Assembly: GCF_964194025.1 (NCBI RefSeq) | Contig: NC_134472.1 | Coordinates: forward strand, 9,920,001 to 9,984,000 | Direction of reading: 5' to 3' | DNA from: Convolutriloba macropyga | Lineage: Eukaryota | Length of the DNA: 64,000 nucleotides | The notes under the pieces: generated by a model | What the model was told of the DNA's origin: nothing | The model's input: only the letters and a program-made list of their open reading frames with translations | The model's database searches: none | In this document: in pieces, positions 1 through 64,000 of the stretch | Layout: each line of letters begins with the position of its first letter | Position numbering within the stretch: the first letter of the stretch is position 1 | Made by a program: the position numbers and the translations under genes

Positions 1-38
1 TATTGATGTTCACACCATTTTTGTCGTCTACGGGTTTG

Positions 39-238
39 NNNNNNNNNNNNNNNNNNNNNNNNNNNNNNNNNNNNNNNNNNNNNNNNNNNNNNNNNNNNNN
101 NNNNNNNNNNNNNNNNNNNNNNNNNNNNNNNNNNNNNNNNNNNNNNNNNNNNNNNNNNNNNNNNNNNNNNNNNNNNNNNNNNNNNNNNNNNNNNNNNNNN
201 NNNNNNNNNNNNNNNNNNNNNNNNNNNNNNNNNNNNNN
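39..238. other. Assembly gap (200 N)
   Basis: Run of exactly 200 N, typical of a fixed-size scaffolding gap. Confidence 0.99.
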
Positions 239-1394
239 TCACTGCTTTTTCCACAAAACATTTGAAAAAGATTAATTAGGTAGAAAGGAAAGATTTCAAT
301 AAAATAAAACCCTCTGGGAATAAACCTTCCTTGACTGCTTAAGAGCTCCGTATAAAGCGCGTTTGGCCACGGTTTAGGAACTCATGTGACTTGATATGAA
401 ACTATCATAACTCAAAAAAAGCACGTCTGATATAGCACGTCCGATATAACTTCCAACACTGGATATCACAATGATTTTTTAAAAATGGCGTTAGCAAATC
501 AATTACTTCTCTTATAAAGCTTTATTATTCGACTAAAAAAACACTGGCGTCCCTGGAAGTTTATTGATACAATAACTGAGTGTTACAAGCCTCTTTGGTG
601 TAGCAATTTGTGTATGTGGAATTTTTGACATCAGAGCAATCATAACCTACGTTAACTTGAATGAATCAGGATATACACTTGAATAATACAACGATATTAC
701 TAATACTGAATTTTAAAAAAAAATTAGCGCCTTTTTTTTAAAAAAAGAATAACAAATAGTATTTTTGCAAAAATTTGTAACGCAATTAACTTTTGAAAGT
801 TCTTTTAGATAAAAATTTTTTTAGAAAAGGCCTCCTATCCTTTGTTCAAATTTTATTCCTATGTGACTATGATGTGTGCATTTCCAAGGGTTCATGTTTT
901 TGAAAAGTTTTTGCCAAAGCTTGCTGTTTAATTTGTGGCGTTTACCATCTAAGGAAGCTCGGCTTATCTCGTGAAGTGACCGAGAAAAAAAGCAATGAAC
1001 AGAAAATTGACAAACATTCAAATTACTTGTAAAGAGGTTTCATAATGAAATAGGTCCCACTCTACTTTCAAAATTGAAGAAAAATCTAATAACTACAGTT
1101 ATTCTCTCTTTGCTGATTTATTGCAAAAAATGTGTCTAAGTGATGTGGGAACACAAAAAAAATATGAAAGCTTATGGTAAATCTGCAAGTTACATTTTTT
1201 ATAAACGTCTAAACAGGAGATATTTTTTTCTAAACAGGAGACACTATTCATCATCAGCTATTTAGTTTGCAGAAGAATAGACGATACGATTGTAAAAAAT
1301 TCAAATAAAGACAAAATTATTTGAGGGAATTGAGTTTGCAAAACTTTTCAATCTTTTGTTTTATTGGAGTTATTCTGCCTAAATCTGTTTTAAT

Positions 1395-3875
1395 TGAAAA
1401 AAATTGCTAAATTTTTTGAATGAATTTGAGCATTTACCACAAATTGTAACAATGATGCTGATTGAGATGTCCACTTTTTTAAAAAGCAACTTTATTGAAA
1501 AAGTTGACGGACAACTAAGCAAGTATGAATTGAAACATCAGAAATTGACAAAAACATAAACAACTCTGGTATTTAGTGAATACTACAAAAACTAGTATTA
1601 CAGGTTTAAAACATTATCTGGTCTAATTTGGGTAAAAATATTCGTCAAAAATTTTCATTACACGAGAATTATTTACAAATTATTGAATTGTAGAGAGGTA
1701 CCTCGTACAATTTTTTTGTAATTTGGCAAGGTAAATAGGTTATTGTAAAGTGAATTCTATTTTTACACATTTTCTAAAAATGTGGTTGGAAACTACCACT
1801 GCTACTGACAATACGCTTTCAACACAAAACAAATGGATCTAAAAAAAGCAATGGGATTGTATAATAAGAAACTTACTAATGGAACCTGATATTGCAAACA
1901 GATTTTGAAAATTTTGGTTTGTTTAAGTTTTGTGTCAAAGATATCTACAAAAGGAGCATCTGTCCAGATTATTAATTTTATTTGTGAAAGTGATTTCACA
2001 GATGTTGCTTCTGTAGAAACAATTTTTGATCAATAATCTGTACCCCCAGGAGAATCGGACTTATGGTAAAACGGAAAATGTTTTGAGTTTAATGAATTGA
2101 CTCCTAGATTTGATTTTAACAATGCTGCCTTGAAGAAAGTGATAATTTTCAAAAAGGAAATATTCAATAAAAATATTTTAGAGCACATGGATTTTTTTTT
2201 GCTTGAAGAGGGATACAATTTTCAAAGCATATTGGTGCAGTTAAAAATCTTCCAAAACAAACTGTGGTGATTCAAGAAGGATCTTTCGACAGTAGGCCTG
2301 GTTAAAAAGCCGAAAATTTAACAAAATTTGGTCGTTTAGCGCCAAATAAGTTTTTGATAAAGTACCAAAGGCAAGTGAGATGTTCACATTTTTCATGAGT
2401 TTTGATATGAAATCTATTCTTCGACGGCTTCAATATGGTACCTTTCTTGATTTTTAATATAGTAACATCTCTAGTGTGAACTTTACTGAAGAAAACAGCT
2501 TGGAGTCTATACTCCCATTTGTAATGAAAATTTACATCAACAGTTGTCGTAATGTTTTAATTTTCTATGTTGTAGTTAGTTTTTTTAAGTTTCTAGTAGT
2601 AATATTTTCATTTTCATGTAATTTTTGCTCTAATATATGAAAACAAATTGCTCTCATTTCTGAAAAAAAGTTGCTAAATTTATTGAATGGATTTGAGCAT
2701 TTACCACAATTTGTAACAATAATGCTGGTTGAGATGTCCACTTTTTTAAAAAGCAATTTTTTTGAGGAAGTTGACTGGACGGCTAAGCAAGTATGAATTG
2801 AAACATCAGAGATTGACAAAAACATAAACAACTCTGGTATTTAGTAAATACTACAAAAACTAGTATTACAAGTTTAAAACATTATCCGCGGTAATCTGGG
2901 TAAAAATATTCGACAAAAATTTTCACTACACGAGATTTATTTACAATTTATTGAATTGTAGATTGGTACATCGTACAATTTTTTTGTATTTTGGAAACAT
3001 AAATAGGTTTTTGTAAACTGAATGCTATTTTTACACATTTTCTAATAATGTGGTTGGAAACTACCACTGCTACTGACAATACGCTTTCAACACAAAACAT
3101 ATGGTTCTAAAAAAGCAATGGGATTATATACTAAGAAACTTACTAATCGAACCTGATATTGCAAACAGATTTTGTAATTTTTGGTTTGTTTAAGTTTTGT
3201 GTCAAACATATCTACAAAAGGAGCATCTGTCTAGATTATTAATTTTATTTGTGAAAGTGATTTCACAGATGTTGCTTCTGTAGAAACAATTTTTGATCAA
3301 TAATCTGTACCCCCAGGAGAATCGGACTTATGGTAAAACGGAAAATGTTTTGAGTTTAATGAATTGACTCCTAGATTTGATTTTAACAATGCTGCCTTGA
3401 AGAAAGTGATAATTTTCAAAAAAAAAATGAACAAAAATATTTTAGAGCACATGGATTTTTTTAATTGAAGAAAGATAAAAATTTCAAAGCATATTGATGC
3501 ACTTAAAATTCTACCAAAAACAAATTGTGGTGATTCAAGAAGGATCTTTCGATAATAGGTCTGGTTAAAAAGCCGCAAAATTTGACAAAAATTTGCTTGT
3601 TTAGCTCCAAATAAGTTTTTTCGTAAAGTAGCATAGGCAAATGAGATGTTCATTTTTTTCAAGAGTTTTGATATGAAATCTAATCTTCGACGGCTTCAAT
3701 ATGGTACCTTTCTTACTTTTTAATATAGTGCCCTCTCTAGTGTGAACTTTATTGAAGAAACCAGCTTGGAGTCTATATTCCCATTTGTAATGAAAATTTA
3801 GATCAATAGTTGTCGCCATGATATTTTTGCACTAATATATAAAAACAATTTGCTTTCATTTCTGAAAAAAAATTA
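1395..3875. repeat. Diverged tandem duplication, ~1.27-kb unit, ~2 copies
   Basis: CATTTACCACAA at 1431 and 2698. ORFs 2030..2218 and 3297..3662 share the tail KSNLGVNSLNSKHFPFYHKSDSPGGTDY. The segment CTAATATA...CATTTCTGAAAAAAA at ~2629 recurs at ~3832. Confidence 0.92.
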
Positions 3876-4583
3876 TTCGGTTTTAGATAACTCCATTTTA
3901 AATAGTTAATTCCAAGGCGATCCACATGCCAAGAGAAAAGAAAAAAAGGAGAGCAAAACGGGGGTGGTAAATTCACAATTTGGAATGCGAAATACTTTGA
4001 GGGAGTTCCAAAGAAAGCCCCTTTTGGTAATCCCAAAATGACCCAGACTTGTGTTCTATTAACTCAACTTCGCAAATGTTGACCAATTCAACCATGAAAC
4101 GGCATAACTGCAAAGCGTGACCGACAAACAAATCATTCTGCTACTAAAATTATTTTGAATTTAGTTAATTGGTAGTTTTAAATTTTAGATCGTGTAATCG
4201 ATCGTTACAAGCTACAAAGATTGACTTGTAATTGATCATTATTCTTCCCTACAAGCGTCTTACTTCGCCATTTTTTTAATTTAAGTAAATTTACTGAATT
4301 TTGAACAAACTGTGATTTCCGTGTTTGCATCTTAATACATTGGAAAGTGAACTTGACTTACTTATAGTTAATTATTTTAATTGGTTTTTAAGGAGCAACC
4401 ATTTTTCAAGACTGGAATGCAATGAAAACATTGCAGATTTAATTAGCTTTGCAATTCAAGAATGGAAAACTGCCCAAAATCTAAAAATTTATTCCTTCTA
4501 TTTTTCTTTAAAAAAATTTTAATGAAAAAAATAATTTTAGTACCTGTAGACGCTTGTAATAAAAAGATCACAACGGTGCGAAA

Positions 4584-6007
4584 ATGGAATCTAAATTAAT
4601 GCTAAGAAATTTTAAACTGATTCTCTTAATTCTGATTGGTCAGTGTGTATGTGACGTGAATGTGCATTTGACACAAGAAAGCAATGGCAAGTCCGAAATA
4701 GACATTGACACAAATAATCGTGGATGTTCCCCCCAGCACGAGGTGGCTATGGGTGGATTCAGCAAGGCTAAAGTTTTCGCTAACCGCGGGGAAAAGGCGG
4801 CTGCCAAAGAGAGAATAAAGAATACGTGGGGAATAAAGCCTGAGCAAAACTACACAATGGAGAGATATCGTGAACAAATTGTAAACGGTGCAAACTATCT
4901 TTACGAGGTAAAAATCGGAATTATTTATTTTATTTCCTTAATACAATTTTTGATATGTCTCGTCAGTCAAATCAGAGAATACTAGAGTTGAAAATGTTTG
5001 TTTTAGTTTTAACTTTATTTTTAGTTTAATTTTAGTTCTTTTTTAAAAATTTTTAGTTTATAGTTTTTTTTTTCATTTTTTTTTTCATAGTTTTGCAATT
5101 TTTGATCTTGCTTGCTCGTCAAAACAGAGAGAAATAGAGTTGAATAGACAAGCCTATGTGTCGTATCGTATTAAAAGCATGCAATTGAGACCATATACGT
5201 TTCCATAAGACAGAAACAATCGTTCTTGGTATGCTTTCAAAAACCATCAAGTAAAGGACGAAACCAAATAAGCTCTCAAATGAAAGTAAAGTTTTGCTGC
5301 TGTGAAGATTAAAGAGTGACCTCAATCAACTTTCTACTTTTTTCACTGCAAAACAAAAAATAGAATTAAGAAAAACACTCCCACAGGCATCTAGTTATCA
5401 TTGCATCATTTAGATCTCTTACCACCATGCTGGACAGACCCTCCTAAATACATTTTTTGCCCGACAAAAAATCAATATTTGGCCTAGCATTATTAGCTGG
5501 TAATGATATTTGATATAGGTAATATTTGGTGGGTAATATAACCCAATGATTAAAGACGCAGTACCAAAAATTTAGAATTGGAAAAATTGTGAGTGAAGTC
5601 AAAATCTGTTTGCAAAAAAACACGTAATTTTAGTTCGGAAAAAAACCAAAGGAAAAATATCCCCATGGAAATAAACCCTATTTGACCTTTGACTAATATA
5701 AAACTGCGCATTTGTCGGAATTCACCATGCCTCGCGGGTCAGGGCTATGCCTTATTGGCCCCTAGGACTTGATATCACAACCGAACAAATAAGTGAACAA
5801 CCGAGCACCGACAGAAAGTGCAATTGGATTTATTTCCTAGATCAAGAAATTGATATATAATCTAACATAGGGTAACATTGTTACTTTTACATAATATTCC
5901 AGATCAAAACCCACGATGATGAAAGATTCAAGGTACTTGTTGATGCAACTGGATGCGGAAAAGCAAAAAGAATGGAAGTCGACGAGTGCCTGACGCCTGA
6001 GTTCTGA
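4584..6007 (+). CDS. Secreted stefin/cystatin-like protein 1 (G1), 142 aa; exons 4584-4907 and 5903-6007
   Basis: Hydrophobic signal peptide (LILLILIGQCVC), MGGFSKAK N-terminal trunk and QIVNGANY (QxVxG motif). Donor GAG|GTAAAA at 4908 and acceptor TTCCAG at 5902, phase 0. Exon 2 reads IKTHDDERFKVLVDATGCGKAKRMEVDECLTPEF*, and its end resembles the stefin C-terminus (DELTxF). Confidence 0.88.
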
Positions 6008-7067
6008 TCACGCATCGTCCTGGAATCCAGCGCATATGTGGTCAAAAAGGATCAAATGATTGTTGACAGTAGAACTGAAATCTCGTTAAATATAAATAAC
6101 TTTCGAATTTATTTGTATTAACTAATTTACCTAATTCAAAGATTGTTACTGCTATGTGCATTTTTGATTGTAGCATCTCAAATTACAGTATGTTGCATCA
6201 AAATCAATGGGCCACGAATGACATGCATTTGAAAAAGATAATCAATTTGCAAACCTGATGTAAAACTATTGAACAGGTGTGCTTAATATTTGAAGATCAG
6301 ATTTTTAACTTGATTAAATTGTCAGACATAAGTTTTCAATATTTATTATCAGAGTATGTTCTGCCGTTTTAATGCAGACACAATTTTATTCAAGAATAGC
6401 TGAAACTTAATAACCTAATATTTGAAAAAAATTTGTAAACATGTGTCATAAACGTGTGTCCCAAAAACTATTCTATCCTGTTTGTAGAAAAAAAAATTGC
6501 CGCCAAAACTAACAAACGAACAGAAACTCGGATCTCTTTTGTGAAGTGAAAGTTCTGGTTCTTAAAAAAATTTTTTAAATAATTTTTGTATAAAACTTTT
6601 TCATAAATAACACAATGGCACCAAATGCAATGATTATGAATTTTAGAACAGCATAATTAGTTAAAACTGCAAAATAAATCATCATTTGAACAACTTATGC
6701 AAGCTAGAAGACAACAGCAACCAGCTGAAAAAGCATAATTAATCCGAGTGAATAAAATCTTGTCTAAAGTTTCTGTTTTTTTCATTATTTCACGCAGTCC
6801 TATAATTTAACCAGTTAAGAGCAGCAAAGTATATGGTGTATAGTAAAGTTTACATTAAAACAATGAAATGAACCTTGTTAACTAAACACTACTAAAACTT
6901 GGAGCTGAAATGCTTGAATTATGAACCACACTGCAAAAAAATATCAAAGATCTTAAGTGTTCGTGACATTTTACCTCTTAAGAAGATGTGTTACCAGCCC
7001 TTTACTATTTCATCAAAAAAAGAACCATTATTTTGATCATTTTGTCAGGTTAGAACATAACAAGAAA

Positions 7068-7895
7068 GCTATCTGGTATGCATTGAGATGATAGTCAAAA
7101 ACATAATTGTTTTTGTCAGTAAATGGCAAAAAACAGAAAAGTTCTCTAAAAAGAGAAAGTTAACTACAAACAGCTGTTTTGAGCTGCATTCAAGGCGAAA
7201 ACAAATGAATCAATACTGAGTAAAAAAAACCATTCTCGTCTTTGCTTGAATTGAAGGATGCTGTGAGTGCAGAACTCAAAAATAGTAAAAAGATTCATGA
7301 ACAGTGTTAAAATTGGCAGTTCGAAATTATTTTGGTTTGCTCGAACACAAAATTTTTCCAGCAATTGAAAAAAATAACGTCCCTCGAATTTCTCCAAAAA
7401 TTGTATGAGAGTTTCCAAAAGCCAGGTATTGGATTTTTGGGGAAAAATGTGAAAAAGAAGGTTAAGTTTTGAGTATCTGGCTATCTGGTATGTATTGAGA
7501 TGATTATCAAAAAATAGAATATAAAACCTTTTTGTTTTTGTCAGTAAATGGCAAAAACAGAAAGTTTCTCTAAAAAGAGAAAGTTAACTACAAACAGCTG
7601 TTTTGAGCAGCATTCAAGGCGAAAACAAATGAATCAATACTGAATAAAAAAACCATTCTCGTCTTTGCTTGAATTGAAGGATGCTGTGAGTGCAGAACTC
7701 AAAAATAGTAAAAAAAAAAATTAAATGAACAGTGTTAAAATTGGCAGATCAAAATTATTTTGTGGTTTGTTGGAACACAAAATTTTGAAAAAAAATAACG
7801 TTCCTCGAATTTCTCCAAAAATTGTCTGAGAGTTTCCAGAAGCCATGGATTGGATTTTTGAGAAAAAAATCTGAAACAGAAGATTATGTTTTGGA
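7068..7895. repeat. Tandem duplication, ~410-bp unit, 2 copies
   Basis: GCTATCTGGTATG.ATTGAGATGAT starts at 7068 and 7480, and the following ~400 bp are near-identical. Confidence 0.92.
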
Positions 7896-9938
7896 ATCAA
7901 GATTACTAAAAAAAAATATAGCAGCTACCGCACAAGTGCATTTTGTAAAAATAAATTCAATGCAGCAGAAGGTCTTGCAGTAGTCTTCTGTCAGCATCAT
8001 CTCAATTGTTTCTTAAATAAAATTTTAAATGATTTGATCAAATTTTAAAGTTAAAAGTTTAAAAAGTTTAAGTTTAAAATTTGATCAAATTTTAAACTTA
8101 AATCAAATTTTAAAGTTATTTGCCTTATATGAAATTTAATGAAGAATAAAAAAATAGCTCTTTAGAGTAGTAGCTCAACGAGACAACAGATAAAAATTTC
8201 AAAATAGGATATAATTTTTGTTTTTGATTTCTTAGGAGCATCTGCAAAGCAAAAAGCAAACAAAATCGAAAAACATTTTGTTTGTTTGTTTGCAAATTCA
8301 ATTTAAAAATTAGGACAAACTTGATCCATCAAATTATCCATCAAATGTTGAAAAAGCAAAACATTAAAATTTTTATAAATATGATGTTTTCTGAACTGGG
8401 AAAATTGTTAGCAGACAGAAATGTACAAAACTCAGAAAAAAATGTAGTGTAAATTTAAAGTAATTTAAATTGATAGAAATATTATTATTTTAAAGAAAAA
8501 TAAATTTCAATTATAGAAACAATTCGGGATAATTTTGTTTGATGTAGCTATGTACAAAACAAGTTAACACACTTTCTAATTGGCTTGACATTCACCTCAC
8601 ACGTTCGATTCGTTTTATTTCCATTATGTATTCAAATTAATAAACTTAACTTCAATATATTAATAACATTACGTCAAAGAATGCTGCGCAACAATTGGGC
8701 TAAAGTTATAATAGAAAGCAAATTCAAAGTTTTTTCGTCTTCCTAAACTAATTGTGAACAGAAATTTTCAAAAAAGTCTTTGATACTAAAAGTTAAATTT
8801 GACTTATCTTTTTCAAAGAGTTTTCTGATGCAAAATTTAGCAAACTCTGTGTTTATTTCAAAGAGTTATTTTTCCGAGAAGTACTTTTTAGGTTTTGACA
8901 TTATGATCGTTTTTATTTGCTTGCCGATATTGTTTTACGGTTTGTAAAAGTACAATTAAGCTTTAGGTCTGCATTACACATAGACATGCGGGAAACATGA
9001 ACTATACAATTCGATTGTTTGTCAAAATTACAATTTTCTGAAATATTTGAGTTAAATCAACCTTCTACATTGACAGTTCAATATATCAAATACAAATTGG
9101 ATAAGCAATTGTGACTGAAATAGAAGTTACTGTGGTAATCTGAAACATAGGTCAAAGGGAATAAAAAAAATATAATTTTGAACTGAAAATACAGAAACTT
9201 GAGCTACTTTTCTATGTGAAAATATACAAAGAAAATTCAGATAAACTACAAATGATTACCATGATTATCCTGTAAAAATTGTGTGTCCTGTCTTCGTGTG
9301 CGTTGTTTCTCAGTCCATTATGAGAAAAATGATTGCCTATATTAGCTGGAAATCATCAGTTTGAGGTCAGGAGGTATCGAAATCGAGATTCTGCGGGTGA
9401 GAGAATTTTACGTTTGACATCCAATTGATAAGTTTTTATAATAGCCATAGTCTTAGAACCAACATTAGAATCGGTACTGAAATTTTTTCCATTATTGATC
9501 AATCAACATCAGTGTTCGCCTGGTAAGAAAGTTTTGTTTGTGAAGTATTTATTACATTAAGTCTACGTTCTAAACTTTGTGATATATCACAACACACGCA
9601 AAACAATCCATAAATGATTGTAAAAGCAATAAAAAACTAGATGCATTTTGAATGCACAACACCTTGTGTTGCTGGGGTTTTTGGGTTTTTGAGATTTTGC
9701 TTGGAAATCATGAACATCATATTTGACCTAGGCAGTATTCTTGCATGAATACGAGGAATTCGAGCATTTCATCCAATATTCGAAAAGATTACAGATAAGG
9801 AAAGAAATTAAAATTTTTTGCTACAGGATCAGAGATCACTTTTCACTTCTCCAATCGGGCGTACCTTTTGAAACAATTTAGAAAAATTGTTTAACAAAGT
9901 TTAGGATCCTTGAAAAGCTATTAAGAAATCGTACAATT

Positions 9939-10025
9939 CATATATGACCTAGCATCACCTCTCAGAATCATACATGACCTAATATAACCTCTATGTATCA
10001 CATATGACCTATTTTTTCACCTCTA
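9939..10025. repeat. Degenerate ~30-bp minisatellite, 3 copies
   Basis: ATGACCTA...ACCTCT occurs three times at ~30-bp spacing. Confidence 0.65.
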
Positions 10026-10490
10026 CGATTTTTGCATGATGAGTAATCTGGGATTGTTTCTTTTTGTCCCTATGAAACTGATTGTTTAGCTATTTTAGAA
10101 AAAAGTTAGAGATCACTTTTTCTCCGAACTCATAAGGCTTCTTTTACTGGTCACCATCCCAACTTTGGTTTACACTCCGAAGGCGGGGTTAAAAGAACAC
10201 ACATTAAGCAGTTTTTTGGGCGTTTCCAAAGTGACCCATTTGCAGTAAATCAAAAGTTGACCCCGACTTTAAGTTCTACTTACATATTTAAACAACTGCT
10301 AACTAATCATTCAAAAGAAAGAACAATTAGTTTTGCATATAGAGAACCATTCTTTGATCAGCAGATTTCGCAACTTATTTTTTTGTTTTAGTTGGTTTTA
10401 GCGATTCATAAAAAATCAAGTCCAGCAAAAAACTGATTTTCATTTTTCCACAGGAACGAATATCGAGAAAACTTCAGCAAAACAGTAATT

Positions 10491-12202
10491 ATGAAGGCTG
10501 AATTCATTTTACCCCTTGTTCAGCTATTTCTCGTGATACTAATAGAGCACTCAATATACAGTATAGAAGTTGAAATAACAAGCGAGAGCAATGGTGACGA
10601 AGAAATCGACATTAAAACAAATAACGCCCAGGTTGAGAGCTCCACTTTATGGAAAAAATCATATGTAATTATGTTCAAAACGACAAAACAAACATGGAAA
10701 ACGATCGCATTTTAAGATGAAATTCCCAGTCTTCCCGTTTTTTGACCGCTGAAATTGCTTATGACCGGTTTTGGATCGGTATTTGTAAACGTTTTTGATC
10801 AATCATTATTGCGAAGCGTTCTTGTCGGGTCTTCTCAAAAGTAGCGTTCCCCTAAAAAGCCATAGAAAGTATAATTCTCCTTAAAATACTGCTAAAAATG
10901 TGGCACCCTAACAAAACGGCCCTTTTCTTAAAAAAGCGATTAAAACAGTCGAAAGAGCTCAAAGCTGTAGTTTCCGCAACTTAATCGTTTTTGACCGAAC
11001 TATAGAGAAATACTGTTATATAGTACAACAAACAGTCGATAAAAGATCTTTCCAATAGTTTCCTCATCGATCGACCAAAGTTTTTCAAATGTTGACTTCT
11101 CAAATAGGGTGATATCATTGACGAGATCTCTTCAAAATGCTTGGAAGAGTATGGGAGGTCTGTGGCAGGATACAGCAGTGCTGAAATTCTGACATCAGAT
11201 CAAGGGAGAGATGTGAAGGAACAGATAAAGAAGACATGGGGATTAAAACCTGGTAAAAACTACACTGTGGAAAGAGTTCGAACAGAACATCACGGCGAGA
11301 ACTTTCTTTATGAGGTAATTTGATTCACTTTTAGTTCTTATTGAAATTTTGGCGGATTAAAAATGAGAAGCAAGGTGCAATGTTTTTTGCTTCTGTTACC
11401 GTTTTTGCCCACAAAATATTGTAGCGCTGTCTTTTTAAACTACGTCCCTCATTGTAAAACATTGAAACGGTCCGAAGAAGAGTGTTAGAGATTTTTAAAC
11501 AACATTGAATTCCCAAAACTATAATAAGAAAGCAACATGGAAAGGAAGTGAAATTAAAAAACAAACAAACAAATAATTCAACATAAAATGTACACGTTGA
11601 GTCAACTATTTTGAAACCCATTATCCGTTCAGGAAAGTTGGTTGAAATGAAAAACCAAATGGGTCCCTCATTGTCTGATAAATTTTTTCATCAACATAAA
11701 ACTTGTATTTAGATATTTTTCAATTCTATTTTGCTTTAACCATTCGCAGAATATGCGGACCTTCTTTAGAAGAATGCCACGGTAGAATTGTGTACATCTG
11801 TTTAAGGCAGCTGCAATTTTTTCTGTCAAAGTACACTTTCACATACCAGTAGAGTTGAAATTGGAGAGCTGGAAGGATTTTTTAAATCTATGGTTGACAA
11901 AAAGTCTGCTGAGTATTTGAAAGTATGCAAAACACGCTAGAGTATCAGTTAGCTAAACCGAGTTTCAATTAGGTTGACTAATTCCTGATTTGCCTTCAGA
12001 TGCAGAATTAACCTAAAAAAATATCAATAGAAATTAAATTTCGTAATTCAGTTTATATATAATGACACAGTTGTTTAATTGCATTGTGTTTGAGATCAAA
12101 AATGTGGATGGTGTGAGACACAAGATACAATTGAACCCTAGTGAAGGATGTGGTAGAGCCAGAAGGATGGAAGAAGATGACTGTCTCACTCCTATCGAAT
12201 AA
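10491..12202 (+). CDS. Secreted stefin/cystatin-like protein 2 (G2), ~151 aa; exons 10491-10631, 11108-11314, 12095-12202
   Basis: Signal peptide present. IEVEITSESNGDEEIDIKTNN matches G1 VNVHLTQESNGKSEIDIDTNN, and IKKTWGLKPGKNYTVERVR matches G1 IKNTWGIKPEQNYTMERYR. Last exon reads IKNVDGVRHKIQLNPSEGCGRARRMEEDDCLTPIE*. All junctions are GT-AG, phase 0. The last acceptor is a GAG at 12092-12094, with an in-frame CAG alternative ending at 12070. Confidence 0.85.
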
Positions 12203-12970
12203 TCGGCAATCTGATCATTCATGATGACCGAAAAGAAACACCTCTCGACTGTGTCGAACAAGTGACAATTGACAGTTTTGGACCCAGACTTCCCCTTTCA
12301 TAGAAAAATCAAACATGGTGGCGGCCTCATAATATATAAATGTTCCATAGTAAAAAAATTATTTTGAATGTTCTCAGAACCATATCAACTGATAGAAAAA
12401 AGGTTTTTTTTCTTGTCTGATAAATTTTAGACATATGATAAAACCATAAAACAAACAATGGTTTAAGAATTTAGGATTTTGCGTGAATAACTAAACAAAA
12501 AAACCAACTAAACGTGCAGTCTTCAATGTTTCTTCGGAATGTCATTGTTGGAGCTTAGTTTAATAATTCCGCGATTAGTTCCACGAAGTTTAACTTCCAG
12601 AATCTAGCCACCGCCGGACAGCCATTTTTAGATCGCAATCGGAGGGTAAATGCCGACCCCAAATACATGATAAAACAACTGCCATGACCTCTGGAAAATA
12701 ATTAGTCTAGACAGTTGTCAAAAAAATTGGACAATAAGACGATTGAAATCTATTGGGTTTGGAACGGTCTGATCATAGATCAAAGTCGGGAAGATGGTCC
12801 GACTAGAAGACCAAATCCGGGAAATGATCTGAGCCGAGCTCGATTGCTTCTGGAAACCCAGCCTATGTTGGAAAGATCTGAAATGTGTGTAACCATGCCA
12901 ACAGCGAAAAAAGGCAAAACCATATTGTGATATTTGGAGTGTTATAACCCAATTATTTTGACTTTTTCCA

Positions 12971-15900
12971 ATAAAACTAGCTGAAAATTATGAAGTAAAA
13001 CCATCTCGACCCAAAAGAGGAGATCTTTCTCAATTCTAGGCAGTAAATGCAAATTTTTGAACTTCGAGTTTCTGCTTCTGGAAATTTTCTATGAAACGTT
13101 CGATTTTTTTACCACTAATATGATAGAAAACAGCCAAATTGATGGCATTTCTCTTTTTAAAATACAAAAATGATTTCAACCAAAAACATTTGTGAATAAC
13201 AGAAAAAGTAGATCGAGTTCGGTTGCGTCACTTTAATGTTATCAGACGTGTCTAGTGACATTAAAATGCTGGAATTTGATCAAAACACTGTAATCTTTTG
13301 CTCACAAAACAATTTTTTGAATCATTTGATCTGATTTCAAACGTTGATGGAAAACAAAGGAAAAAATTAATGAAAATTACAAAAAATGTTTCGCAATGGA
13401 ATTTTTGTTCAACGACCGAGGTTATGTTGATATTAAACAAAATCAAATTTTATTATCTGTACTTGGAAAAGGCGTACTTTTTTGGCTTCAGTTTTACTTT
13501 TTCAAACAAAAAATAGAGTAATGATTCACTGAAGCTCATAGATATTTACAAAATTTTAAATAGCAATGCATGCTTCCTTCACAATTTTTCAATGTTCATT
13601 TGTATAATTGGTGAAAGATCTAAGTTTCATTGATGAGATTCACTGGGAGCAGAAACCAGGTGCACCAACTTATATAGCAAAGAGGAATTCTTTCTATATT
13701 TATTTTTTGTGATTTATATTGATTGATACTGAAAGTTATTTTATTTTTTAAAACAAAAAAATCGAAGTAATTTTGCTCAACTTCCGTGATAATTGCTACT
13801 AACAGAAAATATTTATTAGCTAAATGATCACAGTAAGGTTCACAAAAATTGAGAAATTTATTATGACATGCAGTAGCACATCTTTGTAGTAGAAATGTTG
13901 ATTTATGAGCTTATGTATTTTGTCTTGAAGAAAACGATTAAAGAATATTTAAACAAAATGTATCGACAAAATCTCTAATTGTACATTAGAAGAAAAAAGC
14001 TAAAACCATTTTCTCAAATAGATAAAACTAGCTGAAAATTATCTCGACCAAAAAGAGGAGATCTTTCTCAATTCTAGGCAGTAAATGCAAATTTTTGAAC
14101 TTCGAGTTTCTGCTTCTGGAAATTTTCTATGAAACGTTCGATTTTTTTACCACTAATATGATAGAAAACAGCCAAATTGATGGCATTTCTCTTTTTAAAA
14201 TACAAAAATGATTTCAACCAAAAACATTTGTGAATAACAGAAAAAGTAGATCGAGTTCGGTTGCGTCACTTTAATGTTATCAGACGTGTCTAGTGACATT
14301 AAAATGCTGGAATTTGATCAAAACACTGTAATCTTTTGCTCACAAAACAATTTTTTGAATCATTTGATCTGATTTCAAACGTTGATGGAAAACAAAGGAA
14401 AAAATTAATGAAAATTACAGAAAATGTTTCGCAATGGAATTTTTGTTCAACGACCGAGGTTATGTTGATATTAAACAAAATCAAATTTTATTATCTGTAC
14501 TTGGAAAAGGCGTACTTTTTTGGCTTCAGTTTTACTTTTTCAAACAAAAAATAGAGTAATGATTCACTGAAGCTCATAGATATTTACAAAATTTTAAATA
14601 GCAATGCATGCTTCCTTCACAATTTTTCAATGTTCATTTGTATAATTGGTGAAAGATCTAAGTTTCATTGATGAGATTCACTGGGAGCAGAAACCAGGTG
14701 CACCAACTTATATAGCAAAGAGGAATTCTTTCTATATTTATTTTTTGTGATTTATATTGATTGATACTGAAAGTTATTTTATTTTTTAAAACAAAAAAAT
14801 CGAAGTAATTTTGCTCAACTTCCGTGATAATTGCTACTAACAGAAAATATTTATTAGCTAAATGATCACAGTAAGGTTCACAAAAATTGAGAAATTTATT
14901 ATGACATGCAGTAGCACATCTTTGTAGTAGAAATGTTGATTTATGAGCTTATGTATTTTGTCTTGAAGAAAACGATTAAAGAATATTTAAACAAAATGTA
15001 TCGACAAAATCTCTAATTGTACATTAGAAGAAAAAAGCTAAAACCATTTTCTCAAATAGATAAAACTAGCTGAAAATTATCTCGACCAAAAAGAGGAGAT
15101 CTTTCTCAATTCTAGGCAGTAAATGCAAATTTTTGAACTTCGAGTTTCTGCTTCTGGAAATTTTCTATGAAACGTTCGATTTTCTTACCGCTAACCGCGA
15201 GTTTCGCGATACATCGAGAGCGCATAAATGTTCCCATCCTTTGAACTTATTTTTGCTATATGATTTTTATTCCAGCATGGTTGTTTTTTCAACTGAATGT
15301 GGCCAATCAATTTCTCTTGTGAGACAAATTGATTTGAGTAGCTTTGCAAACATTTGCAGAACTGACTCAACCAATGAAGAAATGTATATATATTTTTTTC
15401 CTTTCCGGAGCAAGAGTTTTAAAATGGGTCCGTTTATTCTGCACGCTGATCTACTCCATACACGTCAATTAAATAGCAACTTGCCACTTTATTGTTACTT
15501 TATTTTAATGTTACTTTATTTTTATTTTACTTTATTTTAATGCCACCTTATTTTAATTTTTCTTTATTTTAAAATAAGTAAATTATTCGGTGAATTTCAT
15601 CAACAATTTCGAAGAAAACAGCCAAATTGATGGCATTTCTCTTTTTAAAATACAAAAATGAATTCAACCAAAAATATTTGTGTATAACAGAAAAAGTAGA
15701 TCGAGTTCGGTTGCGTCACTTTAATGTTATCAGACTTCTCTAGTGACATTAAAATGCTAGAATTTGATCAAAACACTGTAATGTTTTGCTCACAAATCAA
15801 TTTTTTCAATCATTTGATCTGATGGAAAAAAAAGGAAAGAAATATTGAAAATTACAAAAAATGTTTCGCAATGGAATTTTTTTCAACGCACGAGGTTATG

Positions 15901-16490
15901 TTTATATTAAACAAAATCAAATTTTAATATCTTTACTTGGAAAAGGCGTAGTTTCATGGCTTCAGTTTTGCTTTTTCAAACAAAAAATGGAGTAATGACT
16001 CACTGAAGCTCTTAGATATTTACAAAATTTTAAATAGCATTGCACGCCTCCTTCACAATGTTTCAAAGTTCATTTGTATAATTGGCGAATGATCTAAGTT
16101 TCAATGATGAGATTCACTGGGAGAAGAAACCAGGTGCACCAACTTAGATAGCAAAGAGGAAAAATTTTTTATGTGGTTTAAATTGATTGATAATGAAAGT
16201 TAGTTTATTTCTTAAAACAAAAAATTGAAGTATTTTTGCTCAACTTCCGTGTTAATTGCTGATAACAGAAAGTATTTTTTAGCTATATGATCAGTAAGGT
16301 TCAAAAAATTGAGAAATATTTTTCGACATGCAGTAACACATCTATGTAGTAAAAATGTTGATTTATGAGCTAATGTATTTTTTCTTGAAGAAAGTGATGA
16401 AAAAAAATTTAAACAAAACGTTTCGACAAAGTCTCTATTTGTACATAGGAAGCGAAAAGCTAAAATCGTTTTCTGAAATAGATGAAAATC
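12971..16490. repeat. Tandem repeat, ~1.04-kb unit, ~3 copies
   Basis: ATAAAACTAGCTGAAAATTA at ~12971, ~14022 and ~15060. ORFs 13298 and 14336 differ by one residue (offset 1038). The third copy has ~420 bp of extra sequence (~15191-15613) and its remainder is more diverged. Confidence 0.95.
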
Positions 16491-18203
16491 TTTTTTTTCG
16501 GAAAAAATAGATAGCAAATCAGTAAGTAGTCATTATACAGAAGGTAATGTAGGTCGCAGAAATGGCATCAATTTTACACCAAAAATGAAACATTTATGAG
16601 AATTTGTTGTCAAATGTAAAAGAAACAAGACATTTAGAAACAATAGAAGATTCGATGTTAGACAGGATCCAAAAAAAGAGCCTTCACTATAATGATAACA
16701 TAGTTGATTTAAAAAAATTTCTCAAACTTTTTGAGGCCAAACTGTTTGGTTTGAGAAATAATTCAGCCTATATAATATTTTGTTTTTAAATTAGATCAAA
16801 GCTTTCATTGCAATCAATTTTGTTGCTTTTAATAAGTAGTCCAAAGCAGCGTAAGAGAATATTAAAGTCAATTTCGAAGCGCATTTTTCTTTTGAAACTA
16901 CTTCTTGGGGATCAAATCAATGACACCTTTCTGAAATGACCACTGTATTACAAAAACACAGGCGACTGTTAACCAAATCGCAGACATAAGTGCTTCAAAA
17001 ATCTGACTATCACTGACTACCTGTGTTACTTTTTAAATTAACTAATTACTACTAACAATTAATTAGTATTAACTAATTACTAATTACTAATAACTATTTA
17101 ATTACTATTTTTTTAAATCAAACAATTGAAGTATCCATCTAGCTCTCTACTCCTAGATAAAAAAATGTTACCCGTTTGCAACGTTCTAAAAAGGATTGAT
17201 TTGTTTCACTGATTTACTTGAATGTCCTTTTTTTTTAGAATTTTCTTGTTGAGGTGAGCAAAAACCACTCAAAATGCATCACTGCTGTTATAAAACAACA
17301 AGCGCTTCGTCCTACCCCATCCTCTTCCACCCCAGACATTGCATTTTTTGCCCTTTTCGATTTTAAATTAAATTCTTGAGTACTTAGCTGACGGCGATGG
17401 AAATGGAGAGGGTTTCCTGCTGAACCGAGTGACCACATGTGACAAAATGAATAAAACCAGAAATGCAACCACATAAAAGTGGACCAGAGTACAGTACACT
17501 ACCAGAAAAACAGTTGAAATTCTGAGTGAATTTAAAAAGAGGTGATTTATTTGACCCTTTTTACTATTCAAAGAGTTTCAATGTCTTTTTCAATGGTATA
17601 TTTTTGTCGTCTGTCATTTACCTATATAAATTCTTGACTACGCCATTTCTTGTTCGCGGGTGTCAAAAATTGTCTTTTTACAATTTGTGTTGATAGTTGT
17701 GAATTACCTCAAAGTTTTCTTACTTTCTGGTTTTTAACTAGAAAGTGAATCCAAAATAACTCATATTGTTTTTAAGTTTTGTTTTTTTTTGCAATCGAAT
17801 TGCTTTATGTCGAAAACTAGAATCTGTGATACAACTACATAGAAAAATATGTGTAAAAATGGTCAAACTATCAGTCAGGCACTTTGCTTTTGTGATAAAT
17901 GATCATTGTTCTGTAAATCTAACGTTTAAAATATAACTGCTTTTACGTGGCCAACTTCCGCAAAAAGCAAATTTCAATAAGTTTTGCGTTTTGTGGAAAC
18001 AAAATCAACCATTTTGAGCATGTAATTAGCCTGAATTTTACTGCCACAATTTTTCAATTTTGGTTAGTAAATACGTGAGAGCATTTAGAAACATAATGGT
18101 TCTTGTGAACAGTGGTATGCGTAATTTCAAAACTACTATTTCCCTTCTTAATCCACAATTAGAGTCGAAAAAAGAGATTTCCGAAATTAAGAACCAATTA
18201 AAC

Positions 18204-18466
18204 TTTTTTGTTCCGACCCCCACTTTAGTGGGGAGGGAGGAACTATATACTCAACTGGGTTTTTTTTGTTCAGTCAATTTTGGCCGACCGATGTATTCAT
18301 CGTAGAGAATTGTGAGTGGTATCATTAAAAAGCCCATCCAGCGTAGAATGCGGAATCGAAAAGACTTTTTTCGATTTTTGTGTTTTACAGGGAGATATCG
18401 AGGTTTAAAATTTTGTGAAGACTCGACTGATTTTGTTCACATTTTCAGTAATTTTTGCTAAAATTT
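18204..18466 (+). mobile_element. Helentron/DINE-1-like (HINE) element terminus, copy 1
   Basis: Architecture T-run, GTTCC, hairpin CCCCACT-TT-AGTGGGG, GGAAC, TATA. Homologous reverse-complement copies lie at ~35218-35478 and ~54102-54201. The repeat is seen directly; the family is inferred from architecture only. Confidence 0.6.
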
Positions 18467-21078
18467 GGCACAATTTCGCTAATATAATTCAAAATAAGTT
18501 AAAATATTTAACGGCAGAGTGTTGTTGTTACCGTCAGAGATAGAAGAGCGTTGCTGAATTGTTTGATTGAAGTTTTTTTTGGCTAAAATTTTGGATAAAA
18601 TTTTCAAAATTCAAACTTCATCAAAAATAGCACAAAAATTGCTTTTTTTGGTCCACTTTGTTAAAGTTTGCCAGACGTAGTGACCTAGAAACAATAACAC
18701 AGACTCCCTAATCTCAAGAAGAGCTTTAGTTGCAATTAGACGCCGTATGAAAGTCTTCTGGAATTAAAACTTTGCCGTTTTCTGCAGATTTAGATCGATC
18801 ATTATACAAAATGTATCTTTTTTTTCAATATTTGAAGAATTCCACTCAACAATTGGTCTAATTCGCAAATACTTGGATCACTTGGTCGGTTTGTTGGGCG
18901 CGCGAAAAAATCAGGGAGAGGTTCGATAATATCATGGACTCTTAGAATCAAAGACTTTTTGGTTTTTATTTTGATGCTGCCTTTTTTCAAAATATTTTGC
19001 TTTTGTTTTTTTTTAATGTTAATTACTGACAATATTTTTTTATTCACAGCTCCGTTAATGACAAATCCAATTTAAGTAAATTTGAGGCCAAATGTAGATA
19101 CGGTTTGTTTTCAGAGAACCGAAGGGTTTTTATGGCTTTCAGGAAGAGATTTAGTAAAATTTAACTGAATTCTTGTCTTTTGCCTTCAATTTTTGTTCTT
19201 CTGGCAGTCTGATTTTTAGGTTAAACCACTCAAAGATCTAAATTTCTTCCTCAAGATGTGCAAGTGAACCTTTTCAATCCGTTCGATTGTTACCTAATGT
19301 CTTTTATGTTATTGAATGTATTTGTTTTTAGGAAATTTTGGTGATTTTTTGAACTTGTCAATATTTTATATTATTTTAGTCAATATTTTGCTTATTCTCA
19401 TTAAGTACAGGTCAAAGTTTCCTGCTTATAGAATAGAAGCTTGTTTTGCGGCCGAATTGTTTTAAAAGAAGGTTTTCTTGCTTTCGGTACTACGAGTTTT
19501 CATACAAAATTTTCTGATTTTTGTGCATAATACCCCATTTTTGCTGTTGTTCTGTTTCTTTTGTAAATTGTCATATTATTTAAGTATCTAACGGAAAAAA
19601 CTTTACAACATTTGAAACTGAACATAATTTTTGTTTTCATAGCATATGGTTTGAAGCGCTGTGACACCGTTCTCTTGCAGAAATTGGTAGAGATTTTTGT
19701 TTTTGCCCTTTACTTGTTGTTAATTTTTGTTGTCATATGCCAAATATTTTGTAATTAAAGGTCTCAGCGGCCAACAACTATAGATAACAAGTGAACTACA
19801 ATAGTTTTTTATCGGTAAATAACTAATGGTTGATTTGACTTTCGAATTATAAATTTATAAAAAAAAAAGAGAGTAATAGTATTCTTAAACTTATCCCATT
19901 TTGTTCTGGTTTGCGTTTTTTTTTCGTATTTCACAATGTTGCATCATTTTTGAAACTTCGCATTATGTAGAGCTTTTTTAGTGTTTTGGTGAATCAAACA
20001 TAAAATTCTCTGTTGTTTAAACGTTTTGACTGATGTCTTCAGGGCTTAGACAATTTGTTTCAGAAGAATTTTGCGAAATTTCGATACTTTTCAAGCTTTG
20101 TGGTTCTTTTTGCTGTTAATTTGTGACAGTCGTTTTACAAAAAAATGTAATAATGATCAAAGGAGACGCAATTGAAGATGTTATATTCTCGCGGTTTATA
20201 TATAACAAATTTAATGGCTTCAAAACTGGTTTCGTAAAGTTGTTTGTGAAACTTATTTGTTCAGCTTGTATTCATAGTCTTATAATGTGATTTTTTTAGT
20301 CTTATAATTCAATCTCATTAAAAAAAAGTCGCAATTGGATTTCCAAGTAGTTGCAAGACAGACTGTCTACTCCTTTAGTCGAAAGCTTTTGTTGGCTATG
20401 AATTTTGAAAATATTTGTTTTTATTAAAAAAAAAGAGATAGATTTTTGAGATCTGCCAATTTTTGTTTGATAAATTGTAGCTAAGCATCTCTATATGCAA
20501 TTCACATCATTTATCTATTGAAATACAAATTGCTCTTCATAACGGTTTTATTTTCCTCTAATGCTCTTTCTTCTTGGAACAACCAGTTTTCATAAAAACA
20601 ATTTTCGTGATTTTTGCAAATTTGCCCCTTTTTTTGTAGGTTTTTGTTTTCTTTTCACAGTATCACAATAATGAGCGTCATTTGAATTACAAATGTTGTC
20701 ACCTGCAAAAAATGCAACCAGAGATTTTTTGTTTTTAGCGATCAGCTCAATGTTTTATTGATTGGGTGGACATCGTTTTCGTGCATAATTTTTCATTTTT
20801 GCCTGTATTTGTCGTTCTTTTTGTAGCCGCATGACATATTCTGGATAATGAAATGTCTCAGTCACTCTCTATTGAGTTATAAAATACTCTCTCCAATATT
20901 TCATTTGATGCCTAATGCTTCTAATCAGTTCGAACTTAATTCTTTTTTTAAAAAAAATGTTTCAATAAAGTTAAATAAAGACTTTTTGCCAAGTCGCATT
21001 GAGAAAAGTCCCATATTTTGTTTTAAAAAGTACTGGCTAATCTTCGTAGTATAAATTTTATCTGATGTCATTTTGATT

Positions 21079-24000
21079 TGGTTATTAGTGGTTTTCCAAA
21101 AATGGACAAGGAGTTTTGGTCTTAATTAATATTTGTAACTATTTTATCTTTATTGCGTCTTTTCTGGTAGTCATATTATGGTAGCCACGGGTCTCATAGG
21201 TCCTCTTGAGTAGTTTGTTTTAGTCGTTTAGTAGTTTGTTGAACGATATGTTGATATGTTAATTATTTTTATCTCTTCCTCATTTGGTAGACAATTAAGT
21301 GAAAAATGTAGATGAGCGGGGTCGGAAATTAATGTGCAAACGCACATTACCGAGCCTCCTTGTTTCATTTCTTTATTTAGATACTGTATCAAAGGGAAAA
21401 TGTAATTTTAGGCAAATTTGAACTAAAATCGCTAAGTGGTTATTAGTGGTTTTCCAAAAATGGACAACGAGTTTTGGTCTTAATTAATATTTGTAACTAT
21501 TTTATTTTTATTGCGCCTTTTCTGGTAGTCATATTAGGGTAGCCACGGGTCTCATAGGTCCTCTTGAGTAGTTTGTTTTAGTCTTTTAGTAGTTTGTTGA
21601 ACGATATGTTGATATGTTAATTTTTATTATCTCTTCCTCATTTGGTAGACAATTAAGTGAAAAATGTAGATGAGCGGGGTCGGAAATTAATGTGCGAACG
21701 CACATTACCGAGCCTCCTTGTTTCATTTCTTTATTTAGATTCTGTATCAAAGGGAAAAATGTGTTTTTAGGCAAATTTGAACTAAAGTCGCTAAGTGGTT
21801 ATTAGTGGTTTTCCAAAAATGGACAAGGAGTTTTGGTCTTAATTAATATTTGTAACTATTTTATTTTTATTGCGTCTTTTCTGGTAGTCATATTATGTTA
21901 GCCACGGGTCTCATGGGTCCTCTTGAGTAGTTTGTTTTAGTCTTCTAGTAGTTTGTTGAACGATATGTTGATATGTTAATTTCTATTATCTCTTCCTCAT
22001 TTGGTAGACAATTAAGTGAAAAATGTAGATGAGCGGGGTCGGAAATTAATGTGCGAACGCACATTACCGAGCCTCCTTTTTTCATTTCTTTATTTAGATA
22101 GTGTATCAAAGAGAAAAATGTATTTTTAGGCAAATTTGAACTTAAATCGCTAAGTGGTTATTAGTGGTTTTCCAAAAATGGACAAGGAGTTTTGGTCTTA
22201 ATTAATATTTGTAACTATTTTATTTTTATTGCGTCTTTTCTGGTAGTCATATTATGGTAGCCACGGGTCTCATAGGTCCTCTTGAATAGTTTGTTTTATT
22301 CTTTTAGTATTTTGTTGAAGGACATGTTGATATGTTAATTTTTATCATCTCTTCCTCATTTGGTAGACAATTAAGTGAAAAAAGTAGATGAGCGGGGTCG
22401 GAAATTAATGTGCGAACGCACATTACCGAGCCTCCTTGTTTCATTTCTTTATTTAGATACTGTATCAAAGGGAAAAGTGTATTTTTAGGCAAATTTGAAC
22501 TAAAGCCGCTAAGTGGTTATTAGTGGTTTTCCAAAAATGGACAAGGAGTTTTGGTCTTAAATAATATTTGTAACTATTTTATTTTTATTGCGTCTTTTCT
22601 GGTAGTCATATTATGGTAGCCACGAGTCTCATAGGTCCTCTTGAGTAGTTTGTTTTAGTTTTTTAGTAGTCTGTTGAACGATATGTTGATATGTTAATTT
22701 TTATTATCTCTTCCTCATTTGGTAGACAATTAAGTGAAAAATGTAGATGAGCGGGGTCGGAAATTAATGTGCGAACGCACATTACCGAGCCTCCTTGTTT
22801 CATTTCTTTATTTAGATACTGTATCAAAGGGAAAAATGTAGTTTTAGGCAAATTTGAACTTAAATCGCTAAGTGGTTATTAGAGGTTTTCCAAAAATGGA
22901 CAAGGAGTTTTGGTCTTAATTAATATTTGTAACTATTTTATTTTTTTTGCGTTTTTTCTGGTAGTCATATTATGGTAGCCACGGGTCTCATAGGTCCTCT
23001 TGAGTAGTTTGTTTTAGTCTTTTAGTAGTTTGTTGAACGATATGTTGATATGTTAATTTTTATTATCTCTTCCTCATTTGGTAGACAATTAAGTGAAAAA
23101 TGTAGATGAGCGGGGTCGGAAATTAATGTGCGAACGCACATTACCGAGCCTCCTTGTTTCATTTCTTTATTTAGATACTGTATCAAAGGGAAAAATGTAT
23201 TTTTAGGCAAATTTGAACTAAAGCCGCTAAGTGGTTATTAGTGGTTTTCCAAAAATGGACAAGGAGTTTTGGTCTTAATTAATATTTGTAACTATTTTAT
23301 TTTTATTGCGTCTTTTCTGGTAGTCATATTATGGGAGCCACGAGTCTCATAGGTCCTCTTGAGTAGTTTGTTTTAGTTTTTTAGTAGTCTGTTGAACGAT
23401 ATGTTGATATGTTAATTTTTATTATCTCTTCCTCATTTGGTAGACAATTAAGTGAAAAATGTAGATGAGCGGGGTCGGAAATTAATGTGCGAACGCACAT
23501 TACCGAGCCTCCTTGTTTCATTTCTTTATTTAGATACTGTATCAAAGGGAAAAATGTATTTTTAGGCAAATTTGAACTTAAATCGCTAAGTGGTTATTAG
23601 TGGTTTTCCAAAAATGGACAAGGAGTTTTGGTCTTAATTAATATTTGTAACTATTTTTTTTTGCGTTTTTTCTGGTAGTCATATTATGGTAGCCACGGGT
23701 CTCATCGGTCCTCTTGAGTAGTTTGTTTTAGTCTTTTAGTAGTTTGTTGAACGATATGTTGATATGTTAATTTTTATTATCTCTTCCTCATTTGGTAGAC
23801 AATTAAGTGAAAAATGTAGATGAGCGGGGTCAAAAATTAATGTGCGAACGCACATTACCGAGCCTCCTTGTTTCATTTCTTTATTTCGATACTGTATCAA
23901 AGGGAAAAATGTATTTTTAGGCAAATTTGAACTAAAGCCGCTAAGTGGTTATTAGTGGTTTTCCAAAAATGGACAAGGAGTTTTGGTCTTAATTAATATT

Positions 24001-25024
24001 TGTAACTATTTTATATTTATTGCGTCTTTTCTGGTAGTCATATTATGGTAGCCACGAGTCTCATAGGTCCTCTTGAGTAGTTTGTTTTAGTTTTTTAGTA
24101 GTCTGTTGAACGATATGTTGATATGTTAATTTTTATTATCTCTTCCTCATTTGGTAGACAATTAAGTGAAAAATGTAGATGAGCGGGGTCAAAAATTAAT
24201 GTGCGAACGCACATTACCGAGCCTCCTTGTTTCATTTCTTTATTTCGATACTGTATCAAAGGGAAAAATGTATTTTTAGGCAAATTTGAACTAAAATCGC
24301 TAAGTGGTTATTAGTGGTTTTCCAAAAATGGACAAGGAGTTTTGGTCTTAATTAATATTTGTAACTATTTTATTTTTATTGCGTCTTTTCTGGTAGTCAT
24401 ATTATGGTAGCCACGAGTCTCATAGGTCCTCTTGAGTAGTTTGTTTTAGTTTTTTAGTAGTCTGTTGAACGATATGTTGATATGTTAATTTTTATTATCT
24501 CTTCCTCATTTGGTAGACAATTAAGTGAAAAATGTAGATGAGCGGGGTCGGAAATTAATGTGGGAACGCACATTACCGAGCCTCCTTGTTTCATTTCTTT
24601 ATTTAGATACTGTATCAAAGGGAAAAATGTATTTTTTGGGCAAATTTGAACTAAAATCGCTAAGTGGTTATAAGTGGTTTTCCAAAAATGGACAAGGAGT
24701 TTTGGTCTTAAATAATAATTGTAACTTTTTTATTTTTATTGCGTCTTTTCTGGTAGTCATATTATGGTGGCCACGGGTCTCATAGGTCCTCTTGAGTAGT
24801 TTGTTTTAGTCTTTTAGTAGTTTGTTGAACGATATGTTGATATGTTAATTTTTATTATCTCTTCCTCATTTGGTAGACAATTAAGTGAAAAATGTAGATG
24901 AGCGGGGTCGGAAATTATTGTGCCAAAGCACATTACCGAGCCTCCTTGTTTCATTTCTTTATTTAGATACTGTATCAAAGGGAAAAATGTATTTTCAGGC
25001 AAATTTGAACTAAAATCGCTGAGT
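21079..25024. repeat. 359-bp tandem array, 11 copies
   Basis: GGTTATTAGTGGTTTTCCAAAAATGGACAAGG recurs every ~359 bp. The ORF track repeats the same 62-aa pseudo-ORF at 21586, 21945, 22304, 22663, 23022, 23381 and so on. Confidence 0.98.
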
Positions 25025-25849
25025 GTCACTCGTTTACACACTATTCTACTAATACAATTCTAATCTTGAAACATGGGTCGTGAAAAGCCCGACAAAATCG
25101 AGCATGTATACTAAATTCTTCGAAAACTGGCTGCATAATTAAATTTTCTGCCGAACGATAAACAATATGCTGTCATGTTACTTTGATAGTTGGCAAAAAA
25201 TACTTACAATGTTATCATGACGGAAATCAAAGTGGCAAAACAATCTGAAACAATCCCGGTTATTTTCTTCCATTTGACATAGGTATTAAGTTGCGATAAT
25301 TACGGAAATTAACATACAAAGGTATATCACAGAATTAGTAGCTAAAAACAAAACTATAAACCTATTAGCATATCTATTAATTTCCATAACGCTCATTTTC
25401 AGATTTATATGAGCAGTTTTTTTTCTTTTACTTTTACTTGAAGAGCACTTTTTTCGACCTTGTAGTTGGAGTATTCAATTATTGCGGCTGCTAGGGATTC
25501 ACTAATAAAAAATGAACGAGGTGAAGTTAAATTGCAATGTTATAAAACAAAAACATAAAACTTTATCCCTCAAAATTCCATAAAATTCGATAAAATTCGA
25601 TGAATCAAAAAGCTCTTTATATAGTCCACTAATTATATAGCAGACAAAACTCTGAAATTATTTCATGTGGTTTTTTTGCATGAATTTAGTTCGATTTGTT
25701 TAAACGTAAACCCAGTTAAAATTGATGCGGTCGCTGTATTGTTAGCATTTTTTAGCTTCTGACGCGTTCTGAGACAAATTTTTCGATCTCTTGTTTTTCT
25801 GATCATTTTCATTTTGGAATACTCAAAAAATACATAACTGGTGGTGGTC

Positions 25850-26054
25850 ACGCGAGCCGAGAGGCAAGCAAGCCGCATTTTGAAGTGAGGTCAAGTAAGC
25901 CCAAAAAATTTGGGATATCCGTTTTTTAAGTTGCCCCTGGCGGACCGGTGGGCGCACTTAGCGCGCTTCGTGGTACGCGGTTTCTGGATTACATCCCACA
26001 GCGGATCAGAGGTGTGGCCATGGACAGCGGTCCGCGGAGGACCGTACGCACTAG
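25850..26054 (+). mobile_element. Candidate Helitron 3' end in a GC-rich patch
   Basis: Hairpin CGGTCC-GCGGA-GGACCG (26028-26044) followed after 6 nt by CTAG (26051-26054). The next base is A rather than the expected T, and no 5' end was found. Confidence 0.35.
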
Positions 26055-26765
26055 ATATCAAATTTATTTCATTGGTGCATTGGAATACATTATTCATTAT
26101 AATACTATGGGCAGTGTTCATTGCAACGGTTAACAATGTATCATTTCTGATAGATTACATAACTATTACATAACTTTCGGCTTGCCTTAATGTCGGCTGA
26201 CTTTCATTTCGGCATACTTTGCGTTCACCCCAAAGAACATGTTTTACTTTAGGCTTTCTTGCAATATGGTCTCATTTACACGTTAGCTATCGTGGATATT
26301 AGTGACAGTAACCGAAGGCTTTCAAAAAGTTTACCGACGATAACCACAGGAAGGAGTGAGGGCGTGAACAACATCGGCATAGCAGGTGGATAAAACTGAC
26401 CAAAACGTTGCCACTGTTTTCAACGCTTGATTGGATTAGCATCCAGTTAGGTGATTATAAAATTGATAAGGGGTTCTTGATAGTTTCAATTTTTTTTAAA
26501 AAATTCAATGGTTTCAGAATTCCAAGGTCATTTCGTCTTTGAGAAACCGCTCATTCCTCCAGAACCACATAACAATCGGAAAACTGGACTTCATCGGGAA
26601 AAATCGGGGTTCCAAACCTTTCATGTCGGTACAGAAACCCGACTGACATACATATTACGCTTCCGGTACTTTGATTATTTTTCTTATAAGCAGGCGCACT
26701 TATAGGTCTTTTTTTACCGTATCAAATCTGAACAAAATTGTGGCCGACATGAAACTAATCAGAAC

Positions 26766-26799
26766 TATAAAATCCTAGACCAATTTTCAAATTTCATTT
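26766..26799 (+). promoter_or_regulatory. TATA box plus initiator upstream of G3
   Basis: TATAAAA at 26766 and TCATTT with its A at 26796 (30 nt later); ATG at 26838. Confidence 0.5.
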
Positions 26800-26837
26800 T
26801 TTTTCTGCGCTAATTTAAATTTGATAGTTGGAAAAAT

Positions 26838-29470
26838 ATGAGAGGTAATTGTTTGGTTGTGTTTACTGTGCTAATTAACACAGTTCTGGGTAACAGCCCG
26901 ATGAAACCTGAAGAATACATTAAGAAGTTTGAGGATTGCAAGGATGGTTTCGGGAATCAACTTGGAGACGGTTTCGGAAAACCAGTAGAACTGGGAACAC
27001 TGAAAGAACGTTTTGAAGCTTCCAAGGCTATTCGGACTGCTTTTCCACTGGTTCCCGAAGGAGTGAGAATCGAGCTTATGTCTGTAAACACAGATAATCA
27101 ACGGGTTCTCTACCAGGTAGATTATTGTACTAACTCTCTGTAATGATCTCATACTTTTAGTTAAAAAATATACAATCAGAGAGTTACTAACATTACTTGG
27201 TAGATAATGGCAATAACCCTTGTTTGGTACAAAGTTGCATGAATAATAGGAGAATTTATTAGAATTAGTAAGTAAGGTAGGCATAAAACAGACATAATTA
27301 CCCGGATTAGATGGAGAACTCCGTTTTATAATCTTAATACATGCAAGAGCGTTCCAAAAATTGCCCAACGCTTTTATTTTTGCGCCCCTTCCACTAACTA
27401 CTGCCCGGGTCGAGGAATTTACCCGAAAATAACATTTGAGAATAAAAAGAATGAAAAATACATCTAAGAATATCGAATTTTACTTACCAAAATGGCTTAA
27501 TTTAATTATGACAACATGACAACATTCAGTAATGGCGTGATCTATAGTGGCATCTATACGCTCAAGCGTACTGATCTACAAGCCTACATCAATACTTCCA
27601 TACTGATCAATTCTAAAAGCAATTCTATTATTTTTTTCAGTGCTTGAAATATCAGAACACAAATCTTACCAGTTTTACAAATCTTGGTCAAGACTTCGGT
27701 AACACTTACAAGCTGATTCCCCAGTCAACACCAACTTTTCAAAAACTTTGAGATAAAAATATTGGCAATTGAAAAAACTACGTAACGTGCCACGATTTCG
27801 GGATATTAAGTGCAATGCACTATTTGTAATGCTTTTTCCAGTTTCTTCATTGGAGGTATAAATATCTTTTTAGAGCAAAATCTGGCATCGTTTGTTCAAA
27901 GATTTAACTTGCAGACAATATTTTTCAATAGAAAACTGAAAATTTAGTAAGTTGTGACTTGAAATAGAAACTTTTTTCATAAAAGGGTCATAGTCTGTTA
28001 TAGAAAATTTCAATTGTTCATAGTTGAATGCAATGAAGAACAGGAAGTTTACTCTCGCTGCAAATAACTGTTTTTACGAGTCAAATTTTTGGGATATTGA
28101 GATAAATGTCTTGTCGTAAATTTCCACAATAATGATATCAAGATATCAACGAAGTATAAAATTAACGGAAAAATGTCAATGTTGCTAATAAAAATTTCAG
28201 CTTTGTGAAGTCTTTTTCACTGCCAAGGTCTTGAATTAGTAGTTTGAAGTTTTAAACTTTTTTTAAAATAACAGGACAGTATCAATAACTCTTCCTCTAT
28301 TTGTTTATTAGTGGTTGAAAAAAGCAGTTCATAAGCACGGCCGCGCGTTTAGGTTACGTGATTAATTGGTATTTAAAATTAATATGTGAACTAAATTATG
28401 TAAGAATAATTCTATAACCTAACACAGCAGACACCGCGTTTCAAAATTGGTTTTTCATGCTCCAGGTTGCTCACATCATAAATGTTTACTTTATCAACAT
28501 TAAAAGTCTTGCTTTTTGACTTAGGTAAGAAAAATAGTATACAAAATGAAAAATGGGAAAATATGCAAAAATAGTATGTCCAGCTTAACTCTCTGCTACA
28601 AGGTTTGCTTTATCTGCGATTCAAACTCTGCAAGTTAAAAACAATATGCTACATCAATACCCATCGAATTAAAAATGACCGTATAGATAACTATTTTTTC
28701 CTGATATAAAAATTTTATACAATTGTATTGTTCATAATCGCTATTTGCAGAATAAGCGCAAAAACGTTATCTTGCCTAGATGTTAGCGCGGTTTTTATGT
28801 TTAAAAAAGTTATCATGAGAAGTCGACGCAATTATTCCCTAACATTTCTTTAATTAAACGAATTAACCCTCTCAAAAACAAAAAGAAAACAAGTTTTTTG
28901 CTGTAAATTTGTAGCTCAAATTACTGTTATCAGTTAAGTTTAATGTTTTATGTGATTCAATAATCTGCAAAATATCTTTTTTTTGCTGAATTCTGATTAT
29001 TCATACGGGAAGCAGCTTGTTGACGAGAATATATTTCTTGCTTTGAACCTCGTTTGCTCTTTTGATTCAGATCTTGTAAGCTCTGATTTCGAGAATGAAT
29101 AACTAAAAACTCGTGTTTTTTTCCGTTTGGTTTCTATATAAATTTCTAGGTGTTGGATCCGTTTTCTGATTTTGATTCTGCAGTGAATTCATTTGTCACG
29201 TGACCTATCTTCTATTTCAATATTCATTTAAAAATGCAACTGAAAAATCAACCTATGGTAACTAGACAATTTTTGCTGCCAGGTTCAATTAAAATTCTAT
29301 CAGAAAATTGTTACAGTGCCACCGATATATTAAATTTAATCTGTTTCAGTGGTTTGTGTTTTCAGGTTAGCGACCTCAAGCGACACAGATTCAAAGTCTT
29401 AATTCAAGATCAAACAATGGCAAGAGCAAAGAGAATGGATAACAACGATTGTCTGGACGAAAGTTTCTGA
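26838..29470 (+). CDS. Secreted stefin/cystatin-fold-like protein 3 (G3), 127 aa; exons 26838-27116 and 29366-29470
   Basis: Signal peptide (CLVVFTVLINTVLG) and DC...GDGFGKPVE. Donor CAG|GTAGAT at 27117 and acceptor TTTTCAG at 29365, phase 0. Exon 2 VSDLKRHRFKVLIQDQTMARAKRMDNNDCLDESF* aligns without gaps to G1 exon 2 (12/34 identical). AATAAA at 29508. Confidence 0.85.
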
Positions 29471-32400
29471 GAACTCACATTATAATAGAATATTAATCAG
29501 AATAGACAATAAAAACAAACTTGAACAGACTTGGGGACAGAAATTCAAAATCAATAAAGACAACATGAATTTAAAAAAAAACGATGAGCAAACATATCCA
29601 AAATTACATATACTTTGAATTCATATGCTTGCTGAGACTTTTATGAATTAAAATCATAAGAGAGTTGAGTTTATTGTTCAACAGTCATCGCACATAATCT
29701 GCAACTGAAACAAATTGAATTCCAGTTCTGTCAAAGAGATGTAAGAAAATGCAGTTCAGCACTTTTTGAGGTGAGGGTATAACTCTAATCAGAAACAGAT
29801 TTATAGTTGCCTCTGACATTTTGGACAACGCTTCTTCTGATTATTTTCGTAGAAGGCAACAAAACATAGAGGTCATCTTTTTAACACAGAGAAGTTAACC
29901 AAAGCCGTGGAAGTCGACAGTTGTTATGCTTTTATTTTGACAAAAAATGACTTCTTGAGATTTTTTTCGTCGTTTTCTATCATTATTCAGTTCATCATGC
30001 TCTATTGAGCTATATCCGAAAATCAGTCTGCAAGTTTTTCTTCAGTCTTCAATTTTTTCTTCAATCATTTTTTTTCAGTCTTCAAGTTGCTCGTTTTCCT
30101 TTTTTCCCCTAAAAGTGCTGATCTCTGCTCTTATGTAAAAAAAATCTCTTTTGATTATGGTGCTTACGATGCCTACTAGCCAAACTAATACCCACTTTCA
30201 AAAAATACAGATTTAAAATAACTCAGATTAAATCAATTCTAACAATTAACTAATTAGATGAACTAATCAAGTTTTTTTCAATTAAAATCTCAACAGGTTT
30301 TTTTCCAAGTGACCACATGTCAGAATTAAATCATTAGTTATTCCTCATATTGGTAGCTAAAAAAACTCAAACAGTTCTCATCATTCTCGCAAACCTGCTT
30401 TACCTGAAACTGGCTACCTTTCAGTAGTGATTGATTAAAAATCTTTTTTTTGTGTTCTTTCTTAGACCAGTGTTTGATCAAGACGATTCCCTATTGTATG
30501 CCCAACATCATAATAATTTTTCGTTTATTAGACTGAACTAAAACATTTTTGATCAAATTACAGAATAAAAAATTTCCAGTGCTCTATGAAAATCGAAACA
30601 ATTGCTCAACGCCCTTTCCTTGCTTCAAGACAACTAAAACTAATCACACTAATAGCTAGGCCAGGGTTATTGTTGGAACCATTTTTTTGGTAAGGAGCTA
30701 GGACCTCATTTTGTTGTTTTATTCCGTTTTGGTGTAACTGACATGAAAATATCAGTGATATTATTGGAATAAGGCTCATCAAAAGTAGAAAACTTTGTCA
30801 ATAACCCATTTTTTGTAGAGATTGAGGTTCAAACTTTTAAACTCACATGTCAATTCACACTGAGTTTGCTCAATTCCAGAGTGATCATTGGCAAAATTTC
30901 AGTTTTTTCGTATTATATCATCCACGAAGATTGCTAAGCTGATGATTGCCAAGCACGCTCCGTTTTTCTTCTAGGATATTTTTGCGTTATTTTAATGCGC
31001 ATATTAATAGTTAATTTCACTTGAATGAATTTAGCCACCTTTGAATCAAGAATTTTTCTTAGATGCTGGCGGAAATCGGTGTTTATCTATTAGGTGTCGT
31101 TGAAGGGTTTGAATTTTGCTTCGAGAGTTGGCAGGTATTATCTCTTGATTTTGTTAAGATGAACATTTTTGCTCAGCATTTACTTCTTGCACCAATTTAA
31201 AGCAAGTTTGATTTTTCTTGCTGAGTCATTCTCTTGGTTTATGGAGATCACTGTTTTTTTCTGTCCAATTTTTTCTGGAGCACAACGAGGTATTTTTAAG
31301 TCCCTGTCATGATGAATTTGGGTAGCTGCTAATTATTGGACAAATTTTCCAAGCAAATACTTGTGATCTGTTTTTATGCAATCATGGAGAGGCATTCAAT
31401 TTGTGGCAAAAACTATTATGCAACACCAGTAAGCCGAGCTTGTAGCAATCAACTCTCGTGATCAGCTCCCCAGTCTATCTGTCTGGCTTTGCTTCAGAGC
31501 TAATTTTTTTCTGGAACACGATAATTATATACCTTGTTGACAGTATGGGTAAAAAACAAGTGATCATATGATGCAGAATGATCATCGAAGTGATCGCTTT
31601 GTGCCACTTTTTGCGTGAATTTGCTAATTCGGTGGTTAAGCACCGCGTTTTAAGTAGAGGTTACCTGACGCTCGAAATCACTGGGAACTTTTGGCGTTCA
31701 TCGAGAACCGTGTAGCAGCTCGAGATGAGGTAGAATTTTGAAGTGATTTCTCCGAAATTACGTAATTATGTATAAAACACGCAAATTGCACGTTCTAAAA
31801 TGACAAAGGTCAATGAAAGTCGACTTCTGGCATTTTGGCTTCTGGCACTGCAGACTTTCGCTTTTCTTTAATGTGCACGTGCATGTTTGAATTATTGCTT
31901 TCTGTGCATAGCTGGGACAAACTGCAGAACTACCTTATCAAAGTAAAAAACAGACAAAAAAGGGGTACAAAAAACTTCAGCGAGTTGAATGAGGATCATT
32001 TATTATGAGAGCTCATTTTAGCGACAATATCAGTGCGCGCAACTAGAGTCCGTTTGTTTGGTTTATATTTAGCAGTTTCGTTTGCATTCGAAGTAGCTAT
32101 GACTCCTTAAAAAGTACGATAACGGTTGACTGATGACGTTTTTGTTGAACCAATTTGCATTGAGTTTGGCAATATTTAGTTCCTTTTTTGCCAAATTCGC
32201 TGCTGGTGTCTCTGCTATTTCCAAATTTTTCAATGGTTTATCGAACCAGCTCTGTTTGGTTCATAATATTTGGACAACATTGAATTTTGATTATCTTAAA
32301 GATAAAATTTTTAATAAGGATGCTCGTTAATATGCGTTCGCACATGATGTTGCGACTCGAGCTCATCTACACTTTTGACTTAATTGTCAACCAAATGAAG

Positions 32401-33764
32401 AGATAATAAAAATAGATGTTTGAGTTTAAAAAAACGTTTAAAAATCTAACTACTTACTGAATTACGTAATGCCATGCCTCATTACAGCGCTGACAAGATC
32501 TGTCATTGAAAAAACTACGAGAAAAAAGCAACCAACAAAAGAAGCAAAAACAATGATTTCACGTCAAAAACTAAGTATCAAAATTGGAGCGCACCTAGTA
32601 ACAACGCCAAAATGCAATCGTATAAAACCTTAACTGCACAAGTTTACTTTGTCCACATTATACAGCAGATGTCAATTTTTCCTAATGAGACTAGGTAGAA
32701 ATTCGACAAAAGGAAATAATAAGGCGAAATTGAACAATTAATCAACTTTTTTTAAACCAAATAATTTCTAAACTCTTAAAAATCATTAGCTTTTAACGAA
32801 ATAATTCGTATTAAAATTACTAAACATTTATCATGAAAACAATACGAACTGTGGTTGGTAAAATTGAGCCACAGAAACACACTACAGAAGCAGAAAGAAC
32901 TCAAAAAATTAAACAATTTGCGAAATTGCAAATTATTGAAGCCATTAGAATCATTAGCTATTATCTGAATACTATCTATTCTTCCCTCCATTTTCAATAA
33001 TATTAAAGGAACTAAAATTATACTGAAAGACTTAATAAGTGCATTTGGGCCACATTTGAAAAACATTGGGATCTGTTATTACGCGAATGTGCTAAAAGAA
33101 GAGAAAAAGAAACACAAGTACACCACTAAAACTTTTATTTAAACGCATATTGTCCTTAAACAAAACATCAGTTACGACATGATATCACTGGATTTATGAA
33201 ATTTGGAGTACAGGAAATGGAATGGGACCTCTCAATGATGAAAATGAGCTACAGGTTGACGAAAAAAAACAACAAAAACTGAAAAGTTTAAAAAATCATT
33301 GAAAAATTATGATATCATAAACTTTGAGACTATTCGCTATAAAATGACTGCCTTGGGTAAAATCAATCCTTGAAAACTCAGTTACAAGCTTTTGAGACCG
33401 GTCAGTATTCTGCGCATACCAAAAGATTTAAAAAACTAGGCAAAAACCGCTAATTCAAAAAAAAAATTGACCGAGAAATGTGTCGAAGCCATTAAAAAAA
33501 CTTTTCGGTAATGACTTTTCTGTCATCCAAAAATTTTTTAACAGCATGAGATTTTTTTTCAATAAGACTTTAGAATATCAATGAATTTGAACAAATACAT
33601 TAAAACCACGAAACTTCTGAGAAAACCGGTAGTATCAACGCCATTAAACGCAATTGGTTTCAGCTGAAGGCAATAAAAGCGCTCGATGGGAGCTTTAGAG
33701 TTATGCCTCCATGGGACGACAAAAATCTTGACCATTGACAAAACATCTGTACGATAGGACATTA

Positions 33765-34570
33765 CAATAAGTCATTAACTAAGAAAATAACAACAAATAC
33801 AGGCAAAATTCAATAAATCCTTAGAAAAGTGCAAGAAGAAAGCGTCGCAGCCATTTAAACCAAATCCTTTTATCTGAAAAATTTATATATGCTCCATATA
33901 GCGTCTTCTCAAAAACAAATTGAGCTATCGATATTAGGATTTTGTGATAAGATTTCAACAGGAACCAAAAATACACAAACATCGAAATTTTTTTTTAAAA
34001 TCTTATGGCCTCGAAGCCATAAAACCAGAAGTAAGAAAAAAATGGTTAGCAAAAAAATTTAATTCGCCGTAGGATGAAAGAATAGGTTTCTGGTTAATAC
34101 TGAGAATTTCTCACAATTCGAAAAATATAAGTTTAAAACTGGTTAATGTTCAAAAAATTTTTTTGAAATTTTTTTTTAAAGTCCTAACAGAAAATAAGTT
34201 CAAAAGTTTTCAACAAAAAGTCAATAAATACGCTCAGTCTTGACTCAATAGCAAAACAAAGATAATTGTCATGCATGGGTAACCAATAAGATATCACAAT
34301 AAGTCTTATGACTATTAAAACGACAACAAATACAGGCAAAAACAAGAAAATCAGTAGAAAAATTGCGAGAAGAAAGTGTCGAAGCCGTTTAAACCACAAA
34401 CTTTTCTCTAAAACTTTATCTATGGTCTATTGAACGTCTTCCCCAAACAAACGGGAGCTATCCAAATTAGGATAATGTGATAAATTTTCAGAAGGATTCA
34501 AAAATACGAAAATATCCAAAAATTTTAAAATTGTTTTTGAAATCTTGTGGCATCGAAGTCGTAGAAACAA
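33765..34570. repeat. Old diverged direct repeat, ~530-bp period
   Basis: ACAATAAGTC...ACAACAAATACAGGCAAAA...TCGAAG blocks at ~33765-34030 and ~34296-34570. Confidence 0.7.
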
Positions 34571-35217
34571 TAGTTAGAAGATAAAACCGCTGCACAGATT
34601 ACTTTTGGTTGCAGCAGAAGGGAAGGGGACCCTGTCAGTACTGAGGCTGACTTACAGTTTACAAATATGATTTGCAGTTTATGATGGGTTAAGGTTTAAA
34701 AAAATTTTCGAAAAATTATATATAGAGTCTTAGCAGCCATTTGCTGTCCAATCAAAGCACGGAGTAGTTTCAATAAAGCTCATTAAAATTGCAATATTAT
34801 TTAAATAATTTTGCTTTTTAGTCAACGATTTTATGCCATAGGGCTCCAGAATTTCAGTAAAACCTCAAAAAGAAAATCAAAATTTCATAAAAAATTACAA
34901 AAGCTCAGAATCGAAGCCATAAAAATTATGTGTGATTCCCTGAAAACGTGTATTTTGTTCTTTAGGCGTCATTTTACTTTAAATCAGGTTTATCATTTAC
35001 CAAAAATGGTGACCAGTCTCTAGGTGACCCAAAAAAATGAAGTTTTCTATAAAAAAACAGCTCTCAAAAGGATTTCGAATTTTTTTTTTATAGTAAACAT
35101 CCCTTTGAGACCAGAACTAGTCTTTTTATCACTTTTGCTGTATTAGGAATTTGAAATTGATCCTTTTTGTGGAATGAAATGTAATTTTGAATGATAAATT
35201 TTCGAAGAAAAGATCAT

Positions 35218-35478
35218 AATTTGGAGAAAAATTGCACTAAAAGTGAACGAAATCATATCAAATATCACGTGTTCACACAAAACTTAAATCCTCGATAAAT
35301 CCTCGTAAAATACGAAATTCGAAAAATTCTTATTAATTTCAAATTCTAGGCAGGATGAGCTTTTTAATGATACCACTCACATTTCTGATGAATATATCGA
35401 TCGGCCAAAATTGACTGAACAAAAAAAACCCATTTGAGTATATAGTTCCTCCCCACACAAGTGGGGTCGGAACAAAAA
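35218..35478 (-). mobile_element. Helentron/DINE-1-like element terminus, copy 2
   Basis: Reverse complement of 18204-18466, ending GAGTATATAGTTCCTCCCCACACAAGTGGGGTCGGAACAAAAA. Confidence 0.6.
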
Positions 35479-38400
35479 GTGTAAACATTGCAGTGAATGG
35501 TTTTTTAGCTCTGTATGCGGAGAAACCAGTGAAAATAAAACTTCCATCGCTAAAATAACCATGTCTTACTAAAAATCACTGCATTCGGTGAAGTGATTCG
35601 GCGCTTTGCAGTGAAAAATATTTTTTTTTCATGGCCCCTCAACGCAACTTCAAAACCTCGACCCAGGAGTAGAACCAACCGAATTCAGACAGTTGAAAAT
35701 TGACAGTTAAACAATGATCTATCCAAGGTGAAGTTTGAAGGTACGGGGATGATAGGCAGTCGCAAGAGTGACATATTTGAGTGGTATTGATTGAGAGGCC
35801 GAGCGATTGATTCGGTTACAATGATTCATTCTATCTCTACCTATTAAAATCTTTTTTACGAGAGAATGAGTTTTCGAATAACCCTAACTTAAATTACAAC
35901 CCGAGTAGGTGGACAGCACAGCGCAGCGTGTTTCCAGCCAACCCCTTTTGACTCAAAAGAAGTAGCTTGTCTCCAGAGCAACTACTGATTAACAAAAAGT
36001 GGGAAAAATGGGAGAAAAAAACTTGTCCTTGTAATATATCAGAACTTTAGCAGAGTAAAACCCTGTTGAAAAACTCATCTGATGGGATATAAAATTTACT
36101 GTCATTTTTTCAACATGCCACAAAATGAGGAATTTTTCCACAATAGGCCCCATGGAAACAAAGATCCCCAATTTTGGTTCTAGCCTGACCATAGGCTTAA
36201 GTTGTCAGGCTCTAGCCTGACAACACTTAAGGCTCTAGCCAGACCACCAAGCAACAACGATTGAAAAGGATTGGGTTATAATGAGAAAGAACTAACTTTT
36301 TTTACTGTCCAACTATTGCAATTGTTGGTGTCCAATTTTTGGTTATATTTGGTTCTTTCCACTCATCATACTGATCTTCATCAGAAATCTTCGCCTCTCC
36401 TGAAAAAAAAGAATTTTTAAGACACAATGTTCAGCTTTTGGATCCCCGCATGTTATCCAACCTCTAGTAACAGTGATGATATCACATGTTGTGTACAATT
36501 GTACAACTATTGCAGGTACGCTTGGGGTTTGCAATGAATATCAGTCTATAATTTTGAGATACACATATGCAGCCATTGATATGATAAAACCTTATTTACC
36601 CACAAATTTTTTGCTGTAGGTTTTAGCAAACGTGGCGCATCTTATATAACATTATGATGTAGCTTCTTGAAATGTTACCTTTGAATTTTTCTGAAATATT
36701 ATAATAACAGTTAAAAGCCAACCACGCACACTTGTTTTTGAATGTTTTTTGGACTTACCAATTAAATTATTGCTGATTTTACAAAACAGTCCAGCTATTT
36801 TTATTGCTTGAATTTTTCATTCACAGATCGAGTAATCCAAGGGATTGGCTGATGAATGAATTTCGACAAGGTTGTCTTCTACGAGCAATTGAACATTTTC
36901 TTACAATATTATTTTTTGTCTATGCTTTTTTGCTGACAACGTTTCGTTCAATTTTAGTCAGATCAGTTTTCTACGTTTAGAGTACTTTAGAAGGCACAAT
37001 TAGTGTTTTCATCTCAATTATCTCACAAGACCTGAATGAATTCAATTTAAATGTCACAACTTGTTTAACTCTCTAGCAAAACCAGTCTTTTAAATTATCT
37101 TTGCAATAGTAAAACCATTAGGACGAGCAATGTCTTAGTTAACAGTTACCTAAGTTTCAATTGGCATAAGTTATCACGATATTTGCTACCCATTTATTTT
37201 CACCGTTCTAATTGACCGGCCATCTTTCATTTTCGTTTTTTTTTTGAAGAACAATTTTTGTTTTCGTGGGTGTTACTTTTTATTTTGATAAGAGTTCTCC
37301 GTTTTTGTTCACACTAATATTGTCAATAAAAATTACATTAATTCCTCAACGGAGAACTTAATGTCTTCAGGAATCTGTTAATTTATCAATTGTATACCCA
37401 TGATAAATGGCCTGAATAAGGAGGTTACCTATGTTGTTACTCTCAGGGCTGATAATGGTTCAGTTAAGTGGTCAAAAATTATTGCAAACGAATACTTGAA
37501 GTTGCCTCCTAAAATCTGGGGTTAGAGATGGTGGTTGACGATTCTGCACCAAAAGTCCAGCCACCACAAGTTGTCTTAATTCATACATGAAAATTCTGCT
37601 CAGTTTATTTTATAATTTGGAATATTTTAATACCAATGAATAACAACAAATTAAATTTGTGTAATGAGACACAGAAGATACAAATATGATCATAGTTTGG
37701 ACACAAATTGACCATGAAACAATTTTCTCTGTCCTAAAGAACTCTTGCCATATTTGCGACTTTTTTAACGCTCTTCTTTTACTTGATCTACAAGGTTCTC
37801 TCCGGAATTTTTCTCAGCCAAAATATCAAGTTGAGTCATTGTTCGACCAAAAAGTTGAATATTATATACTGGGTAGTTCAATTGGCAAACACTGATGATT
37901 AATGAAATGAAAATTAGAGAAATTCAACTAATTAACTGCCCTTTAAATTGAAGATAATAGGATTAGAACTAAGAACAGTAATGAATATTTTCAGAACAAA
38001 TATCCAGTCCATATGACAATGATTTTGGAAATGAATTGACTGAAGAATCCTTGTTAATATAGTGAATAATGGGATCAAAACAGTAACATGCAGCCCACCA
38101 GAAACAAAAGCAAGAAAAACCCTAAAAACAAAAATCTTCCTGAAAAAACTACAACTCTGAAAAGAAATTCGCTCGACCCGCGAGAAGACTTCTTTTTTGC
38201 TTGACTTTATCTAGAAACCTCGACCATGCAATTTTAGTCAATATTGATCCTTTTCGAGACATTTTGATTCTCTTCATAACTTGAGGTCTAGACTAGAGGT
38301 CGCCAAAGAGAGGCCTTTGTTCGCGGCTGGGCTTGGGTTAGCGAAAAGCATTGACTTTTTTAAATTTCGGTGTCAGCGCTAAATTACATTGATTCATCTA

Positions 38401-38734
38401 AAACACGAGAGAGTTTGCCTTGGAAAAATTGTTTGTCGTACAGTTTATCGCAGTGCTTACAACTGCTCAAGCATTTGATCCTCAAAAATTCCATATGGTT
38501 AACTGAGGCTGCTTCAAGAAACAACAAGCTCAGTGGTTTTGATATTGACCTGGATTTCCCCCCGACCAGTTATGTCTCCATTTCCGGTTCTTTGATTTTT
38601 GCCCGCAACCAGACGTTAATATTGATCAGATGAAAAATGATCCTTATGAAAACATTGCTCAAAAGCAGTAGTTAGCTGGAGTTTTGCACTTTCGATTAAT
38701 ACTGATCCCAAGTTCGGATCTATTCTGTTTCGAA

Positions 38735-38895
38735 CCCCATGCTAGTGGGCATATAACCTTTACCCCCCCCCCCCCCCCCCTGAGGTCCACGTACTAATTT
38801 TTTAAGCAGTGACGTGCCATTTAACATCACAATTTGTAATTGGGGGCAGCAAAACACTGGGGGAGGAGGGGGAGGCATAATAGATCCCAAAATTT
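38735..38895 (-). mobile_element. Partial MITE with poly-C/poly-G runs directly upstream of G4
   Basis: GTGGGCATATAACCTTTACCCCC and GGAGGCATAATAGATCCCAAAAT match the reverse complement of the element at 39321-39434. Confidence 0.6.
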
Positions 38896-38928
38896 AGTCA
38901 ATTCTATATAACGATTACCGATCGAAAC

Positions 38929-39692
38929 ATGAGATTTCAAAACATTGCCTGCGCCGTATTTGTGCTGATCACAACTCTCAAAATGTCGAGATGCCAGATT
39001 GATCGGAACGCATATATCACCCAGCATACAAATTGTGTTGACAACTTTCCAGAAGAGTTCGGAGATGGTTCAAGTATTAGAGAGCCAGCGACACTAGAGG
39101 CACGGTTTAATGCATCTAGAGACATTCGAAGAATTTTTCAACTAATGCCAGAGGGAGTGAGAGTTGAGCTCGCGAGTGTCAATGGATTGAACCCCTTTTA
39201 CCAGGTAAAGCTATTTTTTATATTGAGTAAAATCAATTAATATTGCAGAAAGAAACTAAAACCTTCAAGATAGAGCTAAAAATTAAGTAAGAATGCTTTA
39301 CAACGTCCGAAACTAGAATAATTTTGGGTCTTTCCCATTATGCCCCCTCCTCAAATGAATAATAGCACCCCCATTATGGTATATTTACCATGATTGGCGG
39401 GGAGGGGGGGGGGGGCTATAGGTTATCTGACCACTAAGCTGTGGGGGGGGGGCTATAAAAGGAAATACCCATAATTGTGCGCTTAATTTTCCTGCGTCAG
39501 GTGAGAGATCTAGAGATGCGCAGATACAAGATTGAGATACATGGAGACATGGTCAAAGCGAGGATAATGGATCCAGAAGAGTGTCTAAAGTCATTCAATG
39601 ATGCTCTCAACAGTGCAGGTCGCAGTGTGAGCGGAGATTCGTTGATGAAACCGGATGAGAGAATTCTGGCGCTTTTAGACTTCGATTTATAA
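38929..39692 (+). CDS. Secreted stefin/cystatin-fold-like protein 4 (G4), 155 aa; exons 38929-39204 and 39501-39692
   Basis: Signal peptide present. RFNASRDIRRIFQLMPEGVRVELASVN matches G3 RFEASKAIRTAFPLVPEGVRIELMSVN. Donor CAG|GTAAAG at 39205 and acceptor GTCAG at 39500, phase 0. Exon 2 reads VRDLEMRRYKIEIHGDMVKARIMDPEECLKSF plus a 31-aa tail. Confidence 0.88.
39326..39470 (+). mobile_element. MITE (~145 bp) in the G4 intron
   Basis: Imperfect terminal inverted repeats GGGTCTTTCCCATTATGCCCCC and GGGGGCTATAAAAGGAAATACCC. Confidence 0.65.
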
Positions 39693-41925
39693 CAATGCGC
39701 CGAATCATACAATGAAACGTTTATAATGTTTGGGGCGAGAGGTTAGAGGTGGAGCTAAAGGTGACAGGGCTTTCTCTTGAAAAAAATTGATATAAAAAAT
39801 TTTGAGAATAAAAATTTGATATTATAGAGAAACGTTTAGGAAAATCTAAAGTGCCGGCGTAAATCTTTTAGATCTCATGCAAAAATTCGACTGAAGTAGT
39901 CAACGGTCATTCAAAAATCTTTTTAGAGCAAAAATTTTGCATCCACCTTTTTCACGCTAACTTAACGGCAGTGAAAACTACAAAATTAGTCCCAGAAAAT
40001 ATTTTTTAACTAATATTGGAAAGCCTTTAGAAAACTTCAAATTTCAACCGGTTGTGGAGGCAAAGCTGATGGTGGCACAGGTGGCCGGGGGGTTGAAAAC
40101 CACTTGAGTGCGAAGAATTTTTGTTTTTTAGATTTTTTATAAGATGTGAGGGAGGGTGTGGACCTTCTCCTCTGATAGAGAATAAAATAGACACAATTTT
40201 GTTAAAATCTTACTGGTGACATTTTAGTGAGATTTCAAAATTTTTTTTTTCATTATGCCCATTAAACGTTAAAAATGAAATTTTTTTGAAAAAATTTAAA
40301 ACATTTCAATTCAAAATTTAGTGTAAACGGATACAATCGTTTTAGAAACTTTTTTAGAGAAAATAACAAAGACGACGGAAATAAGCGGTGATGAACTTTG
40401 AGTTAAAATCAGTTCCCAAAGACGGTTAAATTTTTTACGAGTAAATTTTTTACTGTTGGGGTTTGTATTTGTGTGCTTGTTGGGACATTCCTCAAATGTT
40501 AGAAACAAATGGATATTGGTTGCAAAAACAGCAAGGAACTATAATTTTTTTTTACAAAATTACGTCTCATTTGTTAAAAATTGCAATTTTATGTACTTCC
40601 AACTAAAAAAATTTTTGTCTTTTGGGTCTGGCTAGTAACAAATCAGCGATATTTTAAAAATAAATCGATTCATTATGCCCTGGGAACATCAGAAATGGCA
40701 AAAGTTATTCTTGATTAATGATCAGTTGACGAAATTTTTGATAATGTTTTTTTTTATTTTGGCGTTTGCATTTGTGTTTGTGTGTGCTAGTGAAGTGTTT
40801 GTATGGTTGTGTTTCTAACGTTTGTTTGTTTCTGTGGCCCTCAAGTTGTACTACGCTTGTTTTTCTAGATAGTATTAAAGATTTATCGTTATGGTCTGCG
40901 TATTAAAGACGGCATATTTTTTTCCTTCAAACATAACATGTATATTTTTTGGATGCATATAAGTTGCTTTCAGATGGTCGCAACGGTATCTCTCCAAAAA
41001 ATTAATGGTTGCTTCTACAAACCTGAGATATATGTTTGAACATACTGTGCTCTGCAGAGACTCGCACGAGCCATCTTGTAATTCATTTACGATTATCAGA
41101 TTGATCTGCTTTACATGATTTAATCGTTACGAGCAACCTGAGAGTACTATCTTCATTTTTGATACAAAATATTTTTCGACAAAAAATCTGATTAATGACT
41201 AAAAATAAGGCCCTCTATTATAGCATTATTTTTCATTTTTTTGCCTCTATGATTTTTGATGTTAAAAGCTTGTTGGAAACCTTATTGTAATTTGTTGCTA
41301 TTTTTGTATAATTAATTCAAAAAAACATAGTTCTTCAATTGAGACTTCCTTTGAATTTAATACACTCGAAGAAATTTGGACCTTTAATCCATACTGAATT
41401 TTTTGATCATTTGCTGATTATATATTTTTAATTCGGAACATAAACTGAAGCTCATTTGTGTCAATTTTGCGGGATTGCTTTTTCCAATCAGCAAACACAA
41501 GATGTTTTTGGGATTTATTTCACTTGCTCTCCATCTTTTCTAGTTAGAAATTAGGGACACTCTGTGCTCCTTTATGCTTGAGTTTCCTGTAAATCGATTT
41601 AAAATCTTAAAATAAAAATCAATTCAATTAATAGTTAAATTCGTCGGCTTTTCCTCTGTAAAATTAGATAGTTTCAGCTAAACACTTGTCCTCAAAAATA
41701 GTAAATAGATAGCCCGATTTTGCTTTATACTGACTCAGATTATATAATTGTTCACTTTCAAATTAAAAATGGATTTGATCACAGCTGCAACGCAGAAAAT
41801 AACTAACATTTGTTAAAATGGGAGAAGGTTTGGACTAAAATTTTGGCTATAAACACACCCAAAAAGATCAAAGCAGAAATCAGACAGTAAACAAATGTTT
41901 ACAAAAATGGGCGTTTTGATGGGAA

Positions 41926-41960
41926 TATAAAAACTCCCTGATATAAAAATTTTTTCAGTT
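41926..41960 (+). promoter_or_regulatory. TATA box plus initiator upstream of G5
   Basis: TATAAAA at 41926 and TCAGTT with its A at 41957; ATG at 41994. Confidence 0.5.
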
Positions 41961-41993
41961 TTTAAAGTGTGGTAATTTTTGGATTCGATAGCG

Positions 41994-44900
41994 ATGATGC
42001 ATCTTTGGGTCATCTTTGCTTTGATAAATTTCTGCTATGCCCATAATGAAGAGTTAACAGACGCTGAGAAATTTTTTCGGGAACTGGAAAACTGCAAGCC
42101 TGGGTTCGTCAACTATGAAGCAAGATTTCCCGGATTCTCAAAACCAGTCGAAATAAAAAAGGTTGTGGATCGATTCAATGCTGGCAAAGAGATTTACAAA
42201 GTTTTTCCACTGGTGGGAGCAAGCATACGGATCGAACTCGTGAGCACCAAGCGGCAAGGATATGGACCCAATAGAAATGACATTGTTCTCTACCAAGTAT
42301 GTTAATCTGACGTATATACGAAATCTCGTTGAATAAGAGCTGAACTCAGAGTCCATGTTCTCTGAATTTCTATGAATAAGAGAAAAATTCAGAATGCACT
42401 TCTGAATCAGCTCTGATTCAAAATCAAAATAAGGAACTTTTCTCAACACTACAGACACACATAAAAAACTTGACATCGGTTTATTAACCGTTTTTATTCG
42501 GTTTTGGATGAAAAGGACAAAAAAACAGCCGAAAAAAAATCACAATTTTGATGTCATTCTGCTATGGTGAAGCAGAATGATATTTGTTTGCAAAGGTTTT
42601 GAGCTCAGAAAACCCTTCATAAATATTTTTCCTCCTGCATTGGTTCAAAAACAGATTGAGCTAAGGAAATTTCAGTGTTATTAGCCCTTCACAAAAAAAA
42701 TATAACAATTTAAAGTGCAAAAGTGAAGTTTTCTTAACAATAGCTTATTTCATTCACATAGCGTTTTAAAATCGACTATTTTTTTAATAAACTCTTGTGA
42801 TATGTGAAAAAGTAAAATCAGAAGTAAAATTCCTCTGCCAAAAAATTGATAGGAAAATTCTGTTTACATAATCACTAATTTTCCGTATGTCAACCAAACG
42901 TAAATGGCCAAAATTGCATTAATAAAACTAGCCCAATACAAAAAACACCACTTAACAAATTTTGGGACTTATCGAGCGTTTTTGTAGGTCTGAAATAAAA
43001 ATAACTGAAAAAAATGTGGTAACTGACAAATTAAAAATCTCAAATTACAAACACTAACTGCTATTTTTGATGTCGCATTGAGCTCAACCTCTTAAATTTT
43101 ATAAGTTGCCGAAAAAAAGTGAGAGGGTTCTACAGCACAAAGAGCCCGATCAAAAGAATACAAAAAACCAAACAAACTGAAATAAAAAATATTCTATGTT
43201 TTTTTTTAAAAAAAAATGTCTCTTTTTTCGCCGCAAAAAACCAACAAAAATCATAGATCTACTATTTTTGTTAACGAAGTAACCTCAAAAAGTGTGTTTT
43301 TAACTTGACTCGAGGAAATTTCCGACAACCTTTAATCTGTATTATAAATTTCGTCAAAATCTACAGCCATTGAATGAACTTGTACTTCCCAACTTTTATG
43401 TATTTATGTACTACCTGTCTTTCTGCTAGTTGGAAGAATTTTTCGCGTATATCAAAATCAGAGTTTCTCGCAGAACTAAACAACGTGGCGCAAATTTTGG
43501 TTTTGGTTGGGTTCTAAAAAAATCATCGTCTCCTTCCAACTCAGCGTCCTTTTAAGCACTGAGAAGACGCAAAGAAGCAACAAAAAAACGATCAAAAACC
43601 GACAGTTTCTTTTGAAAAAAAACGACGTTCGAAACGACGAAAAAGATCTAAAACCGATGCTTCCACTGGAAAAAAAACGACGTAAGAAACGACAAAAAAA
43701 CGACGAATAAATGATCATTTCTGGCACGCAAAAGATGACTTAATAATAAGAATAATAAATTGTTTCCACCAGTCAATAAGTAGCTTCACAATTACCTTTA
43801 CAAATACAATCACATATTTGACTGTGGGAGAGCACTATTGGGCTGATGGCCCGTTCTCAAGTGTCTCATTCAGTTTATCTGGATGAAAGTGATTCAAAAT
43901 GAAAAAAAGAGGAAGCACTGTTTGTCACGGTACCATTGAACCTAGCAGTAAAATCCTTATTCTGGTTTTGGAACGCCTTTGAGTTGTGATATTAAAACTC
44001 ATACAACTGTTCGATTATGTCCTCATTACCCAAAATATAAATATCTAGAAACTGATGAGAGAATTTTTTTGTTTCGGCATTAGATATGTTTTCAATCATT
44101 TCGATTATTACGTCATCGTAACCTAGAAGCATTCTTAAGACCCACCTTATCCTAACTATTAATGAAAAACTGTGAAATAGATTTTCACCTAGAGTTGTTT
44201 TGTTTTTAATCAACCGCTTGCTTTTTTCAGGCAGTTTGGCATTGAGGAACCCTTTGAAATAGGTGAAACATTATTTTGTCCCATTATGTTTTTTACTGTT
44301 TGCTGGAGTACCTCATAGGCATGTAATTCTGATGCTAATTAGATCCTATGTTTTATTCTTTCTTCAAAAGTGCTTTTCAGCTTTTTTCGATGAAAAATTA
44401 GCCGCACGATACGTTTGAGAACTTTGTCTATTTCCCTTATTGTTGTGATTGTTGTTGACCCGTATATCAAGACTACGTATTGTACTATTGGTTGTATGTA
44501 TGTTCTAAATGCTTTTATCATCTGTGATTCTCTTAAAACATTTCTCAGTTTATAAAAGATAGAACAATTCGACAAAAATTTTGTGACCACAAGCATTGAG
44601 TGCTTTGAGAAACGTAGTTCATTATCTAACGTGATGCCCAGGTATTTGAAACTTTGTTTTTCCTCAATTTTAGTGTTTTTTATGAGTGTTCTTGACACTT
44701 CATTTTTTTGATTTTTTTCATTACAAAAAGCATGCTTTTTGTTTTTTCCTTGTTAGGCGTTAGTTTGTTTTTTTTATGAGCCAATCATTGAGGTTATGTA
44801 GGCTTTGTTCTGATCATCGTCATTTTTCGATGCAGAGCTTCTGGTCTTCACAACAGTGTCATCGGCTTATAAAATAACATTTGATTTTTCTGGGACAAGC

Positions 44901-47478
44901 TTAAGTCATTCATGTATATAATAAACAAAAGAGGGCCAAGAATTGAACCCGGTGGCACGCCTAGTTCTATAAGCTTCAGTTTGGAATATTTTTCTCCCAA
45001 TAATGTATATTGCATTCGTTTGGACAAATATGTTTTTAAAATGTTGAATATAGAACCACGTAGACCATATCTATAACCCTTTGGCAGTAAAGTGTTTTGA
45101 TTAACAGTATCAAAAGCTTTCTTTAAGTCTAGAAAGGTGCATTTGGTTTTCTCGCTGTTGTTGTTGAGATTTGATCTTATTTCTTCTATTAAAGTTGCAA
45201 TTTAACTGTGCTCTTCCCGTGCCTGACGCCAAATTAAGAATCTGAGAGAATTTCAAAAACATTTAGGGAGTTTTGAATTCGATCACATATAATCCGCTCA
45301 AAGACTTTCCCTATAATTGGTAGCAACGAAATGGGCCTGAAAATTGATGGGTCATCTTTATTTCCATTTTTAAAGAACGGTAAAACTTTTGCAATCTTTC
45401 TATTTCTCTGGGTATTTTCCAATTTCTATGCATCTGTTAAACAATAGTTGTAAAGAGCTGTTAAACAGTCAGAAAATTTTTAATGAAAAAATTGTTCAAG
45501 TTACAGCAATCAAGGCTAAACTTGTTTTTACAGTTGTTGATAGCGTACTTTACGTCATTTCCAGATATCGATTTTAGAAACCTACTTTGAATCTGTTTTT
45601 CTATCCTAACGGCACTTCTTGTTAAAGATTCTGCATTTAATTTTTGCCCCATGTTTGGGAAGAACTCGTTAATATCTTCTATTTTATTTTGTGAGCAAAA
45701 AATAATAGAGGACTCTGAATTGCCGGCTAAAGAACTATAAAGCTGAAAAAAGTCTTTCTGTTTTTTTTACCGAATCGGTTTTAAGTAGATTTTGACAAAA
45801 AAGTTTGTTTTTTAGATCTGATGAGCGATTTAAGACTTTTACAATTTTTTTTGAAAATTTTTGTTAATTTGCGGACTTCCAGTTGCATTTGTCAGTTTCT
45901 TAAGACCACGTTTTTTCATCGCTAAGTTTCTAACATCATTGTTGATCCAATTTTTGTTCTTTTTTCGTGTAAGATGTTCTTCAAGGAGGTGACTGTTTAA
46001 TGCTTCAGTGAGCATTTCGGGAAAATTTTTGAAGGCGCTGTCTATTGGTAAGAGTTCTAAACTACTTCTGTGGACCTCTAATTGATACCTGAGATCCTTT
46101 TTGAGTCTTTCTCTCGGATTTGGATTATCTGGATTATGCCAATTGCGTTTTTTTAGAGCTTTAATTTACTTTTCTGGTCTGCCATCGAGGTCAAAAGAGC
46201 CATCTACCTTATGATGATCTGTTATACAGGTTGATTTAACTTTTGTTTTAATAAAAAAGTTAGAAAATATTGCGTCAATGAGCGTACCTTTGCAATTTGA
46301 TACCCTTGTTGGCTCATTATTATTAGATATAAAAAGACGTTTTCCGGCTTAAAAGCTTTTTAAAATTTCGGCGTTTTTGCTGTTTAATAAAAAATTAACA
46401 TTAGAATCCCCACAAAGTACGTCTTTTGTTTCGGGGTCAACCATTAGGCTGTCGAGATATCTATCAACCGTCAAGAAATTGGCTTCATTAGTGCAATTTG
46501 GTGGCATGTAAATTCACGAGAACCAGATTTGGTCTTTTATGGTTTTGATGGCAACTGTTAGTAGTTGAACGGAATTGGTTTCTAATTTTTTAACTATCTG
46601 ACAATTTATGTTATTTTTTAAGAAGAATGCAACAGCTCCACCTCTTTTTTACGATTGCTAGATATAATTGTTCGATAACCATTCAAAGAAAAACAGTTAT
46701 TGTTGTAGCTAGGACCTAAACGACGGAAATTAATGACAACGACATCAAAACGACGAAAACGATGATTTCTTACAGAAAAAAGCCGTTTTTTCGTCGTTGT
46801 TCTCAACACGGGCAGAACGAAAACATTGGTTAAATCTCGATTGCCTCTCGGATTTATTTCTCACTTTAAACTAAACCAGACAAAAGCAGAGTCTGAATCA
46901 GAAAAAACTTCATAGTCTGATTCATAGTCTGAATCAGAGAGTATTAGAGCAAAATGTGACATAAGCAGACTCTGAATAAGTTCTGAACAGTTTCTGAAAA
47001 ATTTCCTGATTCAGTGCAGAATTTTACTGTGAAATTGAAAATCAGGTTCGGGAAAAACACTTTGATTTGAACTATAAGAGCTGTTATCACATGTTTCTAT
47101 AGGACTGTAAATAATTCTTGATTGAAATTTGAATGACTTTGGCAGATTGAGGTTCCAGATCTAATTCAATGATGTTCATCTTTCGGGTTTCAACTATTGG
47201 GTTTAAGAATGTGATTTAACTTTTTTAAACAATTTTTTGTTTTGTAATTTTAGGTGTCTCACTCTTTCGGCAGATACAAAGTACAACTGCATAATGGACT
47301 GGCCAAAGCGGAGTTACTACAGCCTGGCACTTGCTTAGAACCATTTGGTTACGATAGCAACATTGACAACAGTATTATTGACAATCAGAACATTGACAAC
47401 AAGATTATAGACATGAACAACAATCGACCTTTACAAAGTTACAGGGTTCCACCCGAAGAATGGAAGGGTTATGAATGA
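41994..47478 (+). CDS. Secreted stefin/cystatin-fold-like protein 5 (G5), 175 aa; exons 41994-42296 and 47254-47478
   Basis: Signal peptide MMHLWVIFALINFCYA and NC...FPGFSKPVE. Donor CAA|GTATGT at 42297 and acceptor TTTTAG at 47253, phase 0. Exon 2 reads VSHSFGRYKVQLHNGLAKAELLQPGTCLEPF plus an IDN-repeat tail. Confidence 0.86.
43741..46715 (-). mobile_element. Decayed, 5'-truncated non-LTR retrotransposon (APE endonuclease + RT, CR1/L2-like), antisense in the G5 intron
   Basis: Minus-strand APE motifs: VLCGDSNVNF, EPTRVSNCKGTLIDAIF, ITDHH. RT motifs: FRPISLLPIIGKVFERII, FLDLKKAFDTVN, GVPPGSILGPLLFIIYMNDL, *ADDT (YADD with a stop, ~44858-44869), YLGITLD. There are many stops and frameshifts and a (TTA)n-like tail near 43741. 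Confidence 0.93.
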
Positions 47479-50400
47479 TATCGCATGGCAGGACTGTAAA
47501 AAAATGCGAGAATGCTGCTAAAATTGATGAATCGGTGCAGAATATTTGGAGACGGGTTGAAAAATTGATGCTCAGGTAAACTAAAATTATTATTTATGAT
47601 TGCGAATTTTAAAATTGACTTTCTTGATGAAAGAGACAATTTAATTAAGCTATATATGCACATCATATGCATTAACGTAACAAAAGAATAATAGAAATCA
47701 AACACTCAATCGAGGATCCGTTTAATTTTCATGTTCAGCTTTGGTTTCTACGACTTAGTAGAAAGTAAGAAAATTGATAAAATAAAAATGATTCCGCTTG
47801 ATTCATTGTAACTTAAATTAACGATATTTTCAGTGAATTTTACATGTTTCTATGCCTTCCTTCAATTATTGTTCGTGAAAACTCGGCAGTCAATTTTGTC
47901 TGTTATCTGTTGAAAAAGATATCATATCTGCAAAGAGCACTTTAGTTGGGAATGTACGCAAACAAATGATGGTTCTGACGTTATTCTCAGCTATTATAAA
48001 ATTGGGCGCGTAAAGATTGAATCGTTATAGCCGAGTCCTCAGCGGTGATCTCTTTTATGGCAATCTGAAGTTCAACTTCTAGTCATGGAATCAAAGACGT
48101 CATTGTTCAATACACATAGAATGTTGAGCTCATTAGGTACTTTTGCTATGGTTAATTGACGTCTATTTTAAACGACCTCTTTACCGAGACTCATTATTAA
48201 CAACAATATTTTTGAAGAAACATTTTTTTTCCAATAGGCATATACAGTAACCATCTAGATTACGTATAATTAATACCTTAGCGATTGAGCAATATACATT
48301 TCCAAATCATCCAATAAAGTGATAAAAATTTGACTAAGCTATATGTTATACATCTTGCCACAATACTGTCCAGTATTTGAGATAGAAACTGGTAGGAAAG
48401 GCAGTTATATTTTCACTTGTCAACTTGTAAAGACTTTTTCACTGTCTTGTTGTCACTGTCGAGTTGTTTCTATGGAAAGCCTTTCGGAACGACTGAACCG
48501 ACTAAGTACGTTTTGGTTTTTTTTATATTAATCAAGTCAAAACTTTTTTTCAATGAGCCTTAAGTTGGCCATTCCTATATCCTAACAGATTGATCTAAAG
48601 TTTGTCACCAAATGTTGAAAACTTAAAAATTATTTTCATATCTCAATCAATTCATTAGAATGCAAATTGATTTGAACGAGCAATTTAGTTAACATAAAAA
48701 AATATCGATTTGTTCTGATCGAAGATCACAAAACAGAAAAATAACAGGAACATCGATAGCGTAGCATATTTTCTTTTTTGTCTCAGGTGAACGAATGCCT
48801 TTAGTGTTAATAATTTCCGCCTTATTTTGAGAACCAAAAAATTGCTCTGCGTTGATAAACTGTTTCCAATCTATTTCATGAAATTTGAGGAAAATTTACA
48901 AATCACTTTTGCCATAATTTCAAAAAACAACCATAATAACCTCCGTTTTTGTTATCGCCAATTTTTGCTAGATGTTTTCTGCAACAATATCAATCAAGGG
49001 ATTTTTCTCAACTGCTACAATATCTGTTCTTCAAGTCGCAACGATAAGTGTCTTAGGTAGGACTGAATTTTTTTTTGATCTTTCAGCAGAAACTGGAGCA
49101 AAAAAAGTTCCGAAGCGTTATTATTCATTTCTGCGCACTGAGTAAAAAATTTTCCCAGATATACCTAAACACTATCAGGAAAATAAACTTTTAAATTATG
49201 TTAGAGGAAAAATCTTAAAAACACTCGCGAAAAACAGAAAGTTTTGAATATTTGAATTGTGTTTCAACAAAACATCTTTCTGAAATTAATTAACAAAAGC
49301 CAGCTGATATCGTCAAATTGGCATCTCGGTAGTGAAATCCATTTTATTCAAATCATGCTCTCGTAGAATCAGCCGTAAAACAAATCCATTAAATTTGGAT
49401 TTTCGATCAATTGCAATAAAAAACGGCAGGAAAATAAAATCAAAACATGAAATAAGGTTTGCCGGTATTCAAAATGGGCACAATGAACCCCAAGTTTCTG
49501 GACAGCAAATTTTTTATATGATATTTTGGGGTTTTGAAAAAAATTGAGCAAAATTTAAGATATGCACAGTTTTTTGGGGAGATTTTTTAATTTGATTACA
49601 TTTAAAATTGCTCAGAAGTCTCCTTTTTCAGAAATCGTTGTGTCCAATTTGTTGAAATTGCTTTTTAGAAAATTTTATATGTGTTTCTCTTAATTTAAAA
49701 TGCTGACTTTTGAAAAACTATGAACTACTTTTTCACTACAGAAAACAAGTTATCTTGCCGTCGGTTTACTGTATATACTTTCAAAAACCAAACTTTCAGC
49801 AATCTGGCTATAATTAAGCAGAAGGAGGAAAAGTGGGGGATTCCACAACGTTTTCAATGTTTTTTATCGACTGTACTCTAGCTTTATCAAAAAATTAGTT
49901 CAATCAGCTTCCCGTGTGCTAGTTTTATATATTAATTGCTATTGCGTTGCCAATGCGATCTGCACACAAATTTGTTAACAATGGTCTATGCAATATTTGA
50001 GTAGTTGAAATTTTATTTGAGCCATAAGTCATGTTGTGATGCTTATTTAAGCTTCCGCAACACACACACACTTATGATCCATCTGATTATATACCTGACT
50101 TAAATTCTCCAACTGAGTTCAAAATATTGCTACTAATGAGCAAGATGTGCTGGAACAAATAACCTAGAAAATAATATATTCAGCAGAAAAATTGTCCCTG
50201 AAATACAACCAAGCGAGATTTTGAAAATCAGAGGCCTCACTTCCAAGATCAAAAGCAAAATTAGTAAAAACAGTGAATCTTAATTCAACTGAAAGTACTA
50301 AACTGATTTGAAAAAATTGCAAATAACTCTCTGATTTTCTTAAAACTAATATCAACCATTTAAGTTAAATTAAGTTAAAAGCATTTCAAACTCTATATTT

Positions 50401-53063
50401 AACATCAAAACCATTAGTCCAATTTAAAAAAAGCATTCTACCAATAGACGTCTTAGGAGCACAAAAATTTGAAAGTAATCACAAAACAGACCAAAAAACA
50501 TATTTTTTAAAACGTATGTGTGTCACTTCGAACCAAAAATTGCAGATGCAAGTAATTTATTTTTATTGAAAAAAACTTAAAAGAGAACACGTGGGGAAAA
50601 CTTAAAACACGCTGTCAACAATTTTTTAACAGTGGAAGTGAACTTTGACCCCTGAAATTTTCCATGCCTTGCACTTGTGGCTATAGCAAAATTTTGATTT
50701 TAAGAGTTAATGAAAAATTTCATTAGGATCTGTCTGTAGGAATTTACTTGTGTTATTTATGGAAGGAAAAAAGAAAGCTAACTCTTTGAGTATATGTTCA
50801 CTCATTTTTAGCGGCAGTAGTGATTTTTTAACTTCAAAAGCCCTGATGATGAATTATTGTAAAAATATGAATGCCGAAAAGATTTCAGATGTGTGATGCA
50901 ATGCTGCGAGAATGTAATAAAAAGGACCCTTAAAAAATATATATTGGTTGACGAAAATTGTGATTCTGATTGCTAAAAAGGCCACATAATATACCACACT
51001 AGTCGTGAATGAAAATATTACAAAAAACTATTTGAATAATCTAAAAAAATGGATTTACAAAAATGTTTCAATTTTGTTCTCAGTCTGCTAATAGGTAAAA
51101 AACAATATTAGTACGCTGAAATTATGCTTGAATTAGCCTTCAAAATTTCTCCTCTTTTCAGCACTGCAATAGATTATGTTTTGTGATACAAAAAAAATCT
51201 GGTCAAACAAATAAAGCAAAAAACAAACTGCGCTTTCAAATAAAACGACAAATTGAATTAAAGTGAATTCCAGTTATTCAAACAAGGTTTTAGCTGCCTA
51301 TTGTTTCCTGGTTTGGATCAGCAATGTGCGTCCACACAAAAATGTCTATACGTTCATTGCTAAAAACTATTGCAGGTTGAAGAAATAACTTCTGTTTACC
51401 CAAGGCACAAACGTAGAAGCTTCAGATACTTAATGGAACTTATACTGGCTGAATAAAGATCTACAAAAGCTTGCTTAACAGTGACAAAGAATCATTTACA
51501 AGATTTTTAGCTGAACTGACCTTTTACAATTGTTAAATTTTACTTTCATCCCTTGGGCCTTAAGCGTTGAATCAAACTAACAAATTCAGTGAGAACAGAA
51601 ACCGACAGTTTTACAATCTCCGAGAGCAGACTTTAGGGTAATTGATTTGAGATATAATGTATCCAAGTACCTTTTTCACAATATATCGTTTTCAAACACT
51701 ACAACTAGTGAAAAAACAAAACTGAAAAAATTTCTTAAAAGATGAAGCTCAATAATTAGAGTTTGCACATGATGTTTGACCCCGCTCAACCAAAAAATTT
51801 ACTTTCTATTCGAAAATGATCGCTTGATCCGTTTGAAAAACTCTTTGGCTCTAGCCAATAAACAAAAGAAAGAATAAATTATTAGAAGCCCAATGATTAA
51901 TGCTATTAAAGAGCGTGAGAGACTAAGCAAACCAAAAATCAAATCAAACAACAACCAATACTAACGAAAAAAACTCAGCCTCCGTCCATTCTTTTAAAAA
52001 AAAGGTAACGAAAACGTCAAAATAGCATCTGATAAAAATAAACTGAACAAAATGACCTCCATCTAAACAACAAAGATATGCAACCTGCAATTTTTGAGAC
52101 GAATTAACAATTAGATACAAAGCAAAAATGTAAAAAAGTTAGCAAATTCATTTACATTTTTTTAAAAACAATTAAATTCAAAGTCAATTAAATAATTAGC
52201 TATCAACTGAAACTAATCAATGGCTTCATTTCTACCAAAATTTTGAAAAATGACGTCATCCAGAATCTCATAAGAATACAAAAAGCACAAATACAGACGA
52301 AAATCAACAGTCATCTCAATTTTGAGAGGCAAGTTTGTCGAAGCTTATAGGATCAAAATCTATACACCAAAAATTTGGAATACCATTATTTGCTCTTTAT
52401 TCGAACGTCAATAATGTGAAATGCGACGTGTCACGTGTCATTTTTGTACCATTAATGTGATAATCAGAGAAAAACAAAAGAGAACCTCAAAAATTGAAAA
52501 ATGTCAAAATCGAAAAAAAAACTTGTAGTATCAACGCCGAAAAAACCACTAGGAAAACATTAAAACTGCAATTTTACATTCAAATTGCAATTCATAATCA
52601 TAATTGCAATCGACTCCGCTTGAAAAATTGCTACTTCTCTTATAATCAGGCTATGCGAAAAGGGTGCAGAAAAAAGACTGAAAGTGGTGAATCTCAAAAA
52701 ACCGCTAATTTTTTTGGACACAAATTTGTTAATATAGTAAGACATCACAACAGCAAGCTTTCAATTGAAAAACGGTCGATATTTAACCAAAAAATTGCTG
52801 GAGAAGCCCATTGTACATGTCATTTGTGAGACTAAGTCAGTAGACTACACATTAACACTTAAGAAAGACAGAGTTCAAATTTTGACAAACATTTTTATGC
52901 AAACGGAGTTGAAGCCAAGAAACCATATAGTTTTCGACGATATTGTTAGGTGTGTTCTTTGACCTACTCTTGTAATAAATTTGACTTGTCATTAATTAAC
53001 GTTTGACATGAAAGGATTCTGGTCCGTAACTAGCATAAAAGAAAACAAAAGAGGCAAAAAATC

Positions 53064-53065
<2 letters not shown>

Positions 53066-53113
<48 letters not shown>
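53066..53113. repeat. (TA)n microsatellite
   Basis: About 24 TA units. Confidence 0.97.
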
Positions 53114-53118
<5 letters not shown>

Positions 53119-54101
53119 AATTTATAAATATATGTAACGCTCCATTACAATCCGAACATTTTTGAACTATAACAATTGACAATTAGATCAAAAATGGCTT
53201 TTCTTTTGCTGCTTCTACATTACAGCAAAACGATGTACCAAATTTTACCGTAATGGCTAACTTAACCCAAAAATTGTTATGAATATAAGTAATGAACTTT
53301 GGATACTCATCGAGTTATATTAACAAAAAAAACATTAAGTATCAACGGAAAGCATTCGATAGTTTCTTTGATAACTCCCCAGACACTGAATTAGACATTT
53401 GATAATTTAGACTCTGTCAAAAAATTTCCATAGGAAGATATTTCCAAAAAATTTCCATACTGGCAACTCTCCTCCAGAATTATTTGATATTTTACGAAAA
53501 CAAAATGTTGCAGAAAAAAAATGCTCACTCAAAATTGTTTCATTGGACCGTACCGGAGAATCAAGCACTCATTATTAATGATACAGCTGTATGAAAAAAA
53601 ATCTTTTCATCTGAACTTTGAAAAAAATGCAAATAGTTTTTCGTAAAGAGAGACCCAAAATACAATCCGAATCCTTTTTCATTGCAATACTCATCAATGA
53701 GACCAAAGCTAGCTTTGCTATTGATGCTCACCATTTGAAAAACCCAATTGTTCTAATTTACAGCTTTATAGTTTTTTGTGAAATGAAAGTTTTACTATAT
53801 CTAATATAAGCTAGGCGTTTTTTTGTAAATGTCGGTTTAAATTAGCTAAAAACTGCAAAAATAATATTTCCAGAAAACCTTTTTAGGAACCGGTACAGTT
53901 AACCTTAGTCCATATCTGACTTAGGGAAGATTGTGTGACCTTCGTTTGTCTTCACCACCGTTCAAACTGGGCGGGCAAAATGAGCCAAATAGGCATATTC
54001 GATGCCATTTTTTATTAAAAAAAGGAAAAAGTGATGAATTTCTAAAACTTTAGCTGACTTTTTTGGTCAAAAATGTTGGTTCAAGCAGTTCACCAACTCT
54101 A

Positions 54102-54201
54102 TATGATACCACTCACAATCCTCTACGATCGGCGAATTTTGACTGAACAAAAACCCAGTTGAGTATATAGTTCCTCCCCCACTAAAGTGGGTCGGAACAA
54201 A
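54102..54201 (-). mobile_element. Helentron/DINE-1-like element terminus, copy 3
   Basis: ATGATACCACTCAC...TTGACTGAACAAAAACCCAGTTGAGTATATAGTTCCTCCCCCACTAAAGTGGGTCGGAACAAA, same family as copies 1 and 2. Confidence 0.6.
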
Positions 54202-54545
54202 TAGTCAGGAAATCATAGAATGAATTTAACAAATTAAACAAAAATCAAATCGATCAGCCGACTTTGGCTAAACAAAATGTAGGTCTTCTGTAATATTCCT
54301 AACCCACATATGGGGGTGGGATAAAAATAATGAGACAATAATATTTCGAAATAAACCAATGAGCTGTTCGCCTTCGATGACCTTCAGACCTTTAAATTTG
54401 AGCACTGGTGAGTTCAGCTGCAAATTAAGACTTAGCATTTGTTATAATGGGACAAGTTTAAGACAACTAGACGAGTAACCACACCCAAGGATGAAAGAAA
54501 AACTCAGACAGTAGGCAAGAAAATACGTACTTGATAGTTTGCGAC

Positions 54546-54579
54546 TATAAAAGCCGATAGATGCAAGTTATATTCAGTT
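54546..54579 (+). promoter_or_regulatory. TATA box plus initiator upstream of G6
   Basis: TATAAAAG at 54546 and TCAGTT with its A at 54576 (30 nt later); ATG at 54658. Confidence 0.55.
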
Positions 54580-54657
54580 GTCCAGATTGTGAACAGTGCT
54601 TTGGAAGTTATAATATTGCATCGCATAATTTGCATTAAAACTAATATTCGAACAGAT

Positions 54658-54987
54658 ATGAGGCTTGAAACTTGGGTTATCGGCGTCATCGCTGTTTTCA
54701 TAAATGAGTGCGATGCACAAGCGATGATGGAGGAGTTAACTGAGCCTGAGGCATTTATGCTGGAGTTGGAAAGATGCGAGGCGCAATTCCAAGAGAGCCC
54801 TGATTTCCATTCAAGATTTCTTGGTTTCTCGAGACCAGTCGAAATGAAAAAAGTTGTGGAACGTTTCAACGCTGGCAAAGAAATTTACAAGGTTTTTCCG
54901 CTGGTGGGAACAAGAATACGGATCGAACTTGTGAGCATTAAGCAGGAGGGATTTGGAGACAATAAAAATTTTACTTATCTCTACCAA
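54658..54987 (+). CDS. Secreted stefin/cystatin-fold-like protein 6 (G6), exon 1 only (110 aa); closest to G5
   Basis: Signal peptide present. GFSRPVEMKKVVERFNAGKEIYKVFPLVG is nearly identical to G5. Donor CAA|GTATGT at 54988. No second exon is visible because the contig breaks at 55146. Confidence 0.85.
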
Positions 54988-55145
54988 GTATGTTTTTTAT
55001 TAAATGATAAAATTTTTTGACAAACTCTGCGAACTTTCAAATATTTGTGTCATTTAAAAAAAAATTAACGATCAAACTTCATGAAAGAGGTTCTGCTTGT
55101 TAAGAAATGTAGCGGATGGGATTTTTGATTGCAGATATTATTGAC

Positions 55146-55345
55146 NNNNNNNNNNNNNNNNNNNNNNNNNNNNNNNNNNNNNNNNNNNNNNNNNNNNNNN
55201 NNNNNNNNNNNNNNNNNNNNNNNNNNNNNNNNNNNNNNNNNNNNNNNNNNNNNNNNNNNNNNNNNNNNNNNNNNNNNNNNNNNNNNNNNNNNNNNNNNNN
55301 NNNNNNNNNNNNNNNNNNNNNNNNNNNNNNNNNNNNNNNNNNNNN
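55146..55345. other. Assembly gap (200 N)
   Basis: Run of exactly 200 N. Confidence 0.99.
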
Positions 55346-55364
55346 ATTGGGTATTTGTTTTTAG

Positions 55365-55876
55365 ACCTCAGAGATTGGGAAACTCGGAGTGCTCCTGCCG
55401 ACGCCCCAAAACTTTCTCGAAAGGTGATAAACCTCTGTTGCCCATTCCACATGGCCCTGGGAAAGGGTATGATTTGGCTTTGGTGGAGGGCGACAGCCCA
55501 AACCATTGGACGCAATGCTTCGAAAAAGCTGTGGACGCGAGAAGAGTTGAAACAACACATGCTGTCGCCCAAGATGAAGAATAAGGCGGGGTCCGAGCCA
55601 CGGACGGACTTTTCACCTATAAGAAAAAATCTTTTCAAAGGTTTTTATTTGTTTGATGTTCTCGTTTTTTTTCTTGTAGATGCTTGAACTGCCGTTTTGA
55701 AACTTATGATTGAAAGGTTATCTTTAATAGATGGATAGGTATTCCATAAAACCTATAGGAAAAGCGAAATACTTTACAGTGCGATGGTTTTTTTAATGTG
55801 TTTTAGAGCTATTCCAGTTGAAGTTCGAGAGCAAATGGATCGCGCCGTACGAGCTGGCAAAAGTAAGCCTAAATAA
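55365..55876 (+). pseudogene. Frameshifted BEN-domain-like gene fragment
   Basis: Acceptor TTTTTAG at 55364. Joining two frames gives GYDLALVEGDSP/TIGRNASKKLWTREELKQHMLSPK...PRTDFSPIRKNLFK, which resembles the BEN consensus (LFTxEEL...LDP). A very short intron-like segment lies at 55641-55679 and the downstream part has stops. Confidence 0.55.
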
Positions 55877-56205
55877 TATGGGCAACGAAATCCGTTCTCA
55901 AGAGCGGAGAAGCAATGAAGCTCGATCGAGCAATGACGAAAGTGAGAATGTTGATACACAAGCGGAAAACCTAGCTGAATAATAACTTTTGTCTCCAAAC
56001 TGACTCAACCGTTAATGTCTTTCAGTATTATCTGAACTTTTGTTATGTTCATATTTACTCAGTTCTTCATTTATGTTATAAGAACGCGGATGTTTGTTCC
56101 CTTTCACATTTTTTTGTCATAATTTGCTTCATTGTTGTACCGTTGATAATTCATCAATTGAACTTCCTGTTCATCAATCCCTCAAGAACTAAGATTCTTA
56201 TGTGA

Positions 56206-59200
56206 TTAGACATCAGGCTTTGGTCTCCAAATTGAGATTTTGTAGTTAGACATCAGTCTGCTCAAATGGTCAGTCAAGTTGCTGGATTTGGCTGGCATTT
56301 TTTAATTTTTGAAAAGGAACAAATGATCAAGTTGCTGGACTTGGTCTCCAAATTGAGATTTTGTAGTTAGACATCAGTCTGCTCAAATGGTCAGTCAAGT
56401 TGCTGGACTTGGCTGGCATTTTTATTTTTTAAAATGCAACAAATGATCAAGTTGCTGGACTTGGTCTCCAAATTGAGATTTTGTAGTTAGATATCAGTGT
56501 GCTCAAATGGTCAGTCAAGTTGCTGGACTTGGCTGGCATTTTTTAATTTTTGAAAAGGAACAAATGATCAAGTTGCTGGACTTGGTCTCCAAATTGAGTT
56601 TTTGTAGTTAGACATCAGTCTGCTTAAATGGTCAGTCAAGTTGCTGGACTTGGCTGGCATTTTTAAATTTTTGAAAAGGAACAAATGATCAAGTTGCTGG
56701 ACTTGGTCTCCAAATTGAGATTTTGTAGTTAGACATCAGTCTGCTCAAATAGTCAGTCAAGTTGCTGGACTTGGCTGGCATTTTTTTTAAAATGCAACAA
56801 ATGATCAAGTTGCTGGACTTGGTCTCCATATTGAAATGTTGTAGTTAGACATCAGTCTGCTCAAATGGTCAGTCAAGTTGCTGGACTTGGCTGGCATTTT
56901 TATTTTTTAAAATGCAACAAATGATCAAGTTGCTGGACTTGGTCTCCATATTGAAATGTTGAAGTTAGATATCAGTGTGCTCAAATGGTCAGTCAAGTTG
57001 CTGGACTTGGCTGGCATTTTTAATTTTTAAAATGCAACAAATGATCAAGTTGCTGGACTTGGTCTCCAAATTGCGATTTTGTAGTTAGACATCAGTCTGC
57101 TCAAATGGTCAGTCAAGTTGCTGGACTTGGCTGGCATTTTTTAATTTTTGAAAAGGAACAAATGATCAAGTTGCTGGACTTGGTCTCCAAATTGAGATTT
57201 TGTAGTTAGACATCAGTCTGCTCAAATGGTCAGTCAAGTTGCTGGACTTGGCTGGCATTTTTATTTTTTAAAATGCAACAAATGATCAAGTTGCTGGACT
57301 TGGTCTCCATATTGAAATGTTGAAGTTAGATATCAGTGTGCTCAAATGGTCAGTCAAGTTGCTGGACTTGGCTGGCATTTTTAATTTTTAAAATGCAACA
57401 AATTGTCAAGTTGCTGGACTTGGTCTCCAAATTGAGATTTTGTAGTTAGACATCAGTCTGCTCAAATGGTCAGTCAAGTTGCTGGACTTGGCTGGCATTT
57501 TTTAATTTTTGAAAAGGAACAAATGATCAAGTTGCTGGACTTGGTCTCCAAATTGAGATTTTGTAGTTAGACATCAGTCTGCTCAAATGGTCAGTCAAGT
57601 TGCTGGACTTGGCTGCCTTTTTTTAATTTTTGAAAAGGAACAAATGATCAAGTTGCTGGACTTGGTCTCCAAATTGAGATTTTGTAGTTAGACATCAGTC
57701 TGCTCAAATGGTCAGTCAAGTTGCTGGACTTGGCTGGCGTTTTTATTTTTTAAAATGCAACAAATGATCAAGTTGCTGGACTTGGTCTCCATATTGAAAT
57801 GTTGTAGTTAGATATCAGTGTGCTCAAATGGTCAGTCAAGTTGCTGGACTTGGCTGGCATTTTTTATTTTTTGAAAAGGAACAAATGATCAAGTTGCTGG
57901 ACTTGGTCTCCAAATTGAGATTTTGTAGTTAGACATCAGTCTGCTCAAATGGTCAGTCAAGTTGCTGTAATTGGCTGGCATTTTTAAATTGTCTGAAAAG
58001 GAACAAATGATCAAGTTGCTGGACTTGGTCTCCAAATTGAGATTTTGTAGTTAGATATCAGTGTGCTCAAATAGTCAGTCAAATTGCTGGACTTGGCTGG
58101 CATTTTTATTTTTTAAAATGCAACAAATGATCAAGTTGCTGGACTTGGTCTCCATATTGAAATGTTGAAGTTAGATATCAGTGTGCTCAAATGATCAGTC
58201 AAGTTGCTGGACTTGGCTGGCATTTTTAATTTTTAAAATGCAACAAATGATCAAGTTGCTGGACTTGGTCTCCAAATTGAAATGTTGTAGTTAGACATCA
58301 GTCTGCTCAAATGGTCAGTCAAGTTGCTGGACTTGGCTGGCATTTTTATTTTTTAAAATGCAACAAATGATCAAGTTGCTGGACTTGGTCTCCATATTGA
58401 AATGTTGAAGTTAGATATCAGTGTGCTCAAATGGTCAGTCAAGTTGCTGGACTTGGCTGGCATTTTTAATTTTTAAAATGCAACAAATGATCAAGTTGCT
58501 GGACTTGGTCTCCAAATTGAGATTTTGTAGTTAGACATCAGTCTGCTCAAATGGTCAGTCAAGTTGCTGGACTTGGCTGGCATTTTTTAATTTTTGAAAA
58601 GGAACAAATGATCAAGTTGCTGGACTTGGTCTCCAAATTGAGATTTTGTAGTTAGACATCAGTCTGCTCAAATGGTCAGTCAAGTTGCTGGACTTGGCTG
58701 GCATTTTTATTTTTTAAAATGCAACAAATGATCAAGTTGCTGGACTTGGTCTCCATATTGAAATGTTGAAGTTAGATATCAGTGTGCTCAAATGGTCAGT
58801 CAAGTTGCTGGACTTGGCTGGCATTTTTAATTTTTAAAATGCAACAAATGATCAAGTTGCTGGACTTGGTCTCCATATTGAAATGTTGAAGTTAGATATC
58901 AGTGTGCTCAAATGGTCAGTCAAGTTGCTGGACTTGGCTGGCATTTTTAATTTTTAAAATGCAACAAATGATCAAGTTGCTGGACTTGGTCTCCATATTG
59001 AAATGTTGTAGTTAGACATCAGTCTGCTCAAATGGTCAGTCAAGTTGCTGGACTTGGCTGGCATTTTTATTTTTTAAAATGCAACAAATGATCAAGTTGC
59101 TGGACTTGGTCTCCATATTGAAATGTTGAAGTTAGATATCAGTGTGCTCAAATGGTCAGTCAAGTTGCTGGACTTGGCTGGCATTTTTAATTTTTAAAAT

Positions 59201-62200
59201 GCAACAAATGATCTAGTTGCTGGACTTGGTCTCCAAATTGAGATTTTGTAGTTAGACATCAGTCTGCTCAAATGGTCAGTCAAGTTGCTGGACTTGGCTG
59301 GCTTTTTTTAATTTTTGAAAAGGAACAAATGATCAAGTTGCTGGACTTGGTCTCCAAATTGAGATTTTGTAGTTAGACATCAGTCTGCTCAAATGGTCAG
59401 TCAAGTTGCTGGACTTGGCTGGCATTTTTATTTTTTAAAATGCAACAAATGATCAAGTTGCTGGACTTGGTCTCCATATTGAAATGTTGAAGTTAGATAT
59501 CAGTGTGCTCAAATGGTCAGTCAAGTTGCTGGACTTGGCTGGCATTTTTTAATTTTTGAAAAGGAACAAATGATCAAGTTGCTGGACTTGGTCTCCAAAT
59601 TGAGATTTTGTAGTTAGACATCAGTCTGCTCAAATGGTCAGTCAAGTTGCTGGACTTGGCTGCCTTTTTTTAATTTTTGAAAAGGAACAAATGATCAAGT
59701 TGCTGGACTTGGTCTCCAAATTGAGATTTTGTAGTTAGACATCAGTCTGCTCAAATGGTCAGTCAAGTTGCTGGACTTGGCTGGCATTTTTATTTTTTAA
59801 AATGCAACAAATGATCAAGTTGCTGGACTTGGTCTCCATATTGAAATGTTGTAGTTAGATATCAGTGTGCTCAAATGGTCAGTCAAGTTGCTGGACTTGG
59901 CTGGCATTTTTTATTTTTTGAAAAGGAACAAATGATCAAGTTGCTGGACTTGGTCTCCAAATTGAGATTTTGTAGTTAGACATCAGTCTGCTCAAATGGT
60001 CAGTCAAGTTGCTGTAATTGGCTGGCATTTTTAAATTGTCTGAAAAGGAACAAATGATCAAGTTGCTGGACTTGGTCTCCAAATTGAGATTTTGTAGTTA
60101 GATATCAGTGTGCTCAAATAGTCAGTCAAATTGCTGGACTTGGGTGGCATTTTTTTTAAAATGCAACAAATGATCAAGTTGCTGGACTTGGTCTCCATAT
60201 TGAAATGTTGTAGTTAGACATCAGTCTGCTCAAATGGTCAGTCAAGTTGCTGGACTTGGCTGGCATTTTTATTTTTTAAAATGCAACAAATGATCAAGTT
60301 GCTGGACTTGGTCTCCATATTGAAATGTTGAAGTTAGATATCAGTGTGCTCAAATGGTCAGTCAAGTTGCTGGACTTGGCTGGCATTTTTAATTTTTAAA
60401 ATGCAACAAATGATCAAGTTGCTGGACTTGGTCTCCAAATTGAGATTTTGTAGTTAGACATCAGTCTGCTCAAATGGTCAGTCAAGTTGCTGGACTTGGC
60501 TGGCATTTTTTAATTTTTGAAAAGGAACAAATGATCAAGTTGCTGGACTTGGTCTCCAAATTGAGATTTTGTAGTTAGACATCAGTCTGCTCAAATGGTC
60601 AGTCAAGTTGCTGGACCTGGCTGGCATTTTTATTTTTTAAAATGCAACAAATGATCAAGTTGCTGGACTTGGTCTCCATATTGAAATGTTGAAGTTAGAT
60701 ATCAGTGTGCTCAAATGGTCAGTCAAGTTGCTGGACTTGGCTGGAATTTTTAATTTTTAAAATGCAACAAATGATCAAGTTGCTGGACTTGGTCTCCAAA
60801 TTGAGATTTTGTAGTTAGACATCAGTCTGCTCAAATGGTCAGTCAAGTTGCTGGACTTGGCTGGCATTTTTTAATTTTTGAAAAGGAACAAATGATCAAG
60901 TTGCTGGACTTGGTCTCCAAATTGAGATTTTCTAGTTAGACATCAGTCTGCTCAAATGGTCAGTCAAGTTGCTGGACTTGGCTGCCTTTTTTTAAATTTT
61001 TGAAAAGGAACAAATGATCAAGTTGCTGGACTTGGTCTCCAAATTGAGATTTTGTAGTTAGACATCAGTCTGCTCAAATGATCAGTCAAGTTGCTGGACT
61101 TGGCTGGCATTTTTATTTTTTAAAATGCAACAAATGATCAAGTTGCTGGACTTGGTCTCCATATTGAAATGTTGTAGTTAGATATCAGTGTGCTCAAATG
61201 GTCAGTCAAGTTGCTGGACTTGGCTGGCATTTTTTAATTTTTGAAAAGGAACAAATGATCAAGTTGCTGGACTTGGTCTCCAAAATGAGATTTTGTAGTT
61301 AGACATCAGTCTGCTCAAATGGTCAGTCAAGTTGCTGTAATTGGCTGGCAGTTTTAAATTTTCTGAAAAGGAACAAATGATCAAGTTGCTGGACTTGGTC
61401 TCCAAATTGAGATTTTGTAGTTAGATATCAGTGTGCTCAAATGGTCAGTCAAGTTGCTGGACTTGGCTGGCATTTTTTAATTTTTGAAAAGGAACAAATG
61501 ATCAAGTTGCTGGACTTGGTCTCCAAATTGAGTTTTTGTAGTTAGACATCAGTCTGCTCAAATGGTCAGTCAAGTTGCTGGACTTGGCTGGCATTTTTTT
61601 TTAAAATGCAACAAATGATCAAGTTGCTGGACTTCGTCTCCATATTGAAATGTTGTAGTTAGATATCAGTGTGCTCAAATGGTCAGTCAAGTTGCTGGAC
61701 TTGGCTGGCATTTTTTAATTTTTGGAAAGGAACAAATGATCAAGTTGCTGGACTTGGTCTCCAAATTGAGATTCTGTAGTTAGACTTCAGTCTGCTCAAA
61801 TGGTCAGTCAAGTTGCTGGACTTGGCTGGCATTTTTTAATTTTTGAAAAGGAACAAATGATCAAGTTGCTGGACTTGGTCTCCAAATTGAGATTTTGTAG
61901 TTAGACATCAGTCTGCTCAAATGGTCAGTCAAGTTGCTGAACTTGGCTGCCTTTTTTTAATTTTTGAAAAGCAACAAATGATCAAGTTGCTGGACTTGGT
62001 CTCCATATTGAAATGTTGTAGTTAGATATCAGTGTGCTCAAATGGTCAGTCAAGTTGCTGGACTTGGCTGGCATTTTTTGATTTTTGAAAAGGAACAAAT
62101 GATCAAGTTGCTGGACTTGGTCTCCATATTGAGATGTTGTAGTTAGATATCAGTGTGCTCAAATGGTCAGTCAAGTTGATGGACTTGGCTGGCATTTTTT

Positions 62201-62803
62201 AATTTTTGAAAAGGAACAAATGATCAAGTTGCTGGACTTGGTCTCCAAATTGAGATTTTGTAGTTAGACATCAGTCTGCTCAAATGGTCAGTCAAGTTGC
62301 TGGAATTGGCTGGCTTTTTTATTTTTTGAAATGCAACAAATGATCAAGTTGCTGGACTTGGCTGGCTTTTTTATTTTTTAAAATGCAACAAATGATCTGG
62401 TTGCTGGACTTGGTCTCCATATTGAAATGTTGTAGTTAGATATCAGTGTGCTCAAATGGTCAATCAAGTTGCTGGACTTGGCTGGCATTTTTTAATTTTT
62501 TAAAATGCAACAAATGATCAAGTTGTTGGACTTGGTCTCCATATTGAAATGTTGTAGCTAGATATCAGTGTGCTCAAATGGTCAGTCAAGTTGCTGGACT
62601 TGGCTGGCATTTTTTAGTTTTTGAAAAGGAACAAATGATCAAGTTGCTGGACTTGGTCTCCCAATTGAGATTTTGTAGTTAGACATCAGTGTGCTCAAAT
62701 GGTCAGTCAAGATGCTGGACTTGGCCGGCATTTTTTGTTAATTAAAAGGAGCAAATGATCAGTTGCTGGACTTGGTCTTCAAATTGAGATTTTGTAGTTA
62801 GAC
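56206..62803. repeat. 120/121-bp satellite, ~55 copies
   Basis: Unit TTGGTCTCCAAATTGAGATTTTGTAGTTAGACATCAGTCTGCTCAAATGGTCAGTCAAGTTGCTGGACTTGGCTGGCATTTTT...AACAAATGATCAAGTTGCTGGAC, with the 18-mer TCAAGTTGCTGGACTTGG twice per unit. Confidence 0.99.
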
Positions 62804-62842
62804 GTGATTGTGTTCAAATAATAAGTCAGTTTTTGATTTCAG

Positions 62843-64000
62843 ATCAAATGCTACATAAGGATATAGACTGGTCCATATTGGCCCAGTGCGATTATTTCGC
62901 CGTTGAAAAATACGTTCAGACCGCCGAGCGTCCAGCAATGAGAACGGTTAAACCCATGCTTGAAACAATTTACAAGAAAAAGTTGGAAACCAATGAGAAT
63001 TGGCGCAATGCATACGAAACTGTCTGCGCGGCCTATAGAAACTTGAATCCACTTTTTTCGATTTGTTATGACAACTATGGTGGGTACCGGCTACTGTATA
63101 CGGGAAAATCGGCTGTGAGTGCTCAAACAGTGTTTAAAAGGAACCCATTGGGTTTCGTAAGAGAAGTTCCTGAAGGAGTTGTCACTGATCTTTCTATCAT
63201 GTCGTCTGAGCGAACTTAGGTCCGGTACGATTCGTGAATTCGGATTGTAACCCCAATGCAGAATACGATTTCTCCAGCGAGGATGGGATAATACAAATTC
63301 GCGTTAAGAGGCGCATTAAACCAGGCGACGAAATTTTCGTCAAGTACGGTCCTCATTTTTTTGAGTTTAATGCATGCCTTTGCAGAACTTGTGAGGTCAA
63401 AGCAAAGAAAGAGTTTCAAGAGAACAATTTCATATTTGACGTTCTTCTCTCGGATTTGCTGGTAGAGCTGACGGAGCAAACAATTGACGAATCAAAACAA
63501 TCAACTGTTAGGAAACGAAAACTTAAATGTGAGAATAATGGACCAAACGCCAGACGCATTAAAGGCAAAGAGTTAGTCGAGCTCTTCAATAATTTAGAAG
63601 AAAGTCCTTCAAGTGCTACTGAATCACTCGATGACCCTCTAAACTGCTCGATAGACCTGTTTGAAAGCCCGACAAACAGGCGTGTCGATTTCCCTGTCGT
63701 TACTCCAAACACTCCAGAATGCAGTGAAACGGTGTCTAATAGTTCGCATGAAGATCCTGACCCCCTTGAAATTGATTTGTCGACTGAAAGTTCTGAAATA
63801 GGAAATGGTGGTGCTGTGCCTATTAGAGGAAGAGCGTCGTCACCAATTTCATCGAACGCTCTCCTCAGTTTTTCAATTTCGGCTATCGACGAAACGCTAT
63901 CTAATAGTGACGATGATAACTTTGACGCGATCAGTCAGTTGGATGAGACTCTGTTTGATGGAAGCAACGTAAAAACGCAAGAAGCTTCAAATCTTACGGA
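62843..64000 (+). pseudogene. SUV4-20 (KMT5B/C)-like SET/post-SET domain gene with a frameshift at ~63216; second frame open to the window end
   Basis: Acceptor TTTCAG at 62842 and ATG at 62848. Frame 1 ends DLSIMSSERT*. The frame from 63216 reads LGPVRFVNSDCNPNAEYDFSSEDGIIQIRVKRRIKPGDEIFVKYGPHFFEFNACLCRTCE. This parallels the SUV4-20 pattern DFSVMYSTRK...LGPAAFINHDCRPN...IEPGEEISCYYG..FF...CECYTCE (recalled from memory). A Ser/Asp/Glu-rich linker follows with no stop to 64000. Confidence 0.82.

What the first reader, a model, noticed from the sequence alone, without database searches (positions are those of the whole stretch)
4878..5920. Shared intron sits at the stefin intron-2 position, tying motif-less paralogs to type 1 cystatins
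Seen: all six genes have a phase-0 donor right after Y[EQ] (4908, 11315, 27117, 39205, 42297, 54988). In G1 this reads QIVNGANYLYE|I. Known: human stefin B has a phase-0 intron at QVVAGTNYFIK|V (after codon 56), the same offset from the motif, and stefins end in DELTxF, versus DECLTPEF in G1. Stefins are typically cytosolic and lack signal peptides and disulfides. Inference: the family is a stefin lineage that gained secretion independently of type 2 cystatins. The other stefin intron (after codon 22) is absent here.
Basis: partly seen in the sequence, partly recalled or inferred. Interest (0 to 1): 0.7.

Follow-up and report, generated by a model that had tools for sequence, protein, structure and literature searches.

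The report
Secreted stefin-like gene family in acoel
A tandem cluster of small secreted-protein genes in the acoel worm Convolutriloba macropyga shares one intron that sits exactly where the second intron of animal stefin genes sits. With weak sequence and fold matches, this makes the family most likely a diverged, secreted offshoot of the stefin protease inhibitors, a kind already known from flukes and myxozoans.

Summary
All six genes have a GT donor at the stated coordinate, in phase 0, right after a Y-E or Y-Q codon pair. NCBI's own spliced models use the same junction for five of the six genes.

Human CSTB exon 2 is Val23-Lys56, with Gln46, Gly50 and Tyr53. Its intron 2 therefore follows the eleventh residue counted from the Q of QxVxG. 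G1 is the same (QIVNGANYLYE|I).

- **Sequence:** the signal for cystatin is weak. Pfam gives no hit. The best solved-structure match is a myxozoan stefin at E 0.02. A HMMER search of 1.84 billion proteins found nothing.
- **Rival family:** a PepSY protein scores as well or better, at E 0.0036 with the G1+G2 profile.
- **Fold:** AlphaFold models of G1 and of motif-less G3 both place three type 1 cystatins first (Z 7.6-8.9). Type 2 cystatins and PepSY structures score about 5.
- **One family:** the two subfamilies are homologous (hhalign E 2e-8).
- **Not done:** no phylogeny was possible.

Secreted stefins are already described in flukes, myxozoans and some protists. Cestode stefins keep only intron 2. 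I rate this a new variant of a known kind, with moderate interest.

The parts
4584..4907 (+). G1 exon 1 (108 codons). It encodes a signal-peptide-like N-terminus, an acidic spacer, Cys48, the Gly57-Gly58 trunk, a helix, and QIVNG (4875-4889) followed by ANYLYE.
4908..5902 (+). G1 intron, 995 nt, GT..AG, phase 0. It follows the eleventh residue counted from the Q of QIVNG.
5903..6007 (+). G1 exon 2 (34 codons plus stop). It ends with DECLTPEF (5981-6004).
10491..10631 (+). G2 exon 1 (47 codons): signal peptide and acidic spacer. It is followed by an extra phase-0 intron (10632-11107) that lies upstream of the domain.
11108..11314 (+). G2 exon 2 (69 codons). It ends ...EHHGENFLYE, so the QxVxG motif is degenerate. 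The donor is at 11315.
12095..12202 (+). G2 exon 3 (35 codons plus stop). It ends DDCLTPIE.
26838..27116 (+). G3 exon 1 (93 codons), with no QxVxG. It ends ...RVLYQ. The donor is at 27117.
29366..29470 (+). G3 exon 2 (34 codons plus stop). It ends NDCLDESF.
38929..39204 (+). G4 exon 1. NCBI's model starts at the second Met (38983). The upstream in-frame ATG at 38929 adds a signal-peptide-like N-terminus. The donor is at 39205.
39501..39692 (+). G4 exon 2 (63 codons plus stop), with EECLKSF followed by a C-terminal tail.
41994..42296 (+). G5 exon 1 (101 codons), with a long variable first hairpin. The donor is at 42297.
47254..47478 (+). G5 exon 2 (74 codons plus stop), with GTCLEPF followed by an Asn/Ile-rich tail. 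The 4957-nt intron carries minus-strand retrotransposon-like ORFs.
54658..54987 (+). G6 exon 1 (110 codons). The donor is at 54988. No exon 2 is found in the window, and the gene is not annotated by NCBI.

Best explanation
**What it is.** The window is from chromosome OZ077303.1 of the acoel Convolutriloba macropyga. It carries a tandem, same-strand family of at least six small genes, and an alternate contig carries a seventh. Each gene encodes a signal-peptide-bearing protein with one compact helix-on-sheet domain of about 90 residues.

**Most likely origin.** The family most likely descends from a classical stefin (type 1 cystatin) gene. That ancestor kept stefin intron 2, lost stefin intron 1 and acquired an N-terminal signal peptide. 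In G2 the signal peptide still lies on its own exon. The family also acquired a conserved Cys pair: one Cys before the N-terminal Gly and one inside the C-terminal [DE]-C-L-x-P-F motif.

**How the members probably work.**
- G1 keeps the N-terminal Gly-Gly and a QxVxG first hairpin. It is predicted to be a secreted, tight-binding inhibitor of papain-like cysteine peptidases, using the usual cystatin wedge.
- G2-G7 have lost QxVxG. Their first hairpins differ in length and sequence. They probably no longer inhibit in the canonical way and may bind other targets.

**Shown.** The gene models and the shared phase-0 intron; the identical offset to CSTB intron 2; homology among the paralogues; and the stefin-like ranking of the predicted folds.

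**Inferred.** Descent from stefins, secretion, the disulfide and any inhibitory activity.
For: **Intron.**
- The shared intron is in phase 0 at the same alignment column in all paralogues.
- G1 has Q+4 = G, Q+7 = Y and the intron after Q+10, exactly as CSTB (Gln46, Gly50, Tyr53, Lys56|Val57).
- Stefins of early animals have two introns at conserved positions, while type 2 introns vary.
- Flatworm stefins have last exons of 123-132 nt, and cestode stefins retain only this intron.

**Sequence.**
- The best solved-structure match to G1 is the stefin Smolstatin (E 0.02). It aligns without gaps through RYREQIVxGxNY.
- Dictyostelium cystatin A2 also appears (E 0.73). No type 2 cystatin is listed.
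- The protein-language-model search puts PF00031 clusters first (0.91 and 0.90, with 197-200 shared features).

**Fold.**
- G1 model (pLDDT 70.6): 8 of the top 10 Foldseek hits are cystatin-superfamily.
- G1 model, VIA-align: Z 8.9 CsStefin-1, 8.3 Fasciola secreted stefin, 8.1 stefin-A scaffold. Type 2 cystatins score 5.0-5.9 and PepSY structures 4.7-5.1.
- G3 model (pLDDT 81.6): Z 8.4, 8.1 and 7.6-7.9 for type 1 structures, then a gap to 5.8.
- In the G1 model QIVNG sits in the hairpin between strands 2 and 3.

**Family coherence.** G1/G2 against G3-G7 by hhalign gives probability 95%, E 2e-8, over 82 columns.

**C-terminus.** The consensus is [DE]-C-L-x-P-F. It resembles the stefin D-x-L-x-Y-F. 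Tyr-to-Pro replacement is reported in ctenophore stefins.

**Context.** Acoela are reported to lack type 2 cystatins (second-hand).
Against: - There is no Pfam Cystatin hit for any member. The only sub-threshold Pfam hits are PepSY and DIX.
- HMMER against 1.84 billion representatives found only the protein itself.
- The whole-family profile finds neither cystatin nor PepSY among solved structures.
- The G1+G2 profile hits a PepSY protein at E 0.0036, better than any cystatin.
- Foldseek on the G3 model lists no cystatin near the top. The Atlas shape search gives PepSY and cystatin similar TM scores of about 0.5.
- The best Z values of 8-9 are only slightly above what unrelated models typically reach (tool note).
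- The models rest on very shallow alignments of 7-10 rows.
- The LP motif of the second loop is absent.
- A signal peptide and a conserved Cys pair are not stefin features.
- No phylogeny was built and no RNA data were available.
Confidence: 0.6

Rival explanations
1. The family is a PepSY-like or otherwise unrelated helix-on-sheet domain. It might have been acquired horizontally or evolved convergently. On this reading, QIVNG in G1 and the intron position are coincidences.
For: - Pfam PepSY is the best, though sub-threshold, family hit for G1 (13.6 bits against a cut-off of 24, E 0.084).
- PepSY protein 9vy3 scores E 0.039 with G1 alone and E 0.0036 with the G1+G2 profile, over 57 residues covering the helix and three strands.
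- The Atlas shape search lists PepSY clusters at TM about 0.5.
- Another note of this scan reports candidate bacterial-type genes in this genome (untested here).
Against: - PepSY structures score only Z 4.7-5.1 against both models, compared with 7.6-8.9 for stefins.
- No PepSY signal appears for G3-G5 or for the whole-family profile.
- The conserved Gly-containing segment before the helix has no counterpart in the PepSY match.
- By my own estimate, an exact match in position and phase to one of two stefin introns would occur by chance in roughly 1-2% of cases, given about 95 codons times 3 phases.
- PepSY domains are mainly bacterial (own knowledge).
Confidence: 0.15
2. The family derives from a type 2 (secreted) cystatin. 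That ancestor lost the insert between strands 3 and 4, both C-terminal disulfides and the PW motif. The signal peptide is then ancestral, not newly gained.
For: - All members have signal-peptide-like N-termini.
- Type 2 cystatin introns vary in number and place in invertebrates, so an intron here is not excluded.
- Type 2 structures do align to the models at Z 4.2-5.9.
Against: - The domain is as compact as a stefin: 26-28 residues from Q to the second loop.
- Type 1 structures outrank type 2 by 2-3 Z units in both models.
- Only type 1 sequences appear in the solved-structure sequence hits.
- The Cys positions do not match the type 2 disulfides.
- The C-terminal [DE]-x-L-x-x-F motif is a stefin feature.
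- In vertebrate type 2 genes the first intron lies at the start of QxVxG, ten codons upstream. I recall this from the cystatin C and salivary cystatin gene papers and did not check it here.
- Acoels are reported to lack type 2 cystatins.
Confidence: 0.12
3. The family is stefin-derived but is not an independent gain of secretion. It would belong to the same old lineage as the cystatin-like stefins of flukes and myxozoans.
For: - The best sequence hit is the myxozoan cystatin-like stefin Smolstatin.
- The Fasciola secreted stefin 6I1M is among the top structural hits.
Against: - Cystatin-like stefins are defined as lacking the C-terminal D/E-x-L-x-Y/H-F motif. Their disulfides are Cys39-Cys66 and Cys69-Cys95.
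- This family keeps a related C-terminal motif and has a different Cys pair, one N-terminal and one C-terminal.
- The authors of those papers already consider the fluke and myxozoan origins independent of each other.
Confidence: 0.08

Closest known systems
Classical stefins (type 1 cystatins, MEROPS I25A), e.g. human stefin B (CSTB)
   Same: - A compact domain of about 95 residues.
- An N-terminal Gly. G1 has Gly-Gly.
- QxVxG in the first hairpin (G1 only), with Tyr at Q+7.
- A phase-0 intron after Q+10.
- A C-terminal [DE]-x-L-x-x-F-like ending.
- The best structural matches to both models.
   Different: - A signal peptide is present.
- A conserved Cys pair is present.
- There is no LP in the second loop.
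- Stefin intron 1 is absent.
- The last exon is 6-9 codons shorter.
- Most paralogues lack QxVxG.
- There is no significant sequence match.
Cystatin-like stefins of flukes and myxozoans (FhCyLS-2, PDB 6I1M; Smolstatin1, PDB 8AND)
   Same: - A stefin-type scaffold that carries a signal peptide and, often, disulfides.
- Multigene and highly divergent within a species.
- They give the best sequence hit and a top structural hit.
   Different: - They are known from parasites, whereas this animal is a free-living acoel.
- They lack the C-terminal D-x-L-x-Y-F region, while this family keeps a related motif.
- The Cys positions differ.
- They keep QxVxG, while most paralogues here have lost it.
Cestode stefins (Taenia, Echinococcus), gene structure 174+(37)+123
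   Same: A single phase-0 intron. The first exon has 58 codons and the last has 40. Stefin intron 1 is lost and intron 2 retained, as in G1 and G3-G6.
   Different: They are cytosolic, carry canonical motifs, and have no tandem expansion.
PepSY domain (PF03413)
   Same: A helix followed by antiparallel strands, with the sequence pattern ...Y-x-[FY]-[ED]-I-K-T-x-D...F-K-V-x-V-D-A-[ST]-G. E is 0.0036 with the G1+G2 profile.
   Different: - The score is below Pfam's cut-off.
- The structural Z is lower (about 5).
- The match has no counterpart of the conserved Gly-containing N-terminal segment.
- The domain is mainly bacterial.

Membership tests
Cystatin superfamily (Pfam PF00031 / MEROPS I25) | Significant match to the family profile | tested here: not met
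   There is no PF00031 hit for any exon or full protein, even at E 10. The best cystatin-type sequence hit is E 0.02 at solved-structure scale. The 1.84-billion-protein HMMER search found nothing.
Cystatin superfamily (Pfam PF00031 / MEROPS I25) | Cystatin fold: N-terminal strand, a helix, and four long antiparallel strands wrapped round it | tested here: met
   This was tested on predicted models only. The models have pLDDT 70.6 and 81.6. Type 1 cystatins rank first at Z 7.6-8.9, rmsd 2.4-3.5 A over 77-87 residues. Z is only slightly above background, and Foldseek on the G3 model does not agree.
Cystatin superfamily (Pfam PF00031 / MEROPS I25) | Conserved N-terminal Gly and QxVxG in the first hairpin | tested here: inconclusive
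   A Gly is conserved in nearly all members (the G-F-S-K motif). QxVxG is present only in G1 (QIVNG, 4875-4889) and is lost in G2-G7.
Classical stefins (type 1) | Two phase-0 introns at conserved positions: after codon 22 and after codon 56 of human CSTB | tested here: inconclusive
   The intron 2 position and phase match exactly. Intron 1 is absent, because exon 1 is continuous. Cestode stefins show the same state.
Classical stefins (type 1) | No signal peptide and no disulfides | tested here: not met
   All N-termini have a hydrophobic core, with a 10-residue Kyte-Doolittle mean of 2.4-3.2. SignalP was not run. A conserved Cys pair is present. Bonding of that pair was not tested.
Classical stefins (type 1) | C-terminal D-x-L-x-Y-F and LP in the second loop | tested here: inconclusive
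   G4-G7 have [DE/T]-C-L-x-[PS]-F in register. G1 and G3 have one extra residue. LP is absent in all members.
Classical stefins (type 1) | Groups with type 1 sequences in a phylogeny | not tested
Only type 1 proteins appear among the sequence hits.
[quoted passage not shown] 2023) | Obligatory signal peptide on a stefin-like sequence that lacks the C-terminal D/E-x-L-x-Y/H-F motif; typically two disulfides (Cys39-Cys66, Cys69-Cys95) | tested here: not met
   The definition is quoted. A signal peptide is present. However, a related C-terminal motif is kept, and the Cys positions differ (one N-terminal, one C-terminal).
Type 2 cystatins | Domain of about 120 residues with an insert after strand 3, two C-terminal disulfides, and PW in the second loop | tested here: not met
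   The domain has about 90 residues, no PW, and Cys residues elsewhere. Type 2 structures score Z 4.2-5.9.
PepSY (PF03413) | Profile score above the gathering cut-off (24 bits) | tested here: not met
   G1 scores 13.6 bits. There is no hit for G3-G5. PepSY structures score Z 4.7-5.1.

The most novel reading that the evidence does not exclude
An acoel, a lineage reported to lack type 2 cystatins, rebuilt a secreted repertoire from its cytosolic stefin gene. It did so by capturing a signal-peptide exon and adding a new N-to-C disulfide. It then expanded the gene in tandem and freed the first hairpin from protease inhibition. The result would be a family of secreted binding proteins on a stefin scaffold. 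This would be a third, independent origin of secreted stefins, and the first in a free-living bilaterian.
Probability: 0.3. Interest if true: 0.6.

Novelty: new variant of a known kind. Interest (0 to 1): 0.42.

Why it matters
If the stefin origin holds, it shows that cytosolic stefins were recruited to secretion repeatedly, and not only in parasites. It would also show that a conserved intron can trace ancestry after sequence similarity has faded below detection. The cluster would be a compact example of a protease-inhibitor scaffold evolving into paralogues without the inhibitory motif. It also gives a name to five proteins that NCBI currently labels 'uncharacterized'.

Tried and rejected
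**Searches that found nothing useful.**
- Pfam on single exons and full proteins gave no cystatin hit.
- Word-index protein searches with G1 exon 1, a G3-G6 profile and a G1+G2 profile found only products of this locus.
- HMMER against 1.84 billion representatives found only the protein itself.
- A metagenome scan found no relative.
- The whole-family profile against solved structures found nothing relevant.
- Rfam found nothing in the window.
- No RNA runs exist for this stretch, so the splice junctions could not be checked with reads, and read laying was not used.
- The Atlas feature search with G3 found nothing.
- A paper search for the stefin A N-terminal peptide found nothing. The resemblance I recall between G1's GGFSKAK and stefin A's N-terminus therefore stays a recollection, not a test.
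- The supplement of the Smolstatin paper is not held. I could not confirm that Smolstatin's second intron is in the same column.

**Readings rejected.**
- The DIX hit (E 0.09-0.17) is noise.
- G2's extra intron is not stefin intron 1. It lies upstream of the domain, between the signal/spacer exon and the conserved Cys.

- Joined spliced models of G2, G6 and the seventh gene were not built or searched. They entered alignments as separate exon rows.
- The N-run at 55146-55345 was not filled from the alternate contig.

Full report
**Source.** The G1 product is identical to NCBI XP_075246149.1, 'uncharacterized protein LOC142339774' of the acoel Convolutriloba macropyga. It lies on chromosome record OZ077303.1. 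Earlier notes of this scan had suggested this organism, and the protein record confirms it.

**Observation.**
- I read 4300-6300 and translated the two G1 exons.
- Exon 1 (4584-4907) ends ...QIVNGANYLYE. GT follows at 4908. The intron ends in AG at 5902. Exon 2 (5903-6007) starts IKTH and ends DECLTPEF.
- All exons are multiples of three and all introns are GT..AG.
- NCBI's stored spliced proteins for G1, G3, G4 and G5 begin with my exon-1 translations and end with my exon-2 translations, and the lengths add up.
- G2 is annotated as 151 aa over 10491-12202. This fits three exons of 47, 69 and 35 codons. Its extra intron lies before the domain.
- G6 is not annotated and has no exon 2 in the window. 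An N-run starts 158 nt after its donor, and I left it unfilled.
- An alternate contig of the same species (L002) has a candidate G6 exon 2 about 660 nt after the donor. It also has a seventh gene with the same ...LYQ|VS junction.
- G6 exon 1 is 97% identical between the two contigs, against 79% for the upstream flank. This suggests constraint.

**One family.**
- BLAST does not link exon 1 of G1/G2 to exon 1 of G3-G6, but the second exons match weakly.
- MAFFT aligns all members coherently. The order is a Cys, then G-F-S-K, a helix, a strand, a variable hairpin, L-Y-[EQ], the intron, [IV]..., R-x-K-[VI], a loop, A-x-x-M and [DE]-C-L.
- hhalign of G1/G2 against G3-G7 gives probability 95%, E 2e-8, over 82 columns, with the intron aligned.
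- The shared intron is therefore inherited once. It counts as one character.

**The stefin reference.**
- Two CSTB mutation tables give intron 1 at c.66|c.67 and intron 2 at c.168|c.169. Exon 2 is Val23-Lys56, with Gln46, Gly50, Tyr53 and Lys56.
- G1 has the same spacing: G at Q+4, Y at Q+7 and the intron after Q+10.
- The HMMER alignments of G1 to two stefin-type proteins run without gaps from the motif to 11 or 12 residues beyond G, so the column is not in doubt.
- Stefins of early animals are reported to have two introns at conserved positions, while type 2 introns vary in number and place.
- Table 2 of PMC4390278 lists stefin gene structures. Schistosoma japonicum is 75+102+129 and Schmidtea is 66+84+132. 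Cestodes are 174+123, which means intron 1 is lost and intron 2 kept.
- The state seen here therefore has a precedent.
- By my estimate, a single intron hitting one of two stefin sites in the same phase by chance is about 1-2% (roughly 95 codons times 3 phases).

**Is it a cystatin at all?** Sequence evidence is weak.
- Pfam gives no Cystatin hit. It gives only sub-threshold PepSY and DIX hits.
- Among solved structures, the best hit for G1 is the myxozoan stefin Smolstatin (E 0.02). A PepSY protein follows at E 0.039, and Dictyostelium cystatin A2 at E 0.73.
- With a G1+G2 profile the PepSY hit improves to E 0.0036, while the cystatin hit stays near 1.
- The whole-family profile finds neither.
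- HMMER over 1.84 billion representatives finds only the protein itself.
- The language-model search puts PF00031 clusters first for G1 (0.91 and 0.90) and finds nothing for G3.

**Fold.**
- The G1 model (pLDDT 70.6) has a short strand, a helix and four strands. QIVNG lies in the first hairpin.
- Foldseek's top rows for G1 are mostly cystatin-superfamily. The best is E 0.018 at probability 0.98.
- VIA-align over 48,161 chains puts three type 1 structures first (Z 8.9, 8.3, 8.1). Next come plant and tick cystatins at 5-6 and PepSY-type proteins at about 5.
- The G3 model (pLDDT 81.6) adds an N-terminal helix that carries the conserved Cys.
- VIA-align again ranks type 1 structures first for G3 (8.4, 8.1, 7.9, 7.6), with a gap to 5.8.
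- Caveats: Foldseek on G3 shows no cystatin preference. The Atlas shape search gives PepSY and cystatin similar TM scores. Z near 8 is close to the usual best score for unmatched models. The alignments behind the models are very shallow.

**Type 1 or type 2.** The features that favour type 1 are:
- the compact domain;
- the structural ranking;
- sequence hits to type 1 proteins only;
- the intron;
- the C-terminal [DE]-C-L-x-P-F, compared with the stefin D-x-L-x-Y-F. Tyr-to-Pro replacement is known in ctenophore stefins.

The Cys pair does not match the type 2 disulfides or those of the Fasciola secreted stefin. I recall that vertebrate type 2 genes have their first intron at the start of QxVxG, but I did not verify this here.

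**What is known.**
- Signal peptides on stefins are described in several protists, in flukes and in myxozoans, where they are called cystatin-like stefins.
- This family differs from that definition. It keeps a C-terminal motif and has other Cys positions.
- It occurs in a free-living acoel and has expanded in tandem, with loss of QxVxG in most copies.

**Verdict.**
- I put the stefin origin at about 0.6.
- The rivals are PepSY-like or unrelated (0.15), reduced type 2 (0.12), and the same lineage as the parasite cystatin-like stefins (0.08).
- No phylogeny was built.

Noticed in passing
window 21079-25025 and 56220-62361: Two satellite arrays lie between and after the genes. The first has a 359-bp unit in 11 copies, each carrying a 62-aa minus-strand ORF. 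The second has a 120/241-bp unit in about 51 copies.
   Followed up: no
window 42297-47253 (G5 intron), ORFs 44339-44698 and 45234-45652 on the minus strand: The 4957-nt intron of G5 holds ORF fragments with motifs I recognise as those of non-LTR reverse transcriptases. Pfam gave no hit at E 0.01.
   Followed up: partly
window 10632-11107: G2 alone has a phase-0 intron between the signal-peptide/acidic-spacer exon and the domain. This may be a trace of how the signal peptide was acquired. G1 has the same spacer without the intron.
   Followed up: partly
window 38929-38982: NCBI's G4 model starts at the second Met and drops an in-frame, signal-peptide-like N-terminus that starts at 38929.
   Followed up: partly
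window 55146-55345 and 55346-56200: A 200-N run lies just after the G6 donor. The sequence after it does not match the alternate contig L002, and G6's exon 2 is missing from the window. The N-run was not filled.
   Followed up: partly
L002 18714-19004 and about 19867-19965: The alternate contig carries a seventh family member with the same LYQ|VS junction and a C-terminal GECLRPF.
   Followed up: partly
window 13042-15540: A tandem duplication of about 1038 bp carries repeated ORF pairs (13261-13516 and 14299-14554).
   Followed up: no
window about 5957 (G1) and about 12146 (G2): G1 and G2 carry a third Cys, in a G-C-G at the tip of the predicted second loop. It has no partner in the conserved Cys pair, so it may be a free thiol.
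   Followed up: no

What the first reader, a model, noticed from the sequence alone, without database searches (positions are those of the whole stretch)
55365..64000. BEN-like gene, 6.6-kb satellite and SUV4-20-like SET domain in one co-oriented block: candidate chromatin-modifying transposon
Seen: a decayed BEN-like gene and a SET gene on the same strand flank a 120-bp satellite. The satellite decays straight into the SET exon's acceptor (62842). After the post-SET CxCxxC the frame continues through an acidic/Ser-rich linker to ETLFDGSNVKTQEASNLT at the window edge. Known: SUV4-20 enzymes write H4K20me2/3, a mark of satellite heterochromatin, and BEN domains bind DNA and occur in mobile elements and viruses. 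Inference: the last peptide resembles, from memory and weakly, the L[YF]xGSx[IV]TxxEA start of animal CMC/EnSpm-type transposases. This could therefore be a SET-transposase fusion in a large element carrying its own DNA-binding and chromatin-writing cargo.
Basis: partly seen in the sequence, partly recalled or inferred. Interest (0 to 1): 0.8.

Follow-up and report, generated by a model that had tools for sequence, protein, structure and literature searches.

The report
Broken giant SET-transposase transposon copy
This stretch is the visible part of a decayed copy of a 26-30 kb cut-and-paste transposon whose transposase is fused in one reading frame to a Suv4-20-type histone-methyltransferase domain, and which carries its own satellite arrays built around a conserved 18-base motif; what the methyltransferase does is untested.

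Summary
A 120-bp array (56220-62828) lies between two exons of a conserved upstream gene (55365-55982) and a SET open frame (from 62848) that runs off the window.

The reading frame continues past 64000 into a DDE transposase. It passes Pfam's cut-off for DUF1258, the Mirage group of the CMC superfamily.

Five other copies on other chromosomes share the same order of parts. They end at the same inverted repeats and have unrelated flanks. Full copies are 26-30 kb. One copy keeps an intact 1049-aa SET-transposase frame.

The window's copy is dead: a 19-nt deletion with a stop in SET, a 1-nt deletion in the transposase, a frameshift in the upstream gene, and a 5' part hidden by a 200-N gap.

The SET domain is Suv4-20-like by sequence and by fold, and it is under purifying selection like the transposase.

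New here:
- The arrays of all subfamilies share one invariant 18-bp palindromic motif.
- A splice acceptor sits exactly 5 nt before the start codon in all but one of the lineages checked.

"BEN-like" could not be confirmed.

The scan has already met this family several times elsewhere in this genome. Chromatin function remains inference.

The parts
55146..55345 (.). 200-N assembly gap. It hides, or replaces, the 5' part of this copy: the 5' inverted repeat, the 5' region, a microsatellite and exon 1 of the upstream gene, judging by other copies.
   Evidence: Identical 200-N runs occur at unrelated places in two other loci. No homology to element copies lies upstream of the gap. The gap was not filled.
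55365..55640 (+). Exon 2 of the conserved upstream gene (ORF1). It is frameshifted in this copy. Acceptor tttttag|ACC, donor AAAG|gt (phase 1).
   Evidence: An alignment of 7 copies and subfamilies shows 39 invariant residues.
55807..55982 (+). Exon 3 of ORF1 (acceptor ttttag|AG, phase 1), ending in a stop codon.
   Evidence: It is conserved in distant subfamilies.
56220..62828 (+). Array of about 55 units of 120 bp (241-bp higher-order unit). Each unit holds two copies of the motif TCAAGTTGCTGGACTTGG in the orientation of the genes.
   Evidence: There are 108-109 motif hits in the array and none in window 1-56000.
62841..62842 (+). Splice-acceptor AG, 5 nt before the start codon of the SET-transposase frame.
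   Evidence: A YAG stands at the same distance in 16 of the 17 loci where the start was found; these fall into about 8 lineages, and only L042 reads GAG instead.
62848..63420 (+). Suv4-20-like SET domain (N-terminal helical part, SET core, post-SET CxCxxC). It is broken by a 19-nt deletion at about 63215 and a TAG at 63217-63219.
63421..63944 (+). Fast-evolving acidic, Ser-rich linker with a basic patch.
   Evidence: dN/dS is 0.4-1.0, against 0.12-0.23 for the two domains.
63945..64000 (+). Start of the transposase moiety (conserved LFxGS...LT..LFCS motif). The frame continues to window coordinate about 65962, with a 1-nt deletion at about 65403.

Best explanation
Window 55346-64000 is the left and middle part of one dead copy of a very large (26-30 kb) cut-and-paste DNA transposon of the CMC superfamily, nearest the Mirage group. 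This copy runs on to window coordinate about 72540.

Order of parts in the family:
1. 5' inverted repeat and a 5' region.
2. A spliced three-exon gene (ORF1).
3. An array of 120-290-bp units, each carrying the 18-bp palindromic motif.
4. One intronless 1049-aa frame: Suv4-20-type SET domain, acidic linker, DDE transposase.
5. A 178-bp array.
6. A small SGNH-looking gene.
7. 3' inverted repeat.

Shown:
- the fusion;
- the transposase motifs;
- the termini;
- the multi-copy state;
- selection on both domains;
- the conserved motif and the conserved acceptor.

Inferred:
- The transposase cuts at the inverted repeats.
- The motif array is a dense landing pad for an element-encoded DNA binder, either ORF1 or an ORF1-SET-transposase splice form. 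This would resemble the subterminal TnpA sites of En/Spm.
- The tethered SET domain methylates nucleosomes (H4K20 by homology) on or next to the element, to manage its chromatin or the repair of its breaks.
For: Fusion and transposase:
- The frame continues beyond the window into DUF1258 (3e-12, cut-off passed) and weakly into Transposase_21. DUF1258 is the Mirage group (PMC3985635).
- There is an intact 1049-aa frame in the chromosome-3 copy.
- Among 19 family proteins of 28-58% identity these residues are invariant: D515, D600, E851, C619/C622, H827/H831, and the SET residues G136, R139, N142, C145, Y178, C188, C190.

Copies and ends:
- Six copies at 86-95% share the same order of parts and the same homology ends, with unrelated flanks.
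- The inverted repeats match at 17 of 19 bases.
- The own genome gave 3223 first-look candidates; all 68 that were scored were strong, and most have open frames of more than 1000 aa.

SET domain:
- The best PDB matches are SUV420H2/H1 at 2.4e-10.
- The model has pLDDT 87. The top 15 fold hits are all Suv4-20, with TM 0.65-0.80 (0.75-0.80 for 12 of them), against about 0.4 for other SET families.
- dN/dS is 0.16-0.23 for SET and 0.12-0.17 for the transposase in comparisons between the more divergent copies.

Arrays and splicing:
- The motif is invariant in arrays of eight different periods (120, 126, 130, 157, about 161, 214, 260 and 291 bp), and its flanks are free to vary.
- A distant subfamily keeps the palindrome through changes in both arms.
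- The acceptor lies 5 nt before the ATG in all but one of the lineages checked (L042 has GAG), and the exon-2 donor is of compatible phase.
Against: - The target-site duplication is not settled. TA flanks both ends in two of three full copies. The third lacks the 5' TA, and a related subfamily shows TG.
- The termini read CC...GG, not the CA...TG usual in this group (PMC12730594).
- The SET motif NHxC reads NSDC in the family. The Ser is present in at least 90% of family members (nearly invariant), so activity is uncertain.
- No RNA run holds the gene, so expression and splicing are unseen.
- Nothing shows which protein binds the motif.
Confidence: 0.9

Rival explanations
1. The SET domain is catalytically dead or retargeted. 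It serves the transposase as a histone- or nucleosome-binding module, or methylates a non-histone substrate, rather than writing H4K20 methylation.
For: The conserved His of the NHxC motif is Ser in the family, nearly invariantly. Identity to Suv4-20 is only about 20% over the fold. The transposon SETs sit on long branches apart from an insect and a fungal Suv4-20-like protein.
Against: The zinc ligands, the Asn, the Tyr of the KYG motif and the GP.RF motif are invariant, and dN/dS is as low as for the transposase. This fits a working enzyme at least as well.
Confidence: 0.3
2. A domesticated host gene, like primate SETMAR: a SET-transposase fusion kept by the host, with the satellite as ordinary neighbouring heterochromatin.
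For: The domain order is the same as in SETMAR, and both domains are under purifying selection.
Against: There are thousands of candidates and dozens of intact frames in one genome. Inverted repeats bound the unit. The array and ORF1 travel with the gene in every copy and subfamily. The window's copy is broken.
Confidence: 0.03
3. The arrays are passengers: a satellite that expanded inside a transposon by replication slippage, without any role.
For: Array length varies from 5 kb to over 19 kb between copies. The 178-bp array has no shared motif with the first.
Against: The unit sequence and period change between subfamilies. The 18-bp core, its orientation and its place next to the gene do not. 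Both arms change together in the distant subfamily.
Confidence: 0.12

Closest known systems
Mirage / CMC (CACTA-Mirage-Chapaev) DNA transposons
   Same: [quoted passage not shown] Pfam DUF1258 above its cut-off. Terminal inverted repeats. A possible 2-bp target duplication.
   Different: An N-terminal Suv4-20-type SET domain in the same frame. Size of 26-30 kb. Two internal satellite arrays. Termini CC...GG instead of CA...TG.
En/Spm (CACTA) of maize, with TnpA and TnpD
   Same: Two gene products, and arrays of short repeated motifs inside the element. A possible single transcript with alternative splicing: the acceptor before the transposase frame is conserved and the donor phase is compatible.
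   Different: The motif arrays are kilobases long and internal rather than subterminal. The second protein is unrelated. Splicing is not shown. The comparison rests on my knowledge of En/Spm.
SETMAR (Metnase) of primates
   Same: A SET domain N-terminal to a transposase in one protein.
   Different: SETMAR is a single domesticated host gene made from a mariner copy and another SET class. Here the fusion is the transposase of a multi-copy element.
SET-carrying transposons: HarbingerS and MuDR of Phytophthora, proto-Helentron, giant red-algal Plavaka
   Same: Mobile elements that carry a SET histone-methyltransferase-type gene (PMC12730594, PMC4067079, bioRxiv 10.1101/2025.02.11.637652). Plavaka is also of the EnSpm lineage and is 17-19 kb long.
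   Different: There the SET is a separate accessory gene of another SET class. The hosts are oomycetes or algae. No motif arrays are described.

Membership tests
CMC superfamily, Mirage group | [quoted passage not shown] | tested here: met
   D515, D600, E851, C619/C622 and H827/H831 are invariant in 19 proteins. The criterion is from PMC12730594.
CMC superfamily, Mirage group | Match to Pfam DUF1258 (Mirage transposase) above the curated cut-off | tested here: met
   43.7-47 bits against a cut-off of 33.1. Transposase_21 stays below its cut-off, and there is no DUF1280 (Chapaev) match.
CMC superfamily, Mirage group | Terminal inverted repeats | tested here: met
   17 of 19 bases match between the two ends. 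The ends are the same in 3 (5') and 5 (3') copies.
CMC superfamily, Mirage group | Termini 5'-CA...TG-3' | tested here: not met
   The termini read CCCGG...CCGGG, with or without an outer TA.
CMC superfamily, Mirage group | Short (2-bp for Mirage) target-site duplication | tested here: inconclusive
   TA/TA in two full copies and TG/TA in the third. Empty sites could not be fetched.
Suv4-20 / KMT5B-C histone H4K20 methyltransferases | SET fold with the family's N-terminal helical domain and post-SET zinc site | tested here: met
   The top 15 fold hits are all Suv4-20, with TM 0.65-0.80 over 175-246 alignment columns (217-246 for 14 of them). Sequence E-value is 2.4e-10. CxCxxC plus the Cys of NSDC are invariant.
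Suv4-20 / KMT5B-C histone H4K20 methyltransferases | Canonical NHxC cofactor motif | tested here: not met
   It reads NSDC. The Ser is nearly invariant in the family.
Suv4-20 / KMT5B-C histone H4K20 methyltransferases | Methylates H4K20 | not testable with these tools
   Needs an enzyme assay.
Suv4-20 / KMT5B-C histone H4K20 methyltransferases | Host ortholog (single copy, groups with animal Suv4-20) | tested here: not met
   It is multi-copy. In a small tree it lies apart from an insect plus fungus pair (85/76 support).
BEN domain proteins | Match to Pfam BEN (PF10523) | tested here: not met
   No match for single exons at E up to 10. None of 82 genome matches lies in an element copy. Caveat: an intron would split the domain.
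BEN domain proteins | BEN fold | tested here: inconclusive
   The exon-2 model has pLDDT 54. The atlas lead is only 0.80. The spliced protein has no reference.
SETMAR-type domesticated fusion | Single host gene without transposon termini | tested here: not met

The most novel reading that the evidence does not exclude
The element runs its own chromatin programme. One transcript is spliced either to the ORF1 protein or to an ORF1-SET-transposase form. This protein lands on the kilobase array of 18-bp palindromes, and the SET domain lays H4K20 methylation over the element or its excision and insertion sites. A transposon would then bring its own heterochromatin or repair mark.
Probability: 0.25. 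Interest if true: 0.85.

Novelty: new variant of a known kind. Interest (0 to 1): 0.68.

Why it matters
Transposons that carry chromatin enzymes are rare. They are known mostly from oomycetes, fungi and algae, and there the enzyme is a separate gene.

Here an animal genome, probably an acoel worm, holds a large and apparently recently active family in which a Suv4-20-type domain is part of the transposase itself. The family also carries arrays of a conserved motif.

That gives a natural counterpart to SETMAR. It also gives a direct way to ask whether a mobile element can write a histone mark on itself or on its target, and whether satellite arrays can arise and spread as transposon parts.

Tried and rejected
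- BEN identity: Pfam on single exons, a PDB profile search, a whole-genome BEN scan and a fold of exon 2 (pLDDT 54) all gave nothing. The spliced ORF1 protein could not be handed to any tool by reference, so that step was left out.
- SGNH identity of the 3' gene: Pfam was silent. It rests on motifs seen by eye and on earlier notes.
- Empty-site test for the target duplication: the two flanks of the chromosome-3 copy belong to different repeats. No further genome letters could be fetched.
- Expression and splicing: no RNA run holds the gene.
- Literature: searches for a SET-Mirage or SET-EnSpm fusion in animals found none. Repbase could not be consulted.
- My first guess that the host was Hydra was dropped for Convolutriloba.
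- Complex prediction was not used, because no protein-protein binding is claimed.
- Single-copy host Suv4-20: rejected.
- Independent satellite: rejected.
Full report
**What is in the window.**
- Tandem Repeats Finder gives a 120-bp array at 56220-62361 (51 copies, 93% matches, with a 241-bp higher-order unit). Decaying units follow to about 62819-62828.
- Upstream lie two short open stretches on the + strand. They have canonical splice signals: acceptor before 55365, donor AAAG|gt after 55640, acceptor before 55807, stop at 55980-55982.
- Downstream, an AG at 62841-62842 behind a pyrimidine tract precedes an ATG at 62848.
- The SET frame stops at a TAG at 63217-63219. It resumes in another frame at 63219 with GPVRFVNSDCNPN, through CLCRTC and an acidic linker, to the window edge.
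- The block begins right after a run of exactly 200 N (55146-55345). The same run length occurs at unrelated places in two other loci, so it is a scaffolding gap. I did not fill it. Nothing upstream of it resembles the element.

**Beyond the window.**
- The window is C5:9920001-9984000 of a 1.18-Gb assembly.
- The frame open at 64000 continues for 750 aa in all.
- Pfam finds the end of a SET domain, DUF1258 (3e-12, above its cut-off) and, weakly, Transposase_21.
- DUF1258 is the Mirage group of transposases and a close relative of the CACTA family (PMC3985635).

**Copies and borders.**
- The SET segment has five further copies at 86-93% over its whole length, and at least 35 at 64-68% over the SET part.
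- I compared 40-50 kb around each close copy, with the arrays masked. The same parts occur in the same order, and homology stops at the same points in loci on chromosomes 1, 3, 5 and 8 and on an unplaced contig. The flanks are unrelated.
- The left end reads (TA)CCCGGACCCGAGTGTCA. The reverse complement of the right end reads (TA)CCCGGATCTGAGTGTCA. That is 17 of 19 bases.
- A subterminal inverted repeat of about 155 bp also exists.
- Full copies measure 26.6, 26.2 and 29.7 kb.
- In the window's copy the right end lies at window coordinate about 72540.
- TA flanks both ends in two full copies. The third has TG/TA, and a related subfamily ends CCGGG|TG. A 2-bp duplication, as in Mirage, is likely but not settled.

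**The fusion protein.**
- The chromosome-3 copy has an uninterrupted 1049-aa frame (L038:2006-5152) with SET, DUF1258 and Transposase_21 matches.
- Relative to it, the window's copy has a 19-nt deletion at about 63215 and a 1-nt deletion at about 65403. Other copies carry other lesions.
- A database search found 59 relatives. Many are 1040-1080 aa long with both domains at 43-57% identity.
- In an alignment of 19 of them the DDE residues D515, D600 and E851 are invariant. So are C619/C622 and H827/H831, the C(2)C and H(3)H marks of this group (PMC12730594), and the SET residues G136, R139, N142, C145, Y178, C188 and C190.
- The peptide at the window edge belongs to a conserved motif that opens the transposase part.
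- In the own genome the transposase part has 3223 first-look candidates. All 68 that were scored match at 53-100% identity, and most have open frames of 1036-1116 aa.
- More distant fusions with the same architecture exist in other data sets.

**The SET domain.**
- By sequence the best solved relatives are SUV420H2 and SUV420H1, at 2.4e-10 and 8e-9.
- A model built on 18 family sequences has pLDDT 87.
- Its 15 best PDB matches are all Suv4-20 enzymes, with TM 0.65-0.80 (0.75-0.80 for 12 of them), and they cover the N-terminal helical part too. Other SET families reach about 0.4.
- The NHxC motif reads NSDC in the family, with the Ser nearly invariant.
- Between copies, dN/dS is 0.16-0.23 for SET, 0.12-0.17 for the transposase and 0.4-1.0 for the linker; the closest pair (REF against the second chromosome-5 copy) gives 0.49, 0.26 and 0.49.
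- In a small tree an insect and a fungal Suv4-20-like protein pair together (85/76), apart from most transposon SETs. The branches are long and the root is unknown, so I read this only as no sign of recent capture from the host.
- The genome holds over 2000 candidate Suv4-20-like segments.

**The arrays.**
- Every close copy has the 120/126-bp array (5-19 kb) before the fusion gene and a 178-bp array (5-11 kb) after it.
- High-identity 120-bp units occur only in these copies. Weaker relatives lie next to other subfamily genes.
- The 178-bp units recur at about 75% identity downstream of other subfamily genes.
- In eight loci of other subfamilies, and in two contigs from a second assembly, the array before the gene has another period (130, 157, about 161, 214, 260 or 291 bp) and another unit sequence. 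It always holds TCAAGTTGCTGGACTTGG in the orientation of the gene, with unconserved flanks.
- The motif is absent from window 1-56000 at up to 3 mismatches.
- Its arms CAAGT and ACTTG are reverse complements.
- A distant subfamily has its array after the gene, with 65 copies of TCAAGCTACTGAGCTTG. There both arms have changed together, to CAAGC and GCTTG.
- This is the mark of a site read by a dimeric protein, or of a hairpin.

**The upstream gene.**
- In intact copies it has an exon of about 340 aa, then the two exons seen in the window.
- All three exons and their splice sites are conserved in subfamilies whose ORF1 is 41-63% identical.
- ORF1 lies on the same contigs as the fusion gene in at least seven cases.
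- No test supports BEN.

**A conserved acceptor.**
- The start codon could be located in 17 loci. In 16 of them a YAG stands exactly 5 nt before the ATG of the fusion frame. These loci fall into about 8 lineages, and only L042 departs, with GAG.
- The ORF1 exon-2 donor is phase 1, as are both the exon-3 acceptor and this one.
- So the array may be an intron, and exon 2 could join either exon in frame. This recalls the alternative splicing of En/Spm (my knowledge).
- No RNA run was available.

**Host and earlier notes.**
- One relative is XP_075264000.1 of Convolutriloba macropyga. Its exact sequence is also in the ENA assembly that holds a protein identical to this genome's ORF1 exon 1. The host is therefore probably this acoel.
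- The scan's earlier notes describe the same family at several other places in this genome. They agree with the above, and they add the BEN-fold and SGNH labels, which I could not reproduce.

**Literature.** SET genes are known in Phytophthora HarbingerS and MuDR, in a proto-Helentron and in red-algal Plavaka elements (PMC12730594, PMC4067079, bioRxiv 10.1101/2025.02.11.637652). I found no report of a SET-Mirage fusion.

Noticed in passing
own genome, e.g. C7:42241622-42242143, C3:68900767-68901288: A second multi-copy family of Suv4-20-like SET genes with open frames of 505-570 aa (P0202 cluster, 24 near-identical members). It is distinct from the SET-transposase frames.
   Followed up: no
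window coordinates 71149-71565 (L016:9149-9565), outside the window: A conserved open frame in the 3' region of the element, with IVGDNDV and, in another copy, VIGDSN motifs. It looks SGNH-hydrolase-like by eye. Pfam gives no match.
   Followed up: partly
window 54589-55020: A 143-aa open frame just upstream of the 200-N gap. It has no Pfam match and no similarity to the element copies.
   Followed up: partly
window coordinates 66125-70987 (L016:4125-8987), outside the window: A 178/179-bp array (27 copies, 93%) downstream of the fusion gene. It lacks the 18-bp motif and recurs at about 75% identity downstream of other subfamily genes.
   Followed up: partly
own genome C13:18098542-18098991: The best match to an insect Suv4-20-like SET (36%, open frame 234 aa). 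It may be an exon of the host's own Suv4-20 gene.
   Followed up: no
L043 (Logan ERR12380052) and P0164, P0172, P0174, P0223: SET-DUF1258 fusion proteins of about 1000 aa, at 27-33% identity, in other unnamed data sets. The architecture is therefore not confined to this genome.
   Followed up: partly
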